From an uncultured virus (IMG/VR IMGVR_UViG_3300025723_000025) (lineage: Duplodnaviria; Heunggongvirae; Uroviricota; Caudoviricetes), in the IMG/VR virus record IMGVR_UViG_3300025723_000025: DNA of 64,000 bases, one strand, 5' to 3'. Position numbers and translations under genes: made by a program. The notes below the pieces were generated by a model. The model ran no database searches. It worked only from the letters and a program-made list of their open reading frames with translations, and was not told the DNA's origin. This document shows, one piece after another, positions 1-64,000 of the stretch. Position 1 is the stretch's first letter. Each line of letters starts with the position of its first letter.

Positions 1-76
1 CATTGTATGTGCTCGATCAAGAAGCCAAAGCATTGGCTGACAAAGTTAAAGCAATGAAGTCCGACATCGCCAACAA
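1..76 (+). repeat. Exact 76-nt direct repeat with 54702-54777
   Basis: Base-by-base identity up to ...ccaacaa, then a vs g. Confidence 0.9.
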
Positions 77-251
77 ATACGGAGAAGGAAAACACGCTGG
101 TGAGTTGCATAGCGTTGAAGTCAAGTTGGTTCAAGTATCCGGCACAGTTGACTACGCCGCCCTTTGCGTTGAGTACGGTATCACTGAAGAGACTCTCAAC
201 AAGTTCCGAAAAGAAGGTCGTGCTGACATTCGTGTTTCACCTAAGAAATAA
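3..251 (+). CDS. Hypothetical phage protein (5' truncated)
   Basis: Protein identical to the C-terminal part of 54632..54952, with synonymous nucleotide changes. Confidence 0.85.
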   Translation: MYVLDQEAKALADKVKAMKSDIANKYGEGKHAGELHSVEVKLVQVSGTVDYAALCVEYGITEETLNKFRKEGRADIRVSPKK

Positions 252-262
252 GGAGAACAACC

Positions 263-646
263 ATGTACGGTTCACTAATCAATCGCTTACAAGAACGCAT
301 GGTTGTAGGGGCTCCGGCCCCAACAATCGGAATGGGCGTCACAATGACTTCTTACTCTGATCGCCATGCTGGCACCATCATTAAAGTTGAGAAGGTAGGT
401 AAAGGCACTTTGATTCACGTCCAGCAGGACAACGTCAAGCGTCTTGATAACAATGGCATGTCTGAGAGTCAAGACTATGAGTTCTCGCCAAATCCTAACG
501 GCCCTATCTACTACTACAAACAAAAAGAACCTAACACTCGCTGGGTTCAGATGTACATCAACCCTGAGACTGGAAGATTTAACAAGACTGATGCCGGGGG
601 TTTATTTGTAGGTGAGCGTGACGAGTATTACGACTATTCTTTTTAA
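263..646 (+). CDS. Hypothetical phage protein
   Basis: AGGAG RBS; close homologue at 55189..55572. Confidence 0.85.
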   Translation: MYGSLINRLQERMVVGAPAPTIGMGVTMTSYSDRHAGTIIKVEKVGKGTLIHVQQDNVKRLDNNGMSESQDYEFSPNPNGPIYYYKQKEPNTRWVQMYINPETGRFNKTDAGGLFVGERDEYYDYSF

Positions 647-655
647 GGAGGCAGT

Positions 656-868
656 ATGCATAAAGACAATCAACATGTTTGGACAGCCGCAGGTACAGAT
701 ATCACTATTCGCTGGCGTGCCTTAGGTTATGTGCCGCCAAGCGAACTCAAAGAGTATCAGGACAAGTGGAAGTACTACCAAGAGCTCCCACTGCGTAAGC
801 TGGACGATTTAGGCCGTAAACAGTATGAAGAGGTATTGCGTCGTGCCAAAGTTGCGAGGATCAAATGA
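656..868 (+). CDS. Hypothetical phage protein
   Basis: AGGAGG RBS; homologue at 55582..55794. Confidence 0.85.
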   Translation: MHKDNQHVWTAAGTDITIRWRALGYVPPSELKEYQDKWKYYQELPLRKLDDLGRKQYEEVLRRAKVARIK

Positions 869-1167
869 AACCACATCCACACAAACATTTAATAATTGCT
901 TGGGCCAATGGCGCAAAAATACAAAGATGGGCACACATAGACTCATGCTGGAAAGATTTATCGGCGCACCCAGTATGGGATGAGAATCAAATATATCGAC
1001 TCAAGCCTGAGCCAAAAGACGATATTGTCAAGTTCATCAATGTACGTCTTCAATACAAAGATACTGGCATATGCAGGTGGGATTCATGCGATGAGCAATA
1101 TGCCAATCTTAAATTGGTATTTGATGGCGATACAGGTGAAATTAAATTAGCAGAGGTTTTAAAGTAA
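865..1167 (+). CDS. Hypothetical phage protein (AWAxGAxIQ...YRxKP type)
   Basis: ATGA overlap; homologue at 55791..56027. Confidence 0.8.
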   Translation: MKPHPHKHLIIAWANGAKIQRWAHIDSCWKDLSAHPVWDENQIYRLKPEPKDDIVKFINVRLQYKDTGICRWDSCDEQYANLKLVFDGDTGEIKLAEVLK

Positions 1168-1487
1168 TGTGGAAATCTAAATACAACTCAGCATTTGAAG
1201 AAGAGAAAAAGACTTTGGAAGAAAGGATTAAAAAGCTGGAATCCAAAGTATGTGTTCTTGAATATGCGACAAGGATAGTTATCCCTCAAGATCCTAGCTT
1301 CTATCGTGGCCCATATCATGAATGGCCTGCAGTATCAGTTAGCAGAGCCATTGAAATGATCTTGGAGCACTTGGATCTTGTTTTGGAAGACATTCCTGCG
1401 ACTCAGCCACGCACAATTCTTAAAAAGAAAGAAACAGTAGTTGTAGGAACAATACCAAGCGACGAGGAAAAATATGAAGTCCAATAA
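1167..1487 (+). CDS. Hypothetical protein
   Basis: TAATG coupling; absent from second copy. Confidence 0.7.
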   Translation: MWKSKYNSAFEEEKKTLEERIKKLESKVCVLEYATRIVIPQDPSFYRGPYHEWPAVSVSRAIEMILEHLDLVLEDIPATQPRTILKKKETVVVGTIPSDEEKYEVQ

Positions 1488-1692
1488 AAAAAATATTAGT
1501 AACGATTCATTGGAAAGGTTGGTATTGGCTTTAATGCAATGCACTGATGAAGATGGATTCTTGCTAAACATTAGCCCAGCAATGGCTTTTCAAGATTGGC
1601 TGATAAAGTTATATCCGAAACCAATACAAGATATGTGGTCAAGGCAACATTCAGTAGAAATACCAGAAAAGGAAAGAAATGAAGGCTCGTAA
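1474..1692 (+). CDS. Hypothetical protein
   Basis: Homologue at 56024..56236. Confidence 0.8.
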   Translation: MKSNKKNISNDSLERLVLALMQCTDEDGFLLNISPAMAFQDWLIKLYPKPIQDMWSRQHSVEIPEKERNEGS

Positions 1693-1903
1693 ACATCGTG
1701 GTGGCTTTGCAGAAAGCATGGCAACAATGAAGGAGATCCCGGCAACGCTAGATGCTGTGTCGGAATACTTTGGAATCCCAAAAGAAAAGATTAAGCTCGA
1801 GAAGGGCCGCACGTTTGATGATCGTACTGGCTGGGAGTCTGAGTACTGGTATGTGGAAACAGAACATGGAGTTTATGGAATGATTAGCGAGGAAGCGAAA
1901 TGA
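1679..1903 (+). CDS. Hypothetical protein
   Basis: Overlapping operon arrangement with RBS. Confidence 0.7.
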   Translation: MKARKHRGGFAESMATMKEIPATLDAVSEYFGIPKEKIKLEKGRTFDDRTGWESEYWYVETEHGVYGMISEEAK

Positions 1904-2226
1904 ACAACAAAAAAGAGATGAGCCAGTTGCAACGTCAACTGTTGAGCGGCGGCGGAGCTGTAACCCTATTTACCCAGCAGGAGTTCGATGACGCATTGGA
2001 CGAGGCCAAGGGCGAGATTATGCTGATCGCTATGCAGACAGCCAAACAGGCAGTAGAGCTCGAGCGTGAAGAGTGCGCCAAAGTTGCAGAAGCAATGGAG
2101 CGTGAACGCTTCAACAACGTAGGCGATCCTAGAATCCCTGAATTCAAATCCTACATTGCAGAGGCTATTCGTACTCGCTTAGACAAGAAGGAGGCCCAAA
2201 ATGGGGGGATTCTCACGTCGAATTAA
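1900..2226 (+). CDS. Hypothetical protein (EREECAKVAE motif)
   Basis: Homologue at 56229..56543. Confidence 0.8.
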   Translation: MNNKKEMSQLQRQLLSGGGAVTLFTQQEFDDALDEAKGEIMLIAMQTAKQAVELEREECAKVAEAMERERFNNVGDPRIPEFKSYIAEAIRTRLDKKEAQNGGILTSN

Positions 2227-2479
2227 TCCAGTAGCACGCATTCGAGAGCAGATCGATGTATCTGAAAAGGTTGAACGCTTAGGCATGAGCATTCCATTGG
2301 AATTCAAGAATGAAGAGCTGGAAGACTTGGCAATCTTTGCAAAATGCTACGTATTCAGCGGTCAACGTCTGAATGAGTTCGTGGATGAGATAGTCAAAAC
2401 GGCCTACGAAGAGACTTTCAACCTATTAAAGCGACGTATGAGCGTCGAAGAGGAGAGCTGGAGTGAAAACAAAAATTGA
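2201..2479 (+). CDS. Hypothetical protein
   Basis: Homologue at 56521..56778. Confidence 0.8.
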   Translation: MGGFSRRINPVARIREQIDVSEKVERLGMSIPLEFKNEELEDLAIFAKCYVFSGQRLNEFVDEIVKTAYEETFNLLKRRMSVEEESWSENKN

Positions 2480-2798
2480 GAAGGATGTCGAGGCTGTGGC
2501 TGAAATCTTGCAAAGGATTGACCCAGTCATGTACAGATACGTCAGCAAGCTCTTAAAAGCCCATGGAAGCGACGTAACCCTGAGCGTGTCTGCCAACATC
2601 GCCACGACCCTCGTATGCTTCTCTGTGCTCATTGTGGAGCGTAGTGGGGCCGATGTGGACGCATTCATGTCCGTATTGCTCAAAGAGGTCAAAAACAAGT
2701 ACGACATGGCCCATGCCGGGGTAGAAACCCATGATCTCTTGCAAAAGATCATGAAGGGCAATCCCGGTAGCAATACGACTTGCAAGCCGTTGCATTAA
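2463..2798 (+). CDS. Hypothetical protein
   Basis: Homologue at 56768..57103. Confidence 0.8.
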   Translation: MKTKIEKDVEAVAEILQRIDPVMYRYVSKLLKAHGSDVTLSVSANIATTLVCFSVLIVERSGADVDAFMSVLLKEVKNKYDMAHAGVETHDLLQKIMKGNPGSNTTCKPLH

Positions 2799-2802
2799 AT
2801 AT

Positions 2803-2860
2803 TTGACAAGGGAATCTAACTTCGTGTTAGAATCTAATCACTGCAATAAAGCAGGTTTAT
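2803..2860 (+). promoter_or_regulatory. Sigma70-like promoter with overlapping 17-bp operator and leader hairpin
   Basis: TTGACA 2803-2808, TAGAAT 2828-2833, dyad TCTAAC-N5-GTTAGA 2815-2831, CTGC-N6-GCAG hairpin. Confidence 0.75.
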
Positions 2861-2875
2861 AACTAGGAGTTAGAG

Positions 2876-3145
2876 ATGACTGAAGAATTCAAAACGATGG
2901 CAGAAGTAGTCCAAGGTGTATTCAGGAACACCAAGCCTTTGATGGCTTATTGTGACTACATCGCTCACCTGATCCAAAGCAGTTTGAAGGTGGAAGACAC
3001 CAACGAGCAGAGTCTGCTTTCTAGCGTAGGCCACGCCAAGATGGATTTGAACGCCAATGGCTCATTCGTTTCAACCAAGAAAACCATTGATGTGGAAGAC
3101 CGTTTCGGCAAGAAGTACCGCATCACAGTGGAGGAGATCAAATAA
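2876..3145 (+). CDS. Hypothetical protein
   Basis: Homologue at 57910..58176. Confidence 0.8.
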   Translation: MTEEFKTMAEVVQGVFRNTKPLMAYCDYIAHLIQSSLKVEDTNEQSLLSSVGHAKMDLNANGSFVSTKKTIDVEDRFGKKYRITVEEIK

Positions 3146-3249
3146 TGAATGAAGAAACACTTTTGGAAAAGATCATCATTTCGGTCTTATTTGTAAGCAG
3201 TGTAGTCGGACTACTCTTTATGCCCGACATCACATCACTTTGGAGATAA
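3145..3249 (+). CDS. Small membrane protein (34 aa, not in ORF track)
   Basis: GGAGG RBS; one hydrophobic segment; resembles N-terminus of 58173..58394. Confidence 0.55.
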   Translation: MNEETLLEKIIISVLFVSSVVGLLFMPDITSLWR

Positions 3250-3251
3250 CC

Positions 3252-3515
3252 ATGGCAGTAGCTAAGAAAGCAGTTGCGGCAAAGAAAACAGCCGTTAAAA
3301 AGGCACCAGCACCACTCAAGAACCCAGCAGTTCCTAAAGAGGAGTTGTTCGCAATGCCTCAGCAGGTAAAAGACTGGATTGAGCGTGCAGGCTCCATCAT
3401 GAAGCACCAAGAGGGCAAGATCCAATCCATGGAAACTGAGCTCAAAGAGCTTCGTGCGTACAAAAAATGGGCGACAGCTCGCATCACGGAGAGTGACTAT
3501 GGATCAAGAGCTTAA
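3252..3515 (+). CDS. Hypothetical protein with Lys/Ala-rich N-terminus and coiled coil
   Basis: Homologue at 58384..58644. Confidence 0.8.
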   Translation: MAVAKKAVAAKKTAVKKAPAPLKNPAVPKEELFAMPQQVKDWIERAGSIMKHQEGKIQSMETELKELRAYKKWATARITESDYGSRA

Positions 3516-3834
3516 CGTCCAAGAGGTGCCACAAATGCCAAGCCACAATATCTGCTTTTACAAGGATGACAAGCAAATGGGAATCTTGGACTTCAATGGC
3601 CCTAAGATGACCTTTGACGGGGACATGGAAGAGTCTGCAAAGCTTTTCCTGCAATTCTTAGTCCAATCGTTTAATGAGCGTTTAATCCAAGAGCGTGACA
3701 CAGAGCGTAAAGAGCTCGAGCTGGAGCTGTTGAAACTCAAAGGCAAAGCAATTGGCGCAGATGGATATATGCAAGGCCGCTGGGATCTGATTGGCGAGAT
3801 GCAAGACATCATCTTGGCCCGGCTGGGCAAATAA
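3499..3834 (+). CDS. Hypothetical protein
   Basis: ORF in operon context; start chosen from RBS. Confidence 0.65.
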   Translation: MDQELNVQEVPQMPSHNICFYKDDKQMGILDFNGPKMTFDGDMEESAKLFLQFLVQSFNERLIQERDTERKELELELLKLKGKAIGADGYMQGRWDLIGEMQDIILARLGK

Positions 3835-3841
3835 CTTTCAA

Positions 3842-3913
3842 TGGGGAAGGGCTGACACTATTCGGCACAGGCCATACGAGGCGACATGTATACAAAAAGA
3901 CTGTCCTTCCCCA
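3842..3913 (+). ncRNA. Candidate conserved structured RNA/DNA element
   Basis: Near-identical copy at 58651-58722 between different flanking genes; TGGGGAAGG/CCTTCCCCA closing stem. Confidence 0.5.
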
Positions 3914-3931
3914 CCCTTTTATAGATAAACC

Positions 3932-4183
3932 ATGACACCTTTTGAAATATCAGTAGCACTTCACTACGCCACATGCCTAGGAGACTTCAGAGACGGAGAC
4001 TTCTCTGCCCCTATATTCGAGACTCTTATTCCAGAGTTCCTGAGTGCTGGATTGCTGGACTATGAGAGATCATCAGATGCAATATACAAGGGAACCCCGA
4101 AGCTCAAAGCCTATGTGGACAAGCTTCAATCCATTCCCCTGCCAACTGTGAAGTACGTTTTTGAGGATGACGCACCATGGTAA
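3932..4183 (+). CDS. Hypothetical protein
   Basis: ORF in operon context. Confidence 0.65.
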   Translation: MTPFEISVALHYATCLGDFRDGDFSAPIFETLIPEFLSAGLLDYERSSDAIYKGTPKLKAYVDKLQSIPLPTVKYVFEDDAPW

Positions 4184-4437
4184 GAAAAGAACCGATCGCA
4201 TGGATAGCATTTGATTCACCAACTGAAGTCTACTTCAATGCATGTCGGGAAAAGTTGCCTTACAGACTCTATGAGAGTGCTATGGCTCTTTATGCTCAAG
4301 ACTATGTGCTTGATTTAGAGATACAAATCAAACTTAAAGAAAAAACAATTGATGATTTGTTGGCACAAAATGAGGCGTTGAAAAACGAATTAAAGCTAAT
4401 TGATGAATTGGTAGCTGGAAAGGAACAAAAGAAATGA
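4177..4437 (+). CDS. Hypothetical protein (EPIAW motif)
   Basis: RBS, overlap; EPVAW-type motif also at 59473. Confidence 0.7.
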   Translation: MVRKEPIAWIAFDSPTEVYFNACREKLPYRLYESAMALYAQDYVLDLEIQIKLKEKTIDDLLAQNEALKNELKLIDELVAGKEQKK

Positions 4438-4646
4438 GCGAAATAGTCATCATTCACTGCGACAAGTGCAACTCCCCTGAAGTAATCCATGAACCAGTAT
4501 TAGCACCTCCAACCGAAGTGCACAAAACCATGTCTGAGGTAAAACAGCATGGCAGATACTCAAATACCAGCCATTCCGTTTATTACTTCACAACCTACCG
4601 CATGGTTTGCAAAGAATGCGGACATATAGAAAAATACCAGCAATGA
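4434..4646 (+). CDS. Small zinc-ribbon-like protein
   Basis: CDKC and CKEC pairs; ATGA overlap. Confidence 0.7.
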   Translation: MSEIVIIHCDKCNSPEVIHEPVLAPPTEVHKTMSEVKQHGRYSNTSHSVYYFTTYRMVCKECGHIEKYQQ

Positions 4647-4740
4647 TCGATATTCCACAAATTTTAATTATTGCAATTTGCATATTAGGATTAATCATGG
4701 GTTCGATGTCTTTGTACTTAATAATGAAATTTCTAGAAAA

Positions 4741-5067
4741 ATGAACAATATCCCACATATCGTAGACACAGGAGCCAGCGTCCCAAATGGTGATGGCGTG
4801 AGCCTGAATAGCATGGCTCATCCAATCAATCCTGATTCGCTGGAGACTATTGAAATAGAAATCCCCGAAGAGCCAAATACCAATATCTCCGACACCATGA
4901 TCATGACCTCAACTGACGCCCTTCTCTATGGCTGTGGATTTGTCAGAATCACAAACCATCCTAATGGAATGACAGTGAGCAGAATCACTAAGGATCAATG
5001 GCTTGAGACCGCAGATCAACTGAAATGGATGGCGGAACAGAAATGGGTAGACAATGCCAAACCTTAG
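4741..5067 (+). CDS. Hypothetical protein
   Basis: N-terminus MNNIPHIVDTGASV shared with 59279..59476. Confidence 0.7.
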   Translation: MNNIPHIVDTGASVPNGDGVSLNSMAHPINPDSLETIEIEIPEEPNTNISDTMIMTSTDALLYGCGFVRITNHPNGMTVSRITKDQWLETADQLKWMAEQKWVDNAKP

Positions 5068-5278
5068 AGAGATCGATTTGGAAGAAGCTATCAATCAGAT
5101 GGCTGGAATGGTTAAGAGAAATCCCATCAACATTAGGCCAAAAGTATTGCTGGTTTATCCACCGTACATTAACAAAGCACTTTTGATCCTAGGATTAATC
5201 AAACACCCAGTAAAAAAGGTAAGCGGCCTGCGCAAAAGAAAACGGGCACTTTACTGGAGAACTACCCGAAAACACTAA
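5054..5278 (+). CDS. Hypothetical basic protein
   Basis: ORF in operon context. Confidence 0.6.
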   Translation: MPNLREIDLEEAINQMAGMVKRNPINIRPKVLLVYPPYINKALLILGLIKHPVKKVSGLRKRKRALYWRTTRKH

Positions 5279-5336
5279 TTTCATATTACACTTCATCCTA
5301 TATGCACTGAAACGAATGTGTGAAAAGGATATAGAG

Positions 5337-5837
5337 ATGACAGCAGTAAAGAAATCTAAAGGAGGAAGACCCTCAGTCTTCTCTCAAGAGGTAGCAGACA
5401 AGATCTGTGAACGCCTCTCACATGGGGAATCATTACGTTCAATAATCAAAGATGATGGGATGCCAGCACAGTCGACTGTGTATGAGTGGTTGTTCAAGAA
5501 CAAGACGTTTGCGGAGCAATACGCACGTGCACGTGAGGAACAAGCCGACTCCTTGGCTGATGAGATCATCGCAATCGCTGATGAACAGCCCGAAGTCATC
5601 GAAGTACGGGATAAGGATGGGAACATCATTGACCATAAGCTGGACTCAGCCTTCTTAGCGTGGCAAAAGAATCGTATTGATGCCCGTAAGTGGACGGCAA
5701 TGAAGCTCAAGCCTAAGAAGTACGGTGACAAGCTTGTCCATGCTGGCGATGACGATAACCCTGTAGTCGTGGAGAACAACCTCAACGTATTCGGGGAGTT
5801 GCTCAAATCGATGAAGATGGCGAGACAAGCAGAATGA
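5337..5837 (+). CDS. terS: Terminase small subunit (Sf6/P22-like HTH type)
   Basis: GRPS..EVADKICERLSHGESLRSI, YARAREEQAD, DARKW..PKKYGDK motifs; directly upstream of TerL. Confidence 0.85.
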   Translation: MTAVKKSKGGRPSVFSQEVADKICERLSHGESLRSIIKDDGMPAQSTVYEWLFKNKTFAEQYARAREEQADSLADEIIAIADEQPEVIEVRDKDGNIIDHKLDSAFLAWQKNRIDARKWTAMKLKPKKYGDKLVHAGDDDNPVVVENNLNVFGELLKSMKMARQAE

Positions 5838-5895
5838 ACGATTCAACTGAAAGCTGGGAAGCCATTCAAAAACGCTTAAGGGAATTAGGCTTGCT

Positions 5896-7329
5896 ATGAG
5901 TGTCGTTCAATCGATACTTAATGATGAACAGGGCCTAACAGAGGAATATCTCAAGCTCACCCCTATTGCTCAGGCGGTAGTCAATTGGCAATTCAAGTGG
6001 TACAAACAAGCGCATAAGCATCAGATTGAGCCTGCTGGCGACTGGTGGAACATATGGCTCATGCTCGCTGGGCGTGGTGCTGGTAAGACTAGAGCGGCGG
6101 CAGAGACATTGGCAGGCTGGGCATGGGAAGAGCCCAATACACGCTGGTTAGTGTCCGCTCCTACATCAGGAGACTTAAAGGGCACCTGCTTTGAAGGCGA
6201 CTCCGGCCTACTGTCTGTCATTCCCAAAGAACTCATACTCAAGTACAACTCATCCCTGCATGAGATCCATTTAGTCAATGGGTCATTCATTAAGGGCATT
6301 CCGGCCTCAGAACCTGAGCGTTTCCGTGGCCCACAGTTCCATGGAGGTTGGCTAGACGAGCTGGCGGCATGGGAATACCTCCAAGACTCATGGGACATGA
6401 TCCAGTTCGGTATCCGTCTCGGTCAAAGAACTAAGCTCATCTGCTCGACTACACCAAAGCCTAAGCCAGTTGTCATGGACTTACTGGGGCGTGAAGGAGA
6501 TGACGTCGTAGTCACAAGGGCCTCGACCTATGTGAACGTAGCCAACCTCGCCCCATCCTTTCAGAAGCAGATCCTTCAGTACGAGGGCACGAACTTAGGA
6601 CGCCAAGAGATCCACGCAGAGATCATCGACCCTGAAGAAGGAGGCATCGTCAAGCGTGACTGGTTCCGACTATGGCCCAACAATAAGCCATTCCCCAAGC
6701 TGGAGTACATCATCCAGTCCTATGACTGCGCTACATCCGATAAGACTTACAACGATCCGACAGGCTCGATCACCATGGCAGTCTTCAAGCCAATGGATGG
6801 CGGTATGAGCGTGCTGATCCTAGACTGCTGGCAAGAGCACCTCCAATACCCTGACCTCAGGCCAAAGGTGCTGGACGAGTACGAAGTCGTCTATGGGGAA
6901 GGCAAAGACAGAAAGCTGGTAGACCTCGTCCTAGTCGAGGACAAGTCAGCCGGGATATCCCTGATCCAAGACTTACAGCGTGCCCACCTGCCTGTTCACG
7001 CATATAACCCCGGCAGAGCTGACAAAGTCCAACGCCTATCGATCGTGGCGAACATCATCAAGGCCGGACGAGTATGGGTTCCTGAATCAGGGAACCGCAA
7101 GGGATTCGTCAGGGATTGGGCCGAAGGAATGGTAAGTCAGATCTGCTCCTTCCCTGAGGGAACTGAGCACGATGAGTTCGTGGACTGCATCAGCCAAGGA
7201 CTACGGTACTTACGGGACGCAGGATGGATCAGCATCGACGCCCCACCAAGAGAAGAGATCGAAGCCGAAGATATCTCAGACGCAGAGATCTACAATAAAC
7301 GCCAAAGGACTAATCCGTATGCGGCATAG
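5896..7329 (+). CDS. terL: Terminase large subunit
   Basis: Walker A GRGAGKT, Walker B WLDE, STTP coupling motif, C-terminal nuclease (SYD, VEDK, HDEFVD). Confidence 0.95.
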   Translation: MSVVQSILNDEQGLTEEYLKLTPIAQAVVNWQFKWYKQAHKHQIEPAGDWWNIWLMLAGRGAGKTRAAAETLAGWAWEEPNTRWLVSAPTSGDLKGTCFEGDSGLLSVIPKELILKYNSSLHEIHLVNGSFIKGIPASEPERFRGPQFHGGWLDELAAWEYLQDSWDMIQFGIRLGQRTKLICSTTPKPKPVVMDLLGREGDDVVVTRASTYVNVANLAPSFQKQILQYEGTNLGRQEIHAEIIDPEEGGIVKRDWFRLWPNNKPFPKLEYIIQSYDCATSDKTYNDPTGSITMAVFKPMDGGMSVLILDCWQEHLQYPDLRPKVLDEYEVVYGEGKDRKLVDLVLVEDKSAGISLIQDLQRAHLPVHAYNPGRADKVQRLSIVANIIKAGRVWVPESGNRKGFVRDWAEGMVSQICSFPEGTEHDEFVDCISQGLRYLRDAGWISIDAPPREEIEAEDISDAEIYNKRQRTNPYAA

Positions 7330-7346
7330 GTGTAGTCGGACTACAC
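7330..7346. promoter_or_regulatory. Palindrome GTGTAGTCGGACTACAC (candidate parS-like site)
   Basis: Related copies at 3200-3214, 23257-23270, 34192-34205 and 47138-47152. Confidence 0.55.
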
Positions 7347-7369
7347 TTTCAATCTAAAGGGAGGAGGGA

Positions 7370-7594
7370 ATGAGCAATGAAGACTACATGTATATTGAAC
7401 AGACCGAGCGTGCTTACGTCAAAGTCGTCAACCTCGATGGCGTCAAAACCACCGTCAGTGCCAACCGTTTCGAGATCTGTGTGCAGGCTAACACAGAGAT
7501 ATGGGAGCAACTTGCCGTCCAACATCTCCGAGATTGGATCAAGTGGCGTAAAGAGCAAGAGGAGTTGCGAGAGTCTAGGCGTGTGTCAGGCTGA
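7370..7594 (+). CDS. Hypothetical protein
   Basis: Strong RBS; homologue at 62374..62601. Confidence 0.8.
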   Translation: MSNEDYMYIEQTERAYVKVVNLDGVKTTVSANRFEICVQANTEIWEQLAVQHLRDWIKWRKEQEELRESRRVSG

Positions 7595-7628
7595 TGGTCG
7601 TTGCCCAAATTGTCCGCCCATAGCATAA
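7377..7628 (+). CDS. Overlapping +1-frame ORF with conserved Cys4 C-terminus
   Basis: RSCESLGVCQxDGRCPNCPPIA conserved at 62384..62635, mostly through synonymous changes. Confidence 0.55.
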   Translation: MKTTCILNRPSVLTSKSSTSMASKPPSVPTVSRSVCRLTQRYGSNLPSNISEIGSSGVKSKRSCESLGVCQADGRCPNCPPIA

Positions 7629-7659
7629 TTACACCAATCAAACAAAACTGGATCTGATC

Positions 7660-10125
7660 GTGCAAGATAAAGTCCCTCCACACATCCGTGCTCAATTAGA
7701 GGAGTTCAAGCGTAAAGCCACGCACAATGAAGCTCTGAGCAAGGAATACCGGGACAAATACGATCGAGTCCACACGCCCAATCAGCCAACCTATGAAGAA
7801 TGGCTGAAGATGGAAGGCAAGCAACGCATGGCTGACGGTGGCACCGCAAACCTGAGAAAGCACGTCCTAAACAGCGAAGGCACTTATGGCCTACAACGCA
7901 TGGAACGTGCGTTTGATGAAGTGCCCAACCTAGAAAACATGTATGACGAGCACGCCCTACGTCGTGCCTTTACAGGTGACGGCAACAATACTAATCTCTT
8001 GGCTACGATTGACCCAGCCGACTTTGAGAAGTACGCCGCTATCCTCAATGACCGTAAGCACAGAGAACCGACACCCAGTCTAGAAGACAAAGTAAAAAGG
8101 CATGAAGTACGCAAGACGGATATGTCAACCGATGACTATCTGAGGTACCTTGCTAGTATTGGTAAGCTTAGTGACGTGCCCTACTTACATCTACATTCAG
8201 ATGAGACTGGCATCCCATTGACACCAATGATCACTGGGCACGAAGGCCGACATCGCAACAGAGCTCTAGCTAAACAAGGCGTTAAGAAGAATCTGATTCA
8301 AATATTTAACAAGGGTGCATTGCGTGAAGAATTGCCTAGACGTGATCGTCAGGAATACGTTGATGCATTGCATAAACAATTAGCATCGAGTCACAATCTA
8401 GTCTACCCTGAGCATCGAGATGATGACGAGCGTAGACCAAAGATACAGCTACCGAACATATACTCCAAAGGCGGAGACGTACAAGGAAAGACCATGACCC
8501 CTGATTTAGCTAAGATGCGAATAGAGCTCGCACAAAACCGTAATCCTATTCAGATGGACAATATTGGCGTCAATGAAGCCATGGACATCGAGCCCAAAGT
8601 ATTCATGTCTCCTACTCCACTGGAAGACACCAAGCCATCCGTAGGCGGAACACAAGTTCCTAAGCTTGGCCCAATGGGCGGTATTGACATGAACCCTAAT
8701 CAGCCCGGTCAACAGTTGATGCCTGCGCCAGCTCCACAGCAACCTCCCGGCGGTCTACCCGGTGCAAGTGCTGGCCCATCTGCTGGCCCTTCAGCTCCAC
8801 AAGGCCCAACTCCTCCTGAAGGCAACATGCTATCGATGACCCCACAAGGTCAGACAATGCAAGCCATCGGTGGAGGACAACCTCAAGGACAGCCACAAGG
8901 TCAGCCTCAAGCTATGGCTAGTGGTGGACGTGCCAAGCCAAAGTTCGCCATCGCTCCAGCTAAAGCACCAGCTCCCACGCCCGAACACTTCACACCATAT
9001 GACCATGAGAACCCAACCATGGGATCACTGGCTAAAGCATTCGACGAAGCGATCGCTCACCATTTGAGCCTGCACCCTGAAGCTAGAGCGGCGAACAGTA
9101 TCCGTGCTTCCGAAGCATTGGCAGAACACATTGGTCGCAATACGAACAACGGTGCCAAAGACCTATTGGGTAAGAACGCCAAGCTGATCAAGTCCGAGAA
9201 GGGCGAAGAAGAAGCCATCAAGCTTCCTGATGGGCGTGGCATTGAGACTACTGGCTTGGCTCTCGCCCCAGCATTTGAGAAGGGTAAATTCAACACCTGT
9301 CCGAACTCCCATTCATGCAAAGCAGAGTGCTTAGGCAAAACCTCAGGCAACTACTTCAAGCTGGGCGGTGGTCAGGACTTATCCGAGTTCAAGGGCCCAC
9401 GACTCAATAGCCTGCGTAAGACGCTGGGCTTTATCCATGATCCACATTCATTCGCAGTCAAACTTCATGATGAGATTGCTGACGCTAAAGCCATTGCCGC
9501 ACAGAACAATAACCACTTGGGCGTGAGACTGAATGTCCTATCTGACATCAATCCACGAGTACACAAGTCAATCATTGAAGCTCACCCTGATGTGACCTTC
9601 TATGACTACACCAAGAACAACACAGATCCAATTGCTCCGAACCATCACTACACCTACTCATCGACTGGTGTCAGTCAGGAAGGCGTGCACAATGCGCATA
9701 GCAACTGGAAACAGATGCGTCGCCGTCTTAATGGAGGAGACAACGTCGCCATGGCATTTAGCCATAAAGAGCACTTGCCTGAGTTCATCCATGACGAAGA
9801 GAGCGGCAAGAAGTACCGTGTAGTCAATGGCGATACCCATGACTTCCGCCCATTAGATCTTCAGCCTGAAGGTGAAGAGGGCGTCATCGTCGGCCTCAAG
9901 AACAAAAAGGCGACTGGTAAAATGCATGAAGCTCATTTAGACTCTAACGGATTCTTTGTGCATTATGATCCTGCATTAAAGATGGCTAAGAGCGAGAAGA
10001 CTGGTTCGCCTGTCTATGCAAGAGACAAAAAAGGCAACACCATTGCTCAGAACAAAGAAGTACGAATCAAACCGCAGACGGGTGGAATGATTCCAATTAC
10101 TAATGATGACGGGGGCAAAGAATGA
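7660..10125 (+). CDS. Multidomain protein: ParB/Srx-like domain, Pro/Gln linker, GP88-like Cys domain
   Basis: GHEGRHR motif; CPNSHSCKAECLG, RLNVLSDI and FYDYTK motifs. Confidence 0.7.
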   Translation: MQDKVPPHIRAQLEEFKRKATHNEALSKEYRDKYDRVHTPNQPTYEEWLKMEGKQRMADGGTANLRKHVLNSEGTYGLQRMERAFDEVPNLENMYDEHALRRAFTGDGNNTNLLATIDPADFEKYAAILNDRKHREPTPSLEDKVKRHEVRKTDMSTDDYLRYLASIGKLSDVPYLHLHSDETGIPLTPMITGHEGRHRNRALAKQGVKKNLIQIFNKGALREELPRRDRQEYVDALHKQLASSHNLVYPEHRDDDERRPKIQLPNIYSKGGDVQGKTMTPDLAKMRIELAQNRNPIQMDNIGVNEAMDIEPKVFMSPTPLEDTKPSVGGTQVPKLGPMGGIDMNPNQPGQQLMPAPAPQQPPGGLPGASAGPSAGPSAPQGPTPPEGNMLSMTPQGQTMQAIGGGQPQGQPQGQPQAMASGGRAKPKFAIAPAKAPAPTPEHFTPYDHENPTMGSLAKAFDEAIAHHLSLHPEARAANSIRASEALAEHIGRNTNNGAKDLLGKNAKLIKSEKGEEEAIKLPDGRGIETTGLALAPAFEKGKFNTCPNSHSCKAECLGKTSGNYFKLGGGQDLSEFKGPRLNSLRKTLGFIHDPHSFAVKLHDEIADAKAIAAQNNNHLGVRLNVLSDINPRVHKSIIEAHPDVTFYDYTKNNTDPIAPNHHYTYSSTGVSQEGVHNAHSNWKQMRRRLNGGDNVAMAFSHKEHLPEFIHDEESGKKYRVVNGDTHDFRPLDLQPEGEEGVIVGLKNKKATGKMHEAHLDSNGFFVHYDPALKMAKSEKTGSPVYARDKKGNTIAQNKEVRIKPQTGGMIPITNDDGGKE

Positions 10126-10307
10126 CATCTAAAAAGAAAATACCTGTAGAGGACTTTTACTCCCAGTTCCATGGCCTTGAGCATCACAATGATCCTGAAG
10201 GTTATACAAAGCCAAAGCATCACCTACGGAATCCTCATAAAGCCGCCAAGCATAAAGGGCTGGACTTAAGAGCACTCCGCAATTCAAAACGTAAGAAGGC
10301 TAAATAA
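10122..10307 (+). CDS. Small basic His/Lys-rich protein
   Basis: Coupled to neighbours by ATGA and TAATG overlaps. Confidence 0.65.
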   Translation: MTSKKKIPVEDFYSQFHGLEHHNDPEGYTKPKHHLRNPHKAAKHKGLDLRALRNSKRKKAK

Positions 10308-12763
10308 TGAGTGACCACGACGATATCAATATTGACGAACAAGAAGATGGTTCTGCCATCGTAGATATTGCTGAAGACGATATCGAAGAACAGGAAGACG
10401 GTTCGGCAATCATTGAGCTAGATGATGGCCCTGAATTCAATCCTGAGTTCTATGACAACTTGGCTGATTCAATATCGCCCGGCACTCTATCTGACCTGAC
10501 CTTCCGTTACCTTGACTTATTGGAGTCCGATAAACAAGCTCGAGAACTGCGTGACAAGCAATACGAAGAAGGCATCAAGCGTACTGGTATGGGCAATGAC
10601 GCCCCCGGTGGTGCCACATTCATGGGTGCATCTAAAGTCGTTCACCCTGCAATGGCTGAAGGCTGTGTGGACTTTGCCGCCCGTGCCATTAAAGAAATGT
10701 TCCCACCTGATGGCCCAGTCAAGACTAAGATCCTTGGCCCACAGGACAACCTAAAGTCGGCTACTGCAGAGCGCAAGGCTGAATACCTGAACTGGCAGAT
10801 CACCGAACAGATCGAAGAGTTCAAAGACGAGCAAGAACAACTGTTGACTCAGCTCCCATTGGGTGGCTCACAGTACTTCAAGCTATGGTTCGACGAAGAG
10901 AAAAAGCGTCCAGTCGTAGAGTTCCTACCGATTGACCGAGTCATCCTGCCATTTGCGGCAACCAACTTCTATACCGCCCAGCGTGCGGCTGAAATTCACG
11001 AGATCACCACCTACGAGTTCGAGCGTCGCATTCGTACTGGCATGTACCGTGACATTAGCTACATGAAGGCGACTGAGTCTCTTGAAGAAGGCAAAGTAGC
11101 CCAAGCCAACAACAAGGTTGAAGGCAAGCAATTTGAAGAAAACAAAGACGGACTGCGTAAGGTGTATCACATCTACACATGGCTTGAAATCGACGAAGAC
11201 AAACACACTAAGGGTAAGAACGCTCCTTACATCCTAATGATCGACGAACTGGACAACGAAGTAGTTGGCCTGTATCGCAACTGGGAGGAATCAGATGAGA
11301 CCCGAACTAAGCTTGATTGGATTGTTGAGTTTAAATTTATACCTTGGCGTGGTGCCTATGCTATTGGCCTGCCTCATCTTATTGGTGGTCTTAGTGCCGC
11401 TCTTACTGGCTCATTGCGTGCTCTATTGGATAGTGCGCACATTAACAATGCGGCTACGATGCTCAAGCTCAAAGGAGCAAAGATCAGTGGACAGAGCCAA
11501 CAGGTAGACGTCACACAGATCGTAGAGATCGAAGGAGCTCCCGGCGTACAAGACATCCGTCAGATCGCCATGCCAATGCCATTTAACCCACCAAGCCCAG
11601 TGCTGATGGAATTGCTTGGCTGGTTAGATCAAGCCGCTAAAGGTGTGATCAGTACTTCCGAAGAGAAGATTGCCGACGCTACCAACAACATGCCTGTGGG
11701 TACGGCTCAAGCTCTGATCGAGCAAGGTGCGCACGTTTACTCATCCATCCATGCACGCCTGCATTCATCACAAGCTCGTGTATTGAAGATCCTTTGCCGA
11801 CTCAATCGCTGGTACTTTGATGAGATGCAAAAAGGCGACGTGGTTGCCGATCTGGAAATCACTCGTCAAGACTTTGATAAGAACACCGACGTAGTCCCAG
11901 TCTCTGATCCTAATATCTTCTCTGAAACTCAGCGTATGGCTCAGTCTCAGGCTGTATTGGCTTTGGCTGAGAAGCATCCTGACCAGTTCAACATTAGCAA
12001 CGTATTGTCTCGTGTACTTAAGCAAATGAAGGTACCGAACATCAATGAGTTGATGAAGGACGTCCCTGCCCCTGAGCAACGCACATCAGCCGATGAGAAT
12101 GCCGCTTTATTGATTGGACAGCCTGCCTATGCATACGTCCAGCAAGATCACATTGCGCACATTCAGGATCACCTGCAGTTTTATCTGAACCCATTCTTGG
12201 GCCAGTCACCATTTGCAGATCCAAGCTATCTGAACAACCTGATCGAGCACATCAAGCAACACATGACCTTGTGGTATCTCAATCGTTCCAATGGATACGT
12301 CGAGAAGACTACAGGTGGCCCTGTGGATGACTACGATGATCCAACATACACACCAACTATCGACCGTGTCTACACGACGATTGGTGCCCACGTTATGCTC
12401 GACACAACAGAAGTGTTCAAGCAATTCCAGCAACCTTTCCAGCAACTTATCCAAGCGGCTCAACAACGTAGCAGTGCACCTCCAAGCTTGCCACCTGACG
12501 CACAAGTCGTTAAGGACACCAGCATGGCTGAGACACAGCGCAAGACTGAAAAAGACAAAGCGGATATCCAGTTGGCACAACAGAAGTTGCAAAAGGATAT
12601 GCAAGAACACATTGATGACAATCAGACTAAGATTGCTATCAAGAACGCAGAATTGACGCATGAGACGATTCAAAACGTCGCTCAAGCCCAATCACAGGTT
12701 CCGCCTGTGCAACCCGTAGCACCTGCTACACAACCTCAAGAAGGAGCTCCAAATGGCATCTGA
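10307..12763 (+). CDS. Portal protein
   Basis: 818 aa, after terminase; acidic N-terminus, helical Gln-rich C-terminal barrel as in P22-like portals. Confidence 0.85.
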   Translation: MSDHDDINIDEQEDGSAIVDIAEDDIEEQEDGSAIIELDDGPEFNPEFYDNLADSISPGTLSDLTFRYLDLLESDKQARELRDKQYEEGIKRTGMGNDAPGGATFMGASKVVHPAMAEGCVDFAARAIKEMFPPDGPVKTKILGPQDNLKSATAERKAEYLNWQITEQIEEFKDEQEQLLTQLPLGGSQYFKLWFDEEKKRPVVEFLPIDRVILPFAATNFYTAQRAAEIHEITTYEFERRIRTGMYRDISYMKATESLEEGKVAQANNKVEGKQFEENKDGLRKVYHIYTWLEIDEDKHTKGKNAPYILMIDELDNEVVGLYRNWEESDETRTKLDWIVEFKFIPWRGAYAIGLPHLIGGLSAALTGSLRALLDSAHINNAATMLKLKGAKISGQSQQVDVTQIVEIEGAPGVQDIRQIAMPMPFNPPSPVLMELLGWLDQAAKGVISTSEEKIADATNNMPVGTAQALIEQGAHVYSSIHARLHSSQARVLKILCRLNRWYFDEMQKGDVVADLEITRQDFDKNTDVVPVSDPNIFSETQRMAQSQAVLALAEKHPDQFNISNVLSRVLKQMKVPNINELMKDVPAPEQRTSADENAALLIGQPAYAYVQQDHIAHIQDHLQFYLNPFLGQSPFADPSYLNNLIEHIKQHMTLWYLNRSNGYVEKTTGGPVDDYDDPTYTPTIDRVYTTIGAHVMLDTTEVFKQFQQPFQQLIQAAQQRSSAPPSLPPDAQVVKDTSMAETQRKTEKDKADIQLAQQKLQKDMQEHIDDNQTKIAIKNAELTHETIQNVAQAQSQVPPVQPVAPATQPQEGAPNGI

Positions 12764-12917
12764 TGCAGAACAAAAGAGTATTAATGTTCCTCAGCATAAG
12801 AGAATTGCCCAAGGCGAAAAGTTGGATGGAACAAGCATGACACCTAAAGGTGGAAGCACTGGTTCATCTAGCCACAAGTCTCATGGCGGTTTGTCTCACG
12901 CTAAGAAACACAAATGA
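12753..12917 (+). CDS. Small basic protein (54 aa, not in ORF track)
   Basis: AAGGAG RBS; MASDAEQKSINVPQHKRIAQG...PKGG...SHGG. Confidence 0.7.
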   Translation: MASDAEQKSINVPQHKRIAQGEKLDGTSMTPKGGSTGSSSHKSHGGLSHAKKHK

Positions 12918-13093
12918 TCGAAGCACTAATCCATAGGATTAAGATACGACATTCTGAGTTGCAGTTGGCCCTAGCAGTAGGGACACCTTTTAACTGGGAG
13001 TCGTACCAGCGGATGGTCGGTGAATATCAAGGGCTTCAATCTGCCTTAGATATGATCGACAGCATGTTGGAAGAGGAAGAAAACAAAGAGTAA
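12914..13093 (+). CDS. Hypothetical protein (59 aa, not in ORF track)
   Basis: ATGA overlap; WESYQRMVGEYQGL. Confidence 0.7.
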   Translation: MIEALIHRIKIRHSELQLALAVGTPFNWESYQRMVGEYQGLQSALDMIDSMLEEEENKE

Positions 13094-13150
13094 AACCCTA
13101 GCACTGAAAAGTGCGTAATGCATCTGAAATATGATGTGAAAGGAAAGAAA

Positions 13151-13618
13151 ATGAGTGAAGTAGAAAAGATCCCTACTATTGCAGGGAAAGAGGGCACGCC
13201 TGATGCTGACGAAATGTCATGGGCGTTCCCTGAAGTAAACCCCGGACAACGTCCATTTGGGGGTCGTGTGATCGTGCAACTTCGACGCATTAAGAAGAAG
13301 GCTGGACGAATCATCATCGTGGATGAAACCAAAGAGAATGAAAAATGGAACAACATGATCGGCAAGGTCGTGGCTGTTGGCCCATTGGCATTCAAGAACA
13401 GAGACACCATGCAACCTTGGGCCGAAGGATGTTGGGCTGAGATTGGTGACTTCGTTCGTGTTCCTAAATGGGGTGGAGATCGCTGGGAGCGTTACGTTCC
13501 GAGTGAAGTCGACAACAGTAAAGAGGAACAAGAACCAGTTTTATTCATGACTATCAACGACCATGAGCTTATTTCAGCGGTAACGGATGATCCGTTGTCG
13601 TTTAAAGCTTACGTTTAA
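13151..13618 (+). CDS. GroES/Cpn10-like co-chaperonin
   Basis: PFGGRVIVQ, GKVVAVGP, IGDFV, INDHELISAV follow the Cpn10 pattern. Confidence 0.8.
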   Translation: MSEVEKIPTIAGKEGTPDADEMSWAFPEVNPGQRPFGGRVIVQLRRIKKKAGRIIIVDETKENEKWNNMIGKVVAVGPLAFKNRDTMQPWAEGCWAEIGDFVRVPKWGGDRWERYVPSEVDNSKEEQEPVLFMTINDHELISAVTDDPLSFKAYV

Positions 13619-13629
13619 GGGGAAATTAA

Positions 13630-14622
13630 ATGGCTGAAAACCAAAAAGATGAAGATTTAGCCGTTATTGAGGGCCAAGATGGCTCCGCAACGGTAGAAGT
13701 ACCTGAAGATTTGCTCGGTGCAGAAGAAACCAACGAGCAAAATGGCTTTGAACGTGCTCAAGAAGGAAATCCAGCGGCAGATCCTGCTGATGATGACCAT
13801 CCTGATGACGATGAAGAGCTCCGTGCGGCGAAACGCAACCGTCGTCGTGCGAAAAAAGACCTGATTCGCAAAACAAATCAGGAAAAAGACGTCCGTTTGC
13901 AAGCTTTGCAACGGGAGAATGAAGAATTCAAGCGTCGATTGAGTCAATTGGAGCGTAATACCAAGTCAGAACAGATTGTTCGCATCGAAAAAAGCATTGA
14001 CGATGCACAAGTGAAGCTTGAATACGCAAAGATGAAGCTTGCTGAAGCCGGAAACAATGGCGACGGTCAAGCTTTGGTTGAAGCTCAAACACTTTGGCAG
14101 TCTGCGCAAGAAGAAGTTCGTCATTTAAACACTCTTCGCTCGCAAGCTGACAGAGAGTTGAAGCAACGTGCTCAACCAAACACTCCTCCAGCGCAAGATC
14201 CAATGATTCAGCGACTAGCGGCCCAATGGGTCAAAAAGAATTCTTGGTACGATCCATCTGGTTCAGATGCTGACAGTCGGATCGCCAAGAAGATTGACGA
14301 AGTGATGGCGGCACAAGGTTGGGATGCAAAAGATCCTGACTATTGGGATGAATTAGATAGCCGCTTGCAAAAAGAATTGCCACATCGTTACAATGATAGT
14401 AATGACGACGAATCCCGTAGTGTCAGACGACCAAGGAATGTTGTGGGTAGCTCAGGACGTGAAGCATCAGCCGCTTATGGGGGCAGTAACCGCTCCCAGT
14501 TCGTACTTTCCCCTGAAAGGGTGAAGGCTATGAAGGATGCTGGTGCTTGGGACAATCCAGAGCGTAAGGCGAAAATGATCAAGAACTTTATAGCTTTTGA
14601 CCGAGCTAACCGTAACAATTAA
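13630..14622 (+). CDS. Putative capsid scaffolding protein
   Basis: Acidic N-terminus, long coiled coil, position before capsid genes. Confidence 0.65.
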   Translation: MAENQKDEDLAVIEGQDGSATVEVPEDLLGAEETNEQNGFERAQEGNPAADPADDDHPDDDEELRAAKRNRRRAKKDLIRKTNQEKDVRLQALQRENEEFKRRLSQLERNTKSEQIVRIEKSIDDAQVKLEYAKMKLAEAGNNGDGQALVEAQTLWQSAQEEVRHLNTLRSQADRELKQRAQPNTPPAQDPMIQRLAAQWVKKNSWYDPSGSDADSRIAKKIDEVMAAQGWDAKDPDYWDELDSRLQKELPHRYNDSNDDESRSVRRPRNVVGSSGREASAAYGGSNRSQFVLSPERVKAMKDAGAWDNPERKAKMIKNFIAFDRANRNN

Positions 14623-14639
14623 TCTAAGGGGAAAATACT

Positions 14640-15182
14640 ATGGAATCACGTCTCAAAAAATCTTTGAATGCTAATGGTCGCCAAGACCGCTCGAACGGGG
14701 AAGCAAGCCATTCAGCACCAGAAGACAAGTTCATTTCGACGCAGGAACGTAAAAAAATGTGGAGCGAGGAATGGACGCAATCAGCATTGCCCAAACTACC
14801 CGATATGCAAGGGTGGCACCTTTGTTGGCTATCAACAACTAACAGCTATGACTCAATCGATAAGCGGATTCGCTTAGGGTACGTTCCAGTTAAATCTGAA
14901 GAGTTACCCGGCTTTGAAGACTATAAGGTTAAGTCAGGTGAGCATGTAGGTTATATCTCATGCAATGAAATGCTTTTGTTCAAACTACCAATGGATGTAT
15001 TCCAAGAGGTCATGACTCATATGCATCACGACAAACCTCGTGAAGAAGCAGAAAAGATCAAGATCCAATTGGAAAGCTTGCAAGGTCGTGACAGCAATGG
15101 CAAATCACTACTTGGAGTTGAAGGCGACGGTATGGGCTCTATTGAACAGCAACCAAATCGATCACCCGTATTTTCGGGTTAA
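14640..15182 (+). CDS. Head-module hypothetical protein
   Basis: RBS and position. Confidence 0.75.
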   Translation: MESRLKKSLNANGRQDRSNGEASHSAPEDKFISTQERKKMWSEEWTQSALPKLPDMQGWHLCWLSTTNSYDSIDKRIRLGYVPVKSEELPGFEDYKVKSGEHVGYISCNEMLLFKLPMDVFQEVMTHMHHDKPREEAEKIKIQLESLQGRDSNGKSLLGVEGDGMGSIEQQPNRSPVFSG

Positions 15183-15199
15183 TTTTTAGGAGAAAAGAT

Positions 15200-15796
15200 A
15201 TGTCCGCAACTTCTGCTCCGTTTGGCTTGCGTCCTGCGTTCCATCCCTCAGGTTTGGATCGTGCTCAGGCGTTAGCTGGCGGCATCGTTTCTGGTTATGC
15301 CTCTAATATTTTTAAAGGTCAACCAGTTCAATATGGTACTACTGCTAATGGCGGTACTGTTGGAACCATCATCCCTGCAGGCTCTACTGGAGCTTGGTCA
15401 GGTGCATTTGCTGGCGTTCAATGGACTGACACTACTGGTCGTGCCCGTGTTTCAAATTACTGGCCTGCAAACACTGCTTACACAGCAGGTACTTGCACAG
15501 CGTATTTCTACAACGACAGCAATATCGTTTACGAAATTCAAGCTGACGCTTCATTGGCTCAAACATCTATCGGTAATGAGTACAACTTCAGCAATACAAC
15601 TAACGGTTCTTCTACAACTGGTTTGTCTGCCGCCACTCTTGGCGCAAGCACTGCAGTTAACGTAGGTGCCAATGGTCAGATGCGTGTTGTTGATTTAGCA
15701 CCATATGTTGACAATGCTTGGGGGGATGCATACACGATCGTTCGTGTTGTGAATTCCGCTTCTCAATTCTTCGGTAGCTTCAACGCTATCAGCTAA
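15200..15796 (+). CDS. Putative capsid decoration/cement protein
   Basis: APFGLRP start; Gly/Ala/Thr-rich beta protein immediately before MCP; highly expressed codon style. Confidence 0.65.
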   Translation: MSATSAPFGLRPAFHPSGLDRAQALAGGIVSGYASNIFKGQPVQYGTTANGGTVGTIIPAGSTGAWSGAFAGVQWTDTTGRARVSNYWPANTAYTAGTCTAYFYNDSNIVYEIQADASLAQTSIGNEYNFSNTTNGSSTTGLSAATLGASTAVNVGANGQMRVVDLAPYVDNAWGDAYTIVRVVNSASQFFGSFNAIS

Positions 15797-15812
15797 CATA
15801 AGGAGCTAAAAA

Positions 15813-16727
15813 ATGGCCGCACCAATGCGCAGTACGGACTTCCGTTCGATCGTTGAGCCAATTCTCAACGAGTGCTTCGACGGAGTCTATGACCAACGTG
15901 CCGATGAATGGTCACGTGTTTTCCGTGAGGAAGATGGTATTCCTCGTAACTACCATGAAGAGCCAGTCCTTTATGGATTTGGAGCCGCTCCACAATTGCC
16001 TGACGGTACACCAGTTACCTATCAGCAAGGTGGCGTGTTATTCCTCAAGCGTTACCTCTACAAAGTGTATGGTTTAGCCTTCGCTTTGACCAAGGTATTG
16101 GTTGAAGATGGCGACCACATCCGTATCGGTCAAGTGTACGCACGTCACTTGGCGCAATCTTTGGTTGAAACCAAGGAATTGTTAGCCGCTAACGTGTTGA
16201 ACACAGCTTTCAACTCTGCCTATCCGGGCGGCGACGGTGTATCTTTGATCAACACCGCTCACCCAATCGTTTCAGGCACATTCAGCAACCAGTTAGCTAC
16301 AGCCGCTGTTCTGTCACAAACATCTCTCGAACAGATGTTGATCCAGATCCGTCAAGCAGTAGACAACAACGGTAAGCGTATTCGTTTGGTTCCACGTCAA
16401 TTGATCGTGGCTCCGGGCAATATCTTCCAAGCTGAAGTATTGTTGAAATCTGTTCTGCGTACAGGTAACGCAAACAACGACATCAACCCAATCAAATCTA
16501 TCGGTTTGCTTGACGAAGGTGCCGCTGTATTGTCACGTTTGACTTCATCCACAGCATGGTGGGTTCAGACCGATGCTCCAGAAGGCTTCAAGCTTCTGAT
16601 GCGTCGTCGTCTTGAGAAAACCATGGAAGGTGATTTCGAGACTGACACAATGCGTTACAAGGCAACTGAGCGTTACGACTTGGGCTTCACTGACCCACGT
16701 TGTGCATTCGGTACACCGGGTATGTAA
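15813..16727 (+). CDS. Major capsid protein (Mu gpT-like HK97 fold)
   Basis: GFGAAPQLPDG, YGLAFALTKVLVED, PRQLIVAP, YKATERYDLGFTDPR; followed by terminator. Confidence 0.88.
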   Translation: MAAPMRSTDFRSIVEPILNECFDGVYDQRADEWSRVFREEDGIPRNYHEEPVLYGFGAAPQLPDGTPVTYQQGGVLFLKRYLYKVYGLAFALTKVLVEDGDHIRIGQVYARHLAQSLVETKELLAANVLNTAFNSAYPGGDGVSLINTAHPIVSGTFSNQLATAAVLSQTSLEQMLIQIRQAVDNNGKRIRLVPRQLIVAPGNIFQAEVLLKSVLRTGNANNDINPIKSIGLLDEGAAVLSRLTSSTAWWVQTDAPEGFKLLMRRRLEKTMEGDFETDTMRYKATERYDLGFTDPRCAFGTPGM

Positions 16728-16735
16728 TGTAAGAC

Positions 16736-16762
16736 AGGGTGGGCATAAAAACCCACCCTTTT
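16736..16762 (+). terminator. Rho-independent terminator after MCP
   Basis: AGGGTGGG-loop-CCCACCCT followed by T-run. Confidence 0.7.
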
Positions 16763-16796
16763 TAAAATATTTGTCAAGCTTTTCAAGGAGAAGACA

Positions 16797-18032
16797 ATGC
16801 CTCAATTTTCAGATGACCTGTTCTTAGGAACTGCACAGACCTACATGGGTACTGGCAATCAGTCCACAGAATGCGTTGTACTCGGTTCTATTTCCGGTAC
16901 TACTCTTACTGTGACCCAATTACTTTCAGGCGACCCAGTAACTATTGGTGCGTTCGTTGGTAGTTCAACAATTAGCAACGGTACACAAATCACTGCATTC
17001 TTAACTGGTGCTGGTGGTGTAGGTACTTATCAAGTAAACAATTCACAATCTGTTGCATCAGGTAACGTGTTTTTGTCTAACAACAATGGTTATGGCGATC
17101 CATCTCCAATGGATTTAGGTATTGGCCCACTAGGCCGTACTTACATCTTTGATGTAATCCCACAAACATTGGAAGCAAATAACATTGCTTTGACACAGAC
17201 TCCAGCTTCAGCAGGTTCTTTAACTCTGACTGCAGGTACTTCTACTACTTCAGTAATTCGTACAAACGGTCAAACAGTAGTTCAATTAGATTGCCCACGA
17301 GCTGTTAGCATCGCTACTGGTACTGCCGCCGCCACAACTTTGGCTGGCGTAGCAACTACTGGTACAGGTGGTCAAATCTCCTTTACTTCACAAACTGGCT
17401 TGGTATCAGGTCAATATGTGACTGTAAGTGGTACAGCAGGTGGTACAGGTTCTATCGTTGGTTATTCCAACCCTACAACTTACATCTTGTCCGCAGTAAC
17501 AGCTACTACCGCTACATTGCTGACTTCAGCAGGTGGTGCAGTTGTGACTACAGCAGGTACTATCACTGGCTTGACATTCACTTTGGGTGTTGCTCCTGTA
17601 ACTGCAACAGTTTCTGGTTACGATTACTACGGTCAAGCAATGACTGAAGCAATTACAACTAGCTCTGCTGTGTCTACAACCGTGACAGGTAAAAAAGCGT
17701 TTTATCAGGTTTCTGCCATCTCTGTTAGTGCCGCAACTGGTACAGCATTGGTTGCTGGTACATCTGACGTAATCGGTCTTCCAGTTCGTGTAGTTGACGC
17801 AGGATACGTTATGCGTGCAGGTTGGGCTAACACACTAGCCAATAACGCTGGTACTTTTGTACAAGCAGACACAACAACTGCAACTTCAACAACTGGTGAT
17901 GTTCGTGGCACCTACAAACCATCTACTGCTACTAACGGCTACAGCCGCTTGGTATTAGCTATTGGCTTGACAGGTATTCAAGTTGGCCCAAATAGCACTC
18001 GTTTAGGTGCTCTTGGCGTAAACCAAGCTTAA
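16797..18032 (+). CDS. Virion structural protein (Thr/Gly-rich; head fibre/decoration-like)
   Basis: Composition and position. Confidence 0.65.
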   Translation: MPQFSDDLFLGTAQTYMGTGNQSTECVVLGSISGTTLTVTQLLSGDPVTIGAFVGSSTISNGTQITAFLTGAGGVGTYQVNNSQSVASGNVFLSNNNGYGDPSPMDLGIGPLGRTYIFDVIPQTLEANNIALTQTPASAGSLTLTAGTSTTSVIRTNGQTVVQLDCPRAVSIATGTAAATTLAGVATTGTGGQISFTSQTGLVSGQYVTVSGTAGGTGSIVGYSNPTTYILSAVTATTATLLTSAGGAVVTTAGTITGLTFTLGVAPVTATVSGYDYYGQAMTEAITTSSAVSTTVTGKKAFYQVSAISVSAATGTALVAGTSDVIGLPVRVVDAGYVMRAGWANTLANNAGTFVQADTTTATSTTGDVRGTYKPSTATNGYSRLVLAIGLTGIQVGPNSTRLGALGVNQA

Positions 18033-18044
18033 TAGGAGGCAGTT

Positions 18045-19943
18045 ATGTCTGAATTTAAACCAATGGTGAAGATGTTCACTGATGAGCCTTCAGTATCCCT
18101 GAAGCTCAAAAAAGGTGGCAAAGTTCACGCAAAACACCACGCAAAAGGCGGTAGCGAACATGGTGAGCATGGCCATAAAGCCATGCATCATGTAGTTGCA
18201 GGTCATATGCATGGTGCTCATCACGCTTTTGAATCTGAAGATGGTAAGGCTCCTAAAAAGCCTTCTATGTCAGAGCGTCGTAAAGCGATGAACCCACAGT
18301 TGTACAAAAAAGGTGGCAAGGTTGCTCACAAAGTTATGGGCGGTGCAATGCCTATGGCTGGTGGCATGAATCCCGGTGCTATTCCTACTCCAATGGGACG
18401 TACTGGTATTGCCGCTATGGCTCCTGCTCAACGTGCCGCTCGTGCCGCAATGGTTCGTAAAGCACTCACAGGCATGAAAAAAGGTGGTGATGTTGACCAC
18501 AAGTTGATCGAGAAGCTTGAAAAAGAACTCCATCACCATGAGTCATTGCCATTGTCTAAAGCCCATCACAAGGCTTCAGGCGGTGCTATTGATCGTGACG
18601 AAACTCGTACAACTATTGAAAAAGGTGCGAAGAAATTCGAGAAAACCAAAGTAGTTGACGGTGATCATCATGACAAACACCATGGCACAAAGGGCATCAA
18701 AGATGGTGTTCCTGCAGGCTACAAGCATGGCGGTCATGCTCATGGCGGTAAAGTTCATCACATCTCTGGTCATCCAGAAGGTTCACATGAGCATCACAAA
18801 GCTATGGCTAAACACCATGCTAAACACCACAAAGAAGGCGGCTCTGCTCACCACGCTAAGAAAGCTGAACACCACAAGCACATGGCTAAGATGTGCAAAG
18901 GTGGTCACTATGCAACTGGTGGCGCAATTCCTGCTGACACTCATGAGTCTAAGAACAAGGCTAAAACCAAGTTCGGTGGCACTTATGAGGGCAATGAACA
19001 TGACTACGTTAATACTGAAATGCATGAAGCTAAGAAAGATAAAGCTCATGGCACAGGCGGCGTAAGCATGAGCAATGCTGGTGGCTTTAAGCGTGGTGGT
19101 CGTATGCATCACAAAGCTACAGGCGGCGTAATTCCAGCGGCTACTGAAAAGAAGCTCAAGGAAGGCCACTTTAAGCATGACGCTGTAGAAGGCGGCGATT
19201 GGGAAAATCGTGCGGCTGACACATCTACTGCAGGTGTTAAACACACTCGCACTGGAGAAGTGAAAGAAGCTAATGCTGGTGGCTACAAACGTGGAGGCCA
19301 TGCCTCAAAAAAAGCCTACGCCACAGGGGGTAATGTAGTCGACAGTGGTAAAGCTGAAAAAATGCCACGCCACTTCGTCAGCCGTCCTGTGGCTAATAGC
19401 TTGCAATCAGGCACCTTTAAGACTGGTGGTGAGGTAAAAAAGCTCGCTAAGGGTGGACGTGCCGAGAAGGAGGAGAAGCCAAACCTCCGCTTGATGTCCA
19501 CTCACACTGGCCCTAAAGGTCACGTAGCAAAGGTTTATAAGGACAAGGATTGGGGTGAGCATCGTGTTAGGTTTTATAGTCCAGAGGGTAAGCATTATCC
19601 AGAAGCCGACTATCACACCGATGACAAAGAAGATGCTCATGACACAGCCAAGTACGCATTAAACCGCTACAAGCATGGTGGCAAAGCAAAGCGTTACGCT
19701 GAAGGTGACTCAGTAGTTGATGATGCTGGAACTCGTTCTACGAATAAAGCATATTCAAACTGGGAAAAAAGTCAGCGTGAAGAAAACGAAGCAGATGCTA
19801 ACTTAATTCCAAACATGGTCAAACGTGGGGTGAATGCAGTTAAAGGTCTATTCGGTACGCCGAGCGGAAGTGTGACAAAGACTGAGAAATCAATCACTGT
19901 TGCGCCAGCTAAAAAACGTGGTGGCTCTGCAAAAAAGTGTTAA
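18045..19943 (+). CDS. His/Lys/Gly-rich low-complexity protein with repeated xGG motifs
   Basis: AGGAGG RBS; many His clusters; repeated KKGG/YATGG/YKHGG. Confidence 0.8.
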   Translation: MSEFKPMVKMFTDEPSVSLKLKKGGKVHAKHHAKGGSEHGEHGHKAMHHVVAGHMHGAHHAFESEDGKAPKKPSMSERRKAMNPQLYKKGGKVAHKVMGGAMPMAGGMNPGAIPTPMGRTGIAAMAPAQRAARAAMVRKALTGMKKGGDVDHKLIEKLEKELHHHESLPLSKAHHKASGGAIDRDETRTTIEKGAKKFEKTKVVDGDHHDKHHGTKGIKDGVPAGYKHGGHAHGGKVHHISGHPEGSHEHHKAMAKHHAKHHKEGGSAHHAKKAEHHKHMAKMCKGGHYATGGAIPADTHESKNKAKTKFGGTYEGNEHDYVNTEMHEAKKDKAHGTGGVSMSNAGGFKRGGRMHHKATGGVIPAATEKKLKEGHFKHDAVEGGDWENRAADTSTAGVKHTRTGEVKEANAGGYKRGGHASKKAYATGGNVVDSGKAEKMPRHFVSRPVANSLQSGTFKTGGEVKKLAKGGRAEKEEKPNLRLMSTHTGPKGHVAKVYKDKDWGEHRVRFYSPEGKHYPEADYHTDDKEDAHDTAKYALNRYKHGGKAKRYAEGDSVVDDAGTRSTNKAYSNWEKSQREENEADANLIPNMVKRGVNAVKGLFGTPSGSVTKTEKSITVAPAKKRGGSAKKC

Positions 19944-19946
19944 TTA

Positions 19947-19974
19947 AGTTGGGGGGCTTCGGCTCCCCACTTTT
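19947..19974 (+). terminator. Terminator-like hairpin
   Basis: GGGGGGC-TTCG-GCTCCCC followed by ACTTTT. Confidence 0.65.
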
Positions 19975-19986
19975 AAAGGATAAATT

Positions 19987-20763
19987 ATGAGCAATGGAAT
20001 CGTTTCATCGATTACTAGAGCAGGTACAAGTGAACCATTTGATCTGCAAGTGAATCGCAATCAAGTTGATGGTCACAGCAATGTGAACATTAATGGCTAT
20101 AACGCCGCTGTAGCAGGTACACAGATCCCATTGTGGGAAAATTCAACTGCTTACACATTCCCAGCTTCTGCCTTGACGATGACTGTTGCCAGCTCTTCTG
20201 CAACTGATACATCACCAGCAAAAGTAACCATCAATGGTTTAGATGCTAATTGGAATGCAATTTCTGAACAAATTACTTTGAATGGCACTACTGGTGTAAC
20301 TACTATCAATCAGTATTTGCGTATTAATAGTGTCATTATGAATACACCTGCGACTGGTCAAACTACCAACGTAGGAAACATTACAGTTAAAAATGGCTCA
20401 ACGACATATGGGCAGATCAATGCTGGTTTAGGCCGTAGCCAAATGACTGTGTATTCAGTACCTAATGGATTCAATTTCTATTTGCGTCGCATTAATTGTT
20501 GGTCAGGTAGTTCTTTGTCTTCAAATGTGTACATTTTTTACAATTTGTTGACTCAACAAAATGGTGCGGCATCACTATCTGCGGCACAAATAAGTTTTAC
20601 ATTATTTGTGGATGTGCATCGTTACTGTGCAAACGTGTTTGGCCCAAAGACTGATCTTCAGTTTTTATTTTCAACCAGTGATAGTTCAACACAGCACGTT
20701 GCAATGTATGCAGAAGGTTTATTAATTCCTGTAGATGTATTAACAACTCAACCCGGAGCTTAA
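19987..20763 (+). CDS. Virion structural protein (hypothetical)
   Basis: Beta-rich composition, late operon. Confidence 0.65.
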
Positions 20764-20765
20764 TC

Positions 20766-20951
20766 ATGCCTTTAATTCATAGCAAATCTAAGAAAGCTTT
20801 CAATGAGAACGTGGCTACTGAGGTGCACGCAGGCAAACCTGTGAAGCAGGCAGTAGCGATTGCATACAGCGAAAAGCGTCATGCTAAGAAAGCCCATGGT
20901 GGTCATATCACTACTCATGAGCCTAATTGCAAGCACAAAGGTTGCTGGTAA
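20766..20951 (+). CDS. Small basic protein ([13 protein letters not shown] type)
   Basis: RBS; motif recurrent in phage head modules. Confidence 0.75.
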
Positions 20952-21346
20952 TGTCTAAGAACGGTCTCTATGCCAATATTCATGCTAAACAAAAACGTAT
21001 AGCTGAAGGTTCTGGGGAAAAGATGCGGAAGGTGGGATCAAAAGGTGCCCCTACCGCAGAAGCGTTCAAAGAATCAAAGAAAACAGTCAAGAAAAAAGAA
21101 GGCGGAGTTTCTTTGGCTGTTGGACGTGGAGAGAAGTTGCCAGTGTCTAAGGGTGCTGGATTAACTGAAAAAGGTCGGGCAAAATACAACCGTGAGACAG
21201 GCAGTCATTTAAAGGCTCCACAGCCTAAAGGCGGAGCTAGAAAAGACTCTTTCTGTGCAAGAATGTCAGGCGTTGTTGAGCACTCAAAAGGTGATGCCGA
21301 AAGGGCGAAAGCATCACTTAAGCATTGGAAATGTCCCGGATGGTGA
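20951..21346 (+). CDS. Basic hypothetical protein (GLYANIHAK; SFCARMSG...WKC)
   Basis: TAATG coupling. Confidence 0.75.
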   Translation: MSKNGLYANIHAKQKRIAEGSGEKMRKVGSKGAPTAEAFKESKKTVKKKEGGVSLAVGRGEKLPVSKGAGLTEKGRAKYNRETGSHLKAPQPKGGARKDSFCARMSGVVEHSKGDAERAKASLKHWKCPGW

Positions 21347-21356
21347 GAGGTAAATA

Positions 21357-22415
21357 ATGGCTTACAGCGGAACAGTTGGGCAAACAGTTGTAACAGTACA
21401 AAATTTTATTGATCAAGGTGCCCGATTGTCCGGCACGCTTGCGGAATCGCTCACCGTTGAACAAGTACAAGGTTCTAAACAAGCTCTTTTCTTTGTCTTA
21501 AGCAATCTGATCAACCAAGGTATCAATTATTGGGCGATCGACAAACAAGTTTATGGTCTAAATCAAGACCAATACGAATACAAATTACCTTTGGGCGGTG
21601 TGGATGTGCTCAATGCACTCTATCGCACTATCCAAAGACCCTCAGGAAGCCCTTTTTCGAGCTCAGGGAACGCTGGATTAGCATTCGACAACAATATCTA
21701 CACATCTGATGCTCAATCGGCTCCAAACGGCAATATTGGCATCCTGTTTCCTACTGGTTCTCCAATCTATGCTGGTTCAATTGGTATTCTTCCTGCAGTC
21801 TCAGGTAGCTTTCACATCATTCTTGAGTACACATTAGACGGTACAACATGGAAAACCCTGCAAGACACGGGTGTGACTACATGGGTATCTGGTGAATGGC
21901 TTTGGTATGACATCGATCCGGGCTTTACTGCCGCTGGATATCGCATGCGTGAGACATCAGGCAATACTTTGAACGTCGCAGAGTTCTACGTAGGCGACTT
22001 GGTGACTGAAGTGACCATGTCTCGTTTAAACCGTGATGACTACACCAACTTGCCAAACAAGAATTTTGCCGCAAATCAGCCATATCAATACTGGTTGAAC
22101 CGCACAATTCCACAAGCGACTATCACTTTGTGGCCTGCTCCTAGTGATCCATTCGTCCAAATGACGATTTGGTATTCACGTCAGATCATGGATGTGGGTG
22201 ACTTAAATGGTCAGCTAGAGATTCCACAGCGTTGGAATCAAGCAATTCAATTCCTTTTGGCCCATCAAATGAGCATGATTTTGCCCGGCATCGCTGTCGA
22301 TCGAATCACTTATTTGGAAGCTCAGGCAGAAAAATACTTCATCATGGCAGAGAACGAAGAGCGTGATAAGTCACCGATTTACTTTGCACCCAACATTTCG
22401 GTGTACACAAAGTAG
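21357..22415 (+). CDS. Putative head-tail adaptor/neck protein
   Basis: RDDYTNLPNK..PYQYW..ITLWPAP pattern; position. Confidence 0.6.
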   Translation: MAYSGTVGQTVVTVQNFIDQGARLSGTLAESLTVEQVQGSKQALFFVLSNLINQGINYWAIDKQVYGLNQDQYEYKLPLGGVDVLNALYRTIQRPSGSPFSSSGNAGLAFDNNIYTSDAQSAPNGNIGILFPTGSPIYAGSIGILPAVSGSFHIILEYTLDGTTWKTLQDTGVTTWVSGEWLWYDIDPGFTAAGYRMRETSGNTLNVAEFYVGDLVTEVTMSRLNRDDYTNLPNKNFAANQPYQYWLNRTIPQATITLWPAPSDPFVQMTIWYSRQIMDVGDLNGQLEIPQRWNQAIQFLLAHQMSMILPGIAVDRITYLEAQAEKYFIMAENEERDKSPIYFAPNISVYTK

Positions 22416-22418
22416 ATC

Positions 22419-22787
22419 ATGCCGAGATTTCTTGATACACGGGGCAATGCAGTAATAGCGATTTTCATCTGCGATCGATGCAAGATGAAGAGACCTATTA
22501 TTGAGGCCATGCCTGACCCCAATTTTCCGGGTCTAAAGGTGTGCAATAGAGGCTGTGCAGATCAAAAAGATCCTTACCGTTTACCTGCAAGGAAGACAGA
22601 GCGGATCAATTTGCAATATCCAAGACCCGATGTTAGTGTAGCTACTGAAGACGATGGTTTGGCATTGACCCCAACAGGTGACAATATACCCGGCGGTAAT
22701 GGAAGCGAATGGTATATCAGTACTGAAGGCAATACTCAGACTCCAGAGCAAACTGGCAATAACGACATCATTACACCGATAGAGTAA
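22419..22787 (+). CDS. Hypothetical protein with CxxC pairs
   Basis: CDRC...VCNRGCAD. Confidence 0.7.
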   Translation: MPRFLDTRGNAVIAIFICDRCKMKRPIIEAMPDPNFPGLKVCNRGCADQKDPYRLPARKTERINLQYPRPDVSVATEDDGLALTPTGDNIPGGNGSEWYISTEGNTQTPEQTGNNDIITPIE

Positions 22788-22789
22788 AC

Positions 22790-25621
22790 ATGGCACAAGT
22801 AACGATAACCCAACTACCTTTAGCAGGCCCTTTAACTGGATCTGAATCAGTACCAATCGTCCAAAATGGTGTCACTGTACAGGCGACTACGGGTGCAATC
22901 GCTGGTGCTGGTGCGCTGAACTTCCCATTTTTGACAGTTGGTACCGCCGCTGGCCTTAGCCAAGGTCGTTATTTAGCGGCTGGATCTGGCCTCCAATTAG
23001 TCGATAACGGCGTTGGAAACAGCCTGCAAATCAATTTAACTGGTGCCGCACAATCATTGAATGGCGCAGGCAACGGATTCATGGTCAAGACAGGGGCAAA
23101 TACCCTCATCAATCGACTTTTAACAGTCGGTGGAGGCATGACTATTGCCAACGCTGATGGCATCTCTGGCAACCCTTTAATTGGCCTTAATGCAAATCTA
23201 CAAGCCCTTTCCAGTTTATCTGGAATAGGATTGATGACAGTCAATGGTTCGACGTTTAGTCAGACTACACTTCTTGGTACCACTAATTCGATTACCATTT
23301 CTAACGGTAATGCGTCAGGCGGTAATCCAACAATCGCTATCTCAGCTAATCCAGTATTGACTGGCACAGGTGGCGTACAAGTTCCAACAGGAACTACTGC
23401 CCAGCGTTTAGCCAATAATGGCGTCATTCGCTACAACTCAGATACAGCACGCTTTGAGTTTTATCAAGGCGGAGCGTGGACTAACATTGGCACTGGTGAC
23501 GGTACAGTTACCTATATCAATGGCACAACCAATCAGATTTCAGTTACTAATCCAAGCACTACGCCGACGATTAGCATCTCATCTAATCCAGTTTTACCCG
23601 GCACTGCATTCGTTGTATTGCCTCAAGGTAGCACTGCACAGCGTGGCACACCTTCTTATGGTGCTCTTCGCTACAACACAGATACAGGCGGTTTAGAAGC
23701 CTATACACAAGCAACTGGCTGGGGTGCGATTATCTCAGGTGCTGGTGTATCAACATTTACTGCTGGATCTACAGGGTTAACACCTAGTTCTCCAATGTCA
23801 GGCGGTATTGTTTTGGGTGGCATTTTGAACCCAGCAAGCGGCGGTACAGGCGTTAATAACGGCGGATATACCACTACTTTGGCTGGTAATGTATCTTTTG
23901 CAGGTGCCTTTAGCACTGCAGGTGCATACGCATTAACCCTAACTGCAACTGGCGCAACTAGCGTCACATTGCCTACAACTGGAACTTTAGCGACTTTGGC
24001 AGGGGTAGAAACCCTTACTAATAAGTCAATGTCCGGCTCGAGCAATACATTCACAAACATCCCAAATAGTGCTCTGACAAATAGCTCGGTGACCTATAAC
24101 GGCGTGACTGTGGCTTTAGGTGCATCAGGAACAATCACTGCGGTAAACCCTTTTACACTGACTTTTGGTACTCATTTAACTGGCACTTCATACAACGGTT
24201 CTGCCGCTGTAACGATTGGCACTGATGCGACAAATTTGAATACCGCATCAACTATTGTTGCTCGTGATGCATCTGGAAACTTTAGTGCTGGAACCATTAC
24301 TGCTACTCTGAGCGGAACAGCGACTCAAGTATCGAATGCATTGACATTTGGCACTAGCTTATCTGGCACATCATCGACCTATAACGGTTCAGCCGCAGTC
24401 ACAGTCAACGTAGCAAACAGTGGCGTGACCGCAGGAACTTATGGATCTTCCTCAGTAATTCCAGTGATTACTGTAGGTGCCGATGGTCGTGTGACTAGTG
24501 TTTCGACTCAAGCAACCAATGCTCCTGCTTATCAGGGAACATGGAACGCCAATACAAATACTCCTACTCTGACATCTAGCGTTGGTACAGCAGGTTACTA
24601 CTACGTGGTAACCGTTGCAGGTAACACGACTTTAAACGGCGTTTCAGGCTGGAACGTAGGTGACTGGGCCATCTTTAGTAACGGTGCGTGGCAAAAGATT
24701 CCCGGATCTACTACTGAGTCGTTTACGAATTTGATCACCACCAACTTGCAAATTGGTGGTTTGACTGGCTTCGTATATGCAAATAACACCACTGGATACG
24801 CTACTGCGGCGACAACAGCTCAATTATTAAGCTTGCTGGGCACGACTCCAGTAGCTAACGGCGGCACAGGATTGACTACCCTAGCCGCTGGTGCATTGAC
24901 TTATGGTGCAGGAACAAGTGCTCATGTACCTCTAGCTATTGGTACGGCAGGTCAAGTATTGACTGTTAACTCAGGCGGCACAGCTCCTCAATGGTCAACA
25001 TTGAGCGGCGTGGCTGTGACTACATTTAGTGGTGGTACAACTGGATTGACTCCATCGACTGCTACTTCGGGTGCGATCACTCTTGGTGGCACATTAGCTA
25101 TTGCAAATGGTGGTACAAATCAGACTTCATTTACTGCTGGATATGTCCACTATGGATCATTTAGCACAAGTGCAAACCTTCAATTTGACGGTACAAATTT
25201 AGGTATTGGAGCCGCTCCTGTAAGCTCTAAAGGTCAATTGCAAGTTGGCAATATTGGCTATACAGACACTGGCATTTTGGCTGGATTTGCATCTATCGTT
25301 GCTGGATATAATCAAATTATTCTGCAGAACACAAATTCAGGTGCGACTGCTTCGACAAACTTTAACGTCTCCAACAATAACGGTACTGCAACCACAAACT
25401 TTGGTGAGTTCGGTATCAACTCATCAGGGTTTACTGGAACTGGTGCGTTTAGTACAGCAGGCAACGTCTACCTAGCCGCCGCATCAACAGATTTGGCAAT
25501 TGGTACATATGGATCTAACGCAATACATTTTGTAGTAAACAGCGGAGCAACAGACGCAATGACTATTCCAGCGAGTGGCCCAATTGTGGCACCTGTCGGC
25601 ATTGCTGGCGGAGCATTCTGA
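22790..25621 (+). CDS. Tail fibre protein
   Basis: Gly/Thr-rich; GxxRYN, NGGTG and WNAxTNTP motifs. Confidence 0.8.
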   Translation: MAQVTITQLPLAGPLTGSESVPIVQNGVTVQATTGAIAGAGALNFPFLTVGTAAGLSQGRYLAAGSGLQLVDNGVGNSLQINLTGAAQSLNGAGNGFMVKTGANTLINRLLTVGGGMTIANADGISGNPLIGLNANLQALSSLSGIGLMTVNGSTFSQTTLLGTTNSITISNGNASGGNPTIAISANPVLTGTGGVQVPTGTTAQRLANNGVIRYNSDTARFEFYQGGAWTNIGTGDGTVTYINGTTNQISVTNPSTTPTISISSNPVLPGTAFVVLPQGSTAQRGTPSYGALRYNTDTGGLEAYTQATGWGAIISGAGVSTFTAGSTGLTPSSPMSGGIVLGGILNPASGGTGVNNGGYTTTLAGNVSFAGAFSTAGAYALTLTATGATSVTLPTTGTLATLAGVETLTNKSMSGSSNTFTNIPNSALTNSSVTYNGVTVALGASGTITAVNPFTLTFGTHLTGTSYNGSAAVTIGTDATNLNTASTIVARDASGNFSAGTITATLSGTATQVSNALTFGTSLSGTSSTYNGSAAVTVNVANSGVTAGTYGSSSVIPVITVGADGRVTSVSTQATNAPAYQGTWNANTNTPTLTSSVGTAGYYYVVTVAGNTTLNGVSGWNVGDWAIFSNGAWQKIPGSTTESFTNLITTNLQIGGLTGFVYANNTTGYATAATTAQLLSLLGTTPVANGGTGLTTLAAGALTYGAGTSAHVPLAIGTAGQVLTVNSGGTAPQWSTLSGVAVTTFSGGTTGLTPSTATSGAITLGGTLAIANGGTNQTSFTAGYVHYGSFSTSANLQFDGTNLGIGAAPVSSKGQLQVGNIGYTDTGILAGFASIVAGYNQIILQNTNSGATASTNFNVSNNNGTATTNFGEFGINSSGFTGTGAFSTAGNVYLAAASTDLAIGTYGSNAIHFVVNSGATDAMTIPASGPIVAPVGIAGGAF

Positions 25622-25655
25622 TGGCAAAATACATGAAAGTTAAAAGGACTTAAAA

Positions 25656-27722
25656 ATGGCACAAAGCGGATATACCCCGATTCTGATCTACGCTAGTGGA
25701 ACCACTGGCAACACTCCATCTGCGGCTAACATGACCAGCAGTGCAAGTGGTGCTGAATTGGCATTGAACTACTTTGACGGGAAGCTTTTCTACAAAGACG
25801 CTTCAGGTAACGTGCAAGTTCTTGCTTCTAAAGCAGGAAACATCAACGTATCGTCTTTAAGCTTTGGAACCACAGGTCTTACACCTAGCACAGCTACTAC
25901 TGGTGCAATCACTGTTGGTGGAACTTTGGTAATTGCCAACGGTGGTACAGGCCAAACTTCATTCCCAGCAGGGCAGGTGCATTACGGCTCATTCAGCACT
26001 TCTGCCAATATGACCTTTAACGGCACTAGCTTAACTCTAGCTAATGATGCTTCTATATCAGGTCTTACTGTTGGTAAAGGTGGTGGTGCTATCGCTGGTA
26101 ATACAGCTTTTGGTTCTTCAGCGTTAGCTGGTGCAAATACTGGAACTGGTTACAACACAGCTATTGGTGCAAACAGTCTTATTAACAATACTTCTGGAGA
26201 ACAAAATACTGCTGTTGGGTTAAATACTCTAAATGCAAATACAACAGGAGTTTTTAACACTTCGGTCGGCACTTTTGCACTTACAGCCTCCACAACAGCT
26301 AGCAATAACACGGCATTAGGTTACGCAGCTTTAAAACAAAATACAACTGGCGTAACTAATACTGCTGTAGGTTCACAGTCTTTATTTTCAAACACCACCG
26401 CCTCTAACAACACCGCAGTAGGTTATCAAGCTGGCTATACAAATACGACTGGTACAGATTTAGCTTTTATTGGCTATCAGGCTGGATATAGTAATACAAC
26501 TGGTGCAGCAAATATTGCAATGGGTCGTGGTGCTTTATTTTCAAATTCTACTGGAAATAATAATACTGCACTTGGTTGGTCTGCTTTAATAGCAAACACC
26601 ACCGCTTCAAACAACACCGCAGTAGGTTATCAGGCTGGGTATAGTAATACTACTGGAACACGATTTACCACTATGGGTGTTCAAGCTGGTAAAGCATATA
26701 ACAACGTAAGTGGAAATTATGGTGATACATTTATTGGTGCTTATGCTGGCACAGCAGTAACAACTGGTTATGACAATACATTTATTGGCGCACAAGCTGG
26801 TATTACTGCAACAACAGGAAACTTTAATACTGCTTTAGGAACTGCCGCTCTTTACTCAAACACCACCGCTTCTAATAACACAGCAGTAGGCTATCAAGCT
26901 GCTTATAATAATACTACTGGAGAAATTACTGCTGTAGGTTGGCAATCTGGATATTTAAGTACAACCGCTGTAGGTATTGCAGCATTTGGTGTTCAGGCTC
27001 TTTATAATAATTCAACTGGTTTAGGAAATGTTGCATTTGGAGGTCAAGCAAGAGGTGTTCTTAATGCTACTTTATTTGCAAATACTACTGGTTCTTATAA
27101 CACTGCTGTAGGTATTGGGGCTTTAACATTAAATACTACATCCAATAGCAGTACCGCAGTTGGTTATTCTGCTGGATCAAATTCTACTGGTGCAACAAAT
27201 TGCTTTTTTGGTTATAGCGCTGGTTCAAATTTAACAACAGGAAGTGGTACTGTTTACATAGGAAATTCACCACAACCGTCAGGAACTGGTGCTACCGCTG
27301 AAATTGTAATTGGAAATGCCTTAACAGGAAAAGGCTCAAATACTGCATTTATTGGTGGTACAAGCGGAGCGTACAATCAAGCTAATACAACTACCTGGGC
27401 TACCACTTCTGACAGAAGAATTAAGAAAAACATTGTTGAAAACAACGAAGGTCTTGCAAAAATATTGCCAGTACCTGTTTTTAACTTTGAATATAGAACG
27501 CCTGAAGAAGTTGATTCAGAGTTAAAGCCTACCGATGCTATTGATAAGCAAGGTATTCAACTTGGTACTATTGCTCAAGAAATTCAAAAAGTTTTACCAG
27601 AATGTGTAAAACAAGAATCAACTGGTGTATTTACAGTTAATACCGATCCACTTGTTTGGTATCTCATTAATGCAGTAAAAGAACTTAAATCAGAAATTGA
27701 CCAATTAAAAGGAGCTAAATAA
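25656..27722 (+). CDS. Tail fibre/receptor-binding protein with C-terminal intramolecular chaperone (peptidase S74-like)
   Basis: NTAVGxxAL beta-roll repeats; TSDRRIKKNI, GTIAQE, LINAVKEL. Confidence 0.88.
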   Translation: MAQSGYTPILIYASGTTGNTPSAANMTSSASGAELALNYFDGKLFYKDASGNVQVLASKAGNINVSSLSFGTTGLTPSTATTGAITVGGTLVIANGGTGQTSFPAGQVHYGSFSTSANMTFNGTSLTLANDASISGLTVGKGGGAIAGNTAFGSSALAGANTGTGYNTAIGANSLINNTSGEQNTAVGLNTLNANTTGVFNTSVGTFALTASTTASNNTALGYAALKQNTTGVTNTAVGSQSLFSNTTASNNTAVGYQAGYTNTTGTDLAFIGYQAGYSNTTGAANIAMGRGALFSNSTGNNNTALGWSALIANTTASNNTAVGYQAGYSNTTGTRFTTMGVQAGKAYNNVSGNYGDTFIGAYAGTAVTTGYDNTFIGAQAGITATTGNFNTALGTAALYSNTTASNNTAVGYQAAYNNTTGEITAVGWQSGYLSTTAVGIAAFGVQALYNNSTGLGNVAFGGQARGVLNATLFANTTGSYNTAVGIGALTLNTTSNSSTAVGYSAGSNSTGATNCFFGYSAGSNLTTGSGTVYIGNSPQPSGTGATAEIVIGNALTGKGSNTAFIGGTSGAYNQANTTTWATTSDRRIKKNIVENNEGLAKILPVPVFNFEYRTPEEVDSELKPTDAIDKQGIQLGTIAQEIQKVLPECVKQESTGVFTVNTDPLVWYLINAVKELKSEIDQLKGAK

Positions 27723-28063
27723 TGACAACAACATACACAACAACCGTAACAAATCTTTACACCATCCCTAACCCAGCGGGTTATGTGGTAAATGCAGTCT
27801 TTGAAGTAACAGGTACAGATGGTACTAACACTGCTTCAATAGATGGTAATTGCCAATTTACACCAACAGAAGGTCAAAACATTATTCCTTTTGACCAGCT
27901 TACTCAAGCGCAAGTTATTGGCTGGATTAATGAAGCTACTGACAATCAAGCAAGCTATTACGCTAACATTGATGGTCAAATTGCTTCACAAATCAATCCG
28001 CCAGTTAGCCCAGCTAACACTCCATTGCCTTGGGCTACACAGCAAGCACCTGCTCAGGCATAA
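27722..28063 (+). CDS. Putative tail fibre-associated protein
   Basis: Coupled to fibre gene; PFDQLTQAQVIGW...PLPW. Confidence 0.65.
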   Translation: MTTTYTTTVTNLYTIPNPAGYVVNAVFEVTGTDGTNTASIDGNCQFTPTEGQNIIPFDQLTQAQVIGWINEATDNQASYYANIDGQIASQINPPVSPANTPLPWATQQAPAQA

Positions 28064-28118
28064 TATTTAAAGGGAAGCCACCACCCTATTTTGGTGGCAA
28101 TTTCATGGAGATGAAAAA

Positions 28119-28304
28119 ATGGATGAAATCAAACTGTCAACCAATCTAGTTAACGCAATCCTTCAATATTTGGGTAACCAAAGATGGATTGATGTTTCTG
28201 GTTTGATTAATGGAATTCAACAAGAAGCTCAAGCACAAGGTGCACAACCAGCACAAGCCCCAGTGGCACCTGCTGAAGCTCCTGCTGAAGCACCAGCACA
28301 ATAA
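28119..28304 (+). CDS. Hypothetical protein
   Basis: GGAG RBS. Confidence 0.7.
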   Translation: MDEIKLSTNLVNAILQYLGNQRWIDVSGLINGIQQEAQAQGAQPAQAPVAPAEAPAEAPAQ

Positions 28305-28313
28305 GGATAAGTC

Positions 28314-28634
28314 ATGGACTTAAAAGCATACTTAGAGAAATTTGAGTCAGAAGCAAAAGGCGAAATTCATAGCTTTATCGATTTCGTTCATGCTGAAGAG
28401 CGTAAATTATTGGCCCCATTTCATTCAGATGAGCCAGTAATCCCTATGCCTTCTACTGATGATGGAAATCCTCCTGTAGCGGTTCCTGTCGCTCAAGAAG
28501 AGCCAATTGAAGAAACTCCTGTAGATGCTCCTGCTGAAGAAACTCCTGAAGAAGCTCCGGCTACTGAAGAAGTTCCAGCAGAAACAGCACCTGTAGAAGA
28601 TACTCCAACAACTGATAATCCTATAGCCCAATAA
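28314..28634 (+). CDS. Acidic Pro/Glu-rich protein
   Basis: AAGGA RBS; low-complexity tail. Confidence 0.7.
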   Translation: MDLKAYLEKFESEAKGEIHSFIDFVHAEERKLLAPFHSDEPVIPMPSTDDGNPPVAVPVAQEEPIEETPVDAPAEETPEEAPATEEVPAETAPVEDTPTTDNPIAQ

Positions 28635-28643
28635 GAGGTAACC

Positions 28644-28874
28644 ATGTCCTTCGACTTTGACCCAGTCAAATATGGCGTTCTTTGGCAAAAGGTCGAAGGA
28701 TATGAGGCCAAACTAAATGACATCTCCAAAAAGCAAGACAAAATGGAGTCTCAGATAGAAGAGCTTGTCGCCCTTGCAAACAAGAGCAGGGGCGGTTTTT
28801 GGATGGGAATGGCTATCGTTTCAGCCATCAGCGGATTAATCAGTTTTATTGCAGGATTGTGGCATGCAAAATAA
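28644..28874 (+). CDS. Membrane protein, holin/XhlA-like candidate
   Basis: Coiled coil plus C-terminal TM segment in lysis region. Confidence 0.55.
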   Translation: MSFDFDPVKYGVLWQKVEGYEAKLNDISKKQDKMESQIEELVALANKSRGGFWMGMAIVSAISGLISFIAGLWHAK

Positions 28875-29055
28875 GCCTGCTCATAAATCTAAAGTAATGT
28901 GGTTTTCACTTGCTTTAGTAATTTTTGGGGCACTATCAGACAATATTTCGCAATTACAAAATCTAATAGACCCTAAATTCTATTCAATTACAGTTATTGT
29001 AATTGGAGTCATTTGCGCCGTTTTGAGATTTCAAACAAAAGGGCCCATTGAATAA
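28864..29055 (+). CDS. Putative holin (2 TM)
   Basis: Two hydrophobic segments; lysis cassette. Confidence 0.55.
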   Translation: MQNKPAHKSKVMWFSLALVIFGALSDNISQLQNLIDPKFYSITVIVIGVICAVLRFQTKGPIE

Positions 29056-29471
29056 TGTTTCCTCTTTCTCTTAGTTCATACATGATGATTGGCTTTGCCG
29101 TATTGGCAATGGCTGGTCTAGGGTATGGTAAGTACGAGCACTACCAGTTTGAAGAGTACAAGGCTGAAGAAGTAAAGAATGCTCGTGAAAAAGAACATCA
29201 ACAGCAAGACGCCGCAGATCAAATAAGGAAAGACAAAGATGCTCAAATTACTGCTATTAACAATCAGCTCGCTGATGCTCTTGTGCAGTTGCGCAACCGA
29301 CCCAGTAGGTCAAGTCAAGTCTCCGAAAATGGACAAAGTTCAGTCGGATGTACTGGAGCCCAGCTTTACCGAGAGGATTCAGACTTTCTTCAACGGGAAG
29401 CTACCAGAGCAGAAACAATAAGAGTGGCTTTAAAAGCCTGCTACGCTCAATATGATGAAGTGACAAAATGA
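29055..29471 (+). CDS. i-spanin (Rz-like)
   Basis: N-terminal TM, periplasmic coiled coil, C-terminal Cys; embedded lipoprotein gene. Confidence 0.75.
   Translation: MFPLSLSSYMMIGFAVLAMAGLGYGKYEHYQFEEYKAEEVKNAREKEHQQQDAADQIRKDKDAQITAINNQLADALVQLRNRPSRSSQVSENGQSSVGCTGAQLYREDSDFLQREATRAETIRVALKACYAQYDEVTK
29239..29421 (+). CDS. Embedded o-spanin (Rz1-like lipoprotein)
   Basis: +1 frame inside Rz; AAGGA RBS; signal peptide ending LLCSC. Confidence 0.7.
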   Translation: MLKLLLLTISSLMLLCSCATDPVGQVKSPKMDKVQSDVLEPSFTERIQTFFNGKLPEQKQ

Positions 29472-29683
29472 CAAAAGATCAATTGGCTTCTTACGTTACA
29501 TTAGTAGCCACTTTTACTTTATGCATCACCGTTTTGGCAATGGTAACTGTATTCATGTTTGGGTTTTTTAACCCTGATGTAGATAACAACAAATTATTTG
29601 AAATAGTTGGGCCAGCATTTCAGACCATTATTGGTGGATTTATTGGACTCATTACTGGTATCAAGATAGGATCTGAACAATGA
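29468..29683 (+). CDS. Membrane protein (2 TM), holin candidate
   Basis: Hydrophobic; overlaps endolysin start. Confidence 0.55.
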   Translation: MTKDQLASYVTLVATFTLCITVLAMVTVFMFGFFNPDVDNNKLFEIVGPAFQTIIGGFIGLITGIKIGSEQ

Positions 29684-30132
29684 TGGAATATTCAAAAGAT
29701 GGACTACACCTTACTGAACAGTTTGAGGGAGTTAAGCTCACTGCCTATCCTGATCCCGGTACTGGAGGAGCTCCTTGGACTATTGGTTATGGTCATACTG
29801 GCCCTGAAGTTCATCAAGGACTGACCATTACCCAAGAGCAGGCAGAACAATACCTTGCTCAGGACGTTAAAAAGGCCGTAGCAGATGTTAACGCAAAACT
29901 GACAGTGGAAGTTACCCAAGGCGAATTTGACGCCCTTGTGGACTTCGCATTCAATTGTGGATGTGGGAATCTAAATAATTCCACATTGCTTAAAAAGATA
30001 AACGCTGGTGATTTTCAAGGTGCGGCCCATGAATTTGAAAAGTGGGATATGGCGGCTGGAAAGCACATGGCAGGATTACTAAGACGCAGGCAAGCAGAAG
30101 AGCTTGAGTTCGTTAAAAGCATCGTTACCTAG
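29680..30132 (+). CDS. Endolysin, GH24 lysozyme
   Basis: FEGVKLTAYPDP..WTIGYGHT, FDALVDFAFNCG, GLLRRRQAE. Confidence 0.93.
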   Translation: MMEYSKDGLHLTEQFEGVKLTAYPDPGTGGAPWTIGYGHTGPEVHQGLTITQEQAEQYLAQDVKKAVADVNAKLTVEVTQGEFDALVDFAFNCGCGNLNNSTLLKKINAGDFQGAAHEFEKWDMAAGKHMAGLLRRRQAEELEFVKSIVT

Positions 30133-30186
30133 TGACCTTGTGGGAACTCAATCCTAGTGGGAAAATAGGCTAAAAATGGGGAAAGT

Positions 30187-30831
30187 ATGACGACACCGAC
30201 ACCTTCTTGGGTAATGACCTATGACAGCCTGACATCGACTGTTCTTCAGTATTTGGAGAGGTCTGATCAGGCTACCATTGATGCTATCCCTACTTTTATC
30301 ACTTTGGCTGAATTTGAGATTGCCCAAGAGATTAAAACCTTGGGCCAATTGCAGGTTGCAGAGTCAACTTTGACAGCAGGTAATCCAGTAGTCGCCAAGC
30401 CTGCTCGCTGGCGCAAAACTACATCGATGAACTATATCGATGCGGCTGGCGTAAGGCACCCTATTTTCGTTCGTAAGTATGAGTACTTGACCAATTTTTG
30501 GCCCAACAATACCGAAACAGCGGCTCCTCAGTTCTATGCAGATACTGATTGGGATCACTGGTATTTGGCTCCTACACCTGATCAAAATTATGCTTTTGAA
30601 GTGCTTTACTATGAGCGCATTCAACCATTGAGCTCGACCAATCAAACCAATTGGTTAACTCAGAATGCACCGACTGCAATGTTGTTTGGCACGCTATTGC
30701 AGGCAATGCCGTTCCTTAAAAACGACCAACGCCAAATTTTTCAACAAAAGTACACCGAAGCAGTCCAGTCTCTGAAAACAGAAGATGTGGCCCGAGTTGG
30801 TGATCGTCAAGCCGTTGCCGTGGATAGCTAA
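30187..30831 (+). CDS. Putative tail adaptor protein
   Basis: IPTFITLAE, LAPTPD..Y, NWLTQNAP..LFGTL pattern. Confidence 0.65.
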   Translation: MTTPTPSWVMTYDSLTSTVLQYLERSDQATIDAIPTFITLAEFEIAQEIKTLGQLQVAESTLTAGNPVVAKPARWRKTTSMNYIDAAGVRHPIFVRKYEYLTNFWPNNTETAAPQFYADTDWDHWYLAPTPDQNYAFEVLYYERIQPLSSTNQTNWLTQNAPTAMLFGTLLQAMPFLKNDQRQIFQQKYTEAVQSLKTEDVARVGDRQAVAVDS

Positions 30832-30833
30832 AA

Positions 30834-32054
30834 ATGACAAGTTACGTTTCCCCATATACAGGACAAACAATTTCTCCAAGTCAAGTTGGCTATGAGAGTT
30901 TATCCATCACCGCCGATACCATTTTGCAATGGCCTGTTAATGGCAATAGTGCAGATGTAGTCGCAAACATTATTGAGGTATCTGCATCTAGCGATGGCCT
31001 TAGCTTAATCATGCCTCCGGCAACAGAGGTGTCTGACGGTCAATCCGTATTGATCAGAAACATTGGCACGCATACAGTCAATATTAAGAATTCAGGTCTT
31101 GGAGCGATCACTACAGTTGCTCCCGGTATTGCTATTTACATTTACTTGACTGACAACACAACCGTCAACGGCACATGGAGCAACGTCACTTTTGGTGCCG
31201 GAACATCATCTTCTGATGCCGCCACATTGGCTGGTTATGGATTGACAGCTATCGGAGCGACTTTAAATGAGTCAACTCCAGTATCTTTGTTCTCATCTAA
31301 TTACACTTTGACGCCTGCAGATCGTGCAGGATTGTATGCATGGACTGGTGGTGCTGGCACAGTGACTTTGCCATTGGCTCAAACTGTTGGTGCTGGCTGG
31401 TACATCGTTTTAAAGAATGATGGTTCAGGCATTTTGAATATTGCCCCACAAGGCACAAACATGATTGACGTGACCTTCTCGGCATGGCAATTGCAGATTC
31501 AAGAATCACTTGTATTAGCTACTGATGGATTGAATTGGTACACCTATGCTTACGGTCAATCCGCAGTATTTGCGTTTACTCAGTTGTACCTTGTTATTAC
31601 TGGCGGCACAACTACTTTGACTGATGCACAGGCATCAAACATTATTCAAGAGTATGCAGGCACCTTGACAAGTAATGCTGTCATCATTCTTCCGCCAACA
31701 GTTCAAATCTATTCATTTAGAAACTTGACAACTGGCCCATACACATTGACATTTAAGACGTCAGCAGTGGGCGGAACAACTATCGTATTACCTCAGAATC
31801 AAACGATTATTGCTATTTGCGATGGCACGAACGTCTATAACGCTCAGACTTCAACATCTAGCTTTATTAATGCATTGACTTTAGGTAATGGTTCAGCATC
31901 TGCACCATCATTGTCATTCCAAGGTGACGCATTAACTGGCTTATATTTAGCGGCATCTGGTCAACTTGGTTTTGCCATCGCAGGTGTTGCGGCAGGCCAA
32001 TTAACCGCAAACGGATTACTTTTGCCTGTTGGTATTAATGGCGGAGCGTTTTAA
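30834..32054 (+). CDS. Tail-associated structural protein
   Basis: GSASAPSLSF..DxxTGLY motif; C-terminal GGAF. Confidence 0.7.
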   Translation: MTSYVSPYTGQTISPSQVGYESLSITADTILQWPVNGNSADVVANIIEVSASSDGLSLIMPPATEVSDGQSVLIRNIGTHTVNIKNSGLGAITTVAPGIAIYIYLTDNTTVNGTWSNVTFGAGTSSSDAATLAGYGLTAIGATLNESTPVSLFSSNYTLTPADRAGLYAWTGGAGTVTLPLAQTVGAGWYIVLKNDGSGILNIAPQGTNMIDVTFSAWQLQIQESLVLATDGLNWYTYAYGQSAVFAFTQLYLVITGGTTTLTDAQASNIIQEYAGTLTSNAVIILPPTVQIYSFRNLTTGPYTLTFKTSAVGGTTIVLPQNQTIIAICDGTNVYNAQTSTSSFINALTLGNGSASAPSLSFQGDALTGLYLAASGQLGFAIAGVAAGQLTANGLLLPVGINGGAF

Positions 32055-34342
32055 TGACTATCAAAGTCGCTGTCCTACAAGTTGGTGCAGGTATCCAACG
32101 GGATGGAACCGTATTTGCCGCACCAGCATATGTTGATGGTCAATGGGTTCGATTTCAGTACGGACGCCCACGCAAAATTGGAGGCTATAACGGGGCATTT
32201 TTAAATGCTCAAGGTATCAGTCGTGGCATGATTTTGCAGTCTCAAAATGGTGAGACTTGGGTCGTATCAGGATTTAGCGATGGCTTGCAACAGTGGACTA
32301 TTGATAACGATGACGCAGTAGGTACTGGCCCAACACCGATTACTCCTCTTGGAGCGGTAACTGGTGTGACCATTGTTACCCAAGGATCTGCCTATACCAA
32401 TGGCACATACACCAACGTCCCATTAGTCACAACTACTGGCACAGGCGCATTGGCAACTGTCGTAGTGTCAAGCAACTTGGTTTTCAGCGTAACGATTACT
32501 AATGGCGGAACAAATACCTATCCATTTAATGAGCCATTCACCATTGCAAATTCAAGCATTGGTGGAACTGGATCTGGATTTACTGGCTATATTTCTGCTG
32601 TCTCGAGCTATTACACAAGCGATGCAACATTGTGGCAATTTGATATCGGTTACGACCCATACGGTACAGGCCAAAATAATCTGATTGCCCATCCCGGTCA
32701 GAATTTGATTGACATTGACTCAACTGTCAATACAAGACCTTTGATTGGCCCATTCACAGGGAATACATTAAGCCCTGTGGGCGTTTTTACTGAGACGGCT
32801 AACCTGACATCAGGATCTAAGCTAATCACTTTTGCAAGCACTATTGCGGCGATTGGCGCAGGCATAACAGTAAGTGGTACAGGTATTCCAGCCAATACGA
32901 CTGTGACATCTTCCAATTTGGAGCAATATGGCCCAGTCGGAAGCGTTTCAATTAATACTGCTGGATCAGGCTATACCAACGGCACGCACACTGGCGTGTC
33001 AATTGTCGGCAACTATATCGGCTCAGGTGCGCAAGCAACTGTAGTCGTTACTGGCGGTGCCGTGACATCTGTCACCGTGACTGCTGGTGGCTCAAATTAT
33101 CTTTTTGCCGACCTTTATACATTAAGCGGTGGTGGTATTGGATCAGGAACAGGATTCCAAGGATCTATCTCAACCCTATCGACAATCACTGCCAATTTGT
33201 GGACTGCATTCCTAAGTAATGCGGCGACAACTTCAGGCTCTGAAACTCTGACCTTTGACAACAACATCGATGTTTCAGGTGGTGTTGTCATGTTGTTCCC
33301 ATATCTTTTTGTTTATGGAAACTACGGATTAATTCAAAACTGTGCCGCAGGTGACTTTAATAACTGGACATCTGCTGACTCGAACTCCAATAACGTAGCA
33401 TCTACCAAAGTGGTCAAAGGCTTGCCTTTAAGGGGCGGTACAACGTCTCCAGCAGGTTTATTTTGGACTTTGGACTCAGTGGTACGGGTGACCTATGCTC
33501 CGCAGACTGTGGGCACTTCTACGCTTTACTGGAAGTACGACCTCATCACTCAACAGTCATCTATCCTATCTAGCTCATGCGTCATCGAATATGACGGTAT
33601 TTTCTACTGGGTCGGTGTGGATCGCTTCTTGATGTACAACGGTGTTGTGCAAGAAGTTTCAAATACTCAAAACCTCAACTGGTTCTTTGACAACGTCAAT
33701 ACTGATCAACGTCAAAAAGTATGGGTTTCAAAGATTCCACGTTGGGGTGAAATTTGGTGGTTCTATCCTCGTGGCGATGCTACCGAGTGTACTGATGCGA
33801 TTATCTTTAACGTGCGTGAAAAGTGTTGGTATGACGCAGGCTCTGCCGAAGGTGCCGCTCGTTCTGCAGGTACATTCTCTGAAGTATTTAAAAAGCCTAT
33901 TTGGGCTGGCAATCAAGTCAATATTGCAGACGGATACACTCTGTGGGTGCATGAACAGGGAACTGATGAGGTATTCCTTAGAAACGTCAATGCTATTCCA
34001 TCGTATTTCGAGACAAACGTCTTGGGTCAAAGCGTTGGATTAGTGGGTAATGCTCAACAGCCGGGCGACAATAATTGGACACGTGTAGAAAGAATAGAGC
34101 CGGACTTCCAGCAAGTTGGCGACATGACAGTCACCATCACTGGTAAGGGTTATGCCGACGATACTGATCAGGTATCAAAACCATATACCTTTAGTCCGAC
34201 TACACTTAAAATAGACATGAAAGAACAGCGTCGTGAGATGCGAATCAGATTCTCAAGCAATACGCAAAACGGCACTTACTTCATGGGTCGAGTAGTATTA
34301 AGCGTAGAAGCTGGAGATGTTCGTGGTACCGGGAATCCGTAA
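32054..34342 (+). CDS. Tail nozzle/stabilisation protein with inserted beta domains
   Basis: WVRFQYGRPRKIGG, FYWVGVDRFLMYNG, EIWWFYP motifs; position before ejection genes. Confidence 0.65.
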   Translation: MTIKVAVLQVGAGIQRDGTVFAAPAYVDGQWVRFQYGRPRKIGGYNGAFLNAQGISRGMILQSQNGETWVVSGFSDGLQQWTIDNDDAVGTGPTPITPLGAVTGVTIVTQGSAYTNGTYTNVPLVTTTGTGALATVVVSSNLVFSVTITNGGTNTYPFNEPFTIANSSIGGTGSGFTGYISAVSSYYTSDATLWQFDIGYDPYGTGQNNLIAHPGQNLIDIDSTVNTRPLIGPFTGNTLSPVGVFTETANLTSGSKLITFASTIAAIGAGITVSGTGIPANTTVTSSNLEQYGPVGSVSINTAGSGYTNGTHTGVSIVGNYIGSGAQATVVVTGGAVTSVTVTAGGSNYLFADLYTLSGGGIGSGTGFQGSISTLSTITANLWTAFLSNAATTSGSETLTFDNNIDVSGGVVMLFPYLFVYGNYGLIQNCAAGDFNNWTSADSNSNNVASTKVVKGLPLRGGTTSPAGLFWTLDSVVRVTYAPQTVGTSTLYWKYDLITQQSSILSSSCVIEYDGIFYWVGVDRFLMYNGVVQEVSNTQNLNWFFDNVNTDQRQKVWVSKIPRWGEIWWFYPRGDATECTDAIIFNVREKCWYDAGSAEGAARSAGTFSEVFKKPIWAGNQVNIADGYTLWVHEQGTDEVFLRNVNAIPSYFETNVLGQSVGLVGNAQQPGDNNWTRVERIEPDFQQVGDMTVTITGKGYADDTDQVSKPYTFSPTTLKIDMKEQRREMRIRFSSNTQNGTYFMGRVVLSVEAGDVRGTGNP

Positions 34343-34578
34343 TGATTAGTTACGATCCCCGTGGGATGACTTGGGATCAGTACTGCAAACTGATGGCTGA
34401 GTTATTTGCCCCCAATCAATTGGGGTATGTGGACGAAAAAGACTGGAGAACTTGGGTGGACGGACTCAATGGAATCGGATATTTTGTGCAATCAGGGGTG
34501 CCTGACGCCCGTGGTTTTGAAAACTGGCAAGAGTGGGCGACACAGATGGTCAACATCATGTCGATAAGCCCACAATGA
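34342..34578 (+). CDS. Trp-rich hypothetical protein
   Basis: TAATG and ATGA coupling. Confidence 0.75.
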   Translation: MISYDPRGMTWDQYCKLMAELFAPNQLGYVDEKDWRTWVDGLNGIGYFVQSGVPDARGFENWQEWATQMVNIMSISPQ

Positions 34579-34856
34579 ACTTCCTAGACTTATTTAATGC
34601 AGTTGCAAGAGTGGCTCGACCAGCTCATCACGATTTTGTATCAATTGACACTATGGATCTGCGATTCGTGGATTCATGTTTTGACAGTTTGGACATGATC
34701 ATGATTGGCATGTTTATGGCGATGATCTACGATATTCCTGATGAGATCGCCAAGGAGATGAATCCTACGACCATGCAAGAAATGTATGATCAGATCCAAC
34801 AGCATAAGCGTCGTGATCCTGAATCATTGGAATGGGCTTTGGAGCAAATTCAATGA
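34575..34856 (+). CDS. Acyl carrier protein-like protein
   Basis: 93 aa, acidic; FDSLDMI phosphopantetheine-site motif, then YDIPDE..TTMQEMYD helix pattern. Confidence 0.72.
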   Translation: MNFLDLFNAVARVARPAHHDFVSIDTMDLRFVDSCFDSLDMIMIGMFMAMIYDIPDEIAKEMNPTTMQEMYDQIQQHKRRDPESLEWALEQIQ

Positions 34857-35953
34857 TCTACTTGACCGACTACAGAACAGCATCAACTACTCATGTCGAG
34901 TTAATTGAGAATCTTAGTTACCCTCAAAAGGTCAATTGGTTCCCTGAAACCTACAACAAAGCCAAATTGGGAATGATCTATCCGCCCCATAAACTGGCTG
35001 AAAAAGTCCTTGATCCGCAATTAATCACAAAAATTCGTGAAAAACCTGCGAAGACGGCTTTTATTTTGGCGGCTGGCAATGGTCACCTTGCTGGAATCAA
35101 CCCACGCAAGATCCCTGAAAATGACCTCAATTACGCCTATAAATTCCTGCCTTTTACTCTGACTCAGGTTTACGCCGGAAGAACAGCTCAGGCATTCGGT
35201 GAGATTGAATACATCTCAACTGACGCCACGGCCTGCGCCAGCAGTCTAAAAACCATGATGGATGTGCAGAGCCTGATTAATTACTATGGCTTTGATCGGG
35301 TAATTGTTTTGTCCTTTGAGGACGCTGTATCGAACTCGGTACTGGAATTCTTCGGGGAAGCGCAGGCAAGTCTCAGTTTAAAAGACGAAATGAAGGGCAT
35401 CACGCCATCAGCCTTTGATGAGGTTAATGGAGGATTTCACGTAGGTCAAGGTGCAGTTCTCGCAATCTTTGAAAGCGAGCGTATTGCCGTTGATCCTATG
35501 GCTCAATTGATGGGTGCCTATACCGCAAGTGAAAACCATACAAATGCCATTGGGCAAAAGGAAGATGGCGAAGGATATCAAAAAGCGATCAATGGAGCCC
35601 TAGCCATTAGCAAAATTGACCCAACTCAAATTAAAATAGTCAAAACGCATGGAACTGGCACAAAGTCTAACAATGTGGCAGAAAAGTTCGCTCTTGAGAG
35701 TATTTTTAATGATTTTGTAGCCACATCTTACAAACCAAAGATAGGGCACACGATGGGAGCGAGCGGCTTGCTAGAAACATGCCTTTTGCTGGATGATTTG
35801 AACTATGGCGTAGTGCCTAAAATTTTGAACAGAACGGCTAGTGATTCACGCTACCTGTCTGAAGATGCACTTAGTCCCGACGGGATGATTTTGAGTGTGG
35901 CTTCAGGAATGGGGAATGTTTATTCTGCCGCTGTGCTTTCAACGGAGTTATAA
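34853..35953 (+). CDS. Beta-ketoacyl-ACP synthase (FabB/FabF-like)
   Basis: Cys-His-His triad motifs TACASS, KTHGTGT, KPKIGHTMGASG; GFHVGQGA; C-terminal SGMG. Confidence 0.9.
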   Translation: MIYLTDYRTASTTHVELIENLSYPQKVNWFPETYNKAKLGMIYPPHKLAEKVLDPQLITKIREKPAKTAFILAAGNGHLAGINPRKIPENDLNYAYKFLPFTLTQVYAGRTAQAFGEIEYISTDATACASSLKTMMDVQSLINYYGFDRVIVLSFEDAVSNSVLEFFGEAQASLSLKDEMKGITPSAFDEVNGGFHVGQGAVLAIFESERIAVDPMAQLMGAYTASENHTNAIGQKEDGEGYQKAINGALAISKIDPTQIKIVKTHGTGTKSNNVAEKFALESIFNDFVATSYKPKIGHTMGASGLLETCLLLDDLNYGVVPKILNRTASDSRYLSEDALSPDGMILSVASGMGNVYSAAVLSTEL

Positions 35954-36385
35954 ATGATTGTTGATTCTAAACAGCGTAAATTAAACATTGGGCAGATAGT
36001 CATGGGCTATTTGGAGAGTACTCCTCAAAAAATGCCATTAAAAGTGATGCTACCAGCAGTTATTGCTGAGTTGTCAAACAAAAATGTAAAAACAAAACAG
36101 TTTGGCAATACGCTGTTTGAAGTCATTCCCGGAAAAGATGATGCCGCTTATTTCAAAGCATTTAATGCCGATACTGGGGCTAACTTTGTCGACAATGGAA
36201 AACTATTTGTAGTCTATGCACGTCGAGTTTTGGGATTAAAAAATTTAGTGACTCAATTTGAAGATCCAGCCATTTTGCATATTTTTAAAATTATCTCAAT
36301 GAATCCTCCAATGCCGGGCATGGGATACAAAACTCAACAACTCAAGTCAGGCGAGACTAGAGTCATTTTAAATTTAGGAGCCTGA
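35954..36385 (+). CDS. Hypothetical protein, possible degenerate GNAT-fold acyltransferase
   Basis: Starts right after the KS stop; size, secondary-structure pattern and position resemble T7 gp13-type genes (inference). Confidence 0.55.
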   Translation: MIVDSKQRKLNIGQIVMGYLESTPQKMPLKVMLPAVIAELSNKNVKTKQFGNTLFEVIPGKDDAAYFKAFNADTGANFVDNGKLFVVYARRVLGLKNLVTQFEDPAILHIFKIISMNPPMPGMGYKTQQLKSGETRVILNLGA

Positions 36386-36386
36386 T

Positions 36387-38366
36387 ATGGGTGGAGTAGC
36401 TTCAGCAGTTTCAGATGCATTTTGTTCGGTAGCTTCTGCAGTCAGTGATGCAGTTTGTACTGTTGTTAGTGATGTAGGTTCTGTTGTTTGTAGCGTTATT
36501 CAAAACCCTACAACTGCGATTGCAGATATAGCCGCAGTCGCAACTGGCAATCCTGAATTAATCCCGTTGATTAACGGAACAATTACCTATGCAACCACTG
36601 GTTGTGCCACAAAAGCTTTAGAGGGCGCCGCAATATCTGCAGTTACTCAAGGCGTAGGTGCAATGGGTTGCTTTGGAGGTTTCTGCGGTGCAGGCGAAGG
36701 TTGCGTTGGTGCAAGTGTTTGCGTAAGCAGTGCTCCTTCATGCTTTAACGGTGCTCAGTGCTTTGGATGCGGATCAGTATCCAATGGCTGGTACTGCTCT
36801 ACACCTACTGCTAGTGTTTGCGCCCCTACAGGTGGTGTTTGCACGGCTTCTGCAGGTGCTCAAGTATGTGCTCCAACAGATACTGGAGGACTGTCATCTA
36901 CTGGTGGCGTATGCACTCCATGTGCTGGAGCTTTACCATCAACGACTTCATGCGTAGCTACTGGCACTTGTTTGCCTGAATCTACACCTGTTGCTGATAC
37001 ATGTGCCGCACAAACTCAATGCTTGGCATCAGATAACGCCACAACAAATCCTTGCATCTCCAATGAAACATGCGTAGCAAATCAAGAATGTGCAACGATG
37101 AAAGAATTCTGCACTGCATGCAATGCTTGTGTTTCTTGCGCTGATTCATGCTTATCTTCTTGCAGTTGTGCAGGATGCTGTTCATGCGCATGTTGCTCAT
37201 GCTGTGCATGTGGTTGTTGTTCTTCCAACCCACATTTAAAGCTTCCTAAAATCAAAGGTGCTAAAAAAGCAGGCCATAAAAAAGTTAAAACTGCAGGTCT
37301 TGGCAAGCTTAAAAACATTTCCAGTGGTGCTACACCATCTGGTCTGAGTGGATCTTCTACTGCCGCCGCTGGTGCTGGTGCTAGTGCCTTGAGCACGCTT
37401 GGCGGTGGATCAGGTACGTCAAATCCAAGCCTTTGCACTGCCAAAGACGTTATCAAATACAGCCATGATGCAGGTGCTGACGTATTGACACCATTGCAAG
37501 AAGGCAAAATTGTTTGTTCCCCACTTCCTACTAACGCAACTTCATCTGGTATAACGCCACAAATGTTGCAGGCCGCAATGGGTAGCAATATCAGCGGTGC
37601 AGTGGTTGATCCAACAATTGTAGAAAATGCTCTTCAAACAGCACAGTCAGAAAACATCGCACCATCGACTACTTTTGCCGATGGTGGTTCTGCCAAGTGC
37701 CAAGATGACAGTTGCGGCATCTACCATCCAAAAGCTGGTTGCTTTAAGAACCCATTCTGTCAGGCAAAAATGACCCCTCAGTTTTCTAATACTGGGCCTG
37801 AGGTATTGCATGGCACGGGTAATCAGCATTCACAAAATACTGGATTGACTGCCCTTAAGCATATTCATTCATCCATCGGATCATCTATGGGTCTAGCGGC
37901 TGGTGGTTTGCCATCTAAGTATCACGAGGCGGCTCCTGAAGGGCATAACCCTGAATTTATTACTGGCGTGACTGGCTACTATGCTTGTGGCGGAGGTACA
38001 GGCCAATCTGACGATATTCCAGCGATGCTCCATGATGGCGACTATGTGATGGATGCTGAGACAGTATCTGCATTAGGAGACGGATCTAGCAAGGCTGGTA
38101 TGCATGTTTTAGAAGGTTTCCGTAAACAAGTGCCTCATAAAGACGGTGCTGTAGGAAACCCTGTCCCTGCCAAGATTGCTGATGGCGAGTACGTTTTCCC
38201 AGCGGCATTTGTCACAGCTCTTGGTAAAGGCGACAATAAGAAAGGTTCTGAGATTTTGGATGGATTGCGTGAGAAACTACGAGAGCATAAGCGAAATGCT
38301 TCCACGGACAAAATTCCTCCAAAAGCGAAGTCACCATTGGATTACATTAAAAAGAGTAAAGGCTAA
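36387..38366 (+). CDS. Cys-rich putative internal virion/ejection protein
   Basis: MGGVAS start; about 48 Cys by hand count; C-terminal GGGTGQSDDIPAMLHDGDYV and ADGEYV domains. Confidence 0.75.
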   Translation: MGGVASAVSDAFCSVASAVSDAVCTVVSDVGSVVCSVIQNPTTAIADIAAVATGNPELIPLINGTITYATTGCATKALEGAAISAVTQGVGAMGCFGGFCGAGEGCVGASVCVSSAPSCFNGAQCFGCGSVSNGWYCSTPTASVCAPTGGVCTASAGAQVCAPTDTGGLSSTGGVCTPCAGALPSTTSCVATGTCLPESTPVADTCAAQTQCLASDNATTNPCISNETCVANQECATMKEFCTACNACVSCADSCLSSCSCAGCCSCACCSCCACGCCSSNPHLKLPKIKGAKKAGHKKVKTAGLGKLKNISSGATPSGLSGSSTAAAGAGASALSTLGGGSGTSNPSLCTAKDVIKYSHDAGADVLTPLQEGKIVCSPLPTNATSSGITPQMLQAAMGSNISGAVVDPTIVENALQTAQSENIAPSTTFADGGSAKCQDDSCGIYHPKAGCFKNPFCQAKMTPQFSNTGPEVLHGTGNQHSQNTGLTALKHIHSSIGSSMGLAAGGLPSKYHEAAPEGHNPEFITGVTGYYACGGGTGQSDDIPAMLHDGDYVMDAETVSALGDGSSKAGMHVLEGFRKQVPHKDGAVGNPVPAKIADGEYVFPAAFVTALGKGDNKKGSEILDGLREKLREHKRNASTDKIPPKAKSPLDYIKKSKG

Positions 38367-38368
38367 AA

Positions 38369-39745
38369 ATGGCTAATTTATTGCAATCATCATCGAATAA
38401 ATCGACGTGCGCACCGTCGTACTATACAAATTATCTAACCACCTTAGCGAATAAAGGTCTAGCCGCTCAGTGTGCGGCTCAGTACGTTGGTGCCCAGCCC
38501 TTACAGACTAAAGCGTTTTGCACTGCCAATGCTGAGGCTGGTAACTACGCTGGCAACTTTCAGACTGGTGCTGGCCTTGTAGGCTGTGCCGCTAATCAGA
38601 ATATTTCAGGTTCAGCTACTCCGTACCTGCAAGCGGCGACTACAGCGAGCCCTTTATGTGCCGCCAAGCCACTGATTTGCGAAACAGCAAAGATGAGCCT
38701 AGGACAAGTAGCTCAGTGCTACATGAGCCCTTATTTAAACAATGAGGTGCAAAACGTCTCAAACATTGGAATGCGTAATATCCAACAGAACTTGGCACCT
38801 CAGGCCGTTGCGGCAACTGTAGGATCAGGTCAGTTTGGATCTCAGCGTGGTGCGCAAGTATTAGGTCAGGTTGAAAACAACGCCATGACCTGCCTGAACA
38901 ACACCATTGCCAATATGGAAAACGCAGGATACACAACTGCTATGTGCGCCGCTAAAGCCAAAGAGAGTGCTTTGGGTGCATTGGCAAATACCACTTCTGC
39001 CGCTCAACAAGCTCAGAACCAAGTTCAACTTGGAGCTGGTACAGAGGCCGCTACATCCGCTACTCAACAAGCCAACGCCCTTCAACAGGCTGGCCTTGGT
39101 ATGGGTACGCTGGGTACAGAAGGCTCGAACGTCAAGTTGGCATGTATCAATGCATTGGCTACCCTTGGTGGTCAACAGCAGACTATCGCTCAGAACAAGC
39201 AATGCTATCCATTGACTACATTGGCAAAGACTGCAGGCATTCTGTCGGGTGCCAATATACCAATGTCCACCAAGCAGACTTTGTGCATGTCTCCATTGTC
39301 AGCAATTGGTGCCGCTGGATCTACAGCTCTTGGATTGCTTACACCTTGCAAAACTACAGGCAAAACATTGTTGTCTAGCCTCAAGTGCGGTATTGCAACA
39401 ACATTTGGTGGTTGTGAGGCCGCAAAAGCGGCGGCGGCTAAAGCGGCGGCGGCTAAGGCATCTGCTGAAGCGGCGGCAAACGCAAAACAATTGGCGGCTG
39501 ATAAGGCGGCGGCGGCAGGTTGCGCATCATGCTCAAGTTGCGTAGCTTGCAACAGTTGTGCAAGTTGTGTGGCTTGCAATGGTTGCTATGGTTGTTATGG
39601 TTGCTCTACTTGCCTAGCAGGTTGCTATTGCTGTGTCGGTTGCTTTGCGGCTAAAGGCGGATTGATTACTGCAAAGGCCTTGGGCGGCACTGTTGGTTGC
39701 GCATCCACAATTTATTTCGGCGGATTGCCTTTTAGGAGAAAATAA
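38369..39745 (+). CDS. Cys-rich putative ejection/DNA-transfer protein
   Basis: YMSPY, GQFGSQR and Ala/Gln-rich helical pattern; about 31 Cys including a (Cxx)n run. Confidence 0.75.
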   Translation: MANLLQSSSNKSTCAPSYYTNYLTTLANKGLAAQCAAQYVGAQPLQTKAFCTANAEAGNYAGNFQTGAGLVGCAANQNISGSATPYLQAATTASPLCAAKPLICETAKMSLGQVAQCYMSPYLNNEVQNVSNIGMRNIQQNLAPQAVAATVGSGQFGSQRGAQVLGQVENNAMTCLNNTIANMENAGYTTAMCAAKAKESALGALANTTSAAQQAQNQVQLGAGTEAATSATQQANALQQAGLGMGTLGTEGSNVKLACINALATLGGQQQTIAQNKQCYPLTTLAKTAGILSGANIPMSTKQTLCMSPLSAIGAAGSTALGLLTPCKTTGKTLLSSLKCGIATTFGGCEAAKAAAAKAAAAKASAEAAANAKQLAADKAAAAGCASCSSCVACNSCASCVACNGCYGCYGCSTCLAGCYCCVGCFAAKGGLITAKALGGTVGCASTIYFGGLPFRRK

Positions 39746-41694
39746 TGGCTGACAAAGAGAATTACGGTGGTCTAGCCAACGCTGGAGACTTATCTAAGGT
39801 CAACACCTATGGTCTTGACGATGAACGCTTACAAGAGCTCCATCAGGCCCAGCAGGACGCTTATGACGCCCTTCAGCAACGCTATTCACAGCCTAACTGG
39901 TTCAAGGTAGCGGCAGGCTTCGCAAAGCCTCAATTAGGCGGTTTTGTGGCTTCTTTGGGTAGTGCCGCTGATGCATTGGGCGACACCGTAGAGTCACAGC
40001 GTGCCCAGCAGTTGCCTATGGCTGAGATGAAGATGCGCATGGCCCAATCCAATTTGCTATTGGGTCAGAACAAAAAAGCTTCAGACATGGTTGCAGAGCG
40101 TCGCAACAAAGGTCTGCCAATTACTCCTGAGTTCGCCGCTGAAGTGGCTCGTATCGCTCCTGATTCAGCCGTTGCTAAAGCGTTGACTACTGAGATCGGA
40201 ACCCAGCAAAAAGAACAAGAGCTGGCAGGTCAACGTATTGCAGTCGCAAGATCTATGGGTAAAGAGCCCAATCCTGCCGATATGGCTTTGCTTGAAAAAT
40301 CTACAGCTCCTACTAGCCCTGCTAATCCACCTGCACAAGCTACTGGAACGAATAAGATCATTGCTCAAGAAGCCAATTTGCCTTCAGCTCCTACTGGCAA
40401 AGAAGGTGCAGTGTCCAATGAAGACTTCTTGCATGCTACTCATGGTTTAGAAAACATTCCTCCCGGTCAAAAAGCGAAGACATCTTCAGCAATGGGCCCC
40501 GGAGGTATGCTCGATTCAACTCGTGCGAATCTTCAAAAGAAATACAACTTGCCTGAAGGTTACGGTACTGATCCTGCTGTCACAGCTCAATACGAAAATG
40601 CATTGCTTAAAGAAAATGCAGAGACTGTTCTCAAGCCAAACAAAATGGATGAGACAACTCTTAACCATCGTATGGCTTGGTGGTTCGGAAATGATGCGCC
40701 TAAGTTAACAAGCTCAGATCCATCATCAAAAATTGGAGAAGTTCTTAGTCCAGAAGTAATTAAAGCCAATGGCCTTGATCCTAATATGCGAGTTGGCAAA
40801 TTAGTTTCTCGTATCGAAGGCAATCTTTGGGATCAAGGCATCAACCCTAAACACATGGTTGGTGGTGCAAAAGCACAAGAAAATCCTGCAGAGTTGCCAT
40901 TAGATCCAGCGGATACTAAGCCTAATCAAAAGCTTGGTTTCGGTGATTGGGGCTTTGCTAACGTACCTGCGACTGCTACCTACAACGACTTTACTAAGAA
41001 GCAATATGAGAACCTTGAAGGTAAAGCTCAGAAGCGTCTTGACCTTGTTCAAGAGTTGGGAAGCCCTGAAGGTAACGTGCAAACTAATGCGGCAAAGAAC
41101 GTCAATGCATTTTTGAACTTTGCACAGGAAAGCCCTGAGAACAGAGCGGCGATTAAGCGTGTTGTCAACAACATGAATAAAAACCCTGCGATCGTCAATG
41201 CACTTTTGGCAAGTGGCGAAGCTGGACTGCACGCTAACGTAGGTGAGTTCAGCGGCTCTATCGGTTTGCCTGTCAGAAAATTCCTAGAAAACTTCAATGA
41301 TCCAAAAGATCAGAAGGCCGCACAGATGGTTGCATTGGCTATCGATAATGCCAACTTCGTAAACGCCAAGATTAAAGGTATGTCTCCGACTGCCAATATT
41401 CCTGCGGCTGAAGCGAACCTGATGACTGCTGGCACATTGTCTCGAGACATCAACTACTCAACATTGATGAATAGCATGAGCCACTTGGAAAATAGCTTGG
41501 AGATGCAAAAGAACTTGTTCAATGGTTACCAAAGCTTGACAAATTCTTATGGCGACAAGTTAAGCCCATTGGCCCCTACTCATCAGATTGTGAACAGCAA
41601 ATGGTGGAATGGCGTAGTCAAGCATCACCATGACAAAGCAGACACTTATTACAAGCAATACAACAAAGCTATGGGCTACAGCCCAAAAGAATGA
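39745..41694 (+). CDS. Internal virion protein with lytic transglycosylase-like domain
   Basis: HGLEN...AKTSSAMGPGGMLDST...AWWFG resembles SLT motifs. Confidence 0.6.
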   Translation: MADKENYGGLANAGDLSKVNTYGLDDERLQELHQAQQDAYDALQQRYSQPNWFKVAAGFAKPQLGGFVASLGSAADALGDTVESQRAQQLPMAEMKMRMAQSNLLLGQNKKASDMVAERRNKGLPITPEFAAEVARIAPDSAVAKALTTEIGTQQKEQELAGQRIAVARSMGKEPNPADMALLEKSTAPTSPANPPAQATGTNKIIAQEANLPSAPTGKEGAVSNEDFLHATHGLENIPPGQKAKTSSAMGPGGMLDSTRANLQKKYNLPEGYGTDPAVTAQYENALLKENAETVLKPNKMDETTLNHRMAWWFGNDAPKLTSSDPSSKIGEVLSPEVIKANGLDPNMRVGKLVSRIEGNLWDQGINPKHMVGGAKAQENPAELPLDPADTKPNQKLGFGDWGFANVPATATYNDFTKKQYENLEGKAQKRLDLVQELGSPEGNVQTNAAKNVNAFLNFAQESPENRAAIKRVVNNMNKNPAIVNALLASGEAGLHANVGEFSGSIGLPVRKFLENFNDPKDQKAAQMVALAIDNANFVNAKIKGMSPTANIPAAEANLMTAGTLSRDINYSTLMNSMSHLENSLEMQKNLFNGYQSLTNSYGDKLSPLAPTHQIVNSKWWNGVVKHHHDKADTYYKQYNKAMGYSPKE

Positions 41695-41702
41695 GGTGAA
41701 TT

Positions 41703-42971
41703 ATGGGTACAGAACGTAATTTAGGAGCACTACTTGACGATGAAGAGCAAGTGTCCGCTTCTGCTAAAACTGAAAAGTCTAATGATGCACCTCAAGTAAA
41801 AATTGAATCAGATGCAAAAGACAATTCAGGCGAAAGCAACGATCGTAGCAACTTGCTTGGAATTGCAGAAGAAGAAGAGCCAATCAAGCGTGATGAGTCA
41901 CATCTGACAGCCGCTGATATTGTGGCTGGGACTGCTCCTGCGATTGCAAAGATTGATTCATTGCCTCCAAGAGAAAATAAAGTTCAAGCAAACCTGAGAG
42001 ACGTTAATCAGAAGCTCACAGGGGCTCAAGATATTCATTCTGAAAACATGAGAATTCTTGAGGAAGCTAAGAAGCATCATGACTTTTTATCAAGTGAGGC
42101 GGCTGTTGAGGCTCACATGCCTGAGCACCTAAGAGGCAATGTCACTGTTGAAGCGGCACCTGAGCCTACATTGACTCGTGTACCTGAAGGTGGAACTGCT
42201 GTAGGCAACTACGCTGAGAAATTTGTTCCTCCTCATGAAGCGATGAATGCGACAAGCATGTCGCAAGTTCAAAAGGATTTGATTCCTAGGAATGCGGCAT
42301 TAGCGGCTGAAACTCAACGTCTTGCTCCCGGTACTATCCTGACTAAGGAAAGTCCACTGGCTCTGACTCCAGAGGCCCAAAAGGCCAAACTGGCTCAGAT
42401 GAAGGCTGAACAGTTGATTGCACAAGAAAGAGCTGAGGCACATGCCAAGGCAGTTGAAGAGGCCAAGAGAGAAGCCCATGCAAAGCTTGAGCCTCATCGC
42501 ACACAAGCCGCTGAAGATTTAGCTCGAGCTGAAGCAGAAGCCAATAAGTCAAAAATTGCTTTGAAAGACTTAGCTACAAGACAAGAGCGTTTGAGCTCTA
42601 ACTTGGCTGATATGACAGGCAGAACTGGTAGCAAGATTGGCAACATGGTTCGCTATGGTGGTGACTTGCTTGGAAAACTATCTGTTCCTGCCGCTTTGGC
42701 TTCAGTGCCTTATGAATATCAACAGGCTGTTGAATCAGGCAAGAAGGCTTGGGAATCAGGCAATATGAAAGATTGGGGCGAGACTGCTAAACATACTGCT
42801 GGCGTAGCTAGTGGTGCATTAGCCGCCGCACCTTATCTAGCCGCCGCAGGATTGTTGGCACCTGAAGTCGGTGCCGGACTTGCTACTACTGGTGCTATCG
42901 GTGGGTTAAGCATTCTAGCGACTGAAGCTCCCCAGTTGTATCGGAAGTACATTCAGGGTAGAGGTGAGTAA
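41703..42971 (+). CDS. Putative internal virion protein
   Basis: Last late gene; coiled coil plus hydrophobic C-terminus. Confidence 0.6.
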   Translation: MGTERNLGALLDDEEQVSASAKTEKSNDAPQVKIESDAKDNSGESNDRSNLLGIAEEEEPIKRDESHLTAADIVAGTAPAIAKIDSLPPRENKVQANLRDVNQKLTGAQDIHSENMRILEEAKKHHDFLSSEAAVEAHMPEHLRGNVTVEAAPEPTLTRVPEGGTAVGNYAEKFVPPHEAMNATSMSQVQKDLIPRNAALAAETQRLAPGTILTKESPLALTPEAQKAKLAQMKAEQLIAQERAEAHAKAVEEAKREAHAKLEPHRTQAAEDLARAEAEANKSKIALKDLATRQERLSSNLADMTGRTGSKIGNMVRYGGDLLGKLSVPAALASVPYEYQQAVESGKKAWESGNMKDWGETAKHTAGVASGALAAAPYLAAAGLLAPEVGAGLATTGAIGGLSILATEAPQLYRKYIQGRGE

Positions 42972-43082
42972 GACAGGCGTAAATAATCGCCCCTACCAAG
43001 CAGTAAATATATAACTTAAACATTTGTTTTCCTCGTCATGCTGACCGTCTCCTCAGTGTGATAGGCCATTGCAGTGGCCTTC

Positions 43083-43116
43083 GCCCCTACTTCCGTCCGA
43101 GGTAGGGGCTTTTTTT
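43083..43116 (+). terminator. Terminator between convergent operons
   Basis: GCCCCTAC-loop-GTAGGGGC followed by T-run. Confidence 0.8.
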
Positions 43117-43117
43117 A

Positions 43118-43336
43118 TCACGCTTTAGAGCGAACTTCTAAGATCTTGTCAGCTACTAAATTGTTGTAGGCTCTTGCAACTTCTATGCAAGCGACTCGCT
43201 CTTCTTTGATTAGTTCAGGCTTTGCCGCCGCAATGAATGCATTGGCAAGTTTTACTAAGTCAGATTCAAGGAAGTTGTAGTTTTCTTCCAAGTGAGCATT
43301 GATAAATGCATCTCTGATTTGTTGATTATTCAACAT
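43118..43336 (-). CDS. Hypothetical protein
   Basis: GGAG RBS; operon. Confidence 0.75.
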   Translation of the reverse strand: MLNNQQIRDAFINAHLEENYNFLESDLVKLANAFIAAAKPELIKEERVACIEVARAYNNLVADKILEVRSKA

Positions 43337-43547
43337 TGTTTTCTCCAGTAAAGTCTAATTCTTGATTAATAACACGAGCGTGCTCGACCTTGTATCCTTT
43401 TTCAAGCAACTCAACCAAATCCATCTGGGTTGCAACTTCTGCTTTGAATTGATTATTAGCAATAAATGCAATTGCTGATTGACGGCTAGGAGAATTCACT
43501 AAGTGAACTCCCTTTGGGCCAGTGACTACATAGATACGTTCTTTCAT
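43326..43547 (-). CDS. Hypothetical protein
   Basis: Overlap coupling. Confidence 0.75.
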   Translation of the reverse strand: MKERIYVVTGPKGVHLVNSPSRQSAIAFIANNQFKAEVATQMDLVELLEKGYKVEHARVINQELDFTGENNVE

Positions 43548-43834
43548 TTAATTAACTCCCAATCTTCTCCAAATAGATCAAGCTGTGATGGAACCCATCC
43601 AGCCATGTACGTTTTTTGAGCTGTCCACATGTCAATGTGCGGAACAATCTCCATTTCTTTTACGCCAAAGTCTTGTAGGTTTTCTGCAGTAATCGGGCTG
43701 TGTGGTCTAAGGTTTTCAGGCAGTACAGAATAGCCACCAGCTAAAACCAAAAACATATTGCTACCGTTCCAACCTGCACGTCTTACTTTTTGACCGTGTT
43801 TGATCAATTCCAATGCTGTTCCAAAGTTCATCAC
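43544..43834 (-). CDS. DUF2829 / Tad2-like protein
   Basis: MNFGTALELIKHGQKVRRAGWNG...WVPSQLDLFGEDW signature. Confidence 0.8.
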   Translation of the reverse strand: MMNFGTALELIKHGQKVRRAGWNGSNMFLVLAGGYSVLPENLRPHSPITAENLQDFGVKEMEIVPHIDMWTAQKTYMAGWVPSQLDLFGEDWELIK

Positions 43835-44622
43835 AAAACTCCAAAGTTATTTTTAATTTTCCAAAAACGCAGTAAGCACTGGAACATCTCCCAGCCTTTT
43901 GCGAGCTCTTCTTCAGACCATTCCACAATCCTAATCAGACCGGGATGAGTGCGTGAAGCAAATACGTTTGCACAACGTGCATGAGGGATACCAAGACCAT
44001 GACGATAAGCCGCCAATTGCATAACATGCTCGTCGTATCCATCTACCTTGTCATCAGGGCCAAACTCTTTTGACTTGGCGTCTAAGACAATTCCATCGGG
44101 AGCAGACTCGCTTTTTTGAGTATGCAAGTCCACCTTACCTCCAAAACCCAATGGAGAGGCAAAGGCAATCTCGGTTATCCACTTTTGATCAGGGTGCGTT
44201 TTGAAGTGCTCAAATACTGCCTTCTCAAAAGCTTTGGCGGTATCAGCGTGCTCTACATTACGATCTCCTGCATACCAGCGTTCAATCGATTCATGAATAC
44301 GGGTGCCCTTTTCTGCGGCCTGTTTTCCAGTCTCTTTTGAATCGGCAACGATACGAGCGATGAACTCCTTTTCAGTCTCCTCCGGCTTGCGTGGCAAAGT
44401 CATAGCCGCTAGAAGCAACTGTTCGTTTTTCCACACGTCTAAACCGGGCTTGGCGGCGATTTTCATCACCGTGGTAACCGAAGGTACCAAGTTCATCTTG
44501 CGTGCGTCCCTGAGGGTCGTAGGACGGTCTGAACCATCCTTGGCCTTCACGGTGTACTGAGGTGAACCATCTTGCTGATACCAGTGAACTGATTCTGCTG
44601 ATCTAGCAATGATTGTGGTCAT
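43831..44622 (-). CDS. PD-(D/E)XK exonuclease-like protein
   Basis: PSVTTV, GTRIH, GGKVDL, LDAKS, QLAAY motifs. Confidence 0.82.
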   Translation of the reverse strand: MTTIIARSAESVHWYQQDGSPQYTVKAKDGSDRPTTLRDARKMNLVPSVTTVMKIAAKPGLDVWKNEQLLLAAMTLPRKPEETEKEFIARIVADSKETGKQAAEKGTRIHESIERWYAGDRNVEHADTAKAFEKAVFEHFKTHPDQKWITEIAFASPLGFGGKVDLHTQKSESAPDGIVLDAKSKEFGPDDKVDGYDEHVMQLAAYRHGLGIPHARCANVFASRTHPGLIRIVEWSEEELAKGWEMFQCLLRFWKIKNNFGVL

Positions 44623-44795
44623 TTACTTCTCTCCGCTTGTTTAGACAATGCCTCTGCTGACTCTGCACCTTGTGCCAAACGACTAGCGTATTGACGTAAA
44701 GCTTTAGGCCAACCCATGCGTTTTGCTGATTCTTTATCAGACTTCTTTTTTGCCTCACGTTGCATTTTGCGAGTAGCTTCTCTTGCGAAACCCAT
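44619..44795 (-). CDS. Small basic protein
   Basis: GGAGG RBS. Confidence 0.55.
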   Translation of the reverse strand: MGFAREATRKMQREAKKKSDKESAKRMGWPKALRQYASRLAQGAESAEALSKQAERSK

Positions 44796-44804
44796 AACCA
44801 CCTC

Positions 44805-44954
44805 CTATTGAAACCAAAGATAAAACCCATGGAGAATTCCAATGGGAAAGAAAATTGCACCAGCCAGTAAGAAGCCCCATAAGCCTTCTGAAAAGCAAGT
44901 GAATATGTGTGTTAGCCATGCAATAAAGCAGGCTATTCCGAATAAATATCCCAT
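44805..44954 (-). CDS. Small membrane protein (49 aa, not in ORF track)
   Basis: AGGAG RBS; MGYLFGIACFIAWLTHIF...FFPIGILHGFYLWFQ. Confidence 0.65.
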   Translation of the reverse strand: MGYLFGIACFIAWLTHIFTCFSEGLWGFLLAGAIFFPIGILHGFYLWFQ

Positions 44955-45175
44955 CATTTCTCCTTATTTTTTGAACCTACTGGACGACCACGTTTTTTTG
45001 GGGTTGGATGTTCTTTTACCCATTTATAGGCGTTGCTGTTTTTAGGAAGCTCTCCTTTCCCTACTGGAATCCATCCCTCTAATTGAAATACTCTTTTAGA
45101 AAGATCTTGAACAATAGTTCTTAGATAATCTATATCAGCAAGTAACTGTGCCTTTTCTTTTCGACTAATGAACAT
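44954..45175 (-). CDS. Hypothetical protein with AT-hook-like tail
   Basis: KKRGRPVGSKNK. Confidence 0.7.
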   Translation of the reverse strand: MFISRKEKAQLLADIDYLRTIVQDLSKRVFQLEGWIPVGKGELPKNSNAYKWVKEHPTPKKRGRPVGSKNKEK

Positions 45176-45303
45176 TATTTCTCCGTCGTCACTTTGATGT
45201 TTTTAACCGTAGATATGCCTTTGTCCAAAGCATTAGCTACACCTGAGACGCCATATGTGGCGACAAAAAATCCTAGGATTACTCCTACAACAAATTGAAT
45301 CAT
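45175..45303 (-). CDS. Small membrane protein (42 aa, not in ORF track)
   Basis: AGGAGG RBS; MIQFVVGVILGFFVATYGVSG. Confidence 0.65.
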   Translation of the reverse strand: MIQFVVGVILGFFVATYGVSGVANALDKGISTVKNIKVTTEK

Positions 45304-45311
45304 GATTCCTC

Positions 45312-45587
45312 CTAATTCCAAGTAAGACGTAGCTTAGGCATGCACTGGATATCGATGATGATGTCCGACATCATGCCGTTGATAGTTCTCTTGGTCATTA
45401 CGGGAACAGCTCTCATTCCGTTGCCTTCGCATTCTTGAGTTGCATGAATTACTTCATTGCGGCTCATCTGCTGTACCTTTGAATCCAGCACTAATTGCAC
45501 TGCTGGCGCATTGGCATTCACATAAGAACTAGAAGGGGCAGAACTGCACCCAGCCAATATCAGTGGGATGAAAATTAATTTTTTCAT
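45312..45587 (-). CDS. Lipoprotein
   Basis: MKKLIFIPLILAGC lipobox. Confidence 0.8.
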   Translation of the reverse strand: MKKLIFIPLILAGCSSAPSSSYVNANAPAVQLVLDSKVQQMSRNEVIHATQECEGNGMRAVPVMTKRTINGMMSDIIIDIQCMPKLRLTWN

Positions 45588-45595
45588 GGGCCACC

Positions 45596-46240
45596 TCAGA
45601 AGGGGATATCGTCGTCTTCAAATCCTTTTGCAGATTCGGCTTGTGGGGCTTCAGCAGGTGCACCGCCCTTAGCTTTCTCGAACTCAGGAGAAGAGATGAT
45701 CTTGGTTTTTAAATTGTCACTAAACGTCTCAAACAATGTCCAGTCAGGATCTTGAAGGTTGAACATTTCGTTCTTGTTGATAGCTTCAGGAAGGCCGCTT
45801 TGCTTGATAATAGAAGGGACAGGAGTCACGCCATTGACATTGGTATAAGTCTTATTGTCTTGGCCTGCACGCTCGATCACGTTTAACATGCACCACGCAC
45901 CGAGTACGTTCTTCAAGTCAAACTTACGCATCTCTTCTTGGCTAAATGGTTTACCACGCCATGATTGAAGATCTAAACGTAAGTTAGCCTTTTCAGACCA
46001 GCTCAATGTGTAGTTCTTAAAGATGGCGAACGGGCGACCGTCTTTCATCTTGATTTGATTTCCATCATCATCAGTGCCATGGATTTCCCAACCCAGCATG
46101 ATCTTATGAAGGTACTTGACTTGGCCCATGTACTCAGACTTCTGAGTGCCTAGATCAACGATACGATAGCACCGTGCAAGGTGCATTCCAGATGGGCACT
46201 TCTCGAAATTCCCACCTGTGTCTTCAACGATAAAACTCAT
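45596..46240 (-). CDS. Putative ssDNA-binding/replication protein
   Basis: Acidic DDDIPF C-terminus; ARCYRIVDLGTQ beta-rich domain. Confidence 0.65.
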   Translation of the reverse strand: MSFIVEDTGGNFEKCPSGMHLARCYRIVDLGTQKSEYMGQVKYLHKIMLGWEIHGTDDDGNQIKMKDGRPFAIFKNYTLSWSEKANLRLDLQSWRGKPFSQEEMRKFDLKNVLGAWCMLNVIERAGQDNKTYTNVNGVTPVPSIIKQSGLPEAINKNEMFNLQDPDWTLFETFSDNLKTKIISSPEFEKAKGGAPAEAPQAESAKGFEDDDIPF

Positions 46241-46300
46241 CTTATTCTCCTAAATAACCGTCCCGTAGGACACTAACCCGGCAAATCGCCGTGAAAAGAC

Positions 46301-46330
46301 TATAACACGAAATTAGATATGTGCTAGAAT
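46301..46330. promoter_or_regulatory. Divergent promoter region with 17-bp operator
   Basis: Reverse complement TCTAATTTCGTGTTATA at 46301-46317; TAGAAT 46325-46330. Confidence 0.65.
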
Positions 46331-46421
46331 CTTTTTCATGGGGGAAAGCGGATGCTGACTTGGGATGGTCTGAAACGACGCAAGCAGACGTAGCGAGTAC
46401 TCCACCAAAGAAAGGAGCATT

Positions 46422-46622
46422 ATGAACTTGAAACAATACTTTAAAGATGAGCCTTACGGAGCGAAGAAAGAGATGGCAGACTTTTTAGGAATCACGCCTA
46501 CATGGCTTGGTTTACTAATTAAGAAAAGCCGCCGCCCTTCACCCGAACTGGCAAAAAAGATACAGAAAGCGACGCAAGGGCTGGTCACTGCAAAAGACCT
46601 ACGGCCTGATCTGTTTGATTAA
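46422..46622 (+). CDS. Cro/CI-like HTH transcriptional regulator
   Basis: KKEMADFLGITPTWL..RRPSPELAKKI..TQGLVTAKDLRPD. Confidence 0.85.
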   Translation: MNLKQYFKDEPYGAKKEMADFLGITPTWLGLLIKKSRRPSPELAKKIQKATQGLVTAKDLRPDLFD

Positions 46623-46641
46623 TTTGTAACTGGAGATATGT

Positions 46642-47424
46642 ATGAAGATAGTAAAGCTTGATGCCATAAGAATCGATGGCGGCACCCAATGCCGTTTGGT
46701 AATCGATCAACCCACGGTTTACAGCTACCTCGAAGCCATGAAGGAAGGCGACGAGTTTCCTTTGCTGGAAACGGTATTTGATGGCTCTACGCATTGGCTG
46801 ACTGATGGTTTCCATCGCTACCACGCTTATAAGCTTTTAGGTATCAAAGAGATTGAAGTTAGCTATAAGCCCGGAACCCTTAAGGACGCTCAGATTGAGG
46901 CTTTGAAGGCCAACAGCAAGCATGGCAAACAACTGACTAACGAGGACAAACGCAACAAAGTTGAGATGGCCTTGAAGATTGAGGGTTTTGACAAGAAAAG
47001 CGACCGAGAAATTGCAATCCTTTGCGGTGTTTCAGTTACTTTTGTTGGGGCTATTCGTAGACCTGAGATCAAAGAAAAGCAGATTGAGAACAAAAAGAAG
47101 AGCATTCAAAAGGTAGCGGAGAAGATTTCTCAAGAGCGTAGTCCGACTACACCCACTGAACCTGATCCATATGCTGGGCAAGCTCCTGATGACGAAGAAA
47201 TTCGTGCTTCAGAGCTGGCATTGCAGGCAGATCAAGAGATGATGTACAAGCTCTTAGAGGCTGATGATGCCTTGGCTGTAGCTCATGAAGAGATCAAGCG
47301 TCTGAATTACTTAAACGCTCAAATGGAGATCCGTTTCCATGGACTCATGGCAGAAAAAAATGAAGCTGTGAAGATGGTTAAGAAACTCCAAAAAGAAAAC
47401 GACAAACTCAAAGGTAAAAAATGA
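46642..47424 (+). CDS. ParB-like protein (ParB/Srx N-domain, HTH, coiled coil)
   Basis: LTDGFHRYHA motif; SDREIAILCGVSVTFV HTH. Confidence 0.8.
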   Translation: MKIVKLDAIRIDGGTQCRLVIDQPTVYSYLEAMKEGDEFPLLETVFDGSTHWLTDGFHRYHAYKLLGIKEIEVSYKPGTLKDAQIEALKANSKHGKQLTNEDKRNKVEMALKIEGFDKKSDREIAILCGVSVTFVGAIRRPEIKEKQIENKKKSIQKVAEKISQERSPTTPTEPDPYAGQAPDDEEIRASELALQADQEMMYKLLEADDALAVAHEEIKRLNYLNAQMEIRFHGLMAEKNEAVKMVKKLQKENDKLKGKK

Positions 47425-48950
47425 CCTCAAACCTAGTGCCAAGTGAGCATGATGATGGAACCAAATTCCCCGAACCTAGACCCTTCCAAGTACAAGCCCA
47501 TGAAGCTTTACGCCAAGGGTTTAGAGCCGGGCACAAGAATCAATTAATCATGGCCCCTACAGGGGCTGGAAAGACCTACTTAGGTCTTCGCATATGCAAC
47601 GAGGCTACCCAAAAGGGCAAGCGAGCTGTATTCCTATGCGACCGTACTACCCTGATTGATCAGACCTCTACCGTAGCCGATCGCTATGGCATGTATGGTC
47701 ATGGGATTATTCAGGCTAAACACTGGCGTAGACGCCCTGAGGAGCTCTTGCAGATTGCCAGCGTACAAACTATTGCCAAGCGTGAGTTTTGGCCTCAGTT
47801 GGACGTTTTAGTGGTCGACGAAGCCCATACTACATACAAGGCATGGACTGAGTTCGCAAACGCAACAAACGCAACGGTAATTGGCCTCTCAGCGACTCCG
47901 TTTACGACTGGCCTAGGAAAGATCTTCACCAACATCGTAAACGCCACCACGATGCACCAATTGACCCAAGAGGGTGTCTTAGTACCCATGAGGATCTTCT
48001 CGTGCTCTAAGCCTGATATGACAGGTGCTGAGACTAAGGGCGGCGAGTGGACTGAGAAGGCCGCTGAGGAGCGTGAACTCAAGATTGTGGGTGATGTAGT
48101 CAAAGACTGGCATCGCTTCGGTGAGAACCGTAAGACCATTGTCTTTGGTGCCACGATCAAGCATTGCGAAGAGCTATGCCGTCAATTCATTGAGTCGGGC
48201 GTGATGGCGGCAATCTTCACAAGTGAAACAACTGCAAAAGAGCGTGAGTTGCTTTTGAAGGAGTACCGTAAACCTGAGAGTCATTTGAAAGTGCTGATCT
48301 CTGTTGAGGCTTTGGCTAAAGGTTTTGACGTGCCGGACGTGGGATGTATTTGCGACGCACGCCCATTGCGTAAGTCTTTGTCTACTGCTATTCAGATGTG
48401 GGGCCGTGGCCTGCGCTCATCACCTGAGACTGGCAAGAAGGATTGCCATCTGTTGGACTTCTCCGGCAACATCGTTCGATTCTTTGAAGACTTCAACGAC
48501 ATCTATTTCAATGGCCTTGAGAAATTAGACGATGGCGACAAGCTCGATAAGAAGATTCGCACGCAAGAAGAGTTTGAGGCGAAGGGTTGCCCACGCTGTA
48601 GCTACAAGCCATTCCATAAGCGTTGCATGGCCTGCGGATATGAGAAAGTCAGCAAAGAAATGAGCGAAGCATTGCCGGGCCACATGAAGGAGATCTTCAT
48701 TGGTGAAGGCAAGAACAAAAAGAAATTAGCGGAGAACGCTGAGAATCTTTGGAACCAAGTCTGCACCTATGCTCGCATTCACAGTAAGCCTGAGAGCCAA
48801 TCAGGACGGGCGTGGCATCTGTTTAAGCAGATCACTGGACAAGACAGTCAATGGGGCTTTAGTAAAGCTCCAATGGTTGAGATAAATAAAAACGTACTGA
48901 ATAAAATCAGAAGCATGAACATTGCATATAAAAAAGGAACAGGAAGATGA
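47421..48950 (+). CDS. Superfamily 2 helicase with zinc ribbon
   Basis: APTGAGKT, DEAH, SAT, KGFD, QMWGRGLR; CPRC...CMAC. Confidence 0.92.
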   Translation: MTSNLVPSEHDDGTKFPEPRPFQVQAHEALRQGFRAGHKNQLIMAPTGAGKTYLGLRICNEATQKGKRAVFLCDRTTLIDQTSTVADRYGMYGHGIIQAKHWRRRPEELLQIASVQTIAKREFWPQLDVLVVDEAHTTYKAWTEFANATNATVIGLSATPFTTGLGKIFTNIVNATTMHQLTQEGVLVPMRIFSCSKPDMTGAETKGGEWTEKAAEERELKIVGDVVKDWHRFGENRKTIVFGATIKHCEELCRQFIESGVMAAIFTSETTAKERELLLKEYRKPESHLKVLISVEALAKGFDVPDVGCICDARPLRKSLSTAIQMWGRGLRSSPETGKKDCHLLDFSGNIVRFFEDFNDIYFNGLEKLDDGDKLDKKIRTQEEFEAKGCPRCSYKPFHKRCMACGYEKVSKEMSEALPGHMKEIFIGEGKNKKKLAENAENLWNQVCTYARIHSKPESQSGRAWHLFKQITGQDSQWGFSKAPMVEINKNVLNKIRSMNIAYKKGTGR

Positions 48951-49114
48951 GTACGTTTACATTGGGTGAATTAGGTTGCAACGGTGATTGCCAAAATGGT
49001 CGCTACCCTTGTACTTGTCAGCGTGGCGTGGCTATAGAGACTAAGCCGGAGCCTGAGATTTATCACATTCCTTTTTATGGTACTTACGATCTGTCAAAGG
49101 AGACTGAGAAATGA
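48947..49114 (+). CDS. Small Cys-containing protein (55 aa, not in ORF track)
   Basis: ATGA overlaps at both ends; CNGDCQNGRYPCTC. Confidence 0.6.
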   Translation: MSTFTLGELGCNGDCQNGRYPCTCQRGVAIETKPEPEIYHIPFYGTYDLSKETEK

Positions 49115-49359
49115 GCTTAATCAAAATTGCAGAAGATATTGAAACTGGAGCATTCAATGATTCCAACTACAACAAATTGCGAGCGGCTCAATACTTACGC
49201 CAAACAGATCATCAGATTGATAATTTGAACGATCAAATTGCAGAATTGATGAAGTACAAACTGACTCTTGAAGCCATGGCTCGTACTTATGACAAGCACT
49301 TGGATAAAGCTATGGGTTCCGATCAAGGCGGCGTACCACTTGTGAGGATCAAAATATGA
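49111..49359 (+). CDS. Hypothetical protein
   Basis: RBS, coupling. Confidence 0.7.
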   Translation: MSLIKIAEDIETGAFNDSNYNKLRAAQYLRQTDHQIDNLNDQIAELMKYKLTLEAMARTYDKHLDKAMGSDQGGVPLVRIKI

Positions 49360-50228
49360 GCTTTGTGGATTTTGCACGAGCTCATGGCGTAGACATCAAC
49401 TACGACAAGCTCTATCCGTCCGATCGCATCAAGCGTACCGGGACAGTTGAGAAGCCACGCTCAGGCAATGGAGCGTACTTTTGGGATGGTCAGCGTGGAT
49501 GGGTGATGGATTGGTCAGGCGACGCTAGAGTCGTTTGGTACAACGATCCTCATGCCAAACCATGGACTGATGAAGAGAAGCGTGCATGGGCTGAGAAACG
49601 TCGTGCTCAGCAGTCAGACCAACAGCATAAGTACGAGCAAGTGGCTTTGCAAGCAGATATCACTTTGCGATCAGCCAAAATGGCAAACCACCCATATTTG
49701 CAGTACAAAGGCCTGCAGACGGATGAAGGGCTGGTGCTCAACGATAAGTTGCTCATCCCTATGCGAAACGTAGTCACGAACAAGCTTCAGGGATACCAGC
49801 AGATCTACTGGGTGCCGGAAGAGATGAAGTACGAAAAGAAAATGCTCACCGGGATGAGGGCCAAGAATGCGGTCTTTTATATCGGAGATCGTAAGGCCGA
49901 CGAGTTTTGGCTGGTCGAAGGCTATGTGACTGGCTTAAGCCTGCATCACGCCCTGCGAAGCTGTGGAATCAAAGCCTCTGTGGTGGTTTGCTTTAGTGCC
50001 AGCAACTTAATCGCTGTGGCAGACCAAATTCAGGGAAAACGGTACGTCTTTGCTGACAATGATGCCTCACAGACTGGCGAGAAGGCCGCTGTAGCCACTG
50101 GATTGCCTTGGACTATGGCTGATGAGGTCGGGTTCGATGCAAACGATCTACACGTCAAATGTGGTCTTTTTGCAGTAGTTGGAAAAATTATGGAAGCAAG
50201 GAAGCACAAAGTTGCAAATGTAGTTTAG
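49356..50228 (+). CDS. TOPRIM-domain primase
   Basis: HPYLQYKG, LLIPM, VEGYVTG, ADND, DAND. Confidence 0.85.
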   Translation: MSFVDFARAHGVDINYDKLYPSDRIKRTGTVEKPRSGNGAYFWDGQRGWVMDWSGDARVVWYNDPHAKPWTDEEKRAWAEKRRAQQSDQQHKYEQVALQADITLRSAKMANHPYLQYKGLQTDEGLVLNDKLLIPMRNVVTNKLQGYQQIYWVPEEMKYEKKMLTGMRAKNAVFYIGDRKADEFWLVEGYVTGLSLHHALRSCGIKASVVVCFSASNLIAVADQIQGKRYVFADNDASQTGEKAAVATGLPWTMADEVGFDANDLHVKCGLFAVVGKIMEARKHKVANVV

Positions 50229-50239
50229 AATTCTTCTTG

Positions 50240-50570
50240 TCGGAGTGGAGTCTGATAAAAAGTAAACCCCTTAAGTGGGTGTTCTGATGAATTCAAATAA
50301 ATAGTCGTGAGGATATATTTATTTGAGTTCTACTCCATACAGAGCATCCTCTTAAGGGGTTTTTTTATTGCCTATCTCTGACCGTCGTGACGGACGCTCA
50401 CCTACAGTAGCGTCACGAGGAAAGCCCTACTACGGGAAAGATGCTGAGATAGGGAAAGGGGTGGCGAAGCTAGTGCCCCTGCATCGAACGACTGTCGAGA
50501 CAAGCGGCTCCGAATAGCATCTTGTAAAGGTTCATCCCCTTCACCGGGGAGGGCTGAGACTGCTCACCAA
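50240..50570 (+). ncRNA. Candidate structured RNA region (long terminator/attenuator hairpin plus multi-stem domain)
   Basis: ORF-free gap with many complementary segments (see findings). Confidence 0.5.
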
Positions 50571-50621
50571 ACAGCATCAAATAAGTTAAAAATAAGGTAT
50601 CAGTAATTGATATTAATCAAC

Positions 50622-50651
50622 AATAAGGGGTCAAGAGGCCCCTATTTTTTT
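50622..50651 (+). terminator. Terminator-like hairpin
   Basis: GGGGTC-AAGA-GGCCCC followed by TATTTTTTT. Confidence 0.65.
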
Positions 50652-50706
50652 AATCACAGACACTAATCGCATGTTAGACTGTTAAGAAATTCACCTAGGA
50701 GAAACC

Positions 50707-51336
50707 ATGGACAAGCTGGAAGAGAATCATTACTTTGTTACGCCGTTGTACGCAGTCAAGAAGACGGAATTTTTAGAGTCCGTCAAAGCTGTATCCAATC
50801 GCTACTTGGCGCAAAGTAAAGGATGTAAAGGAAAGAACAAAGTCACTACGATGACCGCCAATTATTCCGGCGAAGAGGAGATTTCTAATTTCACTCAGTA
50901 CGTCTCGCAAACAGCATGGAACATTCTCAAGGCTCAAGGATTCAAGATGGAGCCGCTAGTGACCTATTTCACTGAGATGTGGACGCAAGAGCACAATCAC
51001 ATGTCATCCATGGATCAGCACGTTCATGGCCTTGGAGCGCAGATCAGTGCGTTTTTCTTTTTGGATGTGCCTAAGAACGGTTGCAAGCTAGTCATTCACG
51101 ATCCACGTCCCGGAAAAGTCATCTTGAATCTACCTATGGCGAGCGATGACAAGATCAGCCAAGCTTCAACTCAGATCGTATTCACACCTGAAGCCGGAAC
51201 CATCATCTTCGTACCAGCATGGTTGCCGCATTCATTTACACGCAACGTAGGTAAAGAGCCTACTCGCTTTGTTCACATGAACCTAGCAGTTGCAGTGGCT
51301 CCATCTAAAGATGAGCCTGAAGTGGAGATCATATGA
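50707..51336 (+). CDS. Putative 2OG-Fe(II) oxygenase (TIGR02466-like)
   Basis: HVH, IHDPRP, FVPAWLPH, R..HMN. Confidence 0.8.
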   Translation: MDKLEENHYFVTPLYAVKKTEFLESVKAVSNRYLAQSKGCKGKNKVTTMTANYSGEEEISNFTQYVSQTAWNILKAQGFKMEPLVTYFTEMWTQEHNHMSSMDQHVHGLGAQISAFFFLDVPKNGCKLVIHDPRPGKVILNLPMASDDKISQASTQIVFTPEAGTIIFVPAWLPHSFTRNVGKEPTRFVHMNLAVAVAPSKDEPEVEII

Positions 51337-51560
51337 TTTACAGGGTCAGATACAACAAATCAGCAGGCCAACCCGGTCGTGGAACCGAACTACACAAGTG
51401 GCGTGTATTCGATGAGACGAACAAAGAACGCCTATGCAAACAAGTCATTCTTAAAGCTTTGGCTTGGACTGAACAAGATCCCAATGGAGTTGATTGGAAC
51501 GTAGTCAGTGAAGGCGATATTCACATCGATAGAGAAAATTCTATTATCACTATTCTCTAA
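51333..51560 (+). CDS. Hypothetical protein
   Basis: ATGA overlap. Confidence 0.75.
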   Translation: MIYRVRYNKSAGQPGRGTELHKWRVFDETNKERLCKQVILKALAWTEQDPNGVDWNVVSEGDIHIDRENSIITIL

Positions 51561-51613
51561 TTTTATGTTAGACTCTTCTTACCACGATGTGTGGGTTTAC
51601 TAAGGAGAGTCAC

Positions 51614-51856
51614 ATGAAAGCTTTTCCAAAAATAACAAACAATCAAACGCCTATTTTTTACGAAGGTAAGTTTGCTGGATATGAGAACAGCCAAGATGGA
51701 ATGGACTTACGAGATTACTTTGCCGCTAAAGCTATGCAAGGATTTTTCAGCATTTACGGAAACATAAGAGTTGACAAGGGCAATACCAAAGTTAAATTTA
51801 TTGCTGAAAATTCTTATGTATTGGCTGATGCAATGATGAAGGCTAGGAATGACTGA
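51614..51856 (+). CDS. Phage protein with GMDLRDYFAAKAMQG motif
   Basis: Widely recurring phage motif; AAGGAG RBS. Confidence 0.8.
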   Translation: MKAFPKITNNQTPIFYEGKFAGYENSQDGMDLRDYFAAKAMQGFFSIYGNIRVDKGNTKVKFIAENSYVLADAMMKARND

Positions 51857-52133
51857 AGAAGAATTAGAAAAGGCAGTCATTCGCCATGCTAGAAGACGCA
51901 AGACTTTCCAAGAAGAAGGCCTTAGCGAAAACGATGCATGGGATCTTGCTGAACAAATGTTTGATAGGGACAAAGATCCTTTGGATGACCGTCGTATTTG
52001 TTTTGAATGCGACAACTACAACACGCTTAAAAAAACCTGCAAAAAGCTAGTAGACAAGATGGGTTATCAACAGCGACCACTGCGATTCATACTTCAACGG
52101 TGTGAATTCTTTCAACTGAAAGGGAAAAAATAA
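51849..52133 (+). CDS. Hypothetical protein (DDRRICFEC)
   Basis: Operon; Cys motifs. Confidence 0.75.
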   Translation: MTEEELEKAVIRHARRRKTFQEEGLSENDAWDLAEQMFDRDKDPLDDRRICFECDNYNTLKKTCKKLVDKMGYQQRPLRFILQRCEFFQLKGKK

Positions 52134-52405
52134 TGTTATCGGACGACTTTGCATACTGGCTTGGAATTCATGGAAAACCTGACATCCTGCCAAACCAATC
52201 AATATCCATTGAAAACATCATGGATCGGGTATCAGAAGCTGACCTAATCAGCGTTCTATTCCATGGCAAGGATGATCTAGCACTAAAAGCCTTAAAGGAG
52301 CTTAAGAGCCGTTTTGAAAGCGAGCTAAACGCTTTAGATGAGATGGTTCACCATCAAGCTAGAGACAACGAAATGGAGATGGAAAATGCTAACGATTGGA
52401 ATTGA
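52133..52405 (+). CDS. Hypothetical protein
   Basis: TAATG coupling. Confidence 0.7.
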   Translation: MLSDDFAYWLGIHGKPDILPNQSISIENIMDRVSEADLISVLFHGKDDLALKALKELKSRFESELNALDEMVHHQARDNEMEMENANDWN

Positions 52406-52838
52406 TCCCGGAGCCTCCGGGGCCATAGTAATTTTGGATGATGGCGTGCCCATTGAATGGACAGCCATGCCTACCTACAAAGTAGGTAAATCAACTCGTG
52501 TCAATGCATCAGAGCTGACTTACTTTTTAGACCATGGCGTTCATGTGGATCATGTCTACATTGAGGATGTACATGCAATGCCGGGCCAAGGCGTGAGTTC
52601 CATGTTTAACTTTGGTCATAGCTGTGGAACCGTCATGGGCGTGATTGGTGTACTAGGTTATGCCCACACCATGGTGACTCCACAGAAGTGGAAAAAGGCC
52701 GCAGGACTAATCGGTACTGATAAAGAAGCCGCACGAGCACGAGCCATCCAGCTATGGCCTCAATGGCGTGCATTAGACACCAAAGGCAAAGGTCAAGCAC
52801 TGGCTGATGCCGCACTCATTGCGAGGTATGGGGCATGA
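52386..52838 (+). CDS. RuvC-like Holliday junction resolvase
   Basis: IGIDPGASGA, YIEDV, PQKWKK, ADAALIA. Confidence 0.88.
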   Translation: MLTIGIDPGASGAIVILDDGVPIEWTAMPTYKVGKSTRVNASELTYFLDHGVHVDHVYIEDVHAMPGQGVSSMFNFGHSCGTVMGVIGVLGYAHTMVTPQKWKKAAGLIGTDKEAARARAIQLWPQWRALDTKGKGQALADAALIARYGA

Positions 52839-53080
52839 GCAAATGCGAAGTAATAAATGGACTTGTTTCTCAATGTAATGCGCTTGACGAGACAATGGAT
52901 GGATTCAACCCTGTTAAAAGAGAAAAAGGAATCTTTAAATGGGTATATACCGATATCAATACATCAAAAGATACTAGGTCTTTTATAGGTGCAAAAACAG
53001 GAATTCATAAAGAAAAAGGATTGATATTTAATTTTTGCCCTTACTGCGGAGTTGAATTAAGAAAGGCTAATGAGAAATGA
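52835..53080 (+). CDS. Hypothetical protein (FNFCPYCG)
   Basis: ATGA overlap. Confidence 0.7.
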   Translation: MSKCEVINGLVSQCNALDETMDGFNPVKREKGIFKWVYTDINTSKDTRSFIGAKTGIHKEKGLIFNFCPYCGVELRKANEK

Positions 53081-53346
53081 ATAAAACAAGAATGAGCGAA
53101 GGCTTTATTAATCCCATGGATACGCTCAAAGAAATAGCCAATAATACTTTTGGAATGGCACCAGTAAAGGCTGAAGGGCAACCTTTAAATTCAACCTATG
53201 GATTCCCTGAAGATTACGAACCGTCAAAACCATTGGTAGAAACAACTTACGTAGAGCGCAGAGTTCCCGATCACTTAGAAGACGAAGCGCACGAATTAAT
53301 TGACAACTGGCTTAAATCAAAAGGCTATGACCCGGAGGAGATTTGA
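53077..53346 (+). CDS. Hypothetical protein
   Basis: Operon. Confidence 0.65.
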   Translation: MNKTRMSEGFINPMDTLKEIANNTFGMAPVKAEGQPLNSTYGFPEDYEPSKPLVETTYVERRVPDHLEDEAHELIDNWLKSKGYDPEEI

Positions 53347-53580
53347 ATGACACAAGATTGCATAGAAGAAGTAGGAATCTCAGGATTGAAGTACAAGGGA
53401 ATTTCAATCACCATTAAAACCAAAAATGACAACTCTGCCATCACTTTTGAAGTGGGCCCGGACATCAATGATTATTTGACAAACCCATTGAAGATATCTG
53501 ATGGCAGAACCGTAGGCCAAGCCAATCGTGATGGCCTGCACGCTCGGCTAGATGCATTACTGGACGCCAATTTGGAGTGA
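53347..53580 (+). CDS. Hypothetical protein
   Basis: GGAGG RBS. Confidence 0.65.
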   Translation: MTQDCIEEVGISGLKYKGISITIKTKNDNSAITFEVGPDINDYLTNPLKISDGRTVGQANRDGLHARLDALLDANLE

Positions 53581-53582
53581 CT

Positions 53583-53921
53583 ATGAATCAAAAAGACATT
53601 AACGACGCAGTTGACTACCTGTATACCCATGGGCGCAAGTACGCAGAAGCCAAGGCCCAGCGCACTTACTTGGAAGAGTTCAGGAAGTCACAAAAGGCCA
53701 TGCTGATGAAGGCGGCTATGACCAATGGCACAAAGGCCGTCAATGCGGCTGAGATTGAAGCCTACGCAGACCCAGCGTATGTGGAGATCCTAAAGGGCCT
53801 AGCGGCGGCTGTAGAGCAAGAAGAGACCCTTCGATGGGGATTGGTGTCAGCTCAGGCAAGAATCGACGTATGGCGTTCTACAGAGGCCTCCAATAGGGCC
53901 ATGGACAAAGCGGTAATGTGA
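53583..53921 (+). CDS. Helical phage protein
   Basis: RBS; IDVWRSTEASNR. Confidence 0.75.
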   Translation: MNQKDINDAVDYLYTHGRKYAEAKAQRTYLEEFRKSQKAMLMKAAMTNGTKAVNAAEIEAYADPAYVEILKGLAAAVEQEETLRWGLVSAQARIDVWRSTEASNRAMDKAVM

Positions 53922-53930
53922 GGAGAAATA

Positions 53931-54227
53931 ATGAAGAGAATTGACGAGAAAGCAGTATTTTCAAAAGAACAACTAGCAAGAGATCACCGCCTAGCAGTCA
54001 TAGCAATGATCCAGCAACAGATCGATGTAGTCCAAGGCATCATGGAAAGGCATCAGGAGCTCGTCAAGGGCCCAATCCATTACAACATGTGCGCTGGCCT
54101 TATCGATCAGTTAAAAGCTCATTCATTCGCCGCATATACAGCAGATGGTGATGCCGTCGCACCATACAGGCCGGATGGTGCTGGGTTTTATCATTTTCAA
54201 TTCCCTGATGAGAAATTTGGACTATGA
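53931..54227 (+). CDS. Hypothetical protein
   Basis: AGGAG RBS. Confidence 0.7.
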   Translation: MKRIDEKAVFSKEQLARDHRLAVIAMIQQQIDVVQGIMERHQELVKGPIHYNMCAGLIDQLKAHSFAAYTADGDAVAPYRPDGAGFYHFQFPDEKFGL

Positions 54228-54505
54228 ACGGAAGCTACAACAAAGCAGAGAGAGCATGGGTGCAGTTAGTTAAGGAGCAACCATGCTCCGTATGTGCTCA
54301 GGAAGGGCCATCAGATGCCCACCACATAAGGCAGGGAAGGCATTACACAGTTGTAGCTTTGTGTAAATCCTGCCATCAGGGCTCAAAAATGGGTTGGCAT
54401 GGCGAAAAAGTGGCTTGGAAATTGGCAAAGATGGAAGAAATCGATGCCCTGAACGTCACAATCGACAATGTTTACAAAAATATTTTGAACAGAAAACTGT
54501 TCTAA
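54224..54505 (+). CDS. HNH-like Zn-binding protein (DUF968/Ref-like)
   Basis: PCSVC..AHH..ALCKSCH..GWHG. Confidence 0.7.
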   Translation: MNGSYNKAERAWVQLVKEQPCSVCAQEGPSDAHHIRQGRHYTVVALCKSCHQGSKMGWHGEKVAWKLAKMEEIDALNVTIDNVYKNILNRKLF

Positions 54506-54559
54506 AACAACAAGTTAGAGTCTTTCGGAAGAAATATTTAAAAATATTTGAAAAAAAGC

Positions 54560-54618
54560 TTGCACAAAGACTCTAACTTGGAGTTATACTGTCACCACTG
54601 CAACGTCGCAGGTTTATT
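54560..54618 (+). promoter_or_regulatory. Early promoter with operator and leader hairpin
   Basis: TTGCAC, TATACT 54585-54590, TCTAAC-N5-GTTATA 54572-54588. Confidence 0.75.
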
Positions 54619-54631
54619 TAAGGAAATGAAA

Positions 54632-54952
54632 ATGATCACAGAAATCCAAGCAAACATCCAAGCTCTCGCAACTGTCGAGTCATTGGTAAACGAAATCGAC
54701 GCATTGTATGTGCTCGATCAAGAAGCCAAAGCATTGGCTGACAAAGTTAAAGCAATGAAGTCCGACATCGCCAACAAGTACGGCGAAGGCAAACACGCTG
54801 GCGAATTGCACAGCGTAGAAGTTAAGTTGGTTCAAGTTTCCGGCACAGTTGACTACGCCGCTTTGTGCGTTGAGTACGGCATTACAGAAGAGACACTCAA
54901 CAAGTTCCGCAAAGAAGGTCGTGCTGACATTCGTGTTTCACCTAAAAAATAA
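54632..54952 (+). CDS. Hypothetical phage protein (full-length version of 3..251)
   Basis: AAGGA RBS after promoter. Confidence 0.85.
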   Translation: MITEIQANIQALATVESLVNEIDALYVLDQEAKALADKVKAMKSDIANKYGEGKHAGELHSVEVKLVQVSGTVDYAALCVEYGITEETLNKFRKEGRADIRVSPKK

Positions 54953-54991
54953 TTCATGGGGCTTCGGCCCCATCTTTACTTGGAGAATCAA

Positions 54992-55189
54992 ATGACAACA
55001 GCATGGACTAAAGAAAACGTAGTAGTGATGCACAACGACTACGACAATACTTGGACAGTTAAAACCATTCCATTAACCTACCTACAAGCTGTACGGTTTG
55101 TAATGGCTAAACGCTGGAACTACGCACTTAACAAAGGCACAGTCAAGATCGTGACCTTAGATCAACTTGAAAATATGGGAGTCGCATAA
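54992..55189 (+). CDS. Hypothetical protein, only in second copy
   Basis: GGAG RBS; TAATG coupling. Confidence 0.7.
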   Translation: MTTAWTKENVVVMHNDYDNTWTVKTIPLTYLQAVRFVMAKRWNYALNKGTVKIVTLDQLENMGVA

Positions 55190-55572
55190 TGTACGGATCA
55201 CTAATTAATCGCCTGCAAGAACGCATGGTAGTCGGGGCTCCGGCCCCAACAGTTGGCATGGGAGTCACGATGACTTCCTACTCTGATCGCCACGCTGGCA
55301 CCATCATCAAAGTAGAGAAGGCAGGCAAGGGCTTGCTAATCCACGTTCAGCAAGATAATGTAAAACGTATCGACAACAACGGGATATCCGAAAGTCAGGA
55401 CTATGAGTTCTCACCAAACCCTAACGGCCCTGTGTATTACTACAAGCAAAAAGAACCTAATTGCCGCTGGGTTCAGATGTATATCAATCCTGAAACTGGT
55501 AGATTTAACAAAACAGATGCCGGGGGTTTATTTGTAGGTGAGCGTGACGAGTACTACGACTTTTCTTTTTAA
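55189..55572 (+). CDS. Homologue of 263..646
   Basis: Direct comparison. Confidence 0.85.
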   Translation: MYGSLINRLQERMVVGAPAPTVGMGVTMTSYSDRHAGTIIKVEKAGKGLLIHVQQDNVKRIDNNGISESQDYEFSPNPNGPVYYYKQKEPNCRWVQMYINPETGRFNKTDAGGLFVGERDEYYDFSF

Positions 55573-55581
55573 GGAGGCAGT

Positions 55582-55794
55582 ATGCATAAAGACAATGATC
55601 ACATTTGGACATCGGCAGGTACCGATATCACCATTCGCTGGCGTGCCCTTGGCTGGGTGCCTGCCAGCGAGCTGGAAGAGTACAAGACAAAGTGGAAGTA
55701 CTACCAAGAGCTTCCACTGCGTAAGCTGGACGACCTTGGACGTAAACAGTACGAAGAGGTTTTACGCCGGGCCAAAGTGTCGAGGATTAGATGA
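55582..55794 (+). CDS. Homologue of 656..868
   Basis: Direct comparison. Confidence 0.85.
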   Translation: MHKDNDHIWTSAGTDITIRWRALGWVPASELEEYKTKWKYYQELPLRKLDDLGRKQYEEVLRRAKVSRIR

Positions 55795-56027
55795 AGCCAC
55801 ATAGACATGCACAACTAATCAAAGCATGGGCTGATGGTGCTCAAATTGAATATTGGGATTTCAAGGGAGATTGGGTAGAAGTATCAAATCCTTGTTGGGA
55901 ACTAGAAATGTATCGAATTAAACCTGAATCTAAACCATTTCAACGATCAATGATTTTGGAATTGGAATTGCTTTTAGAAAAAGATGGCCCATTGATGCGT
56001 ATTGTTGATGCCAAAATTAGAAAATGA
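55791..56027 (+). CDS. Homologue of 865..1167
   Basis: Direct comparison. Confidence 0.75.
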   Translation: MKPHRHAQLIKAWADGAQIEYWDFKGDWVEVSNPCWELEMYRIKPESKPFQRSMILELELLLEKDGPLMRIVDAKIRK

Positions 56028-56236
56028 AATCAAATAAAAAAAACATTAGCCAAGAATCATTGGAAAATCTAGTAATTGCTCTTATGCAATGCCGGGACGA
56101 GGATGGATTGCTTTTGAATATCAATCCTGCCTTGGCATTCCAAGAGTGGCTAGTAAATATGTACCCTGAAACACTGAGAAACCATTGGTATGGCATCCAT
56201 ACCTACGAAACACCTGAGAGGAAACCGAATGACTGA
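56024..56236 (+). CDS. Homologue of 1474..1692
   Basis: Direct comparison. Confidence 0.8.
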   Translation: MKSNKKNISQESLENLVIALMQCRDEDGLLLNINPALAFQEWLVNMYPETLRNHWYGIHTYETPERKPND

Positions 56237-56543
56237 AAAGAAGGAAATGAGCCAATTGCAACGTCAACTACTTGGGGGCGGTGGAGCTATCACATTGTTC
56301 ACCCAGCAAGAGTTCGATGAGGCAATGGACGTTGAGCAGGGCAAGATCATGATGATCGCTATGCAAGCCGCTAAGAAGGCTGTGGAGCTGGAGCGTGAAG
56401 AGTGTGCAAAGGTAGCAGAAGCCATGGCGAATGATGAAGATGAAGGTGAAATTTGTACCGCTATCCGTGATGTTGCCAAAGCCATCCGTACTCGTTTAGA
56501 CAATAAAAAGGAGGCTCAAAATGGGGTTCTCAAGACGGATTGA
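56229..56543 (+). CDS. Homologue of 1900..2226
   Basis: Direct comparison. Confidence 0.8.
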   Translation: MTEKKEMSQLQRQLLGGGGAITLFTQQEFDEAMDVEQGKIMMIAMQAAKKAVELEREECAKVAEAMANDEDEGEICTAIRDVAKAIRTRLDNKKEAQNGVLKTD

Positions 56544-56778
56544 TCCAGTAGCACGAATCAGAGAGCAGATTGATGTACAAGAAAAGGTAGAACGCCTTGG
56601 GATGAGTATTCCCTTGGAGTTCAAGAACGAGGACATGGAGAACTTGGCAATCTTTGCCCGGTGCTATGTATTCAGCGGACAACGTCTCAATGAATTCGTG
56701 GATGAGATCGTTAAAACAGCATACGAAGAGACTTTTAATTTACTAAAACGCAGAATGGCGGTGGAAGATGAAGCCTGA
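56521..56778 (+). CDS. Homologue of 2201..2479
   Basis: Direct comparison. Confidence 0.8.
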   Translation: MGFSRRIDPVARIREQIDVQEKVERLGMSIPLEFKNEDMENLAIFARCYVFSGQRLNEFVDEIVKTAYEETFNLLKRRMAVEDEA

Positions 56779-57103
56779 AGAGATGGCAAAGGTCAAAGAG
56801 ATCCTAGAGAAGCTTGACCCTGTCATCCATAAGCACCTGACTAAGCTTATCGCCAATGAAGGCATCAGTGTGGCCTTAAGTGTCATTACGAACGTCTCTA
56901 CGACCCTTTTAGCCACTGCTGTGCTCATTGTGGAGAAGCACGAAGGTAATCTTGACGACTTTATGGCTGTAACACTGGCAGAAACCAAGGCAAAGTACAA
57001 CTTCGCCCATGCCACAGATAAGACCAGCAAACTTCTAAATAAGGTTATGGGGGTCAAATCAGAGACTTTTACATGCAATCCCATAAATCCAACAAAGCAC
57101 TAG
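56768..57103 (+). CDS. Homologue of 2463..2798
   Basis: Direct comparison. Confidence 0.8.
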   Translation: MKPEEMAKVKEILEKLDPVIHKHLTKLIANEGISVALSVITNVSTTLLATAVLIVEKHEGNLDDFMAVTLAETKAKYNFAHATDKTSKLLNKVMGVKSETFTCNPINPTKH

Positions 57104-57127
57104 GGAAAACACCTAGATAAATAATTG

Positions 57128-57186
57128 TTGACACAAGAATCTAACTTTGAGTTATACTGTCACCACTGCAACGATGCAGGTTTATT
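57128..57186 (+). promoter_or_regulatory. Promoter with operator and leader hairpin
   Basis: TTGACA 57128-57133, TATACT 57153-57158, TCTAAC-N5-GTTATA 57140-57156. Confidence 0.75.
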
Positions 57187-57198
57187 TAGGAGAACCAA

Positions 57199-57867
57199 AT
57201 GACTTTTAGAGATTATTCACACGTCGAGCACCCTGAAGCTTACGCTCAGGCTGTACGGGCCAACATCATTGGCAACGCCCAAAAGACTTGGCGTAAAAAC
57301 ACTCCCGATCATGCAGTGATCGAAGCCTTCATTAGCACTGGTCGTGACGTTGAAATCCATGGAGTTGTGTATTCAGACAACTTCGTAGGTAGCTTGGCTA
57401 AAGCTTTTGACACCTACGGCAAACTGACTGAAAAGCAATCTGCCGCTGTACTCAACATGATTGCTAAGGCTGACGAGCGTCGTGCCGCAATGACTAAAGC
57501 CATTGAAGAGCAAAAGGCCCGTAGTGCTCACTTAGGTGTAGAGAACGAGCGTGTACAGCTCAAGTTGCATGTGGACAAAGTAGTTGAAGTAGAAGTACAG
57601 AAGTTCTCCTACTATGACAGCTCTACCATGTACATCTACCTGATGCGTGATGAGGCTGGCAACCGTATCGTTTACAAGACCAAGGCAGTTCTTGGCCTGA
57701 GCGTTAAGGGCGATGACTTCAATCAGTTCTTCCCAGTATTGGAAAAGGCTGATATCGAGCTCAAAGCTACCATCAAGGCCCACGCAGAGTACAAGGGTGA
57801 GAAGCAAACCATTATTCAGCGTGCCAAAGTAACCCTAATCGAAACAAAAGAAACAGAAGAGGCGTGA
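57199..57867 (+). CDS. Hypothetical protein with OB-fold-like C-terminus, only in second copy
   Basis: YGKLTEKQ; KATIKAHAEYKGEKQTIIQR. Confidence 0.75.
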   Translation: MTFRDYSHVEHPEAYAQAVRANIIGNAQKTWRKNTPDHAVIEAFISTGRDVEIHGVVYSDNFVGSLAKAFDTYGKLTEKQSAAVLNMIAKADERRAAMTKAIEEQKARSAHLGVENERVQLKLHVDKVVEVEVQKFSYYDSSTMYIYLMRDEAGNRIVYKTKAVLGLSVKGDDFNQFFPVLEKADIELKATIKAHAEYKGEKQTIIQRAKVTLIETKETEEA

Positions 57868-57909
57868 TGCCTCTAACTCAATGTTAGAATCTATTCACTG
57901 GAGAACAAA

Positions 57910-58176
57910 ATGATGGACGAATTTAAAACAATGGCAGAGATCACAAACAAAGCTTTTGAGCAGGCCACAAGCCTCATGGCTTATTGTGATTACATCGCTG
58001 AATTGATTAGCAAAGAGATGAAGGCAGAAGACGACAAGTACATGCGTCTGCTTGGTAGCGTAAGCCGCCCCCAATACGACCTTGGCCCACAAGGCCAGTT
58101 CCAGTCAACCAAGAAGACCATCAACGTAGAAGACCGTTATGGCAAGAAATACAAAATCACAGTGGAGGAGGCATGA
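57910..58176 (+). CDS. Homologue of 2876..3145
   Basis: Direct comparison. Confidence 0.8.
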   Translation: MMDEFKTMAEITNKAFEQATSLMAYCDYIAELISKEMKAEDDKYMRLLGSVSRPQYDLGPQGQFQSTKKTINVEDRYGKKYKITVEEA

Positions 58177-58394
58177 ATGTCTACAAGGTACAGGAGGAGT
58201 CGATCCTCGATCGGATCATCATTGGTGCATTGTTTATTATCTCTGTGTTTGCCTTGGCTTTTGCTCCTGATGTGTTTATGGTCGAGCAAGTAACCTATGA
58301 CTGCCGGATGGCATCTTACCCAACAGCAGTAGACGTGCCCCAGTCAGTTATTAGAGAATGTAGAAACCAACTTAAGGATCATCATGGCAACTAA
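58173..58394 (+). CDS. Membrane-anchored hypothetical protein
   Basis: TM segment plus YDC..ECR. Confidence 0.7.
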   Translation: MNVYKVQEESILDRIIIGALFIISVFALAFAPDVFMVEQVTYDCRMASYPTAVDVPQSVIRECRNQLKDHHGN

Positions 58395-58644
58395 AGCACC
58401 AGTAAAGAAAGCGGCAATCCTGACGGCAAAGCCTGCTGTTAAGAAACCAGCTAAGGCAGTGGAAAAAAAGTTTGACATGCCGCAGGAAGTATCTGACTGG
58501 ATCGAGAGGGCCTCAAGCATCATGAAGAACCAAAAAGGGCAGATTGACGAGCTTAAGGCAGAAAATAAAGATCTCAAGTCATACCGGGCATGGGCAGAGA
58601 AGCGTATCTTGCAGATGGACATTGCAGATAGAGAGAACAACTAA
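58384..58644 (+). CDS. Homologue of 3252..3515
   Basis: Direct comparison. Confidence 0.8.
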   Translation: MATKAPVKKAAILTAKPAVKKPAKAVEKKFDMPQEVSDWIERASSIMKNQKGQIDELKAENKDLKSYRAWAEKRILQMDIADRENN

Positions 58645-58650
58645 AGACTA

Positions 58651-58722
58651 TGGGGAAGGGCTGACACTATTCGGCACAGGCTATATGAAGCGACATGTAT
58701 ACAAAAAGACTGTCCTTCCCCA
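58651..58722 (+). ncRNA. Second copy of candidate structured element
   Basis: Matches 3842-3913. Confidence 0.5.
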
Positions 58723-58741
58723 CCCAATAAGGCATAAGAGA

Positions 58742-60422
58742 ATGGCTAAGATAATTCCAGCAAAAGAAGTAGCCAAGGCAATAAACGACGATTGGAATGC
58801 ATGGGTAGATGCTCGTAAAGCATTTTTAGGTGAACACCATATTTGGTGTAATTTCTTTTTGGATGAACCTGCTGAAACCTGTTCAATGTGCTCAGATCTT
58901 AAAAAGAATTACCCTATCAATAATCAGTCGGAAGATGAGCTTCTTGCCAAGCATTTTCCGCAAGTCAGAAAGGTTCAGAATGAACGCAAATGAACTAGCT
59001 GATGAGTTGGATAGCATTTCTTATGATTGCTCTCTTGAAGAATGGAGGGCATCGCCTATAGGTAATGCCGCCGCCATGCTTCGCCAGCTACAAACTGAGA
59101 ATGAGTCTTTAAAAAAGTCATGCCTTGATGAGATATTCAAACGAACCTATGCTGACAGAGCCGCAGAAGTTATGTGCGAATATTGGATGGAATCACAATC
59201 TGAAATCAAAGCGTTGCTTAAGTTTATTGATGAGCGTGCCGAAACAGGTCAATTAATTATTTGGCAGTCAAAACAAAAATGAACAATATCCCACACATAG
59301 TAGACACAGGTGCCAGCGTCCAGCTCCCGGAACCAGCAGGATGGATGGGATATCAGGATGGCGAATTTATATGCTTTCTGATCAATCGTAAGAAAGTAAA
59401 GCGATTCATTGAGGCCACAGACAACAAAGGCGTAGTAGTGCCTGTTTACTTTCACCCAACAAGGGAAAACAAATGATTAATGAACCAGTAGCGTGGGCAG
59501 TATGGGAAGGAAACCCGCATGATGTATTTCTTTATAAAGAAGAAGCAGATGAACTGTGCCGTCTTAAAGGTGGTGATGCTAAATCTGTACCACTCTACAC
59601 CCATCCAGCAAAAGAACTACACCTATCACTTCAAAAAAGTAAAGAAACAGGTGAACTACTAGCTGTTACTTATACAGATGATGAGCATAGGATTGTGGAA
59701 GTGTTATGGCAAAAACCACCAGCAAAGACACTAACAGATGCTGTAGTAAACGAATTGTGGGCAGAATCACAGGAAGATGGTATTGCTATGCAACAAGGTT
59801 TTACTACACAACAACATTATTTTGCTTATCTAATACTAAGAAAGGCACAGGAGATATGAACAGACATGAACTAGCAGATCGTTTGGAAGAGCTTTACATT
59901 GGCACGCACATCACTGAAGCCGCTAACCTTATACGTTATCAAGATGCCAAAATCAAAATGCTTGAAGCAGTCAATGCACGTTTAACAGAGCTAACTCAAA
60001 ACCACATTGGAAATCTAACCAAAATCGCCGAGAACCTACATAAATGACTACCTTCACAACCGAAGACCGGAAACAAGCAGAGAAGAGATACACATGCTCA
60101 ACATGTGCCTGTGAGTTCACAGAGGGAGAGGGAGGCACTAGTGGATACTTCGGATCCATCCCAGTATCATTTTGTCCATACTGCCTATCCTCTATACATG
60201 AGATGCTGGATCATCAATATGATTAGACAGAAAGAATTCCGGCTTGCTAAAAGACAATTCGCCGGAGTAACTGAATATCTCACTCAATGGAGATACGTCT
60301 ACGCCGATACTAAGAAGGTATCTAAATGGTGGCAGATATGGTTACAGAACTATGAGATGGTCTATGAATACGGAGAGTGGGTAGACATGCCTGCTGTGGA
60401 TATCACTTCACAAAGCCTGTAA
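58742..60422 (+). CDS. Run of seven small coupled hypothetical ORFs (58742-58993, 58980-59282, 59279-59476, 59473-59859, 59856-60047, 60044-60226, 60219-60422)
   Basis: Overlapping start/stop chain; largely non-homologous replacement of 3932-5278. Confidence 0.65.
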
Positions 60423-60552
60423 TAATCGATTACACTTCCTATCATCAATGCACTGAAAATATGTGTGAAAGGATAGAAGATGTATATGCAATTACAAACG
60501 ATAGTAGTCACTAACATCCTGAATAAACAATTCAAAAATATTGGGGTGAGAT

Positions 60553-60903
60553 ATGACTACAGCTAAGAAAGGTGCTGGCAGACCAGCAGGAAGCCCCAAC
60601 AAGAGCACAGGAGAGGCACGACAGGCCATAGCCCTATTCGTAGACTCGAACGCTCCTAGGCTCACTGAGTGGCTCGAAAGGGTTGCTGATGGTGTGAAGG
60701 ATGAAGAGGGCAAATACGTTGTCCCACCTAACCCAGCCAAAGCATTCGACATGTTCCAAAGCGTGGTGGAATACCATGTGCCTAAACTAGCAAGGACTGA
60801 AATAGCCGGGGATCCCAATGCCCCAGTGAGAGTTGAGGGCCAGTTCGATATATTCGACGAGCTCTTGAAGCATTACTCTATGTCTAGGCAAGAAGGTCAA
60901 TGA
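60553..60903 (+). CDS. Putative terminase small subunit (different family from 5337..5837)
   Basis: GRPAGSPNKST motif; overlaps TerL start. Confidence 0.7.
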   Translation: MTTAKKGAGRPAGSPNKSTGEARQAIALFVDSNAPRLTEWLERVADGVKDEEGKYVVPPNPAKAFDMFQSVVEYHVPKLARTEIAGDPNAPVRVEGQFDIFDELLKHYSMSRQEGQ

Positions 60904-62333
60904 GCTCGATAGTCGAGCTATTAAAGAGCCCCGACATCAGGGATAGGTTTAGAAGCCTAGACCCTAGAGAGCAGATCACCTTCGAGTGGCGTGCTAAATG
61001 GAACAGTAAGGCCCACAAGTTCCAACTGGAACCTGCTGGCGACTGGAACATATGGCTTATGCTCGGTGGGCGAGGCTCAGGTAAGACACGCACCAGTGCT
61101 GAGACACTTGGCTACTGGGCCGCTAGTGAGCCCAATACTCGCTGGCTCGTATCCGCTCCGACTAGCTCGGACTTACGCAATACCTGCTTTGAAGGTGAGT
61201 CCGGCCTATTGGCTGTAATCCCTAAAGAGCTCGTGGTCGACTACAACAAATCCCTGCACCAGCTCAAGCTGTGGAATGGCTCCATCATTACTGGCGTGCC
61301 AGCGTCAGAGCCTGAGCGTCATCGTGGTGGTCAGTACCATGGAGCGTGGCTAGATGAGCTCGCCGCATGGGACTATTTGCAAGAGACGTGGGACATGATC
61401 CAGTTCTCTGTACGTCTGATCGGTAAGCGTGGCACCAAGATACTGTGCTCTACCACGCCCAAACCAAAACCATTGATCATGGATCTGCTCCACCGAGAAG
61501 GTGACGACGTAACAGTGACCAAGGCATCAACCTACGTCAACATCAAGAACCTCGCCCCATCCTTTCAGAAACAGATCCTCCAGTACGAGGGCACGAACCT
61601 AGGCCGCCAAGAGATCCACGCAGAGATCATCGACCCTGAAGAGGGAGGCATCGTCAAGCGTGAATGGTTCCGACTATGGCCTGATGGTAAGAAATTTCCC
61701 AAGTTCGAGTACGTCATCCAGTCATACGACTGTGCGACATCCGATAAGACCTACAACGATCCGACAGGCTCGATCACCATGGCGGTATTCAAACCATTGG
61801 ATGGCGGCATGTCAGTACTAATCCTTGATTGCTGGCAGGAACACCTTCAATACCCTGACCTTCGACCCAAGGTGCTGGAAGAGTTCGAGGTCGTCTATGG
61901 TGAGGGCCGAGACCGTAAGCTGGTTGACATCGTACTAGTTGAGGACAAGTCAGCAGGCATCAGTCTTATACAAGACTTGCAACGTGCCCATCTGCCAGTC
62001 CATGCATATAACCCCGGCAGAGCTGACAAAGTCCAGCGGCTATCGATCGTGGCGAACATCATCAAAGCAGGCCGAGTGTGGGTGCCTGAGTCATCAGTAC
62101 GCAGGGGATTTGTAAGAGACTGGGCCGAGGGCATGGTCAGTCAGATCTGCTCCTTCCCTGAAGGCACAGCTCATGACGAGTTCGTCGACTGCATCAGCCA
62201 AGGGCTCCGCTATCTGCGTGATGCCGGGTGGATCAGTATCGATGCACCACCAAGAGAAGAGATTGAACAAGAGGACATTTCTGATGCAGAGATCTACAAT
62301 AGTCGTGGTAGAGAGAACCCTTATTCAGCATAG
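60900..62333 (+). CDS. terL: Terminase large subunit (second copy)
   Basis: GRGSGKT, WLDE; C-terminal half nearly identical to 5896..7329. Confidence 0.95.
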   Translation: MSSIVELLKSPDIRDRFRSLDPREQITFEWRAKWNSKAHKFQLEPAGDWNIWLMLGGRGSGKTRTSAETLGYWAASEPNTRWLVSAPTSSDLRNTCFEGESGLLAVIPKELVVDYNKSLHQLKLWNGSIITGVPASEPERHRGGQYHGAWLDELAAWDYLQETWDMIQFSVRLIGKRGTKILCSTTPKPKPLIMDLLHREGDDVTVTKASTYVNIKNLAPSFQKQILQYEGTNLGRQEIHAEIIDPEEGGIVKREWFRLWPDGKKFPKFEYVIQSYDCATSDKTYNDPTGSITMAVFKPLDGGMSVLILDCWQEHLQYPDLRPKVLEEFEVVYGEGRDRKLVDIVLVEDKSAGISLIQDLQRAHLPVHAYNPGRADKVQRLSIVANIIKAGRVWVPESSVRRGFVRDWAEGMVSQICSFPEGTAHDEFVDCISQGLRYLRDAGWISIDAPPREEIEQEDISDAEIYNSRGRENPYSA

Positions 62334-62373
62334 CAATACTAATTAAATTAGTAAGGGAAAACCCTAGGAAAGG

Positions 62374-62601
62374 ATGAAGATGAGTGATGACTACATGTAC
62401 TACAAAAAAGACCACGAGACGTACGAGCGAACGCTCTATCTCGATGGGGTTCGATGTACTGTCAGAAACAATAGCTTCGAGATCAGCGTCCAAACCAACA
62501 CCGAAATTTGGGAACAACTCGCCGTCCAACAACTCAGAGAATGGATCAAGTGGAGAAAAGAGCAAGCGGAGTTGCGAGAGTCTCGGAGTGTGCCAAGGTG
62601 A
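62374..62601 (+). CDS. Homologue of 7370..7594
   Basis: Direct comparison. Confidence 0.8.
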   Translation: MKMSDDYMYYKKDHETYERTLYLDGVRCTVRNNSFEISVQTNTEIWEQLAVQQLREWIKWRKEQAELRESRSVPR

Positions 62602-62635
62602 TGGGCGTTGCCCTAATTGCCCTCCCATAGCATAA
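62384..62635 (+). CDS. Homologue of overlapping ORF 7377..7628
   Basis: Conserved Cys4 tail. Confidence 0.55.
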   Translation: MMTTCTTKKTTRRTSERSISMGFDVLSETIASRSASKPTPKFGNNSPSNNSENGSSGEKSKRSCESLGVCQGDGRCPNCPPIA

Positions 62636-62664
62636 TTACACTATTACTCAAATTGGATACTATC

Positions 62665-64000
62665 GTGCCCGACAAGTTACCCCCACACATTCGTGCTCAG
62701 ATCGAAGACTTCAAGCGTAAAGCCACGCACAACGAAGCACTGAGTAAAGAATACCGGGACAAGTACGATCGGACGCACACACCTAACCAACCGACCTATG
62801 AGCAATGGCTCAAGGACAACGGTAAGCAAAGAATGGCTAAAGGCGGCACCGCAGACCTAAAAGAGATGCGTGAATACATCCTCCAGCGTGAAGGCACCCA
62901 TGGGGCAAAACGTCTAGAGCGTGCCGCTGATGAGATACCCAACCTTGAGAAGATGTATCACACTGATGCCCTAAAGAGTGCGTTTAGTGGTGACAACGCT
63001 AGAGCTGTAGCTACCATTAATCCCAAAGACTTTGAGAAGTACGCCATGCCACTTCCCATGAGTTTGGCTAATGACAAAGCTTATTTTAGAGATAACGCTC
63101 GTAATCCTACTATGCGTGAAGCATTTATGGCATCAGGTCTGACCAATGAACAATGGCACGAATTGAGCGATGTGCAAAAAATGGACGTGTTTAATGCATT
63201 CAGTAAGAAGCATTCTAAGATGCGTGTCAATCAGCCTATGGACTATGACCAGTACATCAAGCACTTGGCAAAGCTTAAGGGTGGATTCTCTGACGTGCCA
63301 TTCCTGCAATTAAACAAGCAGGAGCAAGGATTGCCTATCACGCCCCACATCAGTGGGCATGAAGGCCGTCACCGTAGCCGAGCTCTCGCATCCAAAGGCG
63401 TAAATAAATCTTTGGTACAAGTCCACCCACGAGCTGAACTGCGTGAACCATTCCCTCGTCGTAGTCATGAGGAGTACATTGATGCATTGCGTAAAGAAAT
63501 GGCAATGACTGGAAACATGGTTCGCCCTGAAGATGAAGACATCTATGGCTCAGGACAGATCAAGACAGTTAAACGCCCACCGATTCAATTGCCTGACCTC
63601 TATGCAGGAGGCGGCGACGTACAAGGAAAACCTATGAATACCCCAACACTGGCACAGATGCGTCATAGCATCAACACCCATGGCAATCCTGAAATCATGG
63701 ACAACATTGGTATCAATGAAGCCATGGACATGGATCCCAAGATCTTTGTTAGTCCTAACCCACACGATTCAGGAGTTCCTGCAACAGGTGGCGTAGCTGA
63801 TAGCCATGGCCTGCCAATTGGTGGAGTAGATACCAATAACATGCAACCCGGACAACAGTTAAACCCACAAGATCCTAGTCAACAGCAACAACCCGGTCAG
63901 GCACCACAAGCTGGACAGCCTCCAGCTCCCGGCGGTATGCCTACAGGTGCACCCGGTGGAATGCCAAGTGGCCCAACACCTCCTGAAGGCAATATGCTGT
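62665..64000 (+). CDS. Homologue of 7660..10125 (3' truncated by window; not in ORF track)
   Basis: GTG start; DKLPPHIRAQ...MAKGG...GHEGRHR...YAGGG. Confidence 0.85.
   Translation, partial: MPDKLPPHIRAQIEDFKRKATHNEALSKEYRDKYDRTHTPNQPTYEQWLKDNGKQRMAKGGTADLKEMREYILQREGTHGAKRLERAADEIPNLEKMYHTDALKSAFSGDNARAVATINPKDFEKYAMPLPMSLANDKAYFRDNARNPTMREAFMASGLTNEQWHELSDVQKMDVFNAFSKKHSKMRVNQPMDYDQYIKHLAKLKGGFSDVPFLQLNKQEQGLPITPHISGHEGRHRSRALASKGVNKSLVQVHPRAELREPFPRRSHEEYIDALRKEMAMTGNMVRPEDEDIYGSGQIKTVKRPPIQLPDLYAGGGDVQGKPMNTPTLAQMRHSINTHGNPEIMDNIGINEAMDMDPKIFVSPNPHDSGVPATGGVADSHGLPIGGVDTNNMQPGQQLNPQDPSQQQQPGQAPQAGQPPAPGGMPTGAPGGMPSGPTPPEGNML

What the first reader, a model, noticed from the sequence alone, without database searches (positions are those of the whole stretch)
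36387..39745. Two putative ejection proteins with extreme, patterned cysteine enrichment
Seen (hand count): about 48 Cys in 659 aa, with about 41 in the first ~280 residues ending CSCAGCCSCACCSCCACGCC, and about 31 Cys in 458 aa, including a Cys-every-third run CASCSSCVACNSCASCVACNGCYGCYGCSTC. The first three Cys are at positions 13, 24 and 35, an 11-residue period that places them on one helix face. I found no Cys in the 943-aa fibre or the adjacent 649-aa protein, so this is not genome-wide composition. Established: periodic Cys runs occur in metallothioneins and in RiPP-like modification targets. Inference: these are sites for S-acylation or other modification by the adjacent cassette, a metal-binding cargo, or a redox switch that cross-links in the oxidising periplasm.
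Basis: partly seen in the sequence, partly recalled or inferred. Interest (0 to 1): 0.75.

Follow-up and report, generated by a model that had tools for sequence, protein, structure and literature searches.

The report
Cysteine-string phage ejection proteins
Two neighbouring genes of an uncultured freshwater phage encode probable DNA-ejection proteins with long runs of cysteine, a selected trait that recurs in their large family, evolves in both proteins together, and has no link to the lipid-synthesis genes next door.

Summary
Protein A (36387-38366) has 48 Cys in 659 aa and protein B (38369-39745) has 31 in 458, against 0.55% Cys in 53 other ORFs.

By gene order, A and B are the first two of four internal-virion/ejection-type proteins of a podophage. 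Its nearest cultured relatives are Caulobacter phages RW/GB2A.

Both families are large and uncultured. Cys content is close to all-or-none:
- In 58 of 84 related loci, A and B both have 0 Cys.
- In 22 loci both have Cys, up to 148 in 665 aa.
- The third protein has 0 Cys in 40 of 40 loci.

Cys residues are conserved better than their neighbours, with synonymous codon changes. Well-supported branches force at least five gains or losses. A and B change together (6 independent pairs, p about 0.03).

The Cys strings are followed by a polybasic stretch.

The ACP/KS cassette is uncoupled from Cys content (Fisher p=0.74). It tracks a Val/acid-repeat N-terminal module instead. The acylation-by-cassette reading therefore fails its own test.

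Best mechanism (inferred, about 0.4): thiol cross-linking by disulfide and/or metal-thiolate bridges that locks A and B together. Rivals are a metallothionein-like metal fold and a membrane anchor. I found no published precedent.

The parts
36387..38366 (+). Protein A, 659 aa, 48 Cys: a fusion of a variable N-terminal half with a highly conserved C-terminal domain
   Evidence: Searching residues 440-659 finds 1192 proteins at E<=1e-3. A profile search finds 12,165 representatives at E<=1e-3.
36387..36521 (+). N-terminal Val/Ser/Ala-rich repeat module (aa 1-45) holding Cys 13, 24 and 35. It is the Cys-substituted version of the Val/acid-repeat N-terminus that follows the cassette in relatives.
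   Evidence: A 33-nt tandem repeat lies at 36396-36458. The N-termini of the proteins downstream of p143 are listed.
36603..37220 (+). Cys-rich block of A (aa 73-278, 38 Cys), ending in a string with 12 Cys in 20 residues
   Evidence: Against L002 over aa 60-300 there are 34 aligned Cys-Cys pairs, 6 with synonymous codon changes, and 0 Cys lost.
37221..37322 (+). Polybasic stretch directly after the Cys string (10 K/R in the next 40 aa)
   Evidence: row P0001 (P0001 is identical to window A). 29 of 48 Cys-rich homologues have >=8 K/R there, against a background of 3.2 per 40 aa. A polybasic window is present in 24 of 43 Cys-rich and 2 of 77 Cys-poor homologues.
37698..37760 (+). Small four-Cys motif (Cys 438, 443, 452, 458) in the middle region. 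It is also kept in the Cys-poor module-swap relative P0002.
37899..38363 (+). Conserved C-terminal domain of A (aa 505-659), about 60-90% identical across the top hits. It holds two beta-alpha-alpha repeats.
   Evidence: The AF2 model has pLDDT >90 over fragment residues 150-240. No known fold matched: best Foldseek E 2.7, best VIA Z 3.6.
38369..39745 (+). Protein B, 458 aa, 31 Cys
   Evidence: Searching residues 1-345 finds 1350 proteins at E<=1e-3.
38369..39403 (+). Helical core of B (aa 1-345) with 14 scattered Cys at positions that are polar (Q/T/D/N/E) in Cys-free homologues
   Evidence: The AF2 model is all-helical, with a helix at 158-294 and mean pLDDT 63.
39521..39643 (+). C-terminal Cys string of B (aa 385-425, 15 Cys; the first 11, at 385-415, stand at period 3)
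   Evidence: Its length and pattern vary between relatives. It is disordered in the model.
39644..39742 (+). Conserved C-terminal tail motif of B, with Cys 444 present in 81% of 151 aligned homologues
39745..41694 (+). Protein C, 649 aa, 0 Cys: the third gene of the module
   Evidence: The C homologue has 0 Cys in 40 of 40 loci where it was found.
41703..42971 (+). Protein D, 422 aa, 0 Cys: the fourth gene, with a hydrophobic C-terminus. The matching protein in two relatives carries an SLT domain.
   Evidence: SLT is found in L001 (2e-16) and in GB2A (1e-17), and none in the window's C or D.
34575..36385 (+). Neighbouring cassette, which is not part of the Cys feature. It comprises an ACP-like gene (34575-34856; the longest ORF starts at 34533), a FabF-like ketosynthase (34832-35953) and the orphan 143-aa protein p143 (35954-36385).
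   Evidence: Pfam ketoacyl-synt_C 8.6e-19. NCBIfam fabF scores 103 bits against a cut-off of 494, and ACP gives E 0.05. p143 has no family or PDB-sequence match.
30187..34342 (+). Upstream tail genes that set the context: adaptor (30187-30831), 406-aa tail protein (30834-32054) and 762-aa nozzle-like protein (32054-34342)
   Evidence: All three are syntenic in the related loci.

Best explanation
A and B are the first two proteins of a four-gene internal-virion (ejection) module of an uncultured podophage. The phage is probably from fresh water and its host is possibly a betaproteobacterium.

Their Cys-rich parts are lineage-specific 'cysteine strings'. They have replaced otherwise Cys-free, low-complexity segments at two sites:
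- the variable N-terminal half of A, always just before a polybasic stretch;
- the tail of B, just before its conserved C-terminal motif.
In addition, Cys replaces polar residues along the helices of B.

The strings are not substrates of the neighbouring ACP/KS cassette.

Proposed mechanism (inferred, not shown): the thiols act as a cross-linking device. The proteins are made reduced, very likely metal-loaded, in the reducing host cytoplasm. Once in an oxidising place, A and B become bridged within and between subunits by disulfides and/or metal-thiolate links. That place could be the released virion or the host envelope after ejection. The result is a covalently locked internal body or outer part of the ejection conduit. 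Proteins C and D must travel further inward and stay strictly Cys-free.

What is shown: the anatomy, the selection on Cys, the joint evolution of A and B, and the independence from the cassette. What is inferred: the virion location, the oxidation state and the cross-links.
For: (1) Selection on Cys.
- Between the window and L002, the A block (aa 60-300) has 34 aligned Cys-Cys pairs, 6 with TGT/TGC changes. No Cys is lost and 1 is gained. Non-Cys identity there is 0.87.
- Between L004 and L005 there are 108 Cys-Cys pairs, 32 of them synonymous. Cys conservation is 0.90 against 0.75 for other residues.

(2) Cys content is close to all-or-none.
- Of 84 unique loci with complete A and B, both have 0 Cys in 58 and both have Cys in 22.
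- A alone has Cys (1-4 residues) in 4 loci, and B alone in 0. Spearman correlation is 0.93.
- At the window's background, the chance that C plus D (1071 aa) hold no Cys is 0.003. Avoiding Cys altogether fits proteins exposed to an oxidising compartment; that link rests on established knowledge of exported bacterial proteins and is recalled.

(3) A and B change together. On a tree of the nozzle protein (62 loci), 6 independent pairs differ in A-Cys. B goes the same way in 5.6 on average and the opposite way in 0 (median p 0.031).

(4) C has 0 Cys in 40 of 40 loci. D has 0 in the four examples examined.

(5) In B, Cys sit at positions that are Q/T/D/N/E in other homologues, on predicted long helices. 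That is, they occupy presumably exposed sites. Core counts show no even-number bias (84 even including 24 zeros, 67 odd). This fits links between subunits better than paired bonds within one chain.

(6) Repeated origin or loss.
- Cys-rich versus Cys-poor A needs 16 changes on the C-domain tree (123 rows).
- Starred branches force at least 5, and shuffled labels average 37.
- Cys strings occur on several unrelated N-terminal architectures.

(7) String periodicity is not conserved: it is 3, 4 or 5 residues or irregular. This points to thiol density, not a particular fold, as the selected property.
Against: - No experiment or structure shows that A or B is in the virion, ejected, oxidised or cross-linked.
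- No thiol oxidoreductase (thioredoxin, Dsb or Erv type) was found. I scanned 92 window ORFs with Pfam (13, 79) and read 59 of the 72 annotated features of MW202545.1.
- A heavily disulfide-linked mass should be hard to thread through a tail channel.
- The tight coupling of Cys strings to a polybasic stretch (24 of 43 Cys-rich versus 2 of 77 Cys-poor) is not predicted by cross-linking alone. It fits a membrane or DNA contact.
- The test of A and B changing together rests on only 6 pairs.
- Loci were sampled by homology searches. One search was keyed on the ketosynthase, so proportions are not population estimates.
Confidence: 0.4

Rival explanations
1. Metallothionein-like metal fold. The strings wrap Zn, Cu or Fe in thiolate clusters. 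This gives a compact, core-less domain that can be stored in the capsid and unravels to a thread when the metal is lost, which would suit a protein that must pass through the tail. Metal binding, not disulfide formation, would be the selected property.
For: - Cys spacing is dominated by CC (419), CxC (238), CxxC (357) and CxxxC (191).
- Block composition is C 17%, T 13%, G 11%, A 10% and S 9%, with W and H about 0.1% each and F and Y about 1% each.
- In the variable part, Cys rises mainly at the expense of Ala, Asp/Glu and Asn/Gln. In B, Cys replaces D, E and Q, so hard ligands are swapped for soft ones.
- Such Cys density would bind soft metals in any cytoplasm (inference from metallothionein chemistry).
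Against: - No Pfam metallothionein family matched at E<=10 on 8 Cys-rich sequences. HMMER's composition filters make that test weak.
- Blocks reach 270 residues inside 600-1000-aa proteins.
- Pro-rich C-x-P-x-C tracts in some members are unlike metallothioneins (recalled).
- Single Cys scattered on the helices of B are not cluster-like.
- This reading does not explain why most of the family, and C and D everywhere, hold no Cys at all.
- A few hundred thiols per virion are too few to matter as a metal cargo for the cell (my estimate, assuming about ten copies).
Confidence: 0.22
2. Membrane anchor. The Cys string is hydrophobic in itself, or becomes S-acylated by host lipid donors. Together with the adjacent polybasic stretch it tethers the ejected protein to anionic host membranes, as palmitoylated Cys clusters next to basic residues do in eukaryotic and viral membrane proteins.
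For: - The Cys string is followed by an alternating basic/hydrophobic stretch in 29 of 48 Cys-rich homologues. The polybasic stretch is almost confined to Cys-rich members (24 of 43 versus 2 of 77).
- Some short members start directly with a Cys/Trp/Ile/Val-rich string (P0015, P0036, P0067).
- Mean hydropathy of the variable part is +0.11 in Cys-rich and -0.18 in Cys-poor members.
- Ejection proteins must enter membranes (review PMC8954989, passages read).
Against: - No protein S-acyltransferase is known in bacteria (recalled), and no DHHC-type family was seen among 92 window ORFs.
- It does not explain the polar-to-Cys changes along the helices of B, or A and B changing together.
- Free thiols exposed in the envelope would oxidise.
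Confidence: 0.18
3. One reading: the Cys are sites of S-acylation or another modification carried out by the adjacent ACP/ketosynthase cassette.
For: - The cassette lies directly upstream of A.
- By sequence the ketosynthase keeps the Cys-His-His triad motifs. I judged this by eye against recalled FabF motifs.
Against: - Cys-rich A occurs without the cassette in 9 of 12 covered Cys-rich loci. Twenty-three cassette loci have A with 0 Cys. Fisher p = 0.74, and independent pairs give p = 1.
- The cassette instead tracks a Val/acid-repeat N-terminal module: cassette present with module present 34, both absent 61, and mismatches 5 and 3.
Confidence: 0.03
4. No specific function. The Cys runs are a tolerated drift in composition, by repeat expansion, within a disordered low-complexity linker.
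For: - The region is hypervariable and replaceable. P0002 is 92% identical to A over the searched C-terminal 220 residues, yet its N-terminal 340 aa are a Cys-free G/S/T/A-rich module.
- Tandem repeats and length changes are present.
- The strings are predicted to be disordered.
Against: - Cys is conserved better than its neighbours, with synonymous codon turnover.
- The changes from Q/D/N/T to Cys in B need two or more base changes (read from the codon table).
- A and B change together.
- The string sits in a fixed place before the polybasic stretch.
- The all-or-none distribution does not look like drift.
Confidence: 0.08

Closest known systems
Podovirus ejection (internal virion) proteins, T7 gp14/gp15/gp16 type
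   Same: - The genes lie directly after the tail adaptor and nozzle genes as a run of large, fast-diverging proteins.
- The last gene carries an SLT transglycosylase in relatives.
- B is a long helical hairpin. Among many generic helical matches it aligns to two T7 chains: one from the tail complex and one from virions remodelled at infection (7ey7_A, Z 8.9, 101 residues, rmsd 4.1; 8e4g_a, Z 8.2, 125 residues).
- The review PMC8954989 (passages) says such homologues are mostly assigned by size and synteny.
   Different: - No sequence or significant fold similarity was found.
- There are four proteins, not three.
- The review's main text does not contain the word cysteine (0 occurrences). Cys strings are not a described feature of this class.
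Caulobacter phages RW, RLK, KcrB and GB2A (proposed genus Riverwalkvirus, PMC11053796, passages read)
   Same: These are the nearest cultured relatives. The nozzle is 44% identical. The C-domain of A is 47.5% identical over residues 522-654. B matches over residues 4-191. The gene order is the same and the last protein carries SLT.
   Different: Their A (580 aa, annotated as a tape measure protein) and B (333 aa) homologues have 0 Cys. They have no ACP/KS cassette in the stretch examined.
Metallothioneins
   Same: Cys density, CC/CxC/CxxC spacing, and near absence of aromatic residues and His in the blocks.
   Different: No profile match. The blocks are embedded in large multi-domain virion proteins and are up to about 270 residues long. 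Some have Pro-rich tracts. Metal binding is untested.
High-sulfur keratin-associated proteins, and cysteine-rich envelope proteins that cross-link infectious particles outside the cell (chlamydial outer-membrane complex, papillomavirus capsid maturation; all recalled, except that the abstract of PMC4128349 was seen in the listing)
   Same: Some relatives have CC-x-x-x pentad repeats (L004). The logic is also shared: an extracellular particle stabilised by disulfides that form only after it leaves the reducing cytoplasm.
   Different: There is no homology and no Pfam keratin match. Cross-linking here is a hypothesis.
Cysteine-string / palmitoylated Cys cluster next to a polybasic stretch (eukaryotic cysteine string protein, cytoplasmic tails of viral fusion proteins; recalled)
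   Same: Strings reach 17 Cys in 20 residues and adjoin a basic stretch. The depositors' automatic annotation of the MW202545.1 B homologue as a coronavirus S2 glycoprotein probably reflects this resemblance in composition (my inference).
   Different: The setting is bacterial, where no S-acyltransferase is known. Acylation is untested.

Membership tests
Podovirus ejection/internal virion proteins (T7 gp14-16-like) | Genes lie directly downstream of the tail adaptor/nozzle genes as a block of large proteins | tested here: met
   The order adaptor, tail, nozzle, [cassette], A, B, C, D holds in the window and in the syntenic loci.
Podovirus ejection/internal virion proteins (T7 gp14-16-like) | One member carries a lytic transglycosylase domain | tested here: inconclusive
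   SLT is found in the fourth protein of MW202545.1 (2.2e-16) and of GB2A (9.9e-18). None is found in the window's C or D at E<=0.1.
Podovirus ejection/internal virion proteins (T7 gp14-16-like) | Sequence or fold similarity to solved ejection proteins | tested here: inconclusive
   B aligns to T7 chains at Z 8.2-8.9, within the range of generic helical matches. No PDB sequence match was found. The C-domain of A matched nothing.
Podovirus ejection/internal virion proteins (T7 gp14-16-like) | Packaged in the capsid and released at infection | not testable with these tools
   No cultured Cys-rich member and no proteomics are available.
Metallothionein | High Cys content in CC/CxC/CxxC motifs with few aromatic residues or His | tested here: met
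   blocks are 17% Cys. Spacings 1-3 dominate. W and H are about 0.1% each and F and Y about 1% each.
Metallothionein | Match to a curated metallothionein profile | tested here: inconclusive
   No Pfam family matched at E<=10 for 8 Cys-rich sequences. Composition filters may hide such matches.
Metallothionein | Small stand-alone metal-binding protein or domain; metal-thiolate clusters | not testable with these tools
   The blocks are 40-270 residues inside 370-1000-aa proteins. Metal content is unknown.
Substrate of the adjacent ACP/KS cassette (RiPP-like or S-acylation target) | Cys richness co-occurs with the cassette across relatives | tested here: not met
   Counts are 3 Cys-rich with and 9 without the cassette, against 24 and 44 for the rest; Fisher p = 0.74. 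Independent pairs: 1.1 the same way, 0.9 the opposite way, 4.0 unchanged; p = 1.
Palmitoylated cysteine-string membrane anchor | Dense Cys string next to a polybasic stretch | tested here: met
   29 of 48 Cys-rich homologues have >=8 K/R in the 40 aa after the string. A polybasic window is present in 24 of 43 Cys-rich versus 2 of 77 Cys-poor.
Palmitoylated cysteine-string membrane anchor | A protein S-acyltransferase is available | tested here: not met
   No such Pfam family was found among 92 window ORFs. A host enzyme or non-enzymatic transfer cannot be excluded.
High-sulfur keratin-associated proteins | Match to the Pfam keratin high-sulfur families; CC-x-x-x pentad repeats | tested here: inconclusive
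   Pentad repeats are present in L004 but not in the window. No Pfam match was found.

The most novel reading that the evidence does not exclude
Some freshwater phages have turned two of their DNA-ejection proteins into giant cysteine strings, up to 22% Cys overall and 17 Cys in 20 residues. These would work as a redox- or metal-gated latch. The internal body becomes covalently cross-linked once the virion leaves the reducing cell, and it must be reduced, or stripped of metal, at the host envelope before the genome can be fired. The device arose or was lost at least five times and evolves jointly in both proteins. The rest of the family excludes Cys completely.
Probability: 0.25. Interest if true: 0.85.

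Novelty: new variant of a known kind. Interest (0 to 1): 0.66.

Why it matters
Proteins with more than 20% Cys are very rare in bacteria and phages. I found none described for phage virion or ejection proteins in five full-text searches or in the ejection-protein review.

The family is large: 12,165 representatives at 50% identity match the A profile. It switches between total Cys avoidance and extreme Cys enrichment, which makes it a natural experiment on how thiol chemistry is used, or avoided, during genome delivery.

If the strings are a redox or metal latch, they would add a new control point for phage stability in oxic water and for the triggering of ejection. They would also be a natural source of very dense thiol scaffolds.

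The work removes an attractive but wrong link to the ACP/KS cassette. It redirects the cassette question to the N-terminal Val/acid-repeat module.

Tried and rejected
**Family searches on A, B, C and D.** PHROGs gave only a weak 'tape measure' match to A residues 522-570 (E 1.8e-4). Pfam gave nothing at E<=0.01.

**Searches on the Cys-rich segments.** Pfam at E<=10 on 8 Cys-rich sequences gave one chance-level row. The ESM Atlas search on the Cys block scored 0.75 at best, which is uninformative. On p143 it scored 0.80 at best.

**Fold searches.**
- Model of B: Foldseek against the PDB gave E 0.034 at best (chemoreceptor coiled coils). The wide VIA search gave generic helical matches with Z up to 10.4.
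- Model of the C-domain of A: Foldseek E >= 2.7 and VIA Z up to 3.6.
- I do not read these as evidence of a new fold.

**PDB sequence searches.** C, D, the B profile and the p143 profile gave nothing below E 0.3.

**Phage-encoded thiol oxidoreductase.** None was found among 92 window ORFs or among 59 of the 72 annotated features of MW202545.1.

**SLT domain in the window's C or D.** Not found.

**Disulfide pairing in B.** Column co-occurrence showed nested clade blocks instead of one-to-one partners, and Cys counts showed no even-number bias.

**Near-identical DNA in the phage collection.** No megablast match.

**Own assembly.** It is not held. The nearest record, G001, is a 10-kb fragment with no match to B.

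**Tools not offered for this window.** The look-up of sequencing runs and complex prediction, so there is no read-level check and no test of A-B binding.

**Host.** A scan of genome contigs gave 12 contigs binned in MAGs. Seven are titled Betaproteobacteria, Burkholderiales, Burkholderiaceae or Limnohabitans. Binning of phage contigs is weak evidence, so I treat this as a lead only.

Full report
**Observation**

The two ORFs are as described. Protein A (36387-38366, +, 659 aa) has 48 Cys, 41 of them in the first 290 residues. The first three are at 13, 24 and 35, and the dense run lies at 259-278. Protein B (38369-39745, +, 458 aa) has 31 Cys, eleven of them at strict period 3 between 385 and 415.

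- The 943-aa, 649-aa and 422-aa neighbours have no Cys.
- Fifty-three other + strand ORFs of the window average 0.55% Cys (69 of 12,618 aa).
- At that rate the two counts have binomial probabilities of 3e-37 and 1e-23.
- Independent contigs carry the region at 100% identity (L003, L014). Others at 83-90% (L002) keep the same frames. An assembly or frame artefact is therefore unlikely.
- Reads could not be consulted.

Two of the three Cys behind the 11-residue period lie in a 33-nt tandem repeat. Relatives do not keep the period.

**What the genes are**

The window is a phage genome of about 55 kb. It encodes both terminase subunits, a portal, a capsid protein, a fibre, a tailspike and a lysozyme.

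A and B follow an adaptor (Pfam SU10_adaptor, 4e-26), a 406-aa tail protein and a 762-aa nozzle-like protein. They are followed by two more large proteins, C and D.

- The same order is found in GenBank MW202545.1.
- It is also found in all 12 IMG/VR loci retrieved with B.
- At lower identity it holds in Caulobacter phages RW, RLK, KcrB and GB2A. These are the proposed genus Riverwalkvirus (PMC11053796, passages).
- The fourth protein has an SLT transglycosylase domain in MW202545.1 and in GB2A, though not in the window.

A review of podovirus ejection proteins (PMC8954989, passages) states that such proteins are usually recognised by size and synteny. On that basis I call A-D an ejection (internal virion) module. 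This is an inference.

- No family, PDB sequence or significant fold match was obtained for A, B, C or D.
- B is predicted to be all-helical, with a 137-residue helix.
- Among many generic helical matches, B aligns to two T7 chains: one from the tail complex and one from virions remodelled at infection (Z 8.2-8.9).
- The last 110 residues or so of A fold confidently as two beta-alpha-alpha repeats with no known counterpart.

**The families**

- The C-terminal domain of A defines a large uncultured family. It has 1192 proteins at E<=1e-3 in the 90%-clustered collection. The profile finds 12,165 representatives at 50% identity.
- B has 1350 relatives.
- All names given by the sources are 'hypothetical'.
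- A scan of bacterial genome bins found 12 contigs. Seven are in bins titled Betaproteobacteria, Burkholderiales, Burkholderiaceae or Limnohabitans. This is a weak host lead.

**Cys content across the families**

- Among the 120 closest A homologues, Cys ranges from 0 to 139 per protein. Forty-three have 20 or more and 9 have 2 or fewer. Nearly all Cys lie outside the last 200 residues.
- Among the best 150 representatives at 50% identity, 66 have 0 Cys, 47 have 1-4, 24 have 5-19 and 13 have 20 or more.
- Extreme members have 148 Cys in 665 aa (L004), 141 in 860 (L101) and 139 in 849 (P0095). Strings reach 17 Cys in 20 residues.
- Among the 120 closest B homologues the median is 14 Cys, and 21 have 20 or more.

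Of 84 unique loci with complete A and B:
- both have 0 Cys in 58;
- both have Cys in 22;
- A alone has Cys (1-4 residues) in 4;
- B alone has Cys in none (Spearman 0.93);
- the C homologue has 0 Cys in 40 of the 40 loci where it was found.

Most of the family therefore excludes Cys altogether. For comparison, the chance of no Cys in the 1071 aa of C plus D at the window's background is 0.003. A minority enriches Cys massively, and only in A and B.

**Anatomy of the Cys-rich parts**

In A the block lies in the variable N-terminal half.
- It is built from C, T, G, A and S with almost no W or H. CC, CxC and CxxC spacings dominate.
- It ends in a dense string that is followed at once by a polybasic, often alternating basic/hydrophobic, stretch.
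- Twenty-nine of 48 Cys-rich homologues have at least 8 K/R in the next 40 residues, against a background of 3.2.
- A polybasic window occurs in 24 of 43 Cys-rich but only 2 of 77 Cys-poor homologues.

In B there is a C-terminal string just before a conserved tail motif. Further Cys are scattered along the helical core at positions that are Q, T, D, N or E in other homologues.
- They appear in nested clade blocks instead of one-to-one pairs.
- Core counts show no even-number bias: 84 even (24 of them zero) against 67 odd.

String periodicity differs between relatives (3, 4 or 5 residues, or none).

The N-terminal half of A is exchangeable. P0002 is 92% identical to A over the searched C-terminal 220 residues. 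Its first 340 residues are a Cys-free G/S/T/A-rich module.

**Is it selected?**

- Between the window and L002, the A block (aa 60-300) has 34 aligned Cys-Cys pairs, 6 with synonymous codon changes. No Cys is lost and one is gained. Other residues there are 87% identical.
- L004 against L005 gives 108 Cys-Cys pairs, 32 of them synonymous. Cys conservation is 0.90 against 0.75 for other residues.
- On a tree of the A C-domain (123 rows), Cys-rich versus Cys-poor needs 16 changes. Well-supported branches force at least 5, and shuffled labels average 37.
- On a tree of the nozzle protein (62 loci), 6 phylogenetically independent pairs differ in A-Cys. B goes the same way in 5.6 on average and never the other way (median p 0.031).

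These results argue against neutral drift. They point to a thiol-dependent role shared by A and B.

**The cassette**

Upstream lie three genes:
- an ACP-like gene;
- a divergent FabF-like ketosynthase (Pfam 8.6e-19; NCBIfam fabF 103 bits against a cut-off of 494);
- an orphan 143-aa protein, p143.

One hundred and seventeen viral contigs encode a relative of the ketosynthase, and 80 were examined. Across 80 unique loci in which the region upstream of A is covered:

| A Cys content | with cassette | without cassette |
|---|---|---|
| 20 or more | 3 | 9 |
| 1-19 | 1 | 13 |
| 0 | 23 | 31 |

Fisher p is 0.74, and independent pairs give p = 1. One of the searches was keyed on the ketosynthase, so the proportions are not population frequencies. 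All four combinations nevertheless exist.

The cassette instead tracks another feature. The protein immediately after p143 starts with Met-Gly/Ser, followed by Val/acid-rich repeats and a hydrophobic stretch. Counts are 34 loci with both cassette and module, 61 with neither, 5 with the cassette only and 3 with the module only. In the window this module is the N-terminus of A, with Cys in its repeats.

**Mechanism**

Nothing here measures chemistry, so this section is inference.

I favour thiol cross-linking of A and B by disulfides and/or metal-thiolate bridges. These would form once the proteins leave the reducing cytoplasm, either in the released virion or in the host envelope after ejection. 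Reasons:
- The family is otherwise strictly Cys-free, as expected for proteins exposed to an oxidising compartment (recalled general knowledge).
- A and B gain Cys together, while C and D never do.
- The Cys of B occupy polar helix positions without pairing parity.
- Thiol density, not a fixed pattern, is what is conserved.

I put this at about 0.4. The rivals are:
- a metallothionein-like metal fold that can be unravelled (0.22);
- a membrane anchor formed by the hydrophobic or acylated string plus the polybasic stretch (0.18), which best explains the coupling to the polybasic stretch;
- neutral drift (0.08);
- cassette-driven acylation (0.03).

These readings overlap. Metal loading in the cytoplasm is chemically almost unavoidable for such sequences.

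Points against my favoured reading:
- No phage thiol oxidoreductase was found.
- A cross-linked mass would be hard to thread through a tail.
- The test of A and B changing together has only six pairs.

**Novelty**

Five full-text searches found no description of Cys-rich phage ejection or internal virion proteins. The ejection-protein review does not mention cysteine. The library covers open-access papers and bioRxiv only.

I class the finding as a new variant of a known kind: ejection-type proteins carrying cysteine strings.

Noticed in passing
window 34533-36521; loci L014-L092, L099, L100, L102, L133, L135, L140, L156, L168: The ACP / FabF-like KS / p143 cassette is always followed by a protein that starts Met-Gly/Ser, then has Val/acid-rich repeats and a hydrophobic stretch. 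Counts are 34 loci with both, 61 with neither, 5 with the cassette only and 3 with the module only. The cassette may act on or with this N-terminal module, for example by lipidation, somewhat as acyl-ACP-dependent toxin-activating acyltransferases do (recalled analogy). p143 has conserved motifs but no family, PDB-sequence or Atlas match.
   Followed up: partly
window 1-9300 versus 54700-64000: The first and last 9 kb or so of the window are collinear but diverged copies, 70-93% nt identical at offsets of 54.5-55.0 kb. Each includes a 477-aa large terminase; by a gap-free position-by-position count the two are 59% identical in protein. The window therefore runs from one phage genome into a second, related one. 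This could be a tandem of two strains or an assembly through strain variants.
   Followed up: partly
window 43547-43834 (-): A 96-aa ORF matches Pfam Tad2-like (Thoeris anti-defence 2-like domain), E 1.6e-22.
   Followed up: no
window 39745-42971; related loci: Proteins C and D have 0 Cys in 1071 aa (P = 0.003 at the window's background). The C homologue has 0 Cys in 40 of 40 loci, and in 58 of 84 loci A and B also have none. This is strong Cys avoidance across an ejection-protein family.
   Followed up: yes
protein P0002 versus window 36387-38366: P0002 is 92% identical to A over the searched C-terminal 220 residues. Its N-terminal 340 residues are a wholly different, Cys-free G/S/T/A-rich module. 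This shows module swapping between close relatives.
   Followed up: partly
window 41703-42971 versus L001 12336-13568 and L093 12809-14974: The fourth protein of the module carries an SLT transglycosylase domain in MW202545.1 and in Caulobacter phage GB2A, but neither C nor D of the window has one.
   Followed up: partly
window 13118-13615 and 50707-51333: A GroES/Cpn10-like gene (Pfam E 6.9e-5) and a 2OG-Fe(II) oxygenase (4e-11) are present. Both are also annotated in MW202545.1.
   Followed up: no
loci L174-L185: Relatives of A lie on contigs binned into MAGs. Seven of 12 are titled Betaproteobacteria, Burkholderiales, Burkholderiaceae or Limnohabitans. L174 carries A with 88 Cys in 995 aa and B with 31 in 663. 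This is a weak host lead.
   Followed up: partly
L001 9610-10848 (MW202545.1): The depositors' automatic annotation calls the B homologue 'coronavirus S2 glycoprotein'. This is most likely a compositional match to its C-terminal Cys string and not homology (my inference).
   Followed up: no
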